DNA from: Thalia democratica
Lineage: Eukaryota
Assembly: GCA_965202585.1 (NCBI GenBank)
Contig: OZ241832.1
Location: 33,170,001-33,234,000 of the forward strand
Direction of reading: 5' to 3'
Length of the DNA stretch: 64,000 bases
The notes below the pieces were generated by a model. That model searched no databases, was not told the origin of the DNA, and saw nothing but the letters and a program-made list of their open reading frames with translations. Both the position numbers and the translations under genes were made by a program. Of this stretch, positions 1-64,000 are shown piece by piece. Each line of letters opens with the position of its first letter. Positions within the stretch are counted from its first letter, which is position 1.

Positions 1-31
1 AATAATGATAAATATAAATCAAATATCTTAC

Positions 32-1656
32 TTATGATGCTGTTTAGAAAAAAGTCTCCAGAAATACTCCCTGCATTTAAAGATACACCAAAGTAAATAA
101 AAAAAGTGGCAGCACTGTTGAAAGTTTCAACTTAGAAAAATGCAAAAAGTTATGAGAGTTTTATAAACATTAGTTAGTATTTTATATAGCATTGTACAGT
201 TAAAGTAAAAATTAAACAAATCTTAATTTATGCTTAGGATAACTATTTAAGAAAAAAACAAAAGTGTGTTATTCTATGAACAAAATTACCACAACCTTTT
301 AATATATGATTTTTCATAACTCAGTTCATGTAAACTAAAGGTGCGCAATAAGTAATGCCATTCTAAGTTTTGGAACGAAAACAATTTTATCTTAAATTAA
401 CAAACAAAAATTTTTTCATTGTAAAAAAAAAGTTTTTAAGCGGTATTTATGCCTACTCTTTTAAGTTTTCAAACTTTATACCATTTAAAATAATAAATCG
501 AACTATCAAAGTTGGAAAATATCTTCGATAAAAGACTGATTTTTAAAGATAATAAATGTAACCAATAAATGTTTTATCAATGCCAAGTAGCTTACAACAC
601 TTGCTGATATTTAAAAAATCGTCATAGTTTTGAACTATATGAAAAAAGTTTTTAGTGTTTTAACTTTTATTTTAAGATCTTATAGAGTATAGACAATATT
701 CAGATTTTAGTTATCACAGTATTTATAGAACTATGTAAATTTTTTTTATCGATTAGTATCAAAATTAATTTAAAAAAACTGATAATTCAAACTTACAACA
801 AATAGTAAAAATAATGAAGGGACTAGAAATCAAGTGAATAATAGCTTGTGTTGATTAAAAAAAAGATTTCAAATTCATAGCATGTTATTATAAGTACAAA
901 CATACCATATAAACTAGGTCTAACTAAAAACGTTTGCTCTAAGAGTTATAGTTAAGTAAACAGAGTTTGAAGATAGCATAAAACATACTAAAATATTAAG
1001 CAAAATACAACATATATATTTTTTTTAAATATATATTCAAACATTACCAGCAAAACATGACTTTAATAGTAACTTTCCTTATTGATGAATGCTTCAGTAT
1101 TTCAAATGAAGAGTATCTTTTAAAATCTTTTTTCTGTAATAAAACATTATTTTTATATTAAAAAACTTTTCCCAAAATATATTTTACCTTTGAGATGTTG
1201 TCATTTTCTTTTTCTGCATTCTTCCAAAAGGCTTCATCTATTTTTTAGTACTGAAACGCGACATTTGTCTAATAACCTAAAATTTAAAAAAAAATCATGA
1301 ACTAACATTAATGCTAAGTAATCTGGTAGTGAAACAAAATAACTCTTCATCAGTATTTTATTAAATTTTAATAAAATTCATTCATACTTTAATTTAATTT
1401 TTAAAAGCTAGCTTCAGAATAAATTAACATATCTTTTAAGTTTATATTGAACTCAGCTTAAACTTGAATTTTTTTGAACTTTGAAAGATTTCTAATTTCT
1501 TTCAAGTTAAATAAATACGTTAATTAACTAACACCCTAATGTTTTTTACAGTTTAACTTTGATAACCAAAAGTACTAGCAGATAAATTACTTGTATATTT
1601 TACCATTAACATTTAATTCAATTAACCTTTTTTCCTTGTTTGATCTTGTTAGTTGC
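32..1656 (-). pseudogene. Inverted partial duplicate of the SLC22 gene (frameshifted pseudogene fragment running off the left edge)
   Basis: Reverse complement matches SLC22 exons and introns. Exon copies lie at 1627-1656 (only the 3' end, ATNKIKQGKK), 1188-1276, 1048-1133 (KKDFKRYSSFEILKHSSIRKVTIKVMFC) and 32-114 (AATFFIYFGVSLNAGSISGDFFLNSII). The 1188-1276 copy is 89 bp versus 90 bp in the gene; the 1-bp deletion gives ACT AAA AAA TAG. Splice sites are retained. Confidence 0.88.
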
Positions 1657-2301
1657 TATGTGACCAAGGTTGTTTTAAAACGTTTTCATATTTCTGTAGA
1701 AACTATCGCGGTATTTTTATAACTTAAAGTTCCTATACAGTTGTAGGCAAGCAGAACTTTTAATTATTTAAAATCGGATAAAAACATCGAGATAAAATAA
1801 AAATACCTCGTAATAGTTACACAAAACAAATACTTAAAAATTTACTAGCTAAGAAAAAGTGATTCTTAACCTTAAGTTTAGTCTCGACCAGGGACGTAGC
1901 TACGTAAACTTGCTTTTATTTCAGCTTGAAAAAGACTCTGCTTTCTTAGCTTTTAGTATTATTTTATACTTAGTTATGCACTCCTGATAGATAATTTTGA
2001 CATATATGTACTCTTTAGCAATTTTAGTGTCGTAAAAACTAAACGAATTAAACACATCCAAATTGTAACATTTAGCGTGCTAAAGCTTTAATTTGTCAAA
2101 AAGCTGCATTGCAAAATTGATTCTAATGGAAGTTGTAGCTTCAAAAATCAAAATCATACAATTTTATGTTACAAAAATTTGCATAACTTGTTCTTACTAT
2201 TGACTACGTTAGATGTTTGAAAAATGTTTTGAAAACAATGTAAATGTAAATTTAAAAAAACTTAAAGTACACTTAAAGTATGAAGAGAAGTGATTCTTTA
2301 G

Positions 2302-3333
2302 TAAAGTTTTTATTGTCGAGACCAGGGACTTAGCCAGCTCAAAAAAGTTACGAATCTGCAAAAATTAAAACATCTGAAGTATTACTTCCTAGCGGGAACA
2401 CATTAATTTAAACTATCTCTAATGTTATTGAGTTTAATCTGAAAATATGCAGTTATGTTAATAAAACAAAAATGGAATGTTGAAGTACGAGTGATAACTG
2501 TATACAAGGCAATTTATTTTGCTCCACATCCCCTATGACTCTTTATGTCATGCCACTTGTGTAAACCCAGAAAACAATTTTTTTTAAATAAACATAAAAA
2601 AATCACAATTTAACTCAAAAACATTTGTAGTTTGGTTTTGGTACTAGTTATGATTAAAAAGTTTAAACATAACTCACTCATTTTCGAAAAAAGTTTATTA
2701 ATTAATTTCGTTTAGCTCTTCTTCAGAATAATATTGCTAAAAACTATTAATATTATAGAGTAATTTTAGTTATATACAATGAATTTGAAAAGTCTAACTA
2801 GAAATAGTTACGTCATGAAGTATAAAAGTCTGTTTAGAAAAAGTTTGAAAAATAGAATTGAATTGTACTGAACTAACTTGAAGTAATTTATAAGACAAAA
2901 TTGCTAAAACAAAAACATTTAAAATAGTAGAAATTTCTACCTGAAACTAAATTAAAAAAAAGCACATTAAAAAATACGACAAAAACGACAACAATAATAC
3001 TACTAAAGACGCTATTTATAAAGTTTTAAATTGTAAAAATCATTTTGTTTGCAAATTTTTGGCTCGCGAGTTCTAATAAACAAAGTAATAAATTTGTCAT
3101 AGGGGATGTGGAGCAAAATAAATTGCCTTGTATACAGTTATCACTCGTACTTCAACATTCCATTTTTGTTTTATTAACATAACTGCATATTTTCAGATTA
3201 AACTCAATAACATTAGAGGTAGTTTAAATTACTGTGTTCCCACTAGGAAGTAATACTTCAGATGTTTTAATTTTTGCAGATTCGTAACTTTTTTGAGCTG
3301 GCTACGTCCCTGGTCTCGACAATAAAAACTTTA
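2302..3333. repeat. Foldback / long-TIR element: 238-bp inverted arms (2302-2539 and 3096-3333) around a ~556-bp spacer
   Basis: The arms are near-perfect reverse complements (e.g. gtcgagaccagggacttagccagctc vs gagctggctacgtccctggtctcgac). The outermost bases are TA, a possible TA TSD. A related degenerate motif lies at ~1855-1905. Confidence 0.85.
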
Positions 3334-3397
3334 GAAAGTTTAGAAAGTGAAAACATAAGTTTAAGGTGAATTAATTAGATCTACTTCTTTACTGAAA

Positions 3398-3441
3398 CCG
3401 ACCGGATTAGTGAGGGACCGGATAAACGAGGGTGTACTGTA
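3398..3441 (-). mobile_element. Terminal fragment of a pogo/Tigger-like MITE
   Basis: Reverse complement begins TACAGTACACCCTCGTTTATCCGG, resembling a TA+CAGT terminus. The partner end was not found. Confidence 0.3.
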
Positions 3442-3730
3442 CTTTATTTTTCTAAAAAATCTGTCTATTGTGTTTATCAAAAATTATATATTTTGACGTT
3501 TTATTTTCAAAACATAGAGTTTTAGTATCAATATAAAAAATAAGGTTTATTGATATTTACAGTTACACAAAAATTAATTTAGTTTTAAAAAAATATTTTA
3601 ACGTGATTTCTTTCAGAAAGTTTCCGTGCAAATTTAAAACCAGCATACAATCATAGCATTTAAATATAAGCTACAAAATTTATATTATGTTACAAGTACC
3701 TTAAAAACGTTCTAAAAAAAAAATTTGCAG

Positions 3731-6700
3731 TTCGATTTGGTTTGCGATAGGTTTTACTTAAAGTCTCTTTCTACGAGCATGTATGAAGTTGGTAGCTTGA
3801 TTGGTTCACTGGTATTTGGAGACTTATCAGACAAGTTATTTTTTAATGTTTATTTTTAACTAACAAAAGTTTCAACAAAGACTTGAACGCCGAAATATAA
3901 ACAATTAATTTACGTGTAAGTAAAACAGGCTTACGCTGTTTAATTTTTGTTTTAACTTGTAAATGTAAGAAGATCAACAAAATAAGATTTTGTAACTTTA
4001 GTAGTTCACTAAAATTGCCATTTAAGTTTTTGTGAATGTTTTAAACGTTAATACTAACTCTTAGGAAACATAACAGCGACAACTTGTAACTTTTTTCATT
4101 TTTTTTTTTAATTAAAACCTTTGCAAGTATTTTTTATTTCATTACATTACCAAAATCACAGATTAGGACGGAAAAAAACCTGTTTTTTGACGCTCATTTT
4201 CACTCTTGTATGCAGTTTTGCAACACCGTACAGTAACACAATTGTAACTTTCATGATTTTACGAACATTTACTGCTGCATTCGTGATTGGCTTGATTATT
4301 TTATCATTTACTTACGGTTAGATAAAAATTTGTAAAACTTAAATCATTTGTTTGTTGCAAAACAAAATCTTTCAGTTTGAGGTTTTATGCTCTTGTGGTA
4401 AACAGAGGTGTTTACTAAATCTTACAATGTGTAACGAATTAATTATGTGTTTAAAAGCTATAATCTAATTTTTTAAATTCTTAAAACTTATCTGAGCAAA
4501 TTTTTTGTTAGGAATAAAGTTAATAGTTGTGATATATAAAACAAGCATTGTATATGAAAGATTTTACTTAAGCATATTATTTATTCATAAACAAAACTGT
4601 GGTTTTATATATATTTGTATACAAAAAAGTAAAATATTTTAAACTAACTTATAATTTCTTTCAAATACTTAAATTATTAATCAAAACTTTGAAAATACTT
4701 GATAAGCTAGTATAAAAATCAATATCTTTAAAAAAAATTTATTTATTTAAGGTACAAAACTACAAATTTTTTTTCAAAGTTTTGTTTCAATTTAAGATCA
4801 TTTAACTTTTAAGTAGTGATGTACCGGACTCACTATCCGGGTCTGGATCCGGCCGGATATTGCCGTTTTTGTCTGATATCCGGATCCGGCCGGATCTTGA
4901 TATAAAAAAAAAGTCCGGATCCGGTTCCGGCCGGATTCTAATTTGAAAAAACATTAAACTGTTTACATTTAAACTATGAAATAAACATTTTAGAAATGCA
5001 ACTCTTTACCTATGTTGTAAAATGAAAAACTTTACTACCAAATTGTTAGGCTAGTTTTAAGATTTTTTGAAAAATTCAGGCTAGTTTTCTTTCAGATTTT
5101 GAATGAGTTTAAGCTGATCCAGTTTTCAATATTTTGTGATTTTCTAGTTAATTTTGTTCAAGAACTTGATTTTAATTGATTTTAGATTGGTAAGGCTATA
5201 GGGGGGGGGGGGTCCTCCTTGATTTTTACAAGTTGATCTTATTTAATAGATTTTAATCTTAGCTACCAAATATTGTTTCTGTGATGTACTTTATCTTTCT
5301 ATCAATTTTCCTTATTCTAAATTTAAAGTTATTCATAGCTTTTTTTTAGCTTTAAAAGAAATAAAATTTTGAAACTACAAATGTAAGCTCTACTTTTTAT
5401 GTGAAAACTAGTGATGTACCGGACTCACTATCCGGGTCCAGATCCTGCCGGATATTGCCATTTTTGTCTGATATCCGGATCCGGCCGGATCTTGATATCA
5501 AAAAAAAGTCCGGATCCGGTTCCGGCCGGATTCTAATTTGAAAAAAAAGTCCGGATCCGGGTCCGGTACATCACTACTTTTAAGCAAGTATTATTGTAAA
5601 ACTTGCATTACAATGTACAGGCGTTATATTTCTATTTGCAAAAAAAAATTTAAGGCAAGAAGGTATCTTAGTTTGATTTTGTAAAGCACGGGTCAATAAT
5701 AATATATAAACAATAACATTTCCTAAATTTGCTTTACTACAAAAATAAAACACAACCCGATTTAATATCGCTACATTTTATTTAGTAACAGAGCTCGTAC
5801 AATCAAAGCAAAGAACAAAGGTTTCAGCACTGTATCAAATTATGTTTCCATTAGGATATATATCAGAAACAATTGTTGCATATAAAACAAGAAACTGGAC
5901 AAAATTAATGGTAATGTTAAATACAATCTTTTAAATTTTTAGTGAAATAAGAGTTAACATTTTTAAAGTTTTGGCTTGTAGACTTTAGACAATTTAAACG
6001 TTATTACCATACATTACTTTAATGTTTAATATTTTTTAAATACTGTAAATTTATACAGAACTTTTTCTTTAAAAAATTTCATGAATTAAAAAATTAAAAT
6101 ACTTTTTGTAATTTAGCCAAAATAAACTATAAATCAGTTGGATAAAAAAAAAAATAAACTTGTTTAAATTAAAACATCTTTTTTTTTCATATCTATTTTT
6201 TATTATATTTTTTATATGAAAATGCTGATATTTTTTCAAAATATATATTCAAATTTTTTAAAATTTTTATATTTTAATTATGTTATTTTCACAATACCTT
6301 AAACTAACTATTTAAAAACACTAAGCATTAAATATAATCAAAATATACAATGTTTAAAAACCTTATTTTATTAAGAGTTTTTTGTACCTTATAGCTATAC
6401 ACTTAATTTAAAAAAAAAATTATTTCCAATCAAGTATCACTAGTTCGAAACTATTACTTCAACAGTTTGTTTTAAACGTGGTTTCAATTCCTCTTATCAT
6501 CTTTATAGCTGCTATTCCTGAGTCACCAAGATGGCTCCTTGCAACTAATAAGATTAAACAAGGAAAAAAGGTTAATTGAATTAAATCAGGGGTTCCCAAC
6601 CAGGGGTGCTCGCACCCCTTGGGGGTGCGAGGCAGCATTCCAGGGGGTGCGAGATGGCTTTTCATTTTTGTATGATAAATAAGGAGATTATCACTCTCTG

Positions 6701-9700
6701 ATAAAGTTTATAAAGTTAAAAAGTACATTTTGTTATGAAAAGAAAATGGCGCTAATTTTCTGATTAAATTAATTTTATTAATACGTCATAGAGCAAGAGC
6801 GCTTTTCTAGAAGTAAATTCATTTTACTAATTTCATTTAATAGCTGTTAGTTTAGAATTAACATTGCAGTAAAGCTTTATAAGAGTTTTACACCTTTGAG
6901 TTTTAATCATCTATTCTTTAAATATTTAGTTTTTTTAACTCGCCATTAGTTGTTTAAAACAGTTTATGAGCTAGCATCTATTTTAATAGAAATACGTAGA
7001 TAACAATTAGTATTTCCAGCAGGTTTTTTATTAGCTGTTAAGAACAGATTCTATTAAGTCTATTTCATTTATAATGTAATCTTTTATTAAGCTTAGTTGT
7101 GCAGAAAGTAGAGCTTAAAGATTTAACATCAGTAAATTGTGATGTTCACATTAATTACTGTATATTATACTATTTAAGAAAACTTGTTTTTAGCTTTTGT
7201 GAAACCAATTTTTATAGATCAGCAAAAGTATTCAATGCATTATCTTTATTTCTATTCATTCCTTTTTTGAACTTAAACCGTTTACCTTTTTCAATCTAAT
7301 TTTTTCTATTTATCTAGTAAGAATACAAACTTTCTTTTTTTATTTGCTTTTATACAAATATTTTTTCAATTTAAGACTAAATATCTTTTAACTTTTTAAA
7401 ATCTTAACTCAAATCTCTATTATTTTGAAACCTCCTAGCTGCTAATAGTTTCTTACGATTTGGCGTATAACGTAGCTAAATCAAAAAAACCTCATACAAT
7501 TGCTGAAGAGTTGATAAAGCCATGTGTGTTACAAATGACAGAAGATGTTCTGGGAAAAGAAGCTTCAAAAAAGCTTTAGTTAGTGCCGCTCGCTATCTAA
7601 TAATGTTATTGAAAGTCGAATTAAAGATTTAAGTTCGGTTTTGGATCTACTGACAAACCTCTTTTTTTGGCTTCTTACCATGAGGCGTAAAACGTAGCTA
7701 AATCCAAAAAGCCTCATACAGTTGCTGAAGAGGTGATAAAGCCAGGTGTTTTACAAATGACAGAAGATGTTCTGGGAAAATAAGCTTCAAAAAAGCTTGA
7801 GTTACTGCAAGAAATAGCTTGAGAATTATGCATGAACCGTTTTCTTGAAATGCAGTTTAAAAGAAAAACTCTTGAACAATATTGGTGTTGTTCAATGAAT
7901 ATGTTTCCAAAACTTGGTGAAAAAGCACTAAGTACTCTCATTCCATTCGCGACGACTTACTTGTACGAGTCTGGATTTAGTTCTCTTTTGTCAATAAAAA
8001 CTAAATCAAGAAACCGCTTGAATGCACAGGCAGACATGCGAATTGCAATCAGCAACAAAATGCCACGTTTTCAGAAAGTTTTGTGCAACAAACAGGAACA
8101 AAAAAGTCATTAACTTTAGAGTAGGTTTAAAGTTAAGTTCTTAATCTTTTCAAAATAATATTGTATGAATAGAAGTTTGTTAAATACCTTGTGAGTATAA
8201 CGACGTGTTATTTAGGATTTTTCTATTAAATATATAAAAGATTAGTTTAGTATTTTGTTAATTTTAAATGAAAACATATTTGCTTTTTATAAAGATAGAT
8301 TTTTGTTTTTTGTTTAATTGAAAAGTAATTTATTTTTTTAGTTAGTTTAAAAAGGAGCATGTAAAATTTCAAGTGATGAGCTCGAAACTCACTTGCTTGA
8401 CCTTCAGAAAACGTTTATCGTTGCAGAGGGAAGAGTGAGTTCTATTGTTTTCTCCCTTATAAAAAATAAACAAAACTTGTTCGAATATAGTATAATATTT
8501 TATTAAATTTCAAAGTATTTTATTTTTGTTAATGTAGTACACTACCATAAAAATTAAAAAACATATTATTAGTTAATAAAATCAAAAGTTTTATAAACAA
8601 ATTATTAATAAATAATTATAGCATATAGTGTTAGGGGTGCGAGATCAAATTAACAGACTTTAGGGGTGCGGGGCATCAAAAAGGTTGGGAACCACTGAAT
8701 TAAATGATAATGGTAAAATATATAAGTAAATTCTCTGCTAGTACTTTTGGTTATCAAAGTTAAATTCTATGAAACATTAGTGTGTTAAACTATTCAATTA
8801 ATTAATTAACGTATAGATTTAACTTGAAAGAAATTAGAAATCTTTCATAACTCAAAAAAAAAGTTTAAACTGAGTTCAATATAAACTTAAAGATATACTA
8901 ATTCATTCTAAAACTAGCTTTTAAAGTGAAGTTAATGTATGAAAGAATTTTATTAAAATTTAATAAAAGACTGATGAAAAATTATCTTATTACTTCCAGT
9001 TTCCTTAGCATAAATATTATCTTAGTTCATGAAAATTCTAATAAACTTTAGGTTATTAAACAAATGTCGCGTTTTAGTACTAAAAAATTAGATGAAGCCC
9101 TTTGGAAGAATGCAGAAAAAGAAAATGACAACATCTCAAAGGTAAAATATATTATGGGAAAAGTTTTTTTAGAATAAAAATAATGTTTTATTCCAGGAAA
9201 AAGAATCTAAAAGATACTCTTCATTTGAAATACTAAATCATTCATCGATAAGGAAAGTCACTATTAAAGTCATGTTCTGCTGGTAATGTTTAATTATCTG
9301 TTTAAAAAAACAACATTATTATATTATATTTATTAAACAATGACCCTAGAGTAAACGTTTTTAGCTAGATCTAATTTATATTATATGTTTGTACTTACAA
9401 TAACATGCTTAGAATGTGAATTCAACTTTTTTTTTTATCAACAAAAGTTATTTTTCATTTGATTACTAGTCTCTTTATTACTTTTATTATTTATTGTAAG
9501 CGTGAATTATCAACTTTTGTTAAACTCATTATGGTACTAATCGATAAACTAAGTTTACATAGCTCTATAAATGCTGTGATAATTAAAATCATTGTCTATA
9601 GTATAATATTTTCTATAAATATTTAATATAAAAGTTGATACACCAAATTATTTTCCTTTCATAAAGTTCATCACTATGATGATTTTTTAGATATCAGCAA

Positions 9701-12700
9701 GTGTTGTAAGCTACTTGGTGTTTATGAAACATTTACTGATTACATTTATTATCTTTAAAAAAACAGTTTTTTATCGAAACTAATTTTTAGACTGTAAATT
9801 TTCCATTATATTTTATTGTTTTAAATGGTATAAAATTTTAAAACTAAAAAGGATTGGTATAGATACCGCCCAAAAAACTTTTTGTTATTACAACAAAAAA
9901 AACTTTTGTTTGATAATTTAAAATAAGATAGTTTCTGTTCCGAAATTTAGAGCAGCATTAGTTATTAGCAGCATTATAAATTGAATTATGAGAAACCATA
10001 TTTTAAAATGTTAAGGTAGTTTTATTGATAGGATAACACACTTTTTTTTTTTAATAGTTATTCTTAGCATAAGTAAAAATTTCTTTGATTTTTTCGCGTG
10101 AACTGTAAAAAGTTATTTAGAATAGTAACTAATGTTCATAAAAATCTCTTAAAGTTTTGCATTTTTCTAAGTTGAAACTTTCAACAGTGCTGCCACTTTT
10201 TTTATTTACTTTGGTGTATCTTTAAATGCAGGGAGTATTTCTGGAGACTTGTTTCTAAACAGCATCATAAGTAAGATATTTGATTTGTATTTATCATCAA
10301 TCTTACCTTAACTACTACTTAAAGTTTGTTTACAATGTTTTTTCTCTGGTTAAACTTACTTTCTACTTGTTAAACAATATTATACTCAACTCAATCTAAA
10401 CTTTAAGAAGTACAGCACTACGTAAACAGGTATATTCAATAAGCTAAAAAATATTAATTAGTTAAGCAATTAAATACTTAAAGACGGTGTTTTGGAAATA
10501 GCATCTTATCTGTTGGGTGCATTATTAATAAATAAAATTGGCCGCACAATTGTCATGTCTGGCAGTTTTCTTCTAACAAGTGTGGGACTGTTTGTTTCCG
10601 TTCTAATCAAAGAATTAGTTGCACAAGATTCGGGTAATTTTTATAAGCTACTATAGTTTGGTTTTTAAAGCGTACGAACAGTTTAAAAACAGTTTTGAAA
10701 GTACTTAGTTATACAAAAACATAAATTATGATAATTTTTATATCATTCGTAAGTTAAGCATAACTAAACTGAAATCAATATTGACCTTTATTAATAGAAT
10801 AATAAGGCTTATTTATAAATATTAAAAAACAGTTTTCTTTGCATAGTTAAAACTTGAATAACTTTATAAATCTTTGTCACTACTAGTTAATTTTCTTATC
10901 AATTTAAATTTTTAACAGACTTTCAAAAAGTTGGAATTGCATTTGCTTTTGTTGCTAAATTTGGAATTTCGGCGTTATATTTTATTACCTGTATACTTAC
11001 CGCAGAAATGTTTCCTACTGTTATAAGGTTAAAATTAGAATTTACCATTAGACTTCTTGTACAACTTTTAGTCTAGCTATTATTTCTTAAGAACTATAAA
11101 ACAATAATTTGTAGCTTAAAAGTATAAAGAAATATATTCTAAATTTTTTAACAACTGTAGGAAAATTTATGATTTTCAAATATAAAAAGAAATAAAAATA
11201 ACTTAATCAGTACAGCAAATCATAGATTTAACTGTTAAAACTGTAACAAACCATAAGACAGCAACAAAAATGTACTTATTAGTTTTATTTAAGACAAGTA
11301 TAAATAAGTTTTTTATAACGCTAATTAAATACACCTTTACCAAGAAACAAACTAATCGAGTTCTAAAATGATGTTTTAAAATTTTTGTATTTTCTTTTTT
11401 TCAGTAGTAAGTTATAAATTTTTTATCTAACCTATATTTTTAATATAAATTTTATTAAAAACTTCAACTGTTTCTTGTTTTATTTACACTACATGTTCTA
11501 CATACTTAAGTTGGTGTGTATATACTTAAATTGATGTTTTTTATACATTAATGGGAAAAAATTAAACATATATATTGTAAGGTTTTTTTTGTTTATTAAA
11601 CTATTTTTAACAGTAAATATAAATAACAGCAAACTTTTAAAAATTTTCCTAAATTAATACTTATTTTAAAATAAATAAAATAATTCAAACACCTTTTAAT
11701 AAAGTGCAAAGTTTTTATATTTTGAAATCGAACTCGTTTCGTCATAGATTTTGTATCAAAAACTGAAAGAAAAATATTTTATAAGAACAAGTAACAGTTC
11801 TTAAAAATGTACAAGAGTAAAAACACTGTACAAGTTTTCTAGTGCAATTAAACAAGTACAAATAAGTTTGATATTTTCAGAAGCAACGGTCTTGGCATGG
11901 GGAGTTTTGCTGCAAGAATCGGAAGTATTTCTGCACCTTTCATTATTTCAATTCAAAAAACAATAAGTTGGCTTCCGAGCGCAATATTTACTTGGTTAGT
12001 TTTTTAAAAAGTGCAAGTTAAAAACAAATCTGAACCAAAAAGGTAAAAAATACTTAATTAGGTAAATCAATGATTGTAAACATTTGCATAGTAAACTAAA
12101 AAAATCTGTACACACTAGACAACTTTAGTACATACTTTTATTCTATTAAAATCAATCTTACTCTAATTAGTACTACTTTGGTAAAAGTTTTCTAAATGTT
12201 TTTCAAGGAACTACCAATAACTAGCTTTTGAAAATAAGTTTATATCGATTAAATTTATACTACTTAAATAAAGTTTTTACTTCGAAATTGCTTACTTATC
12301 ATCAGACTTTCCGCGCAAGGTAAATCATTTTTTATACACAACAAGAGTCGAATTATATTGTTACTTTCTACCAACTTCTATTTTAACAGAAAACCTTAAA
12401 ATTGCTTGATTTCAATAAAAATAATGAACATTTATTTATCGTCATAGTTTGTATAATTTTACCGTTAATACCGTCATTAAACCGTACCCATATCATACAA
12501 ACTTTTCGACTTTGTTTACAAACATCGCTAGTTCTCGGTCCCGCTTTTTCTACTTGAAAATATAAAACTTAAAGAATTAATGCAAAATCTGATTATTTTA
12601 AGCTAAGTATTCGAACTACTTTTAAAGTATAGTTTGTACTTTTTTACCTTTCAAAACTTTATAAGACTCATTGCAGCAGAAATAAAGCAGAAACTGATGC

Positions 12701-12950
12701 TTACAAACTAATGTTTGCAGTACTGTTTAAAAAAGAGTATATTGCACTTGTTTAGTTTTAAGCTTTTATAATATTTAATTGAATTATTTGCATTTGTTTT
12801 GCTTTGAGATTTTATAACTTTGCAGGACTCGCTGCAGCAGTTGTGTCACTTTTACTTCCGGAAACTCGTGATATTGAATTCATTGAAACTATTGAGGAGG
12901 CCGAATATTTTTACAAATACAAAAAACCGATGAAAAGTTCTTGTGAATAG
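3731..12950 (+). CDS. SLC22: SLC22-family organic cation/anion transporter (MFS); 5'-incomplete in this window
   Basis: AG/GT-bounded, phase-compatible exons: 3731-3834 (FDLVCDR...GDLSDK), 4162-4316 (LGRKK...), 5786-5910 (TELVQSKQR), 6466-6570 (IPESPRWLL), 9052-9141, 9197-9282, 10188-10270 (YFGVSLNAG), 10484-10633 (KIGR), 10919-11027 (AEMFPTVIR), 11881-11994 (SNGLGMGSFAARIGSISAPF), 12826-12950 (LLPETR...ETIEEAE, TAG). These are hallmark SLC22 motifs. The last junction is phase-discordant (see findings). The TM1/large-loop exons were not found. Confidence 0.92.
4814..5576 (+). mobile_element. Composite hAT-type MITE (TIR TAGTGATGTACCGGAC) in an SLC22 intron
   Basis: A left end at 4814-~4950, a ~460-bp spacer, then a complete short MITE at 5409-5576 ending GTCCGGTACATCACTA. 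A perfect 8-bp TSD CTTTTAAG (4806-4813 and 5577-5584) flanks the whole unit. Many CCGG/GGATCC subterminal repeats. Confidence 0.9.
6587..8697 (+). mobile_element. Non-autonomous hAT element (Buster/ZBED5/FAM200-like) inserted 16 bp into an SLC22 intron
   Basis: 14-bp TIR with 13/14 match (CAGGGGTTCCCAAC / GTTGGGAACCACTG). Perfect 8-bp TSD AATTAAAT (6579-6586, 8698-8705). GGGGTGC subterminal repeats. The empty site is present in the inverted copy at ~1600-1625. Confidence 0.93.
7445..8113 (+). pseudogene. Internally deleted Buster-type hAT transposase remnant
   Basis: AYNVAKSKKPHTIAEELIKPCVLQMTEDVLGKEASKKL appears twice (~7460-7575 and ~7685-7797). It is followed by the hAT C-terminal dimerisation region [55 protein letters not shown] (ORF 7832-8113). 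Confidence 0.88.
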
Positions 12951-14629
12951 TTGGTTGTTAATAAAAACTGTGGATAAATTTAAAAATAAAATTAACAATT
13001 TTTTCTTCTTAAGATAACTAAGTAGCTATTTATTTTAAGCCATTTAACGACTGTTTACTACGGATTTTACAACCGTTTTTAGCCACCATAAATTTATAAA
13101 CACTTAATTTTGTTTACAACAATAGTTTATACATCATATAGTATTTAACATTATCATACAAAAATAGGTTCTTAAATTTATACTTTTTTTGTAAAACTTT
13201 TAAAATAGTTTTTTAAACAAAAACTACATACCTAGTTTCTTGATAAATTAGTTTTAAAAAATAATGAAACAGAAAAGAAGAAAAGGAAATAAAAATATTC
13301 ACAATCGAAAAGTAACAACTATAAATCAAAAAGAAAATACTTTTGTACTAAATGATACTAATAACATGTTTATATAAGTGTAGTGCAATACTAACTTTTT
13401 TTCAAACCAAAAGTAAAGAACTTAACCATCTAAAAAAAATCTTTTCTGCTTAATTTTTTTTTTTAATTTCCCATAATTAACTACTTCATGTTATCAATTG
13501 TTTGTAAAAAATGAATTTTCGAAGTAAAAAATGTTTAGAATAAACCTAAATGTTTTCAATTAATGTTTATACAAAAAATAAAAACATAAAAGTTTCCAAA
13601 GTTTTTTTTAAAAACATTTAATGCTTTAAATTTTTGTATAAGTAATTTTATTTTTAATTATTTTATTTTGTTTTAAAATCTAAAAGAATAGTGATTTTTT
13701 CAAATCTACATATGATGAGTAAATTAAGTAAAACATTGTATTAACTTAATACACTGTAAATATTTCATAAAAATTACGTCCAATTATGTTTTCAATACTA
13801 TATTTGTAATCTTTTATGTCGTTTTTCGTCGTACTAAGTGTTAATTACTTATGTGATGTTAATATCTAAAGTAGGGGTGGGCAACGTACGGCCCGCGGGC
13901 CGGATCCGGCCCGCGAAGTGAAAATGACCGGCCCCCAAACCTTTTTTAAATTTAAATGGTATCCGGCCCGCGGACAAAATTGATCCTGCCCGCGAGTAGA
14001 TGATCCGGCCCGCTAAGCATTTTCAAAATTTATATGAAATCCGGCTAACCAAGGTAAATATTACAAAACTTGTAAAAAAACTTTTTATATTTATTTCAAT
14101 AAAACAAAAATGTAAGACTTTGACCTTGACAACGTTTGTAAAACTAGCTTTTTATTTTTGTGGTGATAAAAACACTCTTTACTTAAAGTATCTTTTTCTG
14201 TTTCGTGTCAGTTGAAGTAATACTTTCTCAAATTATCCAAAAACAGTTGTTTGCTTAACTAGCTTTGATGATCTTACCTACCATAATGACTTTCATAAAA
14301 AATGGACGTGTTAAAAATTGCTGTCTTTCTCAGATGTGTATTGAGTTGTTTTTATACTTGTTTAGAAAAGTAAAAAAAAATCTTTTTAAGCTCTTACAAT
14401 TATTTTAAGTCAAACTGATCAACATTAAATTTTAATAGAATATTTTAAGTTGAGACTACAATTTCCACTTTTTTCTGCTATTGATTTTTTTATTTATGAC
14501 TTTTTGATTAATTTTATGGTTAAGTTTAGTGATGACCAATTGATGACAATAGTTTCACTTGATAATGAGTTTGGTCGTCGTTTTGCAATCTTTCAACAAC
14601 TAATAGAAGAGTTTAATATTGTGTCACCA

Positions 14630-14980
14630 TAGTTGACGTTTGACACCGAAAATGCACCTAGTAATATACAGTTAGAACTGCTAAACTTCAATGTGACAGT
14701 ACACTAAAAAGAACCTTAAAAGTTTGACAGATTTTACGCCCTACTTAACAAGTCAAAGTATGTTAATTTAAAAAAGATGGCAATGAATTCACTTGTTCTG
14801 TTTGGGTCTACATATACTTGCGAACAAACAATCTCAACCATGTATATAAACAAAAGTTAGCTGCGTTCAAATGTTACTGATACCAATCTGCAGTCATTAC
14901 TGAGAATATCTACTTCGAATATACTTTAAGATTTTAAACAGCTTGTTAAAACCTCTGATGATCCACAAATGTCTCATTGA
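14630..14980 (+). pseudogene. Degenerate hAT transposase C-terminal (dimerisation) remnant
   Basis: Translates as NAPSNIQLELL...FYALLNKSKYVNLKKMAMNSLVLFGSTYTCEQTISTM..NKS*LRSNVTDTNLQSLLRIST, with stops and frameshifts. Confidence 0.85.
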
Positions 14981-16074
14981 CTTCTTTTTAGTGTAATTAT
15001 TCTTGCTAAACTCTTTAACCTTACATTTAAAATATAATATGACAGTTTTATCTGTTAGTTTTTTGTTTAGTACTATTTTAATTAGTGAAACTGATCTTAA
15101 TCTAAAAGTCTACTAAATCAATATGGTTATCATGTTTAATTATAAATTAATCTCTTTTTTATTTTAGTATTTCGTTATTTTATGTTATACTTTTATAAAA
15201 GTGTTTTAGATGAATTGTTTGAAAATATTACTTTTAAAGTACAGAACTTAGTTAAGTTTCATAAGTTGATCTTTTGATATTTTGAAAGTAAAAGTACTAG
15301 AGCTTTAAGCCAAAGTATATTTTTATTTAAGTTTAATTGTTTTTTAAATATTTTGATATGACAATTTAAACCAAACACATAATTTTCGTTGCTTTTAGTA
15401 AATTTTTAGATAGATTTTATCTATTATTAAACGAGCCAAAGTTTGTTAACTTCAAAATATGACCATGAAACTAGTTGTTTTGTTCGAGACTTCATACATT
15501 TGAAAACAAACATTTCTGACCATAATTATTAGTAAGGATAAGCTAATTTCAAACATAATCGGTATTTCAGTACACTTGCAGATTTTCCCAAACCGTCATG
15601 CAACTAGATTTAAACAACTGTAATATATGATTAACCTTAAGTGTTTCATCGAGATCTTTTTATTTTATTTTTTCGCTTTTTATGGTAAAACTGTTTGTTA
15701 TATCAGAACTATTTGTAGTTTGGTTTCTTTTATACGTGCAAAAATATTTAATAAATCTTTATTAGTTTGTTCAAATTAAAAGTTAGTACATAGTTTAATT
15801 TTGTAATGTTAGTTAACTTCTGAATATTATTATTAATGAAAACTTCAGCCAAGGATTTTAAAAATTAGACAATTTCGGATAGTTAACAATTCTTTAATGT
15901 TTTAGCTTGAAAAATTAGGCTCGAGTATTTTTTTACTAAGTAAGTTATTGGCTTTAATAAGACTATCTAGAATTAATTCGGTCCAGAGTTATAACAAATA
16001 CAGAGTTATGAATACTTAATAAAAATTGGTACAAAATTTCATACTTGAGAACCTTGGTAATTAAAATACTGATT

Positions 16075-16250
16075 CAAAGTTCTGAAATACCCGATCAAAT
16101 AGCATCCAGCTGGATTGAAATCTTTTTCAAATTAGCTTCCATTCAAATCCGGATCTTTGTTTAAAATTAGTATTTAACCGGGTCAGAATAATATTTTCAA
16201 ATTAGGATCCGTATCTAAAAAAGAATCCAGCTGAAACCGGTAGATCACTA
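16075..16250. mobile_element. Decayed copy of the TAGTGATG MITE family nested in the 13872-16326 element
   Basis: Ends CCGGTAGATCACTA and contains TTTTCAAATTAG and GGATCC motifs like those at 61388 and 62745. Confidence 0.45.
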
Positions 16251-19200
16251 TTTCGAAATGCTCCGGCCCGCTGAGGACTATTTTTTTTGGATCCGGCCCG
16301 TCAACTATTTACGTTGCCCACCCCTAATCTAAAGTAATACAAAATTTTATAAATGATACTTTTTAATTGTTGTTAGCTTGTTACTAGTTCAAAAGATTGA
16401 TGTTTTAAAAACAACAGTTTTTATTGGTTTAAAAAAAAAGTGTTTTAGAAATAGTCTTCAGTTTTTGAAACCTTTTATTAAAAAAAAATACGGTTTGATA
16501 AAAAACAGATTAAAAAATAAATTTAGTTAATTTTCTTACTAAAAAATAAAACTGTAATTTTAATTAAATCACTTAAAAATTCGTTTTAGAAGTACTAGTT
16601 AACTATCTTATCTTATGATTAATTGTAATTTAGGTATTTTATTCTAGCTGTTTAATGAATTCAAAGTTAATTATTTTTAATGAAGGGTATATAGATCGAT
16701 AACCAATTTTTTATACCAGGTTAGTTGACCATATTTATAAGAGTTTAAACTTTGTGTTCAGTAAACTATTTGCATTTTAAATATTTAAAATAAGTTGAGC
16801 TGCTTGAAAAGTAAAAACTTTACTCTGGAAATTTCTTATTTAGAGAAACTTTAGCTAAAAACTAATAACTAATACGATTTATGATTCAATTACTTTTTAT
16901 AAAAGTTTTTCCGTACTTTTTTGTGTTCATTATTTAGTACCAGGCGCTATTATCAATGTACCAGGGGCGTAGTGTGGGGGGACACTGGCGCATGCTTACC
17001 TCTTAAAAAAAAGAAAAGTAGAGAAAAAGTAGAATGTTTCATCTTTATCCTTTAATCATTTAATTCCCCTGCTTAATCAGTTTTTTTTTTCAATTATTTT
17101 TTGAAGAAAATTTAACAATCTTTAAATACCAAACATACATATCCGGTGCGTAAGTGTCGTTGTATACCGGCTTTGATGAAAAACTCCATAAAAAATTGTT
17201 TTTTTAATTCACAAACTCCATATAAGTTAAGATTCAAAAAGTGCTCACTGGTGTTTGTGCACCGTGGTACTATAACAGTTGTTATTGATTTTTCTACAAG
17301 GAAAAATGCTAACATTTTGTAAACAAACAATCAAGCTAAACATATTCCATGATTATATTGTTTCAAGAATAAACAAATTTCATAAAAAAAGTAATAGGTA
17401 ATTAATAAAAAAATAAGATAATAATTAGAATAAACTGTACCAATGATAAATTATAAAATTAAAATTAAATGAAAAAAAAAGAGTTGATCAGATAGGAATT
17501 GATTGGGTGGGAATTGTGCGCGGGTTGGAACTTAGCGGTTGCCATTATGTACATTTTTCTAGACTGAAAATACTTAAAAACGTTTAACCTGTATAAAAAA
17601 TACTTTTAAGTATTTTAAATAAAATTTAAGGTAATATGTTTTATTTTCCTTTAACCACTTTAGAAGTTTGTGTAAATACAAAAAAAAACTTGTAAGATAA
17701 ATATTACAATTTACTTTAGTTTTTGAAAGTTTTTGTCATTGGATCGTGTGAAGCAGAAATCTGATAGTATAAATATAAAAAACTGACAAGTAAAACTAGT
17801 TTGTTGTTTAGTATTTCATTATAAAGTAATGTAATAAAAATACTACTTATTAAAAAAAAAAACAGTTAAATTATTTCTAGTTTTTTTGTACACTATTACA
17901 TATTTAAACACAACATACTTTAAAGACATGTTACAATTAAGCATAAAAAAAGCAATTTAATAAAGATTTAACATACAATAAAATATAAATAGTTAACTAA
18001 CATTATAAATTGAACACATAAAATTTATATTCAAGTATGTACAACATTTATAGTAAAAGCATATCAAACTAGTTTTTAAGATATCTACAAGCTTAATGGA
18101 CTTTTTATTCTCATCTTTATCTCATGTCTACGAAATTAAATTCAGATAACTTCAAAAATCTTTTTTTTTAAATAAAAAATACAGCTTATGAAGTTAAATA
18201 AATTATTTGTGTTCCAAAAACCTAAATACAATTTTATCTACTTTCTTTTAAGCTATTTATCATTGGAGATTGATAAATTTTAAGAAACTACAACTCTATA
18301 TACTATTCATAATATAAACACTTTTTTACAAAAATTAAAAAAAATACATTTTTCCAAGTTTTAAGCGACCTAATGCCAAGGTTTTTATGGTCATAAAACA
18401 ATAAACTGTTATTACCAATGTGTAATTTTGTTTCTAAAATACATGTTATTAGAATGTACATCATTAATAAAATAATTTAAATACCAATGTTTGTAAAAAT
18501 CTGCAGAGTAACAATTACGAGTAAAATCCATTGATTGAACGCTTCAATGCAGATTTGAAATTTCATTGCTAATTTTGGTCTTCTCACGCTAAATTACTCT
18601 TCTTTAAACTTAATGAAAGTGTTCCACTAAATATTTTACCACTCATTTTAAATTAATATAGTTCAGGTGATAATATCTAGTTTGGTAAAAAAGCTCTTAC
18701 ACAGTGTACACAGTAGTAAACATAATTAACATATATATTAAAAAATATTATCAAACAAAAAAAGAAATTAAAGTTATAAATTTTCTTGTTAAAAACAAAT
18801 GAAGAATATCAAAATGTTTTAAATATATACCATATAAAAAACTTCTTTGTAGAACAAGTAAACATAAAGCTTAATAAACTTTATTTTAAAATAATTCTTA
18901 AAAATTAAAACATTTTATTTTGAACTTTACCGTAAAAACTAGGATGGCAGATATTCTAACAAAACTTCAAGATACCTTTTAAAATATATATCTGCTGAAA
19001 ATGGTTTATCATATCAGTATTTTATAAATGTAAGAAATATCTAAAGTATTTGTTTTCAAATTGAAATTGCAATAAACTATAAAAGTAGCTGAAATAAAAC
19101 TAAGTTCAAATAATTATAGTACATTAAAGATACGTATTAAAAACTGATAAAAATGTATTTACTACTTGAATTAAAATCTATAATAAAATAAAAAAACACA

Positions 19201-19446
19201 TAAATCAAAAGGAATGTATTTAAGCTTGAAGACTTAAGACACATTCTTTATTGTACGCAAGATGAAATAAATTAAATTACTTTGTTGCAATAAATTAAAA
19301 GCATGCATGAACGGTTGCTCTTGCAAAAGTGCTTTCTGGAAAAACTGGCCAACTTGCACGGGAAAGTACAACAGCAGAAAGGCAATTGAAGAAACGCGCA
19401 CGGAACAAACGACACGAAAATAGCACCTCCAGTGGCGGGGAGAAAA

Positions 19447-22400
19447 TCAGGCCATGGCGAGGGAGTTTCTCTTGTACGCCTCGTTGACGTACGCTCCCTT
19501 TTGCTCCATCCCGTACTCGTTTTGAACACTGGATGGCGCTTTGCAGCACTTCTTGTGCAGCCACTTCCTCAAGTGGTGCAGCGACCACAGCAGTATCTGA
19601 CCAATCAGCGCGCCCAATATGGCGAACCCGATCCCCATGCCGACCGCCCCCGAGGGGTTCTCCCGCCAATCGAGGAACCCGTAGACGGCGTCGGTCACCC
19701 CGGCGACGAACAGGACGTAGGTGTACAAAACGTAGACCAAACCGAGGACCATGGTGTAGGGGAAGTGGAGGAGGTGGACGGGGGTCTTTGACACGAACAG
19801 GTCGATGATCATGACGAGCAGGGTCACTCCGTGGATGTGGATGTTGGTGGGGGAGTCCAACGGGTCCTCGGAGGTGCTGGCGAGCAGGGCCCAGAAGAGG
19901 ACGACGACCGAGAAGGAGGCGTTGAACGCCACCGAGTGGAAGAAGAACACCACCTTGTGGTACCACCTCGTTTCCTCAACTGCAAAAATAAGCATCAATA
20001 AACTTCTATGTGAATTTAGGATTGTTATGATATGTAAAAATAAAGTTTGAGCACAAATAGCTGGTGCATGTTTGCATTTAGTTACTGCATAATTTTTTGA
20101 TTATTTTATTTAGGGTAAGCTCACTTTTTATAATCAACAATTTTTAGTGGTATATCCTAGTGTTCTAAGTATTTTTAACTTTAAGTTTTGTTAGTATTAA
20201 GTTTAATTACGTTTATAAAACACTACTTTCAACTTTTTTGTTAAAACTAAACAAGACTACACAAAATTTAAATTAGTACACTTACTACATAACAAAGAAA
20301 TATATTTAAACGATCACAGTACGACAAACATTTCACTCAACACGAAAACTGCTCATAAAAAACAAACAAACCGTTGAGAAACCCGGACGAGGTCTTCATC
20401 TTGGTGAGTCCCGACAGCGCGACGAAGAAGGAGAGGAACAGGTAGGCGTTGATGAGGATGACCTGCCAGTTGGTGAAGAACCAAATGTAGTCGTACAGCG
20501 TTTCGCTGCCGTCGATCAGCGTGTATATGAGCCACGCCAGCATGTACAGGGTGGCGAGGAGCCGGTAAACGATGAAGAACGTTTGGCTGTTCGTCCACTA
20601 CAAAATATTAAGTTGAAAATTAGTATGTATATACTTTGAAAAGTTCGAATAGGTTGTAAAATTTTGTTGTAAGTCAGAGATTAGAACAATTTTAACTTAA
20701 GTTGAAGCTTTTTTTTTTCAGTTGTTTGTACCTTTTACACAGTAGTCTTAAAATTTATGATGTTAGACATGAATTTCAAAGAACTTTTTTTGTTCATTTC
20801 AGACTATTTTAAGACTTTTTGACTACTAAAACCTTTTAAATAAAACATAATGTACTAGAACAGGGTTGAACAGCCTTTTTTAACTTGCGAGTAGTTTTTC
20901 CAGGAAAAATTACTTGCAAGCCACAGTATACACAAAAAGAATGTCCAAGGGTTGCAGTAAGTGTAAGACAGTTGATTTCAGAATTACAAAACTTCAAAAC
21001 AAAAATATGATATTATTAAATTAAGAGCCTAAATGTAAGTTTTTATTGAAAAACATTTTGTTTCGATGGTTTTTTAGCTAAAAAGTACCTCGCGGGCCGC
21101 AGCTTGCTTACCCCTGCACTAGAACTATAAACTTCAAAAATTAGCTTTATAAAAAAAATACTACTCATAACAATTTGTTTTATAACACATTTACTACTTT
21201 TCTAAGTTTCTATGCACTAAATAACTCTTATTCACACTGTTACTGTTTACAGATATACACTTTAATAAACATTAGTAGACAGAATTAGTGTTTAAATTAC
21301 TTTATTTGTATTTTACTGAAATCAGCTGATTTGTTTAGACTAAAGTATGTAGAAATTTTTTTGAAAAAAATATCTAATGTTTTCATGTAAGTCAAGACAA
21401 TGAACAGTTGCTTTTTAATCTTGTATTATCTGTTGCACACCTCTAAAATTTTGTGTATTTTACTTAAGTTTATTTTATTTTGTATTCAAATAATTAGGTT
21501 AGCTTTTTCTTAATTCTTAGTTTATTTAAAGACGTTTATATAACAAGGTAAAAAAACTTACATATAGTATATTTTGTTAATCTTAGTTTTATAATAACTT
21601 AGACTTTTACATTGTTTAAGCTCAGCTAATCAATAACATTTCTGTGTTTTTATTGAGTCAAAGCTATTTAGAGGTTCATGCAAAAACAAACATAAAAACA
21701 TTTTATTAGTCATAATGTTTAAAGGAGAATTTTACTAATACCTTCCTTTTCTTTTTGAACTATATTAACTTTTAAAATTTTCAAATAAACTATTAATTAA
21801 AACAAAAAATTAAACTTATAATGTTTGACTTACTGGTTTAACTTTAAAGCTAATACTTCAAAAGTAATATTGTATAATAACCGTTTTAAACAAAAGTGTA
21901 CTTAAACAGATTAATTTATTGTATTAAATATTGTTAAATAACATTGTTTTATATTAAACGTGGTTAACAGATTTAATTATTGTAATACTATTTTAAGTAA
22001 GTTAAGTTAAACAAAAAAAATTCAAATTGTGTTGTAGTAAAAAATACAGAAGTAAAGAATGTAAATATTCAAACTGTTTAGTTAAAAATATTTAAGGAAT
22101 TTTCTAAACCTTATTTTTTGTTTAAAAAAAAACTATAGCTTTTACAAACAAAAATATCCCACAGTAATTACACAAGTTGCATACTTAACATATGTCTACG
22201 TATACTTTGTACTCGGGTTACAAAAATGTTTGTAAAACATGTAATTCCCCATCAGAAGTTATAAAGCTTTTGACAGATGTGAGAAAATACAGTACAATAT
22301 ACAGACTAAAACGCAATAAAGTTATTAAGTTAAGTTATCTATGGAATTTTATTTTAAAAAGTTTGTTTGTTTTTTAGTAAACTGTTAAAAAATATTTTGT

Positions 22401-22844
22401 TGAATTTACTCATTACAGTACAAAATTACACGAACTTTATTTCTTTATAAATATCGTGAACATGTTGATACAGTTTGTTTAAACATTTCAAGACTTAACT
22501 TTGTAAAAACAAAAAATTGTTGCATCAACATAATAAAATAATTTGGATACCTTAAAAGTTTTACAACTGGCTTTTGTAACTTGTCACTTAAGCAACAAAT
22601 ATTCTATTACGCGTACACAAAACACTATATTTTTTAAAATTGATTTAAAGTTAAATTGGTTTAAGACAAGAAAGCTTTAACTTTACTTGTTTTTTAAAAT
22701 ATTCATAGCTATCTTTTTTAAGCTGAGTTTTAACTAAATATTTTAACTTTCACTCACCTGTGAAACGTAAAAAACGCTAGCATCTTTCACAATGAAACGA
22801 AACCTCGAAACTTTCATTTCGTCTTTGCAAGCATTTTTTGTCAT
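19447..22844 (-). CDS. rost: Rolling stone-like multi-pass membrane protein (FAR-17a/AIG1-related), 281 aa
   Basis: Exons 22844-22758 (MTKNACKDEMKVSRFRF...FYVSQ), 20597-20372 (W...FFIVYRLL...WFFTNW) and 19979-19447 (NIHIHGV...DLFVSKTPVHLLHFPY...Y..Y...YGFLDWRENP, TGA). AG/GT sites are phase-compatible; CDS is 846 bp. An acceptor AG lies at 22860-22861, just upstream of the ATG. Confidence 0.85.
20861..21116 (-). mobile_element. hAT MITE (~256 bp) in a rost intron
   Basis: Termini CAGGGTTGAAC / GCTTACCCCTG. TSD TACTAGAA vs CACTAGAA (7/8). The interior is homologous, in inverted orientation, to 56594-56860. Confidence 0.75.
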
Positions 22845-25559
22845 TGTTAAGGTTTCGTTCTACAAGTGATAAAGTTATAAACAGTTATTATGTTAAAACC
22901 TGTTAAAATATTGTTTATTTTAATTTGTAAGTGATTAAGTTATAAACATTAATGATATTAGAACATATTAAACTATTAGTAATTCCCAATTAAATACAAA
23001 AACATGGTAGTAATAAACTTTGTCTTGTTTTTAAAAAAAGTAAAATGGTATTTTGAGTATTTTTGAACTATCAATGTACATATACTTTTTTGTTTAAAAG
23101 ATTTTACCGACTGACTCTGCTTAAAGTTGAAAAATAGAATAATATGAACTAAGTAAGACATTTTATAAATACAGCTAACTATTTAAAATAAGGTCAGTTC
23201 TTTTTTATAACTATACTCTTTGTAAGTTACAAAAACACATACTAAAAGTGGCTGGTGAAAAATAAATTTTCACAAAACCTATACCTAACCAGTGACCTTT
23301 AAGGTGAGCACACCTGTGCACAATTGTGTGCATCATATTTATTTTACTGTGCACAAAAAAAGTTGCAAGCTTATAGAATATTTTTTAAATGAGTTTTGTA
23401 TTTTATTTTTCTATTAACAATAAAGTTATAAATAATAAAGAATTCTTAACACGTTATTTACTTATTACGACTCTTTAAATAAAAAATTATGGTGTTTTTT
23501 AGTAGTTTTACTAGTAGTCTTCAAAATAATTTTCTTATCTATTTAGTCGAAAGTGCAAGAGTTCATTCTTCAGTTTTTTAGCGTGCATAGCTTTTGAAAA
23601 GACTCCATACCACTAACTTAAACTATTGGAACAAGGTTTTATATTACATTTTTTATATCTGTACAATGTCTATAAATACTTATTTTCCTATGGTCTACGT
23701 TTACAATATAATCAAAGGCTACTTAATAAAAAAACCTTTTAACAAGACACACTGTAACTAACATTACAAAACAAAAATAATCTGCGCTACTCTGTATACA
23801 AAAGATTCATAACATTCCTTATGTAAGTTTTACAACAACAACATCGTATTTTTAAACCAAACAAAGAAACCACTAAATTCATTGTATCAAATGCTTTTAT
23901 AGTTTTCATGTCTACCAGTTTCACTGTTACTGTTCATTGCTATTATTTTGCTTTTTCATTGTGAAAACATTGCTGATGCAGCATGTGTATAAACAGGATA
24001 CAGCAAACTGAGTTCGTTGGAAATTAACTCTTTCAATAGTAAACAAAAAATATCAAAGACTGGCGCTTTTTTAGATTAGCACGCTCGTTTAAGATTTTAA
24101 TGAATATACAAAACCACGAAACTATGAATAAAAATAAAAACTACTTTACTTCATGTTCTTTTAAACGTTAAGGTTTTCAAACGTTAAAAACTATAAAAAA
24201 AAATTAACGTACAATTTTTTCTAGTTTGTAATTTACAAATTCTAATAAATCATAGTATTTCCTAAACATAAACTAATATTCTTACTACTTAGTCAAATTT
24301 CAACTTATGATCTCTTATAGATTGCCAAATAAACTCTAGCTAGTTAAATACAGCTGCTTTTGACAATTTGCTTGTTATTTAATACAAAAGTTTTATCAAA
24401 AAGTTCAAAGCAAACATTAAAAACTATAAAAAATTCTGATATAAGTAATTTATAAACTAAATTGAAATAAATTAAAGCAACTTTATAAAAACCAAGAATG
24501 GACTTAGTTTAATTAAAACTAAAACACTTAGTAGTTATAAAAAACACTATTAAACACTTAAAAAAGACTTTTCAATAATCTAGTAACATAACGAAACTAA
24601 ATCAAATATACCCAATAGTATAATTAAGTAATGCATATCTTTTATTAACTAATCCACTAAAACTTTATAAGTAAAAATAGTCATTGAGTCTGAGTAAGCT
24701 AATAAAAACAATTAATTACTTTTGTGGTGAGTATAAGTAGACTGATAGTTTTTTTGTACTTGTAAAAGTAAACGTTTTGAAAGTTGCTATAAACATTCAA
24801 TTCTGATAAACTAATGCTAAACAAATGTGTAAATTTTGTTTTTCTTTGTATGGATTAAAAACACTGATATCAGGAATATATTTTATACAAGTATACACTT
24901 TAGTGTTTTAGCAAGACAATTTTAAACCTCTTTTTTTTATTGAGTAACTAAAACTTTTTTTTGTAGTTATTAGTTAAAAAATTTTGATAAATAAAATTTT
25001 ATCTTAGTGTGAACAACACAAATCAATGATTTAGCTTAACATATTTGGTAGAGCACTTAAACTAAAAAACATTACACCTCTTTCCACAAAAGTCTATTGA
25101 ACTGTTAAGGACAAAGCCTTCCATTTCAAATTTGTTTACTCAAACTTTTATTCTCGTATTTTATGTTTTACAGCCTCATTGTAGTGAGTATTTATTTTAT
25201 TCAAGTTCATTAATAATAAATACGTATGAGTAAGGCTTATTTATTAGGTGAAACAAATGTATAAAGTATTAAGTATTGAAATTAAAAAAAGTTTACTACA
25301 CTTATAGTTTTTATAGAACCTATGAACAATACTGAAAGTTTGACTCGTCATAATAAACTTTTAATAATAAAATGATATTTTAAAACTTTTTCTTCTTAAT
25401 TTTTCATTTTTCACAAGTGTTATACTTTCAGGTCATTAAGAGTTTATATATAACTTATTGACGAAGATTAGCAGTTTTAGTTTATGTACAAAACAATATA
25501 ATTTTCAAAACAAAAACTTCATATAAAACAGAAAAAACGAACTGCCTTAATGAATAATA

Positions 25560-25960
25560 GCTGCTTACAAAGCTGAGCGTTTCAACAAAACCAATGCCTG
25601 TAAAAGGCAAAAGCATAAAAGGCGAATGAAAACAAAACGCTGTACTCCTCTCTTGTGTACAGTGCTAAAAATAAACTAACTTTGTTTTGCGCTCAAACTT
25701 GCTTGAATGATATTTTGTGTCCGAGCACAATTGCGAATGGGCTGGGGCGCGTTCATGCCTACAAGGCTGGCGATCAGAAGGCGTTACAAACAGAAAGCAG
25801 ATGCCACTGGAGCGTGCGATCACTGTTTTTCTCGCCAAACCAACCATGCCGGCTTGTGGCGCTCGAGAAAGCTACTGCTGATCGCGTTTCATTTGAATTT
25901 TGCTCGACTTTCGTGAGTTGAGTACGAGCATGACAGTTTGTGAAAAATCATAGCTCGTAC
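25560..25960. promoter_or_regulatory. GC/CpG-rich non-coding island upstream of rost (possible promoter, 5' exon or enhancer)
   Basis: About 400 bp markedly richer in GC and CpG than its flanks, with no recognisable protein among the three short overlapping ORFs. Confidence 0.35.
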
Positions 25961-28900
25961 TTTGTACACAGTTTAATGGGTTATATTTTTAAGATTATCT
26001 TGTTTTGTAAACTGTGCAAGCTTTCAATCTGAGATAAACTTGTATTTGATTTAACAAACGTGTTTGGTTAAAACACTAAAGGAGTCATTTTTAGGGTTTA
26101 TAAGTTAAATTTTAAGTAAATATAACAAATTTTAAGTTTATAGTTTTAAGTTCTTGTAAGTTTAAAAACTTTTTAAACTAATTAAGTAAGTTGTTAAGTT
26201 TTATTTTCTGTCTATAGGGAATCTGTGTTAAGTTTATTCAAAAAATTTATATTTAATGTATCATGAACTTAACCCGCCTTTTTTAGCTTTGTAAAGCATA
26301 TAAACAAGAAAGTAGCACCACCTGACTTAATCTTACGACTGTATAAATGTAAAATGAAACTATTAGACTTTGAATAAGTCTTAAAACCAAACTTCTAAAA
26401 GAAATCATCTACTTTTAAAAAAAAAGTTAACATGTTTCTTCACGTTTAAAACTTTCTAAAACATTTTTTTTAACGAAACCTGTTTGACCTTTGATACATA
26501 AACTCATTACTTGACCTACAAAAACTGAAGTTCATTAAGGTGTAGCAATTTTACATGTTAAAGTCGTATAACGCAATTTATCACAGCCTTAAACTTTTTA
26601 ATTTGTTTGTACATTGGTAGTGCGTTTTTGCTAAAGTTTTGTTGACTGATAGTAACACACAACTTAAAAAGTGTAAGTAAGTAATATAATAAAAATTTAA
26701 ATAAATTGATTGATAATACATAAAACAAAAAAGAAAATTATGGTATATAATTAGTCTAAAGTTACTTAAAATAAAGTTAACTAGCATTGTCAACTGATAG
26801 TTTTTGAAATATTTGAATTAATTAAGTTGAAAAGTTTTCGTTTGACTTCATTTTAATTGATATGAGGTCAAATGGAAACTTTTAAAGTTGATTAATCCAG
26901 ATTTTTCAAAAACTATCAGGTGACAATGCTAATAAAACTTCTTTTAATTTAAGTATATATATAATAAATATAATCATTAAAAAAAATCTTAACAGCTATG
27001 TTTTAAACAATCCATCTAAAACAGTTTCTAAAAACCTTCTTAAGTTTTGTTTTTAACCAAACACATACTATGTTAGAGTTTTTCAAAGCAAAATTTGTAC
27101 TTTTTATAAATTTTTAAAACTTAGTACTTCCGAAAGTATCTTAAACCGATTGCTCAAAACAGTAAGGTTTATGAGTTCATTTAAAGGTAAAACATCTTCA
27201 TTTTCAATGATTAATTGTATCAAGGCCAAATATTAATAAAACTACTTTCATCTTTTGATGTTTTTATGTTTTATACAGTATAGCATAAAAATCTAAGAGT
27301 TATTTTAAATATCAACGGCATAAAAACGAGTTACAATTTTTTTGATTATAAAAAAAGTTGTAAATAAAGTAAAAAATAATTGAAACTTTGTAAATGAGCT
27401 AGAATGAATAAGTGTAATATCTTAAATATCATTTAACTTAAGTTAAAGAGTGGAATTTTTTCTTCTTTTAAACAGTTAAGTATTAAAAAAACTATACAAT
27501 AACTTTTTGCAGAATGTGGTGTTATATTTTAATTAACTATAATGTTTCATACAGCAAAAATATTCATCTAACTTCATATGATATATATTATAAGTTTCGG
27601 CTCAAGTTTCATTACCACTTAAAGATAGTAGTTGTATGTTTTGCCTAAAATGTTTCGTAAAAAAATGTTTTACATTTGACAATGGTGTTTGTATTGTAAT
27701 AAATTTAATACAACGCTTTACTAATATACTTGTTATGTTGTTTTTAAACGTTTAATGTTTAGTACAATTTTTTTATAAACTTAGTTTCTCACTAACTTTT
27801 AAAAAGGTAACAAACATTTTTTTATTGTATATATTTAACTGAATTTTATAGAGTTTCAATGATTTAATTGTTTAAGCTTTTATGTTTTCATAATATGATT
27901 GTATTCTTACTTTTGAATGAATATCATAAAAAATATTAAATTTAAATAGTCGTAAAATTTAAAGTAAAAAACAGTCATAAATATCTAATTAAAAAAAATA
28001 TATAACTCTATTGTACATGTCTAAAGTGATAATTTTATTTTTACTGTGATACTAAATTCTTGTAAATGTTTGTTACAAGTTTTCCTATAAAATTCCAATA
28101 AAAAAAAATTTAAGTGTAACATATACTTTAAACAAGTTTAATTCTTTAATAAAATTATATACTAATTTGGGCTTACGTTTTTCTACAAAACAATACTAAA
28201 GTTTTTTTTTCTCTGACGGATTTTATGGTAAGTTTCAAATGAATAGAAACTTTAAATGTTTATAACTCAAACACTAAAATTGCATTTTTTACTTAAACAA
28301 TTTAGATATATTGAAATTTTAACTAAATAATAGTTAGATAAAAAAGACAAAAAAAATCTAATGTATAAAATTTTGTAATTATGATAAATATTTACTCATT
28401 TACTCAATAGAAATTTTTTCAGTTTGTGTTTTTGAGTTAACAAGTTCAGTTTAATTTTTTTTGTTAATTTTAACTTATTATAATATACAAAACAAAACTA
28501 CTACTTTAAAATTCTTTTTCACAGTTTTCAATTAAATTGTTTCAACTTTTTTTTTTTTTCTGTATTAAAGTATAAGTTTATAAAAATATCTTATTAGTGC
28601 ATCTGTAAAATTTTATTACTTACTTTTGAAATTTTGTTTATACGATTTTACTTTTTTGTTACAATATACAAAAATAAAATAGAAATAATTTTTTTGTTTT
28701 GCTTATCTTAAGCCAAAACAATTAAGTTTTTCCTCCTTAAGTTGTTGTTTTCGTAAGGTGTTTAAATTTAAATTAAACAAACAAACAAAAAAAAAAATAC
28801 TGAAAAATGTTTTTCCTTTGAAAACTTTTACAAGGAACATTTTAAGAAATAATGCAAACTGTTGTTACAGGTATATAGTTACTTTACTTGATAACTTAAC

Positions 28901-29930
28901 TTAGCTACGTTTACTTCATTCTTTTAATTAAACACTAACTTTCTTTAAACTTTTAAAAACGTTGTTAAAAGAAAAATACTACAAGTTCATGTAAACTTAG
29001 TTTTTTTGTATTAAAGTTCACTCGAAGTTAAGGTGATCTCAAACAAATAGTGGTCAAACTAAACCCTGTCAAAGACACGACGTAGATAAAAAATCAGCAC
29101 TGTATATTCGAAAAAAAAAACAAAAACATTTTAAGATTTTATACTTCAATCTTTTTTGACTCAACTTGTTGTATCTTTAAACTTGCAAAAATACGATAAA
29201 CCTTTGTCGATTACTTTATAATGCTATACTACAAATTAATGATGTACGTAAAATCGCTTTGTTTTGTAATAAATAGTTGTAAAGTACGACGGGCCGTTAA
29301 ATTATCTGTTTATAAAATCCGGCTCGTTACTGATAAAAGCCTGCCGACTTATGCTACAATTTTTCAAATCATTTAGTTTTTAAAATGTTATTTTAAATTT
29401 AATATAATATAAAACTAAAACTTTAAGATGTGATAAGATGATAGCTTTAATTAACCTTTTTGAACATTTTAAGCTTATGAATATGTTTTAAGATTCTAAT
29501 AGTTTTTGTTTTGCAATTTATGTCAGTAACGATTAAAAAAAATAACTCTGAAAAAATAAGATTGTTTTTTCACCAATAGAAGCTTACCAATTTAACTGTT
29601 TGTAGTAACAATTTAAAATTTCTACAATTACTACATTACACATTATCCAAGTTAAGCAAAAATTACATTAGTTTTACGTCGGTATATTTTAAGAGAAGGA
29701 AGTAATTACCATTTCGAAGTTAAAAAGAACCTTTTTACTCTTTAGTGTAATAAAAAGTGCACCTAATGAAAGCTTTTCATTTAAAACTGGCTGGAAGTTT
29801 TTTTTCTAAAGTTTGAAACAATGACTATCAAAAGTAGAATTTTAAAACATTTTACAGTTATGTTTGTAACAAGTTAAAGTATGTTGGGTACTATTTTATT
29901 TTTCTTCATACTGAAATTGTTTTTTATAAC

Positions 29931-30030
29931 TTTTGTGGACTTATATCAACTTGCTGGACAAAAAGTGATAAGGTATCCGTGGTGTGCAACTGGATAACCA
30001 AAAAGTTTTTCGTTCACCAGGTCCTAGGAT
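29931..30030. ncRNA. Candidate structured RNA, array block C copy 1 (H/ACA-like on -, SL-like on +)
   Basis: Two foldable hairpins; on the - strand ACACCA (ANANNA) and a terminal ACA. Motif and fold inspection only. Confidence 0.3.
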
Positions 30031-31602
30031 AAGATATTTTACATTTTTACTTTGATTAAAAAGTTTCGATTTTATAAATTTCAACCTTTCTAATTGTTTT
30101 TTATCAACAAACGTAGTGCTTTCTTACAAATAACTTGCATGAGTTTATTCAAACACAAAAAAAATTATTTTGGTATTTACATTCAAGTTTTAATTTATAA
30201 ATATTTTATTAGTACATATATAAAAGGTATGCATAATTTTATGATAAAAGCAATTTTTGCTTTCTACTTTTATAGCTTTTATTGTTTTGTTACAAAAAAA
30301 ATAAAAATTAGTTTTTAGAATTGACATTTCTTTCGCTTTTCTTTAGCTAAAAGTTTTTGTTTTTCCTCCCAAAATATTTGTTTCTGTAAGCTGTTTAAAC
30401 GAAATCTAAAACAGTAAACAAAATATTTTTTAACAGTAAATAAATCTTTAAAAAACTTATTGAATAAAAGTTTGAAATATAATATATAATTTTGTTACAG
30501 TTATTGATACCACTTAATAGCTAAACTAAGCATTTTTAACTTATACTTTTAATTGAATATTAATTTTCTTTAAAACAAACCTTTTAAAAATTTAATAGAA
30601 AAACACTTGTTTAAAGAAGTAAGTTTACATGAACTTGTAAGGTCACTCGAAATTAAGTTGATCTCAAATAAATAGTGGTCAAACTAAACCCTGTCAAAGA
30701 CACGACATAGATAGAAAATCAGCACTATATATTTAAAAATGATAATGTGACAAAATAAAAACTCGTTTAAGAACTTATACATAAAATAATATTTATTAAA
30801 CCTGCTTTCTTTAACAAAAAGTTATTAAAAATTTAAAAACCAAATGCTAAATTTAACTTTTAATTTCCGTTTAGTTACGATAAAGCTATGTCGCTCTACT
30901 CTATGATAGTTTAACTAGAAACTAATTTTTAAACGTGAAATCTGTTATTTTTGTTTTGTAACAAATAGTTGTAATTTACGACGAGCCGTGAAATTATCTG
31001 TTTATAAAATCCGGCTCGTTACTAATAAAAGCCTGCCGACTTATGCTATAGTTTTTTATTTATCTAGTTTTTTTTTTTAAACATTTAGCTTATTAATTGT
31101 TGTTTTAAAACTAAAGTGCTGAGACCGGTATGATAACAGCTTTTAAAATCTTTTTAAAAATATAAAGCTTAAGAACTAGTTTTAAAGTTTTAATAGCTTT
31201 TTTTTTGCAAGTTGTTTTAGTTACGATTTAAAAAATAACTAACTTAAAAAATATTTTTTCACCAATAGAAGTTAAACTATTACTGTTTGTAGTAACAGTT
31301 TAATATTTCTAACAATTACTGCATTACACCTAGTTCAAGTTATGTAAACATCGCATAAGTTTTACGTTTGTAAACTTTTAAGAGAAGCAAGTATTTACGG
31401 TTTTGAAGTTGAAAAGGTCCTTTTTAATCTTTAGAGTAATAAAAGTGCACCAATTAAAAGCTCTTATTTACAACTAGCTGAAAGTTCTTTTCAAAAATTT
31501 GGAATAGAGACTTTCAAAAGTATAATTTTAATACATTTGTAAAAGTAATGTTTTTTGAGTACTATTATAATTTTCTTCATATTAAAAATAGTTTTTTACA
31601 AA

Positions 31603-31700
31603 TTTTGTGGACTTATATTAACTTGCTGAACAAGACGTGATAAGGTACCCGTGGTGTGCGATTGATAACCAAATGGTTCTTCGTTCACCAGGTCCTAGGA
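31603..31700. ncRNA. Candidate structured RNA, array block C copy 2
   Basis: - strand reads hairpin-ACACCA-hairpin-ACA. + strand reads ATAAG|GTACC, hairpin, GTCCTAGGAC palindrome, ATTTTGA. Confidence 0.3.
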
Positions 31701-33256
31701 CGGAATATTTTATATTTTGACTTTGATTAAGAAGTTTAGATTTTTGTTAAGTTCACCCCTTTTAGCTGTTATTTATGGACAAATTTAGTGCTTTGAAATA
31801 ATTTGCATGAGTTTCTTCAACCACAAAATATTTTATTTTGGTTGTATTTACATTCAAGTTTTAATTTATAAAATATCTTGTTAGTACATCTGTAAAAGAT
31901 GTGTTTGACTAAAGCAATTTTCGCTACCTGCTTTTATAACTTTCAAAGCTTTTATTGTTTTTACTATAAAAAACATAAAAAAATAATTTTCAGAACTGAT
32001 ATTTTTCTTTCGCTTTTTTTTAGCTAAACGTTTTTATTTTTCCTCCCAAAATATTTGTTTTTGTAAGCTGTTTAAACGAAATCTAAAAAAGTAAACAAAA
32101 TATTTTTTTACTAGAAATAAATGTATAAAAAACTTATTGAATAAAAGTTTGAAATAATGATTCATAATGTTATTACAAGTAATTATACTACTTGATAACT
32201 TAACTAAGCATTTTTAATTCATACTTTTAACTGAGCATTAACTTCCTTTAAAGTAAGCCTTTTAAAATCTTAATAGAAAAACACTTGTTCAAAGAAGTAA
32301 GTTTACATGAACTTGTAAAGGTCACTTAAAATTTAGTTGAACTCAAATAATTAGTGGTCAAACTAAACCCTGTCAAAGACACGACATAGATAGAAAATTA
32401 GCACCGTATTTTAAAAATGATAATGTGACAAAATTAAAACTCGTTTAAGAACTTATACATAAAATAATATTTATTGAACCTGCTTTCTTTAACAAAAAGT
32501 TATTAAAAATCTAAAAACCAAATGCTAATATAAACTATTAATTTTCGTTTATTTACGATTAAACTATGTCGCTAACTCTATGATAGTTTAACTAGAAACT
32601 AATTTTTTAAGTGAAATCTTTTATTTTTGTTTTGTAACAAATAGTTGTAGTTTACGACCGTTCGTGAAATTATCTGTTTATAAATCCGGCTCGTTACTAA
32701 TAAAAGCCTGCCGATTTATGCTATAAGTATTTTAAACATTCAGCCTTTAATTGTTATTTTAAAATTAAGGTACTGAGACCGAAATAACAACAGCTTTAAA
32801 AAAAATTTATAAAAATTTTAAGCTTAAGAACTAATTCTAAAGTTTTAATAGCTTTTTTTTGCAAGTTGTTTTAGTTAAGATTGGAAAAATAACTAACTTA
32901 GAAAAAATATTTTTCACTAATAGAAGTCAAACTATTACTGTTTGTAGTAAAAGTTTAATATTTCTAACAATTACTGCATTACACCTAAACCAAGTTATGT
33001 AAACATCGCATAAGTTTTACGTTTGTAAACTTTTAAGAGAAGCAAGTAATTACGATTTTGAAGTTGAAATAGTCTTTTTTAATCTTTAGAGCAATAAAAG
33101 TGCACAAATTAAAAGCTCTTATTTACAACTGGCTGAAGGTTGTTTTCAAAAATTTGGAATAAAAATAAAAACTGTAGAATTTTAATACATTTGTAAAAGT
33201 AATGCTTGTTGAGTACTATTATAATTTTCTTCATGTTAAGAATAGTTTTTTACAAC

Positions 33257-33357
33257 TTCTGTGGACTTATACTAACTTTTGTGGACAAGATGTGATAAGG
33301 TATCCGTGGTGTGCGACTCGATAACCAAATGGTTCTTCGTTCACCAGGTCCTAGGAC
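33257..33357. ncRNA. Candidate structured RNA, array block C copy 3
   Basis: Same conserved boxes and hairpins as copy 2. Confidence 0.3.
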
Positions 33358-34920
33358 GGAATATTCTATATTTTGAGTTTGATTAAGAAGTTTTGATTTT
33401 TGTAAAGTTCACCCCTTTTAGCTGTTATTTATGAAAAAAATTAGTGCTTTGAAATAACTTGCATAAATTTCTTCAACCACAAAATATTTTATTTTGGTTG
33501 TATTTAAATTCAAGTTTTAAATTTATAAAATATCTTATTAGTACATCTATAAAAGATGTGTTTGATTTTATGAAAAAAGCAATTTTCGCTACCTTCTTTT
33601 ATAACTTTCAAAGCTTTTATTGCTTTACTATAAAAAATATAAAAATTAATTTTTAGAACTAATATTTTTCTTTCGCTTTTCTTTAGCTAAACGTTTTTAT
33701 TTTTCCACCCCAAAATATTTGTTTTTGTAAGCTGTTTAAACGAAATCTAAAAAAGTAAACAAAATATTTTTTACTAGAAATAGATCTTTAAAAAACTTAT
33801 TGAATAAAAGTTTGAAATATAATATATAAATTTGTTACAGTTATTGATACTACTTGATAGCTTAACTAAGCGTTTTTACCTCGTACTTTTAATTGAACAT
33901 AAACTTTCTTTAAAGTAAGCCTTTTGAAAATTTAATAGAAAAACACTTGTTCAAAGAAGTAAGTTTACATGAACTTGTAAAGTCACTCGAAATTAAGTTG
34001 ATCTCAAATAAATAGTGGTCAAACTAAACCCTGTCAAAGACACGACATAGATAGAAAATCAGCACTATATATTTAAAAATAATATCATGACAAAACAAAA
34101 ACTCGTTTAAGATCTTACACATGAAAAATATTTATTCAACCTGTTGCTTTTTTTAAACAAAAAACTATTAAAACTTAAAAAATAAATGCTAAATTGAACT
34201 TTTATATTCCCTTCAGTTACGATTAAGCTATGTCGCTTACTCTATGATAGTTACACTGGAAACTAATTTTAAACGTGAAATCTGTTATTTTTGTTTTGTA
34301 ATAAATAGTAGTAATTTACGACGGGCCGTGAAATTATCAGTTTATAAAATCCGGCTCGTTATAATAAAAGCCTGCCGACTTGTACTATAAATATTTTAAA
34401 CATCTAGTTTTTTTTTAAACATTTAGCTTATTAATTGTTGTTTTAAAACTAAAGTGCCGAGACCGGTATGATAACAGCTTTTAAAATCTTTATAAAAATT
34501 TAAAGCTTAAGAACTAATTTTATAGTTTTAATAGCTTTTTTTTGCAAGTTTTTTTAGTTACGATTCGAAAAATAACTAACTTAAAAAAATATTTTTCCCC
34601 AATAAAAGTTAAACTATTACTGTTTGTAGTAACAATTACTGCATTACACCTAAACCAAGTTATGTAAACATCGCTTAAGTTTTACGTCTGTAAACTTTTA
34701 AGAGAAGCAAGTATTTACGGTTTTGAAATTGAAAAGGTCCTTTTTAATCTTTAGAGTAATAAAAGTGCACCAATTAAAAGCTCTTATTTACAACTAGCTG
34801 AAAGTTTTTTTCAAAAATTTGGAATAGAGACTTTCAAAAGTATAATTTTAATACATTTTCAAAAGTGATGTTTTTGAGTACTATTATAATTTTCTTCATA
34901 TAAAAATAGTTTTTTACAAA

Positions 34921-35020
34921 TTTTGTGGACTTTTTTTAACTTGCTGAACAAAACGTGATAAGGTACCCGTGGTGTACGACTCGATAAGCAAAAATTTCTT
35001 CGTTCACCAGATCCTAGGAC
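34921..35020. ncRNA. Candidate structured RNA, array block C copy 4
   Basis: Same conserved boxes; the lower stem is partly disrupted. Confidence 0.27.
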
Positions 35021-36574
35021 GGAATATTTTACATTTTGACTTTGATTAAAAAGTTTAGATTTTTGTGAAGTTCACCCTTTTTAGCTGTTATTTATGAACA
35101 AATTTAGTGCTTTGAAATAACTTGCTTGAGTTTCTTCAACCACAAAATATTTTATTTTGGTTGTATTTACATTCAAGTTTTAATTTATGAAATATCTTAT
35201 TAGTTCATCTATAAAAGATATGTTTGACTAAAGCAATTTTCGCTACCTGCTTTTATAACTTTCAAAGCTTTTATTGTTTTTACTATAAAAAACATAAAAA
35301 TTAATTTTTAGAACTGATATTTTTCTTTCGCTTTTCTTTAGCTAAACGTTTTTATTTTTCCTCCCAAAATATTTGTTTTTGTAAGCTGCTTAAACGAAAT
35401 CTAAAACAGTGAACAAAATATTTTTTTACTAGAAATAAATGTATAAAAAACTTATTGAATAAAAGTTTGAAATAATGATTCATAATGTTATTACAAGTAA
35501 TTATACTACTTGATAACTTAACTAAGCATTTTTAATTTATACTTTTAACTGAACATTAACTTCCTTTAAAGTAAGCCTTTTAAAATCTTAATAGAAAAAC
35601 ACTGGTTCAAAGAAGTAAGTTTACATGAATTTGTAAAGGTCACTTAAAATTTAGTTGAACTAGAAATAAATAGTGGTCAAACTAAACCCTGTCAAAGACA
35701 CGACATAGATAGAAAATTAGCACCGTATTTTAAAAATGATAATGTGACAAAATTAAAAATCGTTAAAGAACTTACACATAAAATAATATTTATTGAACCT
35801 GCTGCTTTCTTTAACAAAAAATTATTAAAAATTTAAAAACCAAATGCTAATATAAACTTTTAATTTTCGTTTATTTACGATTAAACTATGTCGCTTACTC
35901 TATGATAGTTTAACTAGAAACTAATTTTTTAAGTGAAATCTGTTATTTTTGTTTTGTAACAAATAGTAGTAGTTTACGACCGGCCGTGAAATTATCTGTT
36001 TATAAAATCCGGCTCGTTACTAATAAAAGCCTGCCGACTTATTCTATAAATATTTTAAACATTTAGCTTATTAGTTATTATTATAAAACTAAGGTACTGA
36101 GACCGATATGACAACAGCTTTAATAAAAGTTTATAAAAATTTTAAGCTAAAGAACTAATTCTAAAGTTTTCATAGCTTTTTTTTTTTCAAGTTGTTTTAG
36201 TTACGATTTAAAAATAACTAATTTGAAAATAAATATTTTTTCACTAAGAGAAGTTAATTTAATACTAATGTTTGCAGTAACAGTTTAAAATTTCTACAAT
36301 TACTACATTACACCTAAACCAAGTTAAGTAAAAATTACATTAGTTTTACGTTGGTATATTTTAAGAGAAGGAAGTAATTACGATTTTGAAGTTAAAAAGA
36401 ACCTTTTTATTCTTTAGTGTAATAAAAAGTGCACCTATTGAAAACTTTTCATTTAAAACTGGCTGGAAGTTGTGTTCAAAAAGTTGGAATAGAGACTTTC
36501 AAAATTATAATTTTGTACATTTTTAAAAGTAACGTTTTTTGAGTACTATTTTAGTTTTCTTCAATTTTTACAAT

Positions 36575-36673
36575 TTTTGTGGACTTATACTAACTTTTGT
36601 GGACAAGATGTGATAAGGTATCCGTGGTGTGCGACTCGATAACCAAAAAGTTTTTCGTTCACCAGGTCCTAGG
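36575..36673. ncRNA. Candidate structured RNA, array block C copy 5
   Basis: Same conserved boxes and hairpins. Confidence 0.3.
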
Positions 36674-38045
36674 TCCAAGTATTTTACATTTTGACTTTGA
36701 TTAAAAATTTTCGATTTTTTTAAAGTTCACCCTTTTTGTATTGTTTTTTATCAACAAACTTAGTGCTTTCTTACAATTAACTTGCAGGAGACCACAAAAT
36801 ATTTATTATGGTTGTATTTATACTTAAGTTTTAATCTATAAAATATTTTATAAGTACATCTATAAAATATGTGTTTCATTTATGACAAAAGTAATTTTCG
36901 CTACCTGCTTTTATAATTTTAAAAGCTTTTATTGTTTTATTAGAAAATACATAAAAATTAAATTTTAGAACTGATATTTTTCTTTCGCTTTTCTTTAGCT
37001 AAAAGTTTTTGTTTTTCCTCCCAAAAAAATTTTTTTGAAGCTGTTTAAATGAAATCTAAAACAGTAAACAAAATATTTTTTACTAGAAATAAATCTTTAA
37101 AAAACTTATTGAATAAAAGTTTGAAATATAATATATAATTTTGTTACAGTTATTGATATTACTTAATAGCTTAACTAAGCACTTTTAAATTATACTTTTA
37201 ATTGAACATTTTTATTTTTTAAGTAAGCCTTTCAAAAATTTAATAGAAAAACACTTGTTTAAAAAAGTAAGTTTACATGAACTTGTAAGGTCACTCGAAA
37301 TTAAGTTGATCTCAAATACATAGTGGTCAAACTAGACCCTGTCAAAGACACGACATAGATAAAAAATCAGCACTGTATATTTAAAAATAATATTATGACA
37401 AAATAAAACCTCGTTAAAGATCTTACACATAAAATAATATTTATTCAACCTGTTGCTTTTTTTAAACAAAAAACTATTAAAACTTAAAAAACAAATGCTA
37501 AATTGAACTTTTATATTCCCTTCAGTTACGATTAAGTTATGTCGCTTACTCTATGATAGTTACACTGGAAACTAATTTTAAACGTGAAATCTGTTATTTT
37601 TGTTTTGTAATAAATAGTTGTAATTTACGACGAGCCGTGAAATTATCTGTTTATAAAATCCGGCTCGTTACTAATAAAAGCCTGCCGACTTGTACTATAA
37701 GTATTTTAATCATCTAGTTTTTTTTTAAACATTTAGCTTATTAGTTGTTGTTTTAAAACTAAGGTACTGAGACCTATATGATAATAGCTTTAAATATTTC
37801 TTTAAGCTTAAGTACTAATTTTAGGGTGTCAATAGTTTTTTTTGCAAGTTGCGATTTAAAAAATAACTAACTTTAAAAAAATATTTTTTCACTTACAGAA
37901 GTTAAACTATTACTGAATGTAGTAACAGTTTAACATCTCTAACAATTACTGTTTTACACCTGATTCAAGTTACGTAAATAAATCTACGTTGGTATATTTC
38001 TAAGAAAAGAAAGCGATTACCATTTTGAAGTTAACTAGAAACTAG

Positions 38046-38125
38046 CAGGGCTTCCCAAACTTTTTTTTAAATATTACCCCCTTTGAAGAAATTAAAAAAG
38101 CTATTGCCCCCTCCAACAAAATTAA
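38046..38125 (+). mobile_element. Truncated hAT MITE end interrupting array unit 6
   Basis: Begins CAGGGCTTCCCAAAC with a downstream ACCCCC motif. Array-unit sequence resumes at ~38200-38385. Confidence 0.55.
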
Positions 38126-39590
38126 TCAAATAGATATTATACTTTTTTTTTCTTGCTCTTCATCTACGACTCCAGAATATCTAGTGTAAGTTTCAAATAT
38201 ACTATTAAAACACATAAGACCAAGGAAGTTGTTTTAAAACATTTGAAAAAATTATTTTAAAAGTTAGAGCTTAAATAAATTTTTAAAGTAATATTGTTGG
38301 AGTAATATCTTAAAATTAGTTACACTAAAGACTGTCTTTTTTTACATTTTTGTGGACTTATATTAACTTGCTGCTAAAAATTATATATGTTTCGCTACTT
38401 TAATAGTAACGTAATATTTTATCAGAAAAGATTAAAAACGCTTTAGCAAGTTTTATTACATAATTTTTCATGCATATATTAGTGCGAACGTTTTTTTTTC
38501 AATCTTAAAACTTAGACAAACTATCTGTTTTAATAACAATATATAAAAAAAAAAACAATTTTTTAACTTTACGAATTAACAATTCAAATATTAAAATTAA
38601 TTTTAGTTAGAATAGTTTGTGTTTGTAGTATTTAATAGCATAAGTAGGCTTGTTTAACCTCAAAAAAAAATTCTTCGGACTAACCTTGTGAAAAGTCTCT
38701 GAAACAAAGCCACTAGTTGTAAACTTTATACGAATTTGTAACAGGTGGTAAAAATAAGTTGTATTTAAAAAAAGTATTCCTCAAACTCTAGTCTGTAATA
38801 TACACTACTTAGGTTCAAAAAGTAGCCCTATAAACTTTTAAGTAACAAAATTAAATTGACATCTTGTTCTAATGTAATAATGTTTTCTAACTTATGGCTT
38901 CGTAAGACTTGTCTAAAAGTATGTAGAACTTAAAATATTACAATATAAAATATACAACCTGCGTTTAGTTGCAAACAAAGTTCTTATTTTCATTATGATA
39001 GTTTTACTAGAACTTAATGTTAACCGTTAAGTCGAATAGTTTTAATTTGTTATAAATAAATTTAATTAACGACGGACCGTGAAATTCTCTGTTTATAAAA
39101 TCCGGCTCGTTACTAATAAAAGCCTGCCGACTTGTAGTATAAATATTTTAAATATTTTTCTTTTCAAATGGTACATGAGAACTGTGTTAAAACTAAAATA
39201 CTAAGATTTATATAATTTAAGCTTCAAATATTCTTTTTTAATGTTTTGATTTTATCAATTAGTTTAAGTTTTTATATAATTAAATATTTTTTATTAATAT
39301 ATTATTTATATTTTTTTGCAAACTAATTTAGCTACGATTTTAAATAAAAATTGAAGAAACTTTCTTTTTATCAATGTTATTTAAGCTATAGATTTTTATA
39401 GCAACTGTTTAGAATTGCTGATATTTGTTTTATTTCTTCAAATTCAACTATACTAAAATCATATAAGTTCAAACGTATAACATTTTTAAAAGCAGTAAGT
39501 AATTACGAACTTGAAGTAAAAAAGATTCAAATATTTTTTGTTTTTAAAAAAGTGTATAAGTTAAAATCTTTATAATCGAGACTGATCACA

Positions 39591-39643
39591 CCAGATCACA
39601 ACAGCTCTAACCAGATCACAACAGCTCTAACCAGATCACAACA
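39591..39643 (+). repeat. 20-bp tandem repeat (CCAGATCACAACAGCTCTAA x ~2.6)
   Basis: Exact copies at 39591-39610 and 39611-39630, partial copy at 39631-39643, immediately upstream of the hammerhead. Confidence 0.95.
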
Positions 39644-39661
39644 ATGGTTTCTCGCGACTAC

Positions 39662-39712
39662 GCCTGCCTGATGAGTCCTAACAAGGAAACAAGGACGAAA
39701 CCGGTCGTAGGT
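39662..39712 (+). ncRNA. Minimal type I hammerhead ribozyme (Penelope-like element / retrozyme type)
   Basis: Stem I GCCTGC (39662-67) / GTAGGT (39707-12). Core CTGATGA at 39668-74. Stem II GTCCT/AGGAC with a 12-nt loop. GAAA at 39697-700. Palindromic loop-less stem III ACCGGT. GTC cleavage triplet, with cleavage predicted after C39706. Confidence 0.88.
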
Positions 39713-40638
39713 TTACGCGGATTAATCAAACATACTCAACAAAAAACAAACAGGATCAAACATATTTAAACGAAAAACCGTTGGCCGATAAAATGTTAAT
39801 CCCCGACAACGAGCTAAAAAATTTCAAGCTTGTTTACGCAGCAACACGAGCGGAATTTTAACAGTAATACTTACAAACACCATAACCACTAGGAGGCAGT
39901 TCTTTCATCTTTTCAACGGCAGTTCACACGTATATTCGGAAACCTTCGACGAAGTTCGTCACCTTCCTCACTTTCGATACATAAATGTAGATTTTATTTT
40001 TTCACAAAACGTAAAAGGAAATTTTCAATATATTTTTAAAGCATTGAAATAGTAATAAATTACTTTCAAGTATCTTCAAAATAACTTTTGAACTTTTTTT
40101 TTTTATTAGGTATCTGTAAAAAAAAAGTTTAAATGCGTCTTTAAAACTAATATTTATTAAAGTTTTAATGAGATTTGCCGCATTAACACAATTGTAAGCA
40201 CTCGGCAGCCTTTTATGAGTTATGGACCAAATTTTATAAAAGGTAGTAGACCAAGCAAGTATTTTTTAAAACATTTTCATTTTAATTTGGTTTTTACTAA
40301 TAAACAAACAATAAGCAAAATAAAAGTTTAGTTTTTGATTTTTTTTGTTTAACTAAAGGATATAGATAGAACAAACTAAAAATGTTGTACAGTATAGGTA
40401 AAAATATATTTTTAAATTTTTTAATTTCTATTTAACTCAATTAAGTTTGAACTCTACCTAATTTATTTTATTTTATATAGAATTTATTTAAATTTAAATA
40501 AATTAAACTGTGAAAATTTTCAACTGTTCAAAAGTGACGTCACACAAAAGTGGATACTCGTGCAAAAGTGACAACCAAGTTGTGGGGAAATGATCGGGTA
40601 GTAACTGTTTCTGGTGGATATTGTGCGGTTAGGAATTG

Positions 40639-43165
40639 CAGGGTTGCCACAGATTGAGCTGAAAATCATTCCTGACTTTTCCTAAATTATCTCATTCAAA
40701 TTCTTAATTAAAACCGACTCAAAAACCCATACACAAAGATTTGAATCTGTGTAAATTATTCATTCTTATTTTTATACAGGTTAAAATAAGTTCTTTTGCT
40801 GAATTAAATCATCCAACTTCCATTGCATTATTTACAACAAGTATCTTACAGTCTTCGTTGAAATTGAGCACCTTTTCTTTATTAACTAGGTCTTTTTTCT
40901 TTAAACTTGCAAGCATTTGGTTGCAGTACAACTAAGTTCAACGTTTTAGGGAAGTTCGATTATTTAAACCAAACTTTGATAACTATAGAAAGCTGAAGTT
41001 AGAAACCATTTCGCTTTTTATAATTATGCACAGCAATTTGATCATCAAGCACAAGGTGTCCTCATGCATAAAGACAACAATAGGCTTGGTACCCTGGTAC
41101 CATGTCAATAAAAGTTTTCATGAGAGATGCCACATAAATGAAAAATGTATCTTCCCTAGAGCAAGGTCATCAGCCACAGCATCCCAAACAATTCGGTAAC
41201 ATCTGCTGTCAGGACACTTGCTCTTTGGACCTGATTGCTAAACTTGCAAAAAAAAAATGTTCGGCCAAATTTTGATGGCCAAATGAGCCACTAACTTATT
41301 GTCGAGTCAACAAGTTTTACAAAAGGAATAAGGTAAACTTGCAACCAGTTATAGACTTATAAGCCGTTCTTCAGGTTTTCTTTGATGTCCTCAGAAGTGG
41401 TGTGACCCAAAATTTTGAAATAGAGTGTTGTGAAACCAATTGATTATTACACATGTACCAAGCCACAATGTCCATTCGGGCTTTATTAATAATGTCATTG
41501 TAGCGTTCATCAAGAGATACACTGTACCACCTTAATTTGTTTATTGCTTCCAGCAAAGTGTTTAGGAAATGCGGTCCCAGGTTCAAATTTATCATATATT
41601 ACAACTTGGTTCAAGCTGTGTTGCATAACTGTAGTGCAATGTCAGGATAAATCTTTTTGTTAAGCTCTGTCACTTTGTCACATGAATCGACAGAGTAGTT
41701 GTGCTTGACAGTATGTAAATCCTATAAGTTTTAAGCGGTTGCGGTTTGTGACTTGCCCAAAAAACTTATTGATGAGCCTATACTACTACCGCTGCTCTCA
41801 TAACTCACCTCATTTGAACTTGATCCAGCATTATAGAACTATAACTGTCTTCTGGTCTTTTGTTTCTATGTCCATCACCATTCGTTTGGACAGTAAGCGT
41901 CTTTCTTTTTATATTGGGCAGTGACAACGTATAATAACACCACTTGTATTTAAAATACTTTATATCTTCATATTCAATGGGCCTTTCAGAAGGGGTACAC
42001 TTTGTTAAACAAGTCGCTGATGGTGATAAAGTAATAAAGATAAAGTACAAAACTGTTTTCCGCATAAATACCCATTTTTGAAACATCTAGTAAAAAATTT
42101 AAAATTTTTTGGTATAAATTGGAAGCTTATCAAAAGTTAGAAATAATTAAAAAGAGAAACAATTAAAACCCTTAACTATGGTCAATATAACCTGTGAATA
42201 ATAATCTTATAGTACAAACCACTGATTTGTTTAAAGACAGTAAATTTAAATCAAATATTTAAATTAAAATAGAAAACAAAGGGAACTGTACCACTCTGAA
42301 AAAAATTATTGAAAATTTACAGAGAACTTCAACTGATGAGCTTGATATGCTTCATAATAAAATCAATAGAATAAAGTTAGTTAGAATAAACAACTAACTT
42401 TTTAAACACAAAAAGTTACATATAAAAGTTAGGTTTTTTTTCAACCCATCGCTGCTCTTATTGATTTTGAAAATTATAGTTTCATAGAACTGGCACATCA
42501 GTTTTCCCTAAGTTTTAATGATAAATGTTGTTAACAAATTTTTTTAGTGCCCCTTCAACCAGATTAACCTCAAAAATGCAATACATAAATAATAGCTTAA
42601 AATCTGCATTTTTTTACAAGTAGTTGTCTAAATTTTCCAATAAAAACAATTTGTTAGTAAAAAAAAATGTCCTGCCTACAGTAATTTTGAAAACTAAATA
42701 AAATCAAACTCTTTAGCAGCAAAATTTTATTAAAACAACCATCAAACAAACACTACTATTTAAGCCCAGTCAAATTAAAATTGAATATTTACAGGTATTT
42801 TTCTGTATCAAATTCTATTTAATGCTAAAACAAAAGTAGACATACATAAAACAACTCAACATTTTTAACAGCATGTAAGCTTAAATATTGTTATCACACA
42901 AAAAAATTTTGTGTTTGACATTGGATTTTTTTTCTCAACTTAAACTGTCCAGATAAGTTAAGTCCGGATATATGAGAAAATATAAAAAAAAAATCATTTA
43001 AGGTAGCTTTACATTATGTTTTTAACGTTGTTATACTACTTAACACAGTTTTTAACCTTAAACTTAAATTTAAACTGAAAATATACCCAAAATTCTGTAC
43101 TTTAAAAACCTGAAATATATTCAGAAAACCTAGAAGAATTTTATCAAAAACCAGTGGCAACCCTG
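40639..43165 (-). mobile_element. Decayed hAT-superfamily DNA transposon with transposase remnant
   Basis: TIR CAGGGTTGCCAC / GTGGCAACCCTG (the inverted match extends 5 bp into the flanks). The - strand at ~42090-40740 gives broken transposase-like segments: VKHNYSVDSCDKVTELNKKIYPDIA...TKL*YMINLNLGPHF, YSVSLDERYN...RMDIVAWY, and YRIVWDAVADDLALGKIHF...YQGTKPIVVFMHED. Confidence 0.75.
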
Positions 43166-43559
43166 CAATTGTGGAAAACAATGTATATTTGTTTAAATAT
43201 CATGGGCATTATGAGGAGTACAACATTTTCTTTACTAAATTAAAAATTGGTTCTTATATTACAGCTAAAAGTATAAGATACAAGTTTTTATAGAATAACA
43301 AATTAATTAGTTTTTAAGATATAAATGTATTTGTAAATATAAATTCTGAGACAAACCTATGGACCATAAATTGTATATTATCAATTTTCTAGGAAATTAA
43401 ATAATTACTAAAAATTCATCTTCTCCTTTATTTTTTGAGTTAGAGACTTTGAATTTTTAGGAAAAGTTCATTTTATAGTTTAAAAGACATTAAATGTTGA
43501 GATTTAATAAATATAAAAAAAGTTAAGTTTTAAATAAAAAACAAAAAAAAAAAGTGTTG

Positions 43560-45650
43560 TTGAAAAATTTCTGCTTTCAATCAATTTAAATATTAGTAAT
43601 GGACTTTCTGTAAAAATTTAAAGATAAAATTAAAAATGAAGAAGATAGATTTTTAGTGGTATAATCTTTTTTTTTTGTTTTTTGGTGTGTCTTTCAGTAG
43701 GAACCTTTTGAGCACACTGACTTTGATCGCTTATATCTTAAAAATTGATTTGAATTTTTTCAAGCTGTTAAAAAAGTCTGATAACTCAAATAAAGCTCTA
43801 CAAAATAAGAGTAACTTGTAAAAACAAGGTAGACTTTCCAATGCCCTTAAGTACTTTTGTTACTACTAAGATTTTTTAAGTATTCAAGTCTGATTAAAAG
43901 TAAATTATACAGTTATTGATTTTTGCTACTTTTTTTTAAATTTCTCACAAACTCAATCAGGCTTTTTTGCCTCAAAGAGTGGTAATCCTGTAAAAATAAT
44001 AGGCCAAACTTAAAAGGTAAAAAACTGTTTTTTAAATTAACTTAATAATATGTATGAAGTTAGCTTATAAACTTTCCAAAACTTAAGATATAGTTTACAA
44101 ATAATTGAAATATGTGTTTTAGTAAAACAAAAATCTAAGTTTAAAAAAAAAACTCATCAAAAACATGGTTATAACAAAACAGACAAATGAAAGTAAAAAC
44201 AATAAAATATAGTAAACAAAAACAAATTAAACATTATTCTTTCTTTATTACACTAACTAACTTTGTTGGAGCTATGAAAATCAACTAATTGTTTAATTAG
44301 TTATTATTGTATATTCCAGTGAACTTGTTTTCTTAGATCTTTGTAAACAAACGCTTAAATCTATATTTTTGATAACTCAATCCACATGTTAACTCCTTCA
44401 GCAGCAACTTGCTCTATATGTCCTCTGATGCTCTCATCTGCTGCACACAACTTTTTCTGTGGTTTTTTAAGCAAAGACCTTTTCAATGACCCTAAATTTA
44501 TATTTTGTTAGCAACAAATCTCAGTTTCCAACATTTTCCATTGAGATAGGCAATGAAGATGCCACAAATCTTTGCTCCAAAATAGCAAAAGTTTTGTCTG
44601 CACTGGGTTTTGTTGTAGTTGTGAATACCGTCCTGTTTTAAGGGGAAATCATTACCTTTGAAGTGCTCTGTCATATTATGCATGGTCCAAAATGTTGTTG
44701 ATGTTCAAACCTGTGTTTGATTAAAGTGAAGTTATTTCAAAGTTTTTGTCACTGTTACCAAACAATTACAGATGCTAGCTTCTGGTAGCAATAAACCGTT
44801 AACATATGTTCAGAAACCTCCTCTTTGAAAAATATGTTTACCAGAAATCAGCATACCAGAAAACCAGGTCTATTTTGTTGTTAAAATACAGTAAGATGCT
44901 GACTCTCAAGTGTTTTAAAAGGAGAAAGCTTGAGAACAGTTTTTATTGAATTTGGATCAGTTTTATGATTGTTATGCTTTTTTTTATCAAAGAAAACATC
45001 AGTAAAAGTCTATAGAAATACAAAGCCTGGACTTTCTTGTGCGATGAGACAAGCTTGTGGTCAGATGAGCAAAGTGGTATAATCTTTTGTTACCTTTTTT
45101 TTTCATGTAGCTATTGGGTCCTCTATCTAATTTGGAGTTGCTTTTTATACAATGTTAACAAGGGTGTACAATTTTGAGAAAATATTTGGTGTAGCCAAGA
45201 TTTTTGTCCCACACCATATTGTAAAGTGTTGATTTTGGTAATTATATTTTATTTATTCACTTTGATATGTGATTCAATACACAAAGCATAGTTTCCACTT
45301 AAATTAACTCAAACTGTTTTTTTTTGGTTAAAGTCATATGGGGGGGGGGGGGGGGGTAAAACACTTTTTTTTTACAAGAATGAACTTTAGCTTTTATATT
45401 AAAGCTTTAAATATAAACTACAAGTCAGTTTTTTTAGAATTCAAAGATATCATTTATATTTTGAGATATTTTTTTTTTGTAAAAAGTTTCCGATACAAAC
45501 GTGTGGACCACAAGTTTTACGGTGTCAATTTTCTCGGAAATTTGAAAATTCACTAAAAATCTATCTCCTCCTTCATTTTTCAAGCAATCTTCTCAAATTT
45601 TCAGGAAATGTGCCTAATATTAAAACAAATAAACGTTACTTATGAATTTA
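43560..45650. mobile_element. Probable decayed DNA element with inverted subterminal repeats and a coding-like core
   Basis: AGATAGATTTTTAGTG (~43623-43638) is the exact reverse complement of CACTAAAAATCTATCT (~45551-45566), inside ~70 bp of looser inverted similarity. They enclose broken reading frames at 44340-45130. Ends and family were not resolved. Confidence 0.4.
45340..45356 (+). repeat. Poly-G tract (17 G)
   Basis: Direct read; a second G run lies at ~5200-5212. Confidence 0.95.
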
Positions 45651-46058
45651 AATAAAAAAAAAATTATCACAAAAATTAAAAAAAAAGTGTTTTTTTTTCA
45701 AAAAATAAATTTAAACAAAAAATTGTGATGAGTTATTTTTTTTAAACTTAAAGAAAAACTTTAATGAGTTATTAATGTATACATGTCAATTTAAATACCT
45801 CATATTTTTCTATTTCAAAGTTTGTTATAAAATAAAGTTTTATAGTTATTCAATAACTCTTTTTTTAATTGCTTAAACTAGGTTAAAAATTTAAAGATAA
45901 ACTTTGCATTTGTAAATTAATTTCAGTTTAACAATGTTTTATGAAAAATATCATTAGTATCCCTGATCAATTGTTTATTTTATCTGGTATTATAGTAAAG
46001 TTATTATTGTATTGCAGATTTTTGTAAGTTTATAACTCTCATTAAATAAAACTTTCTG

Positions 46059-47681
46059 ATGAGGAAAGATGAGAATAAAACACCTCTTTCTTTTGTGGAA
46101 AGAATCTCACACCTTTCACACAAAAGCTTGCTTCAAAAACTGTTTCTTTTAAAAGTCTTAAACATCTTCTTGGTACAAACATGGTTTGTGCCTGATGAGT
46201 ACTGGCAATCGTTAGAAGTGGCCCACCGCATGGTCTTTGGCTACGGGCACTTGACCTGGGAATGGAAAGTCGGGTTGCGCTCGTACCTTTACACCTTGCT
46301 GTTTGCTTTTCCCTTCAAACTTCTGCAGGTGCTGGGACTCGACAGCTTGTTTCTGCTCAAGTTTGTGCCGAGGCTCATACAAGGCGGCCTGTCTGCCCTT
46401 TCAGAGTTCTTGTTTTACTTAACTGTGAAGAACTTGTTTGGAGCCACTACAGCCGCTTACTCTCTGTTTTGCTTTGTCACCAGCTGGTTTTGGTGGTACT
46501 GCTCAACTAGAACCTTGATAAACACTTTTGAAACGAACATTGTATGTATTGCTTTGTATTTTTACTCAAAACATGCCTTGCCATTAAAAAAAGTTACCGT
46601 TAGAAAAACTGGTAAAAAATTGTTAAGTAAGCATTTTAACATTGTTATAATAGATGCTGTTGTTGGTTTTTATGTGAGGCCTACTAGTGCTTCAGTTTGG
46701 CTTCCTTTATTTAGCATTTATTTGTTACAAATTTACAAAAACTACAGTTTTACATTGTGCTTAAAAGTCACGCTTCAAATTTTGACAAAGGCACTTGTTG
46801 TCTTTGCCTTTTTAGCTGTTGTTGACCGGGTTTGCTACGGCGAATGGGTGAGTGTGCATTTAAACTTTTTGTTTTTCAATTTTATTGACAACAAAGGAAC
46901 TTTTTATGGGGAGCATCCATGGCACTGGTACTTCACTCAAGGGCTGCCTGTCGTGTTTTCCTTCCACCTTTTGTTTTGCATTTACGGTTTGTGGCTCTAT
47001 GAAAGGAACGTAGAAAATGAAACTAAGAGCAATGCTGTTCAGCAACATTTTCTTCTCATATTTAAAAGCTCAATAGCCACCACGCTTTTACTCTACAGCA
47101 TTCCTGGCCACAAAGAGTTTAGATTTATTCTAGTACTGATGCCCTTTGTTTCATTCTACAGTGGCCATGCAATTTCAAGCTTGAAGAAAAAGTACTCAAA
47201 GTTGTGTTTCTTGTTAGTTTCGAACACCTTAGCTGCACTTTACATTGGCTTGGAGCATCAAAGAGCCCCGCTGATGCTCCTTGACCAGTTGCACGAGCTC
47301 AAACCGAAGCCTTACGAGCAAACTCTGTTTCTCATGCCCTGCCACTCAACGCCGTTTTACAGCCACTTGCATCTGCCGACCAGGCTGAAGTTCATCACGT
47401 GCGAACCGGACTTGGAAAACAGAGCCGGCTACAAAGACGAGTCTGTTTTGTTTTATGAAGACCCGAACAAGTGGCTCGAGAATGAGTACAAGTCAGGCTT
47501 TGATAACTGCAGTGCTGTTGGTTTGCCAAACTATATTGTACTGTATGATGTGTTGTACGATAGACTTTATGAAACTTTTTCTACTTGTTATTTTGAGTGT
47601 TACAGAACATTTCACACCCATTTTTCAGAAGGAAGAGTTGGTAAAAATGCTTTAATTTTATGTAAAAATAAGTTTCATTAA
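46059..47681 (+). CDS. PIGB: GPI mannosyltransferase 3 (Glyco_transf_22), 540 aa, single coding exon
   Basis: Uninterrupted ORF with PIGB/Gpi10 motifs: TWFVPDEYWQSLEVAHRMVFGYGHLTWEW, RTLINTFET, HPWHWYFTQGLP, HKEFRF, FLMPCHSTPFYSHLH, FITCEP. Confidence 0.96.
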   Translation: MRKDENKTPLSFVERISHLSHKSLLQKLFLLKVLNIFLVQTWFVPDEYWQSLEVAHRMVFGYGHLTWEWKVGLRSYLYTLLFAFPFKLLQVLGLDSLFLLKFVPRLIQGGLSALSEFLFYLTVKNLFGATTAAYSLFCFVTSWFWWYCSTRTLINTFETNIVCIALYFYSKHALPLKKVTVRKTGKKLLSKHFNIVIIDAVVGFYVRPTSASVWLPLFSIYLLQIYKNYSFTLCLKVTLQILTKALVVFAFLAVVDRVCYGEWVSVHLNFLFFNFIDNKGTFYGEHPWHWYFTQGLPVVFSFHLLFCIYGLWLYERNVENETKSNAVQQHFLLIFKSSIATTLLLYSIPGHKEFRFILVLMPFVSFYSGHAISSLKKKYSKLCFLLVSNTLAALYIGLEHQRAPLMLLDQLHELKPKPYEQTLFLMPCHSTPFYSHLHLPTRLKFITCEPDLENRAGYKDESVLFYEDPNKWLENEYKSGFDNCSAVGLPNYIVLYDVLYDRLYETFSTCYFECYRTFHTHFSEGRVGKNALILCKNKFH

Positions 47682-48102
47682 ACTATCTTTTTAAATATTA
47701 GCTGCTAAACTTAGTCAAGAAAATAATTTTATCTGCTTTTGTTTAAAAGTAACTCACACTTATTTTTTATTTTAGAACAATTTTATCTTTGTTAAAATAC
47801 AATTTGATGTCTTGTAATGCTATCTTGACCTATAAACTTTTTAGAATTTTTTGTTAGGATAATAAATTATATACATTGTGAGCCATTTTAGTGGTTTTAT
47901 TTCTTACATTTTTTGTCCCTTTTATTGTCTTATTATAACCTGATTTGTTGCAAAGATGCTGTTTGTGTTTTTTTTTTCATACTTACTCATACTTTGTTAA
48001 CTTCAATTTTTTTAACAACCAAACAACTTACTATTATTTTGTAAATTGATATTTTTTACAAAGAACTTTACTCTTAATCCAGTTTTAATTTATTTTGTGC
48101 AA

Positions 48103-48927
48103 ATGGATTTCAACCACTTCAAAGCGTTGCCAGGAAAAGACGAGCACGAAAACGACGTTCTCCACAAACCACCGCACGAGGGCAGCAGCAACACCGACCA
48201 CGTGATCTTCTTCCCGGGAGACATCCAAAACTTCGAGCTGAAGATGAGCTCCAACCCGCAGTCCAAGCACCACACCGCCTACTCCTTCGAAAACACTCTG
48301 GGCATTCTCGGCGCAAAGTTCAAAAAAAGCCACGTCTGGCTGGTGGTTCCCCGAAAACGAATATACGACATCATCAGCTGCTACACCAACTTCGTGCCCA
48401 CCGAGTCCGTCGTCTGCCTTCCCAAGCACTCCAGGGACCACGACGGCGTGGCAAATATGGCGCAGCTCTTCCAGTCCATGCTAAAAGCAATTAAAATACC
48501 CGATTCCGAAACCGTCAGTGTCACTTTGGCCGCCTTCAGCAAGGGCTGCGTCGTTTTGAACCAGGTGTTGTACGAGGCTTCGCGGGAAAGCACCGATGAA
48601 GAAACTGCCAAGTTTCTGAGCACGATCAGGTGCATGTGCTGGCTGGACGGAGGCCACAGCGGGACGGAGGACGACGTCCACTGGGTGACCGACGAGGAGG
48701 TGCTGGGAAACCTGACGTCGCTGAAGCACGCGGACTTTGCGGTGCACACCTCGCCCTACCAGACCAAGGACCCGCACAGGAAGTTCAAGGGGGAGCAGGC
48801 GGCGGGGTTCGTGGAAGCGATGAAGCGCAACGGGTGCAAGCTGCGGCACACCGAGCATTTCGAGGAGGAGCTTTCGCTGGAACTTCATTTTAAAGTCATT
48901 GACGTTTTCGAACCTGTTGCTTTGTAG
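48103..48927 (+). CDS. C2orf69: C2orf69/UPF0565 homologue (alpha/beta-hydrolase-like), 274 aa, single coding exon
   Basis: First ATG at 48103 within ORF 48046-48927. Motifs HVIFFPGDIQNF, SCYTNFV, FSKGCVVLNQ, WLDGGHSG, VHTSPYQ..DP.R and SLELHFKVI match the family. Confidence 0.88.
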   Translation: MDFNHFKALPGKDEHENDVLHKPPHEGSSNTDHVIFFPGDIQNFELKMSSNPQSKHHTAYSFENTLGILGAKFKKSHVWLVVPRKRIYDIISCYTNFVPTESVVCLPKHSRDHDGVANMAQLFQSMLKAIKIPDSETVSVTLAAFSKGCVVLNQVLYEASRESTDEETAKFLSTIRCMCWLDGGHSGTEDDVHWVTDEEVLGNLTSLKHADFAVHTSPYQTKDPHRKFKGEQAAGFVEAMKRNGCKLRHTEHFEEELSLELHFKVIDVFEPVAL

Positions 48928-51900
48928 CTAAATAGTTGAATTTCAGTCTGCGTTAAAAAAAAATTTCATAGAAAATGTATTGAAATATATGAACTTGTTC
49001 TATTTAAGTTAAGTCTGACGAAAAATCATATTTTGTTCCTAATAATTTTTTAATTGCATTTAAACGACTCTATATTTTTTGCACATGTAAAATTTGTAAT
49101 AATATCACTTAAACTAAATTTTTTTAATCAAATTGAACACTGTAATTAGTTTTAAAAAAATTTCATTTTATTTTTAACAGCTTAGATGTTTTGAAGCAAG
49201 TTTAATAATATATTAGGTACACAATTAGATAAAAAGTAATCATACTAAATAATTCTTAATAAAATTTAAAATCTTGTTTTGTAATATGTTTCATTGATAC
49301 TTTTAAGTTTACATTTAGATAAACTTTCTTAGAAATATCATCTTTAATTTGCAAAAATATTTTATTGATTAAAGGTTTTTTTTATTGAATTTTTTTATTT
49401 AAATATCGCTATCAGATATTGCTAACGGGTAAGAACGGGAAAGATATGATCCTAAATTTTGATCTGTGTCTTTAATATAGGATCATCTTAGAATATTAGT
49501 AAAATGCGAAAAAAAATAGTACTTTTATGTTTTTGCGAAAAGTTTTCCTCTACTAAAATTGATACATTAATAAATTAGTTGTTTCTATTTAACCCACAAT
49601 GTAAAATGACATAGATAATTTTTTTTTTACCATTTAATTAAAGAGTAAACTTTTACAAAGCTTACACTAAAAAATATATTTGTATTTAGCTCAAAAATTG
49701 ATTTAAGATCGATAGCGCTTTTAATAAAAATTTTAAAAATCATCAGGTTATTAAGCAAAAAATAGAAAAAAGTAATATTAAGTAGTTAATGTATCTTATA
49801 CTACAAACCTGTTAAGAACAAAAAACAGCCGTTTAAAGTGAAATAATAACCAGTATTACATGGCAGTCACTAAACTTGAAAATCCCGAAGTGTTTGAACT
49901 TTTTCTCTGTGTTTAATGGTGTTATTTAAGTTATTTTTTATAACTGTTACTTATGAAGTTAAGTACTTCAATAAATATTTTTCAATTAAAAAATAAGAAA
50001 ATCAATTTTATATTAAAATGTTTAAAAACCTGGAATTTGTCAATTTAGGCTAAGAAAACCTGAAATTTTGAAAAAAAAAACTTAAGTTTTGAACAAAAGT
50101 TACTAAAAAACTTTGAATTTTTGACAATTTTCCCATATAAGTAGTAAAGTTTTGGTTTGACACAAAAATCTATCAAACTGGGTCTTTAGTTTTTATTTTG
50201 CCACTGGAGGTCTCAACTAACACAATTTTTTTTTCTTTCCCTTGAAAATTTACTCGGGACGAAATAATCAAAGAAGTCGTTGTAAACTTGAACTGCTAAA
50301 ATGTTAACTGATCGCGTTTGAACTACTTGATCTAACATTATGAAAACTTTATATGATAAGAGTGTTTTAATTTAAAAAGTACAGTATGTATGAATTAAGG
50401 AAAATATGCTTTAAAGCTTGTATGTTATGCATAAGACTGGTTATTTAACAACCAGATGATTGTTGATAAAAATTTCCTTAGTTATTCCTTTTAATAAACC
50501 TTTTTACTTAAGTTTTAAATCTTATGAAAGAATATAATACCTTAAAATAAAACTTAATTTGTTAAAACTTATACTTTTTTGGTTTTATTTTCAGTTTTCA
50601 GATGAATTGTTTAATTTTTTTTATTATAATTTTTTCATTGGTTAATTCTTTTTTCAAATATTTTACCCGTAGTCTAAAAAGAAGTAAAAAAGTTTAAAAC
50701 TTACTAAAAAGAATGAAAAACTAAGTTTTTACTTGTTGCATATCGCATTTAATAAACTAAATATTTTATACTAGCACTGAACAATATTAAAAAGTCATAC
50801 GACAAAACAAAACGGGCAATTAAAGTAACAATAAATGCGGACGATTTACATACTATTACTATATGACGTCATAAAACCTTTAATAAGGTCGCAGTGTCAA
50901 ATATCGGCTTATAAACATACTATTTCCAATAAGTTTGACCATTTCAACAAGTTTCTTTCAAGTCGTAATTTAGTTATTGATTGAAGCCACAACCTTACTG
51001 CAGTATATATGTTAAACGAAAAACTGAAACTTTTCAAAAGGTTAATTTTCAAAATTTTAAACTTGAGTGTTTCTTATATATACTCATATTTAGTTTTTGT
51101 TGTACTTTTTAATTTTAATCTTTTATACAACTTTTAAACGCTTTGTAGACGTAGTAGTGGAAATTATTGCCTTTGAAAATATCAAAGCTAGTTTCAATTC
51201 CCTCCAAATTACTTGTTAACTTTCATTTATCACACTTACCTGTACTTTACTGCGTTTCAACACGTTTTATCTTTCATTGCTCAAAGCATTATCACATTAC
51301 GAGCGATACAGATTGTGTGTTGTCTGAGCCAACAGTACTTTAATTTAAAAATATTAGTCATTTGATACTTCTCTTACGTTTGGGTGGGAATTATAAAAAG
51401 AAAATTTACAAGTTTAAAAGCTCTCTTTAATTGTTATAAAGGTTTAAGTACGTATTGATTCTGAAGAACAATTGGTTAGTTTAGTCTCAATTTATGTTTT
51501 TTTGTTTTCAGAAACATTATACAAGAGCATTTTATCTAAGACCATCAAATATTTCAATTCATACCATAAAAATATTTATTAAACAATAAAAAAATTACAT
51601 AGTTATTTTACTTTATTTCGAATTAAAATTTTTAATTTTAATACAGTTCAACAAGATTTTGAAAGCTTACTTTGATTTTTCCCTAACTCTATAACACTAA
51701 ATTGAAAATCATCAAATTCATCAAGATGAATTAAATAATCCACTGCTGCTAAACTCAGTAAGCAGAGTGTAACTAACGGGTTTCCAAGACCAATCGCAAG
51801 CAGCGAAGTTCCATTATACAGGAACTGTTTAATTTGTTTCTTTGCTTACTTTTCTTCCAGGTGTTCAATCAGCACCAAGATTTAACAACTTTCTAAAGAG

Positions 51901-53183
51901 GGACCAATGACGTATACTTTTTACTTTTTTTATACTTACCACAACTACCTTTGCTTTTAGCAAAGCTACGGTAAGCTACCACTTCACAGTGCACTGTACA
52001 TACTAATGTTCCTATTTAGTAGTTTAAGTTATATTATTGTTTTGCACATCATTTGTATAACAATTTATTTTGTGTGAAATCGAATGAAATCAAAAGCGTT
52101 TTTGCAGCCGTGACCAATTGAAGAATGTTAAAGTTTAGCTATTCCAAACAGCTATTTTGTCTTTATGTAAGTAGTAGTTTACATTGATGGTGAAAATTGT
52201 AATTGTATAACTGTATATTACACTACGGCACCGTTGCTTTAATTGTTTTGCATTTTTTTATTTTTTGTTTAATAAATATTTAGCAGTTTTACAGTGTTCT
52301 TCTAAACGCTGATCTTGTTTTCTATCATATGTCAACTGCTCTTTAGCTGAATTGCTTTGTGACTGTGTTTTTTCATCGATGTAAGTTTTCAAGTTGTAAC
52401 AAAGGCGGTTTCAAGTACCTTAGCTTCTAACAAGGGACTTCTAGCAAGGCTGTTTTAGGCTCATTTTTGGGAAAATTGACAGCTTTAAACTTGAAGGTAT
52501 TACAAAATTAACATTTATCTTATCAATTTTTAACAGCAGACTAAAAGTAAGTCAAATTTATGATCTTCAATAACTTTCAATAACTTTATAATTCTGATAA
52601 CGTTTTAAGTAGATTTAGAAGTGAATATTTTTGCATGATCTCTTCAGGGAATGTAGAGTTTTCTCATGATCATTTTCAATTTTGCAACTTCCTCTGAGCT
52701 TACATTAGAAATATGTTGACATTTAGTTGTTACTTTTGTTTGGCTTTATTTTGAAAGGCATAAAACTACAAGCTGTTCATTTGAAAGACAAAATAAAGGT
52801 TTGTTTAGGTATTGCGTTAAATAGTTGGAACCAGTTAAAAATATTTTTTTACAAGTATTGAAGCAATATACGTCTAACAAAAAAACACGTAACAAACTTT
52901 GTGCACGATGAATAAGACACTGTGCAGTTTATTGGAAAACACTAGCCATTGTTTTTATTAAGTTTGTGCTTAAATTAAACAGTAAAAAATAGTACTGACA
53001 CTTCATTTGTAAATTATAATGTTATGCGGCTGAGATAAGGTAAACTTAATTAACATTTTTAAAACCCTAGCTTCTCTATTCCATTTTATCCTAGAATTAA
53101 ATATAAACAGTTTTATAGAGTATTAACTTTTCAGAACATTTGAAAAAGTTGTATTTGAATAAAATTAACCTTATTTACTTACA

Positions 53184-53700
53184 TTTTGTACCACTAGTGT
53201 GTTTACGGTGGTTTTTTATGCAGGCGTGTTTTTGTGTCTATAAGCTCAGAACTTTTGTACATTAAATCTAAACTGGTTTGTTTTATGATAGAAAATTAAA
53301 TGTGTTTGTAAACAAGCAAATGGAACATAACTCACTTTGTTAAACAGAGATAATATCTTAAGAAATACTTTTGCAATTTTTTAGATGTTTTATAGCTTCT
53401 AATTTAGCTGTAGTACAACTTTTATTTGCACGTAGAAAGTTCTTACATTAGTTTGGTAGTGTTTAAATGTATATGTTCAAATTGTTATTTTACAAAAAAG
53501 TTAAAGAACACAACAATCTAAAAAAGTTCAGCTTAAAACTTGCTCAAAATTAATATTTTTTGGTTATAGTCTAATTATTGTACAAATAAAAACAACAGCA
53601 ATAATTTTATATCTGTCCTTATAAAAAGTACCAAAGTGGTAAACGACTTGAAAAACAAAACATTTTTCGTGCACCAGGTCCTAGGACCAAACATTTTGAG
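53184..53700. repeat. Highly diverged solitary copy of the tandem-array unit
   Basis: TTTTGTAACCACTAGTGTGTTTACG (~53184) resembles the start of block B. 53625-53700 resembles block C (GTACC...GTGGTAAACGAC...TTTTTCGTGCACCAGGTCCTAGGACC...ACATTTTGAG). Confidence 0.65.
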
Positions 53701-55201
53701 CGCTTTTTTTGTCGTTAAATAAAATATTTTCATACCTTTAATTTAATTTTAAGACATTTTAGTAATTCTTATTTTGTTGCATTTATAGTGTAAATTTATT
53801 TTCAGTTGATACAAAAAAATAGAATAGTTTTGTTCTTTTTTTTCTAAAGATTTATACTGTTAAATATATTTAAATTTTTGGCATTTTTCATTATGAATGT
53901 TACCAGATAGATAGTTTGAAGTTATAAATTAAGCTTTATTGTAAAACCGGCTAGAAATTTAAATTTATCTACGAACTAAATTTCAAGATTAATATTTTAA
54001 AGAACTATGCATGCAACTATAACGTTCAACCGTTTATGATAAATAGCCATTGTATTTGAAACTGATAATCACATAAGTTATGAATTTATAAAAAAAAAAT
54101 AATTTCAAACAATTTTAAAACACTCACAATACTTACGCACTTAATTTAATTGTAACAGGTAATGTAAAGAATTTAGCCGGATTTTACTTTTTATAAAGCT
54201 TATCAAAACTTTATATTTAGAAATGTTTTAAAGAAAAAAAGAATTTTAATTTTAAATAAACCGAAAATTTAAACAAAAGTAACTGTAATTTTTTATTTTG
54301 ATAAAACTGATCTTTCTATTAAACATAGAGAATATTAAAACAACAATAGAATTAATTAAAATCAGTGTGACAGTTATAGTTTTATTTTAAACGTAGAACA
54401 ATATAATCTATGCTATAATAAATTTTACTAAATATGCAAATGACTTTTTATTGTTTTTCACGTAAATCTAACAACATTTTATAAGCAAAAACTATAAATT
54501 ATCTTTGAGTTTTATATACGTATTTTTTAGATCAAAAGTTTATTTACATTATAAACTCTTCTTTCTGGAATTTAGTTTTAAATGTCTTTAAAGAAGCTAT
54601 AAGTTTTTATATGTTTAACTAAAAGTATCGAAGTTATGCTTATAATTGAAAAAGTTAAAATATTCCGAAAGCTTTTCTAAAATAAAATTTAAATTACTTA
54701 AAATTCATCTGATTTAAACTTAAGATGAAAATTAAGTTATTGAAAACAATTAAGAATAAATTGTTTTAAAGGAAAAAAAAAACATCTTTATTCGCTTAAA
54801 ATATTGTCTACGTTATATCTAACTTATAAAGTTTGATAACAGTTTTAAAATGCTTTATGATAAATTGAAAATATAAAATATATTATACTTGTGATTTTCG
54901 TGCAATCAGCAAAACTAATTACTTACTCATTTTCAAACCGGAAATTTGTAACGAAAAACAAATAACGCTTTGTTGAAAAATACATGATTCAGAGTGAAAT
55001 AAAAACGCTTTAAGATTTAATTGCAATTTTATTACTAGTTCAGACTTATATTAGCTAACAGTTACAGCATTTTTTAGATAAATATTGTAAATTTAAAGTT
55101 TAACATAGACTTTTAGTATCATTTTGTTTTTAATATGCTTTTTGTTTACAATAATATAACTAAACTATTCGTAAATTTTCAACAGATAATAAGTTATTTT
55201 A

Positions 55202-58200
55202 ATGTGGTACATTGGTTTATTGATTTTATTTTTTGCTGCTGCTACAATCAGTCAGGAAGTAAAAGGTAGAATTAAAGTCAAATATTTTTTCAAACGGTTA
55301 ATTGTTCTAGATTAAGCGAAACTTGTAACTTTTGGTATAATTCAGTATGACCTTTAAAGAAAATTAAAAATAAACTGTACAAAAGCAAGAGCTAAAGTTT
55401 TAAACAGTTAATCAAGGTTTTCTACACTCACCGAAACTAAAAATTCAAATCTACAAACTGTTCGTAAACAATAACAAACTCCAATTTTTTTTTTACATAT
55501 TTAATTTTTACAAACAAAACTCATCACAGACTGTCCGCCAATAGAGCAAATTCAAAACGGCGACACCCAGTGTTCGAAAGGCAGCAAGCTGGGCAGCTTG
55601 TGCGAGTACTCGTGCGACGAAGGCCACGTGTTGAGCGACGAGTGCCTCCGGTACAACTCCTGCATTGACACCGGGTTCAACGAGGGAATGTGGAAGCTGA
55701 TCGCGCCCGAGTGCCATTTGCGTTTGAACTTTTTATTGTTTACTTTGAGTTTTTTTTTTTTTTAATGTAAGCAGATGTCGAGGTAGTGTTAATAAAATAT
55801 TTTTGTAGTATCAATAGGCCGCATGAATGTAAACTTATGTTTGTTAAGCTAATTTTTTAGATGACATGGTCTACGTTCGAAGGTCAGTGAAACATTCATA
55901 TCAGTATATACGTTGTGTTTTTTACATTTTATTACGTTAAAAAACATTCAACTTTTCAGATTAAATTTTAATTTTATTGTTTAAAACACATTTTACGCGC
56001 AGCTTAAAGTTAAAAATAAAATAAACTTCAAAGGTGTTTAATAATTCCAATTTTCAAAGGATACATGTTGAGTGTGCAATTTGTTTATTCTTAGACAGTT
56101 TTCCTTGAGGATATCTATATTTAAAAGAGGCTATTTCTAAGTTTTAATTTTTCTGCTAACGTGTTTTGATTTTTTTATTTTCATCTGAACAATAAGATAT
56201 AAGATTGAAAACAGTTAATGTTTAAAAGCAGAAACAAGTTATGACGCACCACCTGACTACTAAAGTGTATTACTCAACGACAAATTAAAGTTCTTTTATA
56301 TGAAGTTTTTTTAGTATTAATATGTTTATTACTAGTTTAGCTAATCTTTATAATACAAAAATACAAAAGCAAAGTAATGTTAGCCTTTTCAAGTAGTATA
56401 TATAATTATAAATTATAATAAGTTGAACGATGTTTTAATTACTGGCTAAAAATACTATTACTCCATATGTGTTTTTTCAAGTTGAAAAAATATCACTAAG
56501 GTGTACATAGTTATTTTCTTTTCTGTATTAAATTACGAAATAGTTATTTTAAAAACAATTACACGTAAGTTTATGATGCGTGTTCAATTACAGCCGGGGT
56601 CGGTAGACTGCGGCCCGCGGACCAATACGGTCATCAAAGCCAAAATTTGCGGCCTGTAAATCACTTTTTAACTAAAAACATACTTTTTTGAACAAGAAAA
56701 AAGTGTATTGGTAAAAACATACATTTAGGTTATTAATTTGATAATAATCATTACTAGTGCTGTTTTATTGCTTTTTTAATTGCATTTATACTTGTTCGAC
56801 CCGCGAGCAACACTTCCTGAGAAATTTAACCCATTTCCTATAAAAAGCTGCCGACCCCTGAGTTAGAGTGTGGCTTTAACACAGTTTTATAACAGACTCT
56901 GTTGATGTTATTTATTTCCAACTACACAGAACCAGTTTGGTCAGAATGGAATATTGGAAGTTGCAGTAATACATGCGGTGGTGAAGGAATCAGAGTAGAT
57001 ACTAGATATTGCCTGCAAGGCTTTTGTGTAGGTGAAGAACTAAGAACAGTCGCATGTGTTAGCTACGAATGTAAAAGTAAGTTTAATAGTGTACTACGTT
57101 AATTTCTAAATTTCTAAAGGTAATTTTGAATTGAAAAAGAAAAAATAAAGAATTTAATTTACTTAGAAGACTGTCTCGCAATAAAGCAACATAATCCCGG
57201 CTCAACATCGGGAGTTTACACGATTTATCCTGATTTTCAGGAAGCAGGAGTGAGCGTGAGTTGCGACATGGAAACAGTGGGAGGGGGGTGGACAGTAAGT
57301 TGAAACTTTGTTAATACTAAAATTTCTAAAAAAATTTCAAGTAGTTTTAGTGTGCTTTGAAGTAAAATTACTTTTGAGTAGATTTATTTTTACTTTGTGT
57401 TAACTCAAAATTTCATTCAAAATTTCTTTTTACTAAGTTACAACAAACTAGCATTTTTTTATTAACGACTTAACTATACTTTTCCAAGGATGCTAGCTAT
57501 ATCTGCTAGCTAAAGTCAATGTTAGTTAAGTTTATTCTAAAGATAACTTTCCTACTAACAACCCAGTTGAAGTGTGTTGATTCGTTGACACACAGAAACA
57601 TATGTTGGTAGAATAAAGGAAGATTACTGTATAATTTGTTTTTATTTATATTCCAGTGAAGTTACTTTACTAGGATCTTTTGTTAGCAAACAATTAAAAC
57701 TATATTTGAACAGTTTTAACTTTTTATATCTACGTATATCTAATCATTTTATCTATAAAAAACACAAACAATCAAAACAGTTGAGACAAACTACGAAAAC
57801 ATTTTAATAAAGTTCTCTCATGTATAAGTCTGGTAAACAAACAGTGTAAATACCTGTAATACAACAACTGTTCATGTTTGTTTCTTTTATAAACTACCAA
57901 TTACAGGTGATGCTAAAAAGGTTCGACGGGTCGCAGGACTTTATGAAAAATTGGCAGGAGTACGAAAACGGGTTCGGAAGTTTGCAATCTGAGTTTTGGT
58001 TGGGTCAGTACGAACAAAATGAGATTAGCTTTATAAAGCGTTCAGTTATTACTAAAATCCAACCTATAAGTAAAGCTTTCGATTAATTTTTTTCTGACAG
58101 TTGATAAACTTGGTTTAACTTCAAAAAAGTTCTAGATTTGTCAATACAAAAGAATCTGACTTGAATAGAAAATTTTTGAAAATTCATAAAACTAGTTAGT

Positions 58201-61200
58201 TTATAAAAAACAGGCACATACTACATTGTAGTTCATAAAGTTTTAATATTGGTATTTGATAATAAAAAAAATATTGATATATCGTTAAATTTTAAGTTAT
58301 AAAGAACTTAATCAGTCTACAACACACAATATTAATAATATATTTTTTTTAAGTAAGATCTAAACAAATTTTTTGTTTTCTCTTTTAAAATTTTAATTTA
58401 AAGAATGCTTCTAAACTTACAATTTTATTTTTAAGTAAACTGAACGCATTAATTCTCTGACAATAACAAATTACGAAAACCAATTGATAGATATTATAAA
58501 AAACAGTTTGTTCTGATTAACTCTCATCTCATAACAAAACAAAATTCTTGTAAAGAACTAAACAACAAAATAGTAATAAAACTTTTTATTTAATAAAGCT
58601 TTTACAACGAAAATTCCTTAAATTTTATCAGGACTACAACTGGTTCACAACCTAACCAAGGAAGGATCACTTGAGTTGCGTTTTGACATGTCAGATTTTT
58701 CAGACGTCGAAGCTTTTATGACCTACACGTTAGTAACCTTTTATGACGTACACGTTATTTAGATAGTACAAAAACGTACAATAGTTTTACGGCACCTTTC
58801 AATGTTTTTTATTGAAAACAGTAAAATAGTTTTAAGTATTTTGTCTTTTGCTAAACTAAACACAAAATATTTAAAACATATGATGAAAAGAACATTTTTC
58901 GTGTGTTATAATTTTTTTATAGAGTTGTTAAACTAGTAATACAAGTTTTTGCTATGGTTGGAAAGTCTTAGATGTTTTAAGTTTAGAACTAGACTTAAAA
59001 AACTAGACCGCACGACCATTAACAACGCAGTTCCTTCTGCTGACTATATATATTTCAAAATAATATTGAGAACGAACCCAGAAGTCTTTGTTGATTATGA
59101 TAAGTTGAAGTACATCAAAAGTATGTTAGTCTAATGATGTAAAGTTTCTAAGAAATGAAACAAAAGGCAGTATGTGTTATGTTTTTATGTTTTAATGTCA
59201 CTTTTTAGTTAAACTTACTATCAAGTTAATAACAAAATAAATAAAAAGTCGTTAAAAAAATTTGGTTAATTTCTTTTACTTTTAACTGCTGTTAGAAGCC
59301 AACATTTTTAATAAAAAGATAAAATAGAGCTAAAATAAATTAATATTTTAACTATGCTTGTGTTAGATAAATTTTTTAAATTTACTTTAGATAAAGATAA
59401 ATAAATAAAATTTTAATCATGTAGAAACAACTATTGTTTATAGTTTTAGAGTGAACTAATCCTTTACAGTTAATGTTAGTAGAATTAATCATAGTTGATA
59501 TTCCGGTTTTCTATAAAAAACTGGCCTTAATTTCATATTTTTTATAAGTTCTGATTTAAAGCATATTATTTCAGTTATTAAGTCAGTAATGTTGAAATTA
59601 AGTAATAATAAAAGTTTGTGTGCTTTTTGCTTTATAGATCACAATAAAAGTTCTCGACTTAATGATAAGGAGAATGATCAATTCAAAGTTTTAAATTTTA
59701 TTAACAAAACAATGTTTCACTCGTTTGAACTAAATCAAACGAGATCAACAGTAAAATAAAATATGTAAAATTTTAAACAAAAACTTGCAAGAAAACATTA
59801 GGCTATACTTGAAATAAAACTGGCATTTATTTGATGATCTAAACTTAAAATAAACTCGCATGAAAGTTTAAAGAATGTGTTTTTTTTTTAAGGATTAGTC
59901 TAGTTTATTTAGGAGTAAAATTTTTTGATGTACATTTGAAAAAAGTTTTAATAACATTAGTATTTTTGCGTAACATAAAAAGAATGTATTACTAATTATT
60001 TTTCAAATATTATACAAATATCTTATATTTTACAAATCTTATGACTATTTTCTGTAATAGAATCAATATAAATGTTTTAATTTTAGAGGTTTCAGCATTG
60101 AAAGTTCAGAAGAAAAGTACAAACTAAATTTTGCACAAGGTTCAGGATACGGTACAGCAGGTAATGAAAACATATTCATTTTAAATAAATATTCACAATT
60201 TCAATATAACTGTTTGTTAATAAAGATCCCAGCGAAGCAAGTTTGCTGGAATATAAGTAGTAAAAACAATTTTCGCAGTATGTAGAAAACGGACTGCGCA
60301 AACTGGTTTTATTATTTATTGAAAATACATATAAAGAAGCTGTTTTTTAAAATTTTTAAAGCTTAACAATTACTTTATCGATAATATGATTTTTAGTAGA
60401 ATTATGAATAGGTGCTTTATACTGGTATATTATCAAAATCCACCCGCGTTCAAAATCCACCCGATTTTATTTATAGTTTTTTTATATATTTTTTGCACTT
60501 TGTTTATTTATTTTTTATTAGTTTTTTTCTGTCAATGTTACCCCTAACCCTTACCCTCGATCGGTAGCGGTTCTCGAATTTGACTGGGTTGCTTTTGAAC
60601 GTGGGTGGATTTTGAACGTGTCCCATTATACTGCATTGCTATTTAAAACTAAAAGCATTAAGCTTCAACTTTATGATTAAGTTTTTGTTCTTTATGTTCT
60701 TCAAAAATGTTTACAACATTAGATAAAACCACAGATTTATTATCAAAAACTATTATAAGCATAAACTAAACTGCTACTTAAAGTTCCTGTAAATTTTGGA
60801 GTTTGTAACTTAACATCTGATTCACTTTTATCATACTGTAAAAATATTTACTTGCTGTTAGTTTTTTAACTGTTAACACTTATAATAAAATTTATGTATA
60901 AATTTTTGAACATTAGATAAATTGTATATTCTTAATTTAAAACTGTAAGATAGTAATACGAGCTAAATAAACTGTTTAACAATTTACCGCAAAAATTGTT
61001 TAAATAATTATTGTTATTATCATACTTGCTAAGTTCTTTATTAAGTAACTTACAATTGTTTAATGTTTTATATCTTTTGTGTCAGTTAATCAAAACTTTT
61101 TTGATGATTACTGCATCTTTTAATCTTGCTCATCTACAAAGCTTAAGAGCGTGATTCACAAACTTTTAAACAATGAGTAAGCAAATTGATTTATTTAACA

Positions 61201-63176
61201 TAAATTGTTCTTTTTATTTCGTTTGAACGTGTTTTTCTAAGTTATTCTTTAGATTAAGATCTTACGCTAAAACTTTTCGACTTAAGCTTTTCGTCGGCAT
61301 ACATCCATACAAATCACACTACCTTAGAAAAAAAAAGGAGACAACTGCGTGTTTTAAATATGCGAAAAAATCTTAAACCTTGAAAAATAGTGATGTACCG
61401 GACCCGGATCCGTACTTTTTTTTCAAATTAGAATCCGGCCGGATCCGGATATCAGACAAAAATGGCAATACCTGGCCGGACCCGGATAGTGAGTCCGGTA
61501 CATCACTAGTATAAACTAGCCTGTGTCAGAATGAGGTTTTTAAAAACTGAAAAAAAAAGAACTTTAATCTAATAATAAGTAGAATAGGTAGCCACAAGGT
61601 TTACAAATTTAGGTGTTATTTACAATTAAAAATCTGAAATCAAGTTCTTGAACAAAATACACTAGAAAATTACAAAATATTGAAAACTGGATCAGCTCAA
61701 ACTCATTCAAAATCTAAAAAAAAACTAGCCTGAGGCAGTCCAAGATTTTCTAAAATTCCCAAAAATTTTCAAACTGGCAGGGTTGCCACTGTTTAAGTCA
61801 ATAAAACTAGCTAGAGTGAGTATAGACAAGCCTGAGTCAGAACGAGGTTTTTAAAAACTGAAAAAATTACTTTAATCTAAAAATCAGTAGAACAGCTAGC
61901 AAAGGTTGACAATTTGGTAGTAAAGTTGTGGACTGATTGTGGTACACTTAACTTATTAGTACTACCCATCATAATTAAATCCTACCTTATCTAATTAATA
62001 TCTAACAAATACTCAATTCTAACTGAGACTACTTTCTATAATCAGACACGACAGTTTTGAGTGATGAACCTTTTATATAAAACACAACAAGAAATACTAG
62101 CATATACAAAATTATTAATTACTTTGGTAACACTTTAAAAACTGGAAGCTATTTAAATCTATATCAAAAAACTTAAAACAATAAACTAAAAATTAAATAA
62201 AACTTTTAGTAAACAAGAAACGGTAAAATTCTTAATAAACTATTAAACTATAAACCTGGCTTAAATATTTAAACAATTAAACACCAATTCAATTTTAAAA
62301 CAAAACACTACTTACAATAAGCATTCACAAAAAAGTTCAAGATATTTTGTTGCTTCAAGCTGCACACCAAACTAACTAACTGCTTACATATAAACTGCCT
62401 GTCATGTTCTGATGTTTTGTTGCATCAGTATTTAGTTTGAAACATTTCGTCATATGATTCTCATTGGCTCGTACATTCAACCGTATTAACTCTAAATATT
62501 CTCTGAGCTCAACTTAAAACAATAAATAATGCAAGTATTCATTCCAAAATTTTCAATTTTACAACATATGTAAAGAGTTGCATTTCATGAAATGTTTATT
62601 TCATAGTTTAAATGTAAACAAATGTAAATTAGTCACGTGTACAAAATGAGCCAATCACAGTAGGTGTTTAATTTTAACTGACGAAAAAGACTCTTATTAA
62701 ATTACACAGGGTTTGTTTTTGAAAAAATACTTTTCAGTATGCTCTTTTTTACTAACGGATCCGGACTTTTTTTTCAAATTAGAATCCGGCCAGATCCGGA
62801 TATCAGACAAAAATGGCAATATCCGGCCGGACCCGGATAGTGAGTCCGGTTGATCACTAGAAAAAACGCGGTTTAAGAACCAACCCACACAAAACCACTT
62901 TTCATTTCAGGCGACTCGTTGAGTTCCAACAGAGGAATGAAGTTCAGCACTTTGGAGCAGGACAACGACCTGAGAGACGTGAACTGCTCAGTGAAGTACG
63001 GAGGTTCCGGAGGCAACTGGTACAACGCGTGCACTTCGCAGACCATTACCGGTTTGTACAACCAGCAATATTACAACAGTAACAATCTTCAACAGATGAA
63101 ATGGTTCGCCTTTCGCCAGCACGATGCGATCAAAACGATGAAAATGATGTTTCGCCGTCAAAACAATCCCAATTAG
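55202..63176 (+). CDS. Secreted fibrinogen-related protein: signal peptide - Sushi/CCP - TSP1 - fibrinogen C-terminal domain, 354 aa
   Basis: Phase-compatible AG/GT exons: 55202-55265 (MWYIGLLILFFAAATIS), 55530-55721 (Sushi), 56930-57076 (WSEW..CSNTCG), 57167-57294 (KDC...SGVYTIYP...CDMETVGGGWT), 57907-58003 (RFDGSQDF..NWQEYENGFG....FWLG), 58632-58728, 60087-60160 (KYKL), 62911-63176 (GDSL...GMKFSTLEQDND...NC). Total 1065 bp, in frame to TAG. Confidence 0.92.
56594..56860 (+). mobile_element. hAT MITE (~267 bp), same family as 20861-21116
   Basis: Termini CCGGGGTCGGTAGAC / AGCTGCCGACCCCTG. Degenerate TSD AATTACAG vs AGTTAGAG (6/8). GCGGCCCGCG subterminal motif. Confidence 0.7.
60432..60624. 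mobile_element. Short MITE-like element with inverted repeats and an internal telomere-like motif
   Basis: GTTCAAAATCCACCC (60448-62) is the reverse complement of GGGTGGATTTTGAAC (60603-17). Partial duplicates of each end are present, with CCCTAACCCTTACCCT at ~60542. Confidence 0.55.
61388..62859 (-). mobile_element. Second composite TAGTGATG hAT MITE, inverted, in the last intron of the fibrinogen-related gene
   Basis: A complete short MITE at 61388-61508, a ~1.2-kb spacer, and an isolated end at ~62750-62859. Spacer sequence ~61630-61735 is homologous to the reverse complement of ~5070-5180. Flanks share only a 6-bp direct repeat, GAAAAA. Confidence 0.8.
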
Positions 63177-64000
63177 ATGCGATACTTTATGAGTGTATAC
63201 TGTTTATAAATGTAGTTGTAACAAATAGTTTTGAATAAAGTTTTGTTATTTTAGTTTTGCCTTTTATTTGTTATTTGTTAATCTCAAGAATGTAGATAAA
63301 ATTACGACTGACTTTGAAAAACTTGTAAAAAAACTATTTACAAACTTTAATTGATTTCAAAAACAGTTTAAATAAAATCAAAGAAAAATAGACAGTACTT
63401 TAAAAAAGAACATACAATTTATTGTATTCAACTTTTCGAGTTGAAAATCTTTTATTTTAAATAAGACGAGGTAAAGAAGTATGCTTTTGTGTTTTTTAAC
63501 ACTTTTGCTCGAAAACTTCAACGTTATAGTAATATTACAAGTAACTTCACTTGGTCATCAAGCTTAATCGATAGTTTTTTTTTGTATGTTTGTTGTAACA
63601 GATTGTTTTTTTTTTTTTTTTTGTGATCAACATGATACGTTTAACCGTGCATGTACTTTGAAGAAACATTTTTTAATTTAAGTTACAAGTAGAAAAGTCC
63701 AATTTTTTCGGTAGTTTATAATTACAAGAAGTTATGATTACTTACAATAAATACATAAAACATAAACAGTTGATTGGTTGCTTTTTATACTTCTAAACCG
63801 TTAGCAATACGTAATTGAAAAAGCTCAATATCAAAGTTTCGCAAAGGTATGGTTATAAAACAACTTAAATGCGAATACTAAAATTGTTTTTTATATCGAA
63901 ATGGTTTATATTATAGAGCTAATAGTTAGTAAACATTTTGATTTTGAATTAGATACATTATTGCTGTAATAACCGATTCTGAAAAATGTTTTAGCAAAGT

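Follow-up and report, generated by a model that had tools for sequence, protein, structure and literature searches.

Short conserved islands in a low-copy tandem array of Thalia democratica: candidate cis-elements in a decaying non-coding background

In Thalia democratica, a gene-poor gap between two divergently oriented genes is occupied by a tandem array whose unit has two short islands of its own, A of about 35-48 nt and B of about 60-75 nt. The third conserved block of this array, C, is a captured or inserted repeat that is foreign to the unit. As it stands, the array is a well-delimited conserved non-coding locus with a candidate function. Our leading reading, a tentative one drawn from the sequence, is that A and B are putative sequence-specific cis-elements read by proteins, B being possibly a TATA-containing promoter-like module. 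Protein-binding sites had been named as an alternative by the initial annotation, and it is this putative role that fits the island data best. The window, that is, the whole stretch of DNA that was analysed, is 64,000 nucleotides long, and the array and its surroundings are composed as follows.

Gene on the - strand flanking the array gap: rolling-stone-like gene
Gene on the + strand flanking the array gap: Alg9-like mannosyltransferase gene
28499..38374, + strand: young tandem array U1-U6 (repeat families, MAFFT alignment, nhmmer)
28499-30111, 30112-31786 and 31787-33451: U1, U2 and U3, as the units were cut
33452-35109, 35110-36760 and 36761-38374: U4, U5 and U6, as the units were cut
38041..38223, unstranded: insertion of a different high-copy repeat in U6 (word depth ~80,000 at 38000-38199)
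38623..39569, + strand: U7, an older decayed partial copy (nhmmer; profile positions 393-1349)
39662..39712, + strand: minimal type I hammerhead motif (Rfam RF00163)

The young array consists of six copies of a ~1.5-kb segment joined by five copies of block C, each ~160 nt long with its downstream tail. The spacing ranges from 1.64 to 1.69 kb (period about 1.66 kb) and seven units are recognisable, in agreement with the six to seven units of ~1.65 kb first described. The spacers were likewise confirmed to be AT-rich and to carry numerous substitutions and indels. U7 is only 56-58% identical to the young units and adjoins U6 without an intervening block C. U2, U4 and U6 on the one hand, and U3 and U5 on the other, are 94-99% identical, forming a two-unit higher-order repeat with mosaic exchange in which the nearest neighbours of the units are themselves a mosaic; there are therefore only about four independent unit lineages. 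The insertion in U6 displaces ~57 nt of the unit and shows many variable-length joints in the reads, and homology to the other units picks up again at 38224-38374. Leftward of position 28,499 alignments were colinear and not significant. Dedicated profiles run over the 64-kb window found no further copy of the unit or its blocks, except for a block C at 53.6 kb and a block B relic at 40.2 kb; a match at 56,840 (E 0.09), inside the intron preceding a thrombospondin-repeat exon, is probably due to chance.

Copy number was read from the X1 and X2 runs. Their reads cover the spacers, have an even depth of ~45-60 per contig and yield contigs of up to 34 kb, as expected of whole-genome DNA from the same sample and not of RNA. 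The summed word depth over the unit was ~80-370 per bin, compared with ~45-60 per single-copy contig; for the young array as a whole it was about 150-350 per bin. This is about the array's own copy number, meaning that the unit is low-copy and locus-specific, and a genome-wide or transposon-derived satellite was rejected on this ground. Along the array, the depth spiked only at block C, at the U6 insertion and at the hammerhead element. The latter, a repeated element at ~39580-39960 with a word depth of ~11,000, abuts the array and carries the hammerhead motif, whose score of 27.8 bits (E 0.0023) is below the gathering score of 34. This element is a neighbour or an insertion, separate from the repeat unit: the hammerhead core (CUGANGA...GAAA) was not found within 28499-39580. 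A tandem of hammerhead retrozymes or Penelope-like elements was thus discarded, since no unit has a ribozyme and the sole, sub-threshold hammerhead lies outside the units.

We then compared the blocks with the rest of the unit by counting invariant alignment columns among U1-U5 (Fisher test). Outside the blocks 56% of the columns were invariant, and only 40% where the consensus was G or C, which made these the least conserved class. The invariant columns amounted to 44/48 in A, 50/59 in B and 55/68 in C (p against the spacers of 1.5e-7, 5.9e-6 and 4.4e-5, respectively). No part of the unit is richer in GC than the islands, and their excess conservation persisted when G/C columns alone were counted, 72-94% of the G/C positions within the blocks being invariant. 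The proposal that the islands are kept beyond neutral decay is therefore upheld (p from 1e-7 to 4e-5), although G/C sites lying outside them decay fastest, and the strings first quoted for them are present in the array (the block A 33-mer and the block B core were both found). That the blocks remain invariant even in the diverged end units is true of B only: A is at background level in U7 and C is missing from it. Local alignments between the blocks did not rise above shuffle level, and no motif common to them was found.

Block A is maintained only in the six young units.

30674..30706, unstranded: block A core, 33 nt, U2 copy
29049-29081, 32353-32385, 34014-34046, 35672-35704 and 37322-37354 (one mismatch): other copies of the block A core
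Near 38769-38819: decayed block A relic in U7

The 33-mer occurs five times exactly and once with one mismatch, always inside the array, and the invariant run in U1-U5 extends over 34 columns. The relic in U7 is about 60% identical, which corresponds to background (nhmmer E 0.75). We recognised no motif in block A. Its 87-nt window folded no better than shuffles, and a longer hairpin gave z -2.6 in U2 and U4 as opposed to +0.3 to +0.5 in U1 and U3.

Block B is the more deeply conserved of the two native islands, its core being found in all seven units and persisting in an inverted relic beyond the array.

30967..31046, unstranded: block B, U2 copy
29275-29354, 32643-32721, 34307-34385, 35965-36044, 37616-37695 and 39061-39136 (U7): other copies of block B
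40196..40270, - strand: inverted diverged block B relic beyond the array

From one side to the other, the block comprises the TTTATAAAAT box, an invariant spacer, the AATAAAAG box and GCCTGCCGACTT; conservation falls off sharply at 31042. It is the only part left intact in U7, where it is 93-100% identical to the young copies in a unit otherwise at 56-58%, and it reaches an identity of 1.00 in one 40-column window against a background of ~0.56. The relic retains the boxes TTTATAAAAT .. ACT. ATAAAAG. CTGCCGA with altered spacers; it was detected by nhmmer (E 1e-3 and 7e-5) with profiles excluding the relic itself, and by blastn (79.5% over 39 nt to five units). Each of the eight copies retains a perfect TATA box, except that the one in U3 has lost an A. 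Seen from the minus strand, the TATA, which reads TATAAA, comes after 36 invariant bases, and conservation ends abruptly at about -66; the block can be divided into a part of 21 nt, a spacer of 12 nt and the TATA.

Block C behaves differently, with five copies only in the array, one at each junction of successive young units.

31632..31711, + strand: block C, U2/U3 junction
29960-30040, 33287-33366, 34950-35030 and 36605-36685: other array copies of block C
53625..53697, + strand: block C copy outside the array (nhmmer E 5e-7)

U6 stops exactly where block C would begin, and there is no C at its end or in U7. The bin containing the block C 32-mer at 36624-36655 had a summed word depth of ~89,000, compared with ~50 per single-copy contig, and among the genome's own reads many contigs diverge on both sides of this 32-mer. 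Block C thus belongs to a dispersed family of ~85-nt elements that number thousands in the genome; what had been taken for a conserved island of the array is a high-copy element located at the repeat junctions. It showed no significant similarity to the CRE-bearing element at 40.5 kb. Two identities were tried for it and rejected. As an H/ACA box RNA, its minus strand gave, in place of a hairpin-hinge-hairpin-ACA layout, a single irregular hairpin (z -1.2) without covariation, no Rfam H/ACA family matched, and thousands of copies contrast with the low copy number of snoRNAs. As a spliced-leader exon, it was less conserved upstream of the GT than downstream, both among the array copies and across the dispersed family. 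The family may matter more than A and B. Its 32-nt core, exact in thousands of copies, hints at a functional element dispersed through the genome of this little-known, AT-rich marine animal.

The structure of the blocks was considered next. They had been described as foldable; B indeed folds in U2 better than shuffles (z -2.7 on the plus strand and -4.7 on the minus strand), but the block A window is at shuffle level and block C has a z of about -1.3. B and C form the most stable local folds of the unit; the block B helix did not surpass shuffled controls, 83-108 of 500 shuffles reaching the observed values. In each of the proposed hairpins the loop and one arm are invariant and the other arm varies uncompensated, a pattern that goes against the suggested selection on RNA structure, and alifold gave no compensatory pairs in block C on either strand. 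Rfam 15 had no match over the window at the gathering score and nothing on A, B or C at E<=10, and ARAGORN found no tRNA, in line with the earlier failure to recognise the blocks as 5S, tRNA or snRNA. A C/D snoRNA array, in which each unit is expected to hold a C box and a CUGA D box 40-140 nt apart, was rejected: no C box RUGAUGA (RTGATGA) exists on either strand of 28499-39580, hence no C...D pair. A spliced-leader RNA gene array was rejected as well, there being no pattern of a conserved leader exon before a GU donor and an Sm site; canonical Sm-like motifs fall outside the blocks and are missing from U1.

As for splicing, each of the units U2-U6 has TTTGTTACAG or TTACAAG at ~118 nt from a GTAAGT. 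The reported acceptor/donor pair about 120 nt apart therefore exists in these five units and fails in U1, which has no GTAAGT because a 22-nt donor segment is inverted there. The regions of these motifs have an ordinary conservation of 0.70-0.78, the same as their surroundings, and GTAAGT has a chance rate of 0.45 per kb per strand. The non-coding host gene with repeated exons that had been envisaged thus finds no support in these motifs, the donor being inverted in U1. Protein-coding exons were also discarded, since single-base deletions break the plus-strand frame, across B in both U3 and U4 and across C in U2; changes between the array and the relic are flat with respect to codon position (6/3/3 for positions 1/2/3), and Pfam returned no convincing match for the eight translated frames.

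Other sequence collections were searched as well. The share of the sampled words of 30,660-31,050 was 0.09 in one marine metatranscriptome, 0.27 and 0.06 in marine metagenomes, and 0.21 in organism B, the last value fitting islands-only conservation and a uniformly ~5%-diverged relative equally well. Given the share in the metatranscriptome, some part of 30,660-31,050 may be transcribed, which would equally fit an RNA product. No match was obtained for the B and C patterns in metagenome contigs, for the A, B and C patterns in viral contigs, or for the block strings in the full-text literature.

How did this locus arise? A ~1.5-kb non-coding segment was duplicated in tandem between the divergent genes, and through unequal exchange, in steps of one or two units, the array expanded to six young copies; beside it lie an older decayed copy and the inverted block B relic. 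The ~85-nt dispersed element was captured by, or inserted at, the five junctions. A and B would be under purifying selection as linear sequence and not as structured RNA, and the minus strand of B may have the geometry of a proximal element plus TATA. Several points speak against a promoter: TATA-type motifs are common in DNA that is 75% A+T, the seven array copies, unusually for a promoter, do not differ in the bases from the TATA to the expected start, and the putative minus-strand transcript downstream of B is less conserved and without conserved structure. An unlikely extension is that B, perhaps with A and the C family, represents genome-wide tiny autonomous promoter modules with short, fast-evolving, unstructured transcripts. 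If so, the array would be a mini-gene cluster in which the promoter and not the product is under selection.

Islands of 35-85 nt conserved in decaying ~1.7-kb units have the classic look of a small-RNA array, and the blocks could be snoRNA- or snRNA-like genes repeated within a host transcript in the manner of SNORD115/116 in mammals. The fold of B in U2, the stability of B and C, and the 9% of A-B stretch words in the metatranscriptome run are consistent with this; we consider it somewhat unlikely in view of the Rfam and C box results, the uncompensated erosion of the hairpin arms, the ordinary conservation of the splice-like motifs with the U1 donor inverted, and the thousands of copies of the C family. 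A plus-strand transcription unit, in which C would be a dispersed promoter-like module, A an RNA part or short exon and B a 3'-end signal (AATAAA, followed after 13-20 nt by a cleavage site and then by a T-rich tract), would account for the AATAAA inside B, the sharp fall in conservation 13 nt further on, the T-rich variable sequence that follows, and the pyrimidine-rich ...AAATAG acceptor-like site that precedes B in U1-U6. It is quite unlikely, since B is intact in U7 and in the relic, both devoid of A and C; moreover the relic reads CATAAA, U7 no longer has the acceptor-like AG, and there is neither an open frame nor a codon signature.

The islands could also have no function and be by-products of concerted evolution, namely gene-conversion hot spots (possibly GC-biased) or mutational cold spots. 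The array is certainly homogenised, as is evident from unit pairs with 94-99% identity and from the mosaic of nearest neighbours, and GC-biased conversion would favour its GC-richest parts; however, with the lowest conservation of all at the G/C sites outside the blocks, such a bias could act in three short tracts only. Conversion tracts are typically longer and less universal than these invariant tracts, which measure 34-60 nt and occur in every lineage; the private changes flanking block B in U7 mean that it is not a recent conversion, and the inverted relic preserves boxes rather than a tract. We therefore hold this explanation to be very doubtful. Highly improbable is a transposon-derived satellite, be it a non-autonomous Helitron, a hammerhead retrozyme or a Penelope-like tandem. 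The adjoining hammerhead-bearing repeat, the high copy number of block C and of the U6 insertion, and the subterminal inverted repeat of block B would suit it, but outside C the unit is at array-level depth and hence not dispersed, the array has no hammerhead core and the B hairpin a 23-nt loop, a 1.66-kb unit far exceeds animal retrozymes (a few hundred nt), and there are no ORFs or terminal repeats.

If A and B are indeed cis-elements, or small genes, the array would be a natural experiment in which several paralogous copies share one 35-75-nt element while the sequence around it decays, the functional core being marked to single-base resolution.

Three kinds of known systems come close to this locus. 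Animal hammerhead retrozymes and Penelope-like elements have been described (PMC5680766; PMC8557442; bioRxiv 10.64898/2026.07.22.740005), and this genome is reported to be rich in such elements. As in those elements, a type I hammerhead occurs in a repeated element, here at the array's right edge; unlike them, the 1.66-kb unit has no ribozyme and is not dispersed. Tandem small-RNA arrays include 5S rDNA, U1/U2 snRNA and spliced-leader RNA genes, as well as the SNORD115/116 host-gene arrays of mammals, and the array shares with them kilobase tandem units, near-invariant short islands, decaying spacers and homogenisation via unequal exchange. It differs from them in having only six or seven copies, an island that is a dispersed repeat, and no known RNA family, C/D boxes, Sm site in a block or covarying pair. 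External promoters of the snRNA type, as in U6-type genes, combine a ~21-bp proximal sequence element with a TATA at about -30; the features sought were a ~21-bp block near -55, a TATA near -30 and a small RNA gene ~25-30 nt downstream. The putative 'gene' downstream of block B, unlike U6-type genes, is AU-rich, poorly conserved and unstructured; it is in its geometry that the minus strand of block B resembles an snRNA-type promoter.

Repeat finding over 27–41 kb returned many families of direct repeats with a start-to-start spacing of 1.64–1.69 kb, in a window that is very AT-rich (G+C about 25%). Tandem Repeats Finder missed the array solely because its longest period is 500. Seven units, each cut at the same distance from the CGGCTCGT anchor, could all be aligned; together with the repeat spacing, this bears out the tandem array proposed in the initial annotation. 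It comprises six young units (U1–U6, 28,499–38,374) and an older, decayed partial copy (U7, 38,623–39,569). Pairwise identity was 0.87–0.92 among U2–U5, 0.80–0.85 for U6, 0.69–0.76 for U1 and 0.56–0.58 for U7. A sliding nearest-neighbour analysis revealed a two-unit higher-order repeat: U3 and U5 are 95–99% identical across the first two-thirds of the unit, and U2, U4 and U6 are 94–99% identical. There are also mosaic switches between units (for example, over one window of 150 columns U1 is 95% identical to U5). The array therefore holds only about four independent lineages, namely the a-type units, the b-type units, U1 and U7, and it is undergoing homogenisation by unequal exchange or conversion.

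The true span of U6, determined with a profile from U1–U5, is 36,769–38,374. This unit stops exactly at TTGCTG, where block C, one of three short conserved islands (A, B and C), starts in other units; the young array thus consists of six segments of about 1.5 kb linked by five block C copies, each with the tail downstream of it (about 160 nt together), and U6 is followed by the older copy without an intervening block C. A duplicate of two such segments would have been present first, the C element would then have been inserted or captured at one junction, and the period containing it would have been amplified via unequal exchange. A second high-copy repeat breaks U6 at 38,041–38,223; this insert is a piece of about 180 nt (word depth about 80,000) that replaced about 57 nt of the unit, and many contigs carry internal deletions of variable length (57–79 nt) at 38098–38179.

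We then compared the columns inside and outside the blocks among U1–U5 (Fisher test). Outside the blocks, 56% of the columns were invariant, and those with a G/C consensus were the worst kept (40% invariant versus 61% for A/T), as AT-biased mutation would predict. The blocks had 44/48 (A, p 1.5e-7), 50/59 (B, p 5.9e-6) and 55/68 (C, p 4.4e-5) invariant columns, an excess that persisted when G/C columns alone were compared, and the longest invariant run, 34 columns, lies within block A. The array itself and the initially claimed excess of conservation in its islands over the spacers are therefore both real. The block strings originally quoted are all present: the 33-nt core of block A has five exact copies and a sixth with one mismatch, all inside the array, the core of block B is found in 7/7 units, and that of block C has five copies in the array and a further one at 53,663. 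The blocks had also been described as nearly invariant even in the most diverged end units, which holds for block B only. Against the U1–U6 consensus, in 40-column windows, the identity of U7 peaks only once, at block B (0.93–1.00); it climbs gradually from the upstream side and drops abruptly past GCCTGCCGACTT. Block A of U7 is at background (about 0.62–0.68, profile match only at E 0.75) and block C is missing.

Contigs of two runs were placed on 34,000–39,990 and their word depth was summed in 200-nt bins. Depth per contig was even, at about 45–60, over blocks and spacers alike, and both runs behave like genomic DNA from the sample that was sequenced. Most bins totalled only about 80–370, that is, the array's own copies, and a genome-wide satellite was therefore ruled out. 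Depth spikes were seen in the following bins.

36,600–36,799: about 89,000, at the 32-mer 36,624–36,655 within block C
38,000–38,199: about 80,000, at the second high-copy repeat in U6
39,600–39,799: about 11,000, at a hammerhead-bearing repeated element

Many contigs leave the 36,624–36,655 32-mer on both sides into similar, diverged sequence; given the spike, block C is a member of a family with thousands of copies, and another copy lies outside the array at 53.6 kb (53625–53697). Block C is better kept than its surroundings, and the exact family 32-mer is retained in one array copy, which suggests that the family core itself is constrained. This 32-mer, GTGGTGTGCGACTCGATAACCAAAAAGTTTTT, is kept exactly in apparently thousands of genomic copies; a family-like flank upstream of it carries a CRE-like GACGTCA and a TTTAAAAG box, and on its downstream side there are a GGTCCTAGGACC palindrome and a T4 run.

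Genes are sparse over the roughly 25 kb that contain the array; this is the intergenic space of a divergent gene pair, a setting in which regulatory DNA is to be expected. The neighbouring features are listed here.

Minus strand: rolling-stone-like gene, one bound of the stretch (PF21534, E 4e-11)
46059–47681, plus strand: intronless Alg9-like mannosyltransferase ORF, the other bound (PF03901, E 2e-91)
48046–48927, plus strand: intronless C2orf69-like ORF, 365 nt after the Alg9-like ORF
39662–39712, plus strand: minimal type I hammerhead (Rfam RF00163, 27.8 bits, under the gathering score of 34)

The Alg9-like and C2orf69-like ORFs have a G+C of 40–53%, versus 25% for the genome. The hammerhead is made up of CTGATGA, a 4-bp helix II, GAAAC, a very short helix III and a 6-bp helix I. 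It is preceded by a perfect tandem repeat (20 nt × 2.7, 39590–39643) and lies inside the repeated element (39580–39960) adjoining the array, which looks like a retrozyme or Penelope-style insertion. A GC-rich short repeat of ATCCGGATCCGG-type motifs, probably a MITE-like dispersed element, is present at 4800–5570, 13850–14020, 16190–16310, 61380–61520 and 62680–62900, and appears in the Tandem Repeats Finder rows at 5473 and 13961. Exons for Sushi, thrombospondin type 1 and fibrinogen C-terminal domains (Pfam E 1e-5 to 2e-12) on the plus strand at 55505–63173 belong to a multi-domain gene of the secreted or immune type.

The initial annotation had proposed a candidate repeated non-coding RNA cassette, resembling a host gene with intronic small RNAs, and selection on RNA structure or on protein-binding sites. 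Rfam gave no match at gathering thresholds and, in permissive searches, none on the blocks; a tRNA search found none, and neither a RUGAUGA box, sought on both strands, nor a hammerhead core was found in the array. The block B hairpin (ACGAGCCG / CGGCTCGT) pairs perfectly in U2 and U6; in the other units the 5' arm reads ACGGGCCG, ACCGGCCG, ACCGTTCG or ACGGACCG and the 3' arm is constant. In an eight-sequence alignment this helix is at shuffle level, its pairing being reached by 83/500 shuffles and its double changes by 108/500. Folding of the 87-nt window of block A is also at shuffle level (z 0.0 and −0.4), a longer minus-strand hairpin around it gave z −2.6 in U2/U4 and +0.3 to +0.5 in U1/U3, and the block C hairpin, GUGGUG.../...CACCAG, has a z of about −1.3 with zero compensatory pairs. 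Selection for foldable RNA is thus not supported. As for repeated exons, the acceptor-like and GTAAGT motifs do recur about 118 nt apart in U2–U6, but they sit in ordinary conservation (0.70–0.78), GTAAGT occurs elsewhere in the window at 0.45 per kb per strand, and in U1 the 22-nt GTAAGT-bearing segment is inverted, the opposite strand reading CTAAGT; a motif that recurs in young copies through shared descent is no evidence for splicing. This flip (GAAGTAAGTTTACATGAACTTGT in U2–U6, ACAAGTTCATGTAAACTTAG in U1; 28985–29010 versus U2 30612–30636) is a small inversion of a near-palindromic stretch, which leaves the plus strand without the "donor". Altogether, none of the tests run supports the RNA-cassette and host-gene reading. 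Coding was rejected as well: the plus-strand frame across block B is open in most units, single-base deletions break it in U3 and U4, an upstream ATG in this frame meets a stop in U2, U3 and U5, the frame has no Pfam match, and block C is frameshifted in U2.

The whole-unit profile had only two matches outside the array, block C at 53,636–53,699 (E 5e-7) and an inverted block B relic on the minus strand at 40,184–40,240 (E 1e-3, or 7e-5 with the U1–U5 profile), the latter also matched by blastn. In the alignment, the relic retains TTTATAAAAT, ACT, ATAAAAG and CTGCCGA with the intervening bases changed, a pattern that matches conserved boxes rather than a conserved helix or a reading frame. Array-versus-relic changes fall 6/3/3 on codon positions 1/2/3. 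About 300 nt from the relic, three CAAAAGTG(A/G) repeats (40520–40600), without similarity to block C, embed a perfect CRE palindrome, TGACGTCA, at 40535. A weak block B-like match at 56840, in an intron ahead of the thrombospondin-repeat exon of the multi-domain gene at 55505–63173, is probably due to chance.

Public runs were searched with 30,660–31,050, and the share of sampled words was 0.79 and 0.48 in the genome's own sample, 0.27 and 0.06 in marine metagenomes, 0.09 in one marine metatranscriptome and 0.21 in a second organism (organism B), a value fitted equally well by conservation of the islands only and by a relative that has diverged evenly by ~5%. Neither the metagenome nor the viral contig collections scanned yielded a match to the block patterns, and a full-text literature search for the block strings returned nothing.

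The reading we tentatively favour, at somewhat less than even chances, is a locus-specific higher-order tandem duplication in which the islands native to the unit, A and B, are cis-elements under selection and B is promoter-like. Small RNA genes are a live rival that we hold to be unlikely. All eight copies of block B have a perfect TATA box (U3 reads TATAAAT, one A being lost), with TATAAAA as the plus-strand and TATAAA as the minus-strand reading, inside the palindrome TTTATAAA. The plus strand can also be read as AATAAA followed by a cleavage zone and a T-rich downstream tract, and under either strand reading block B behaves as a linear signal. The 36 bases that precede TATAAA on the minus strand do not vary within the array, and this run ends abruptly; the TATA would thus sit at about −30 and the conserved block would cover about −66 to −31, the geometry of external snRNA-type promoters. 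What speaks against this reading is the minus-strand sequence downstream of B, which is rich in A and U, not as well conserved as the "promoter" and devoid of consensus structure (−1.9 kcal/mol).
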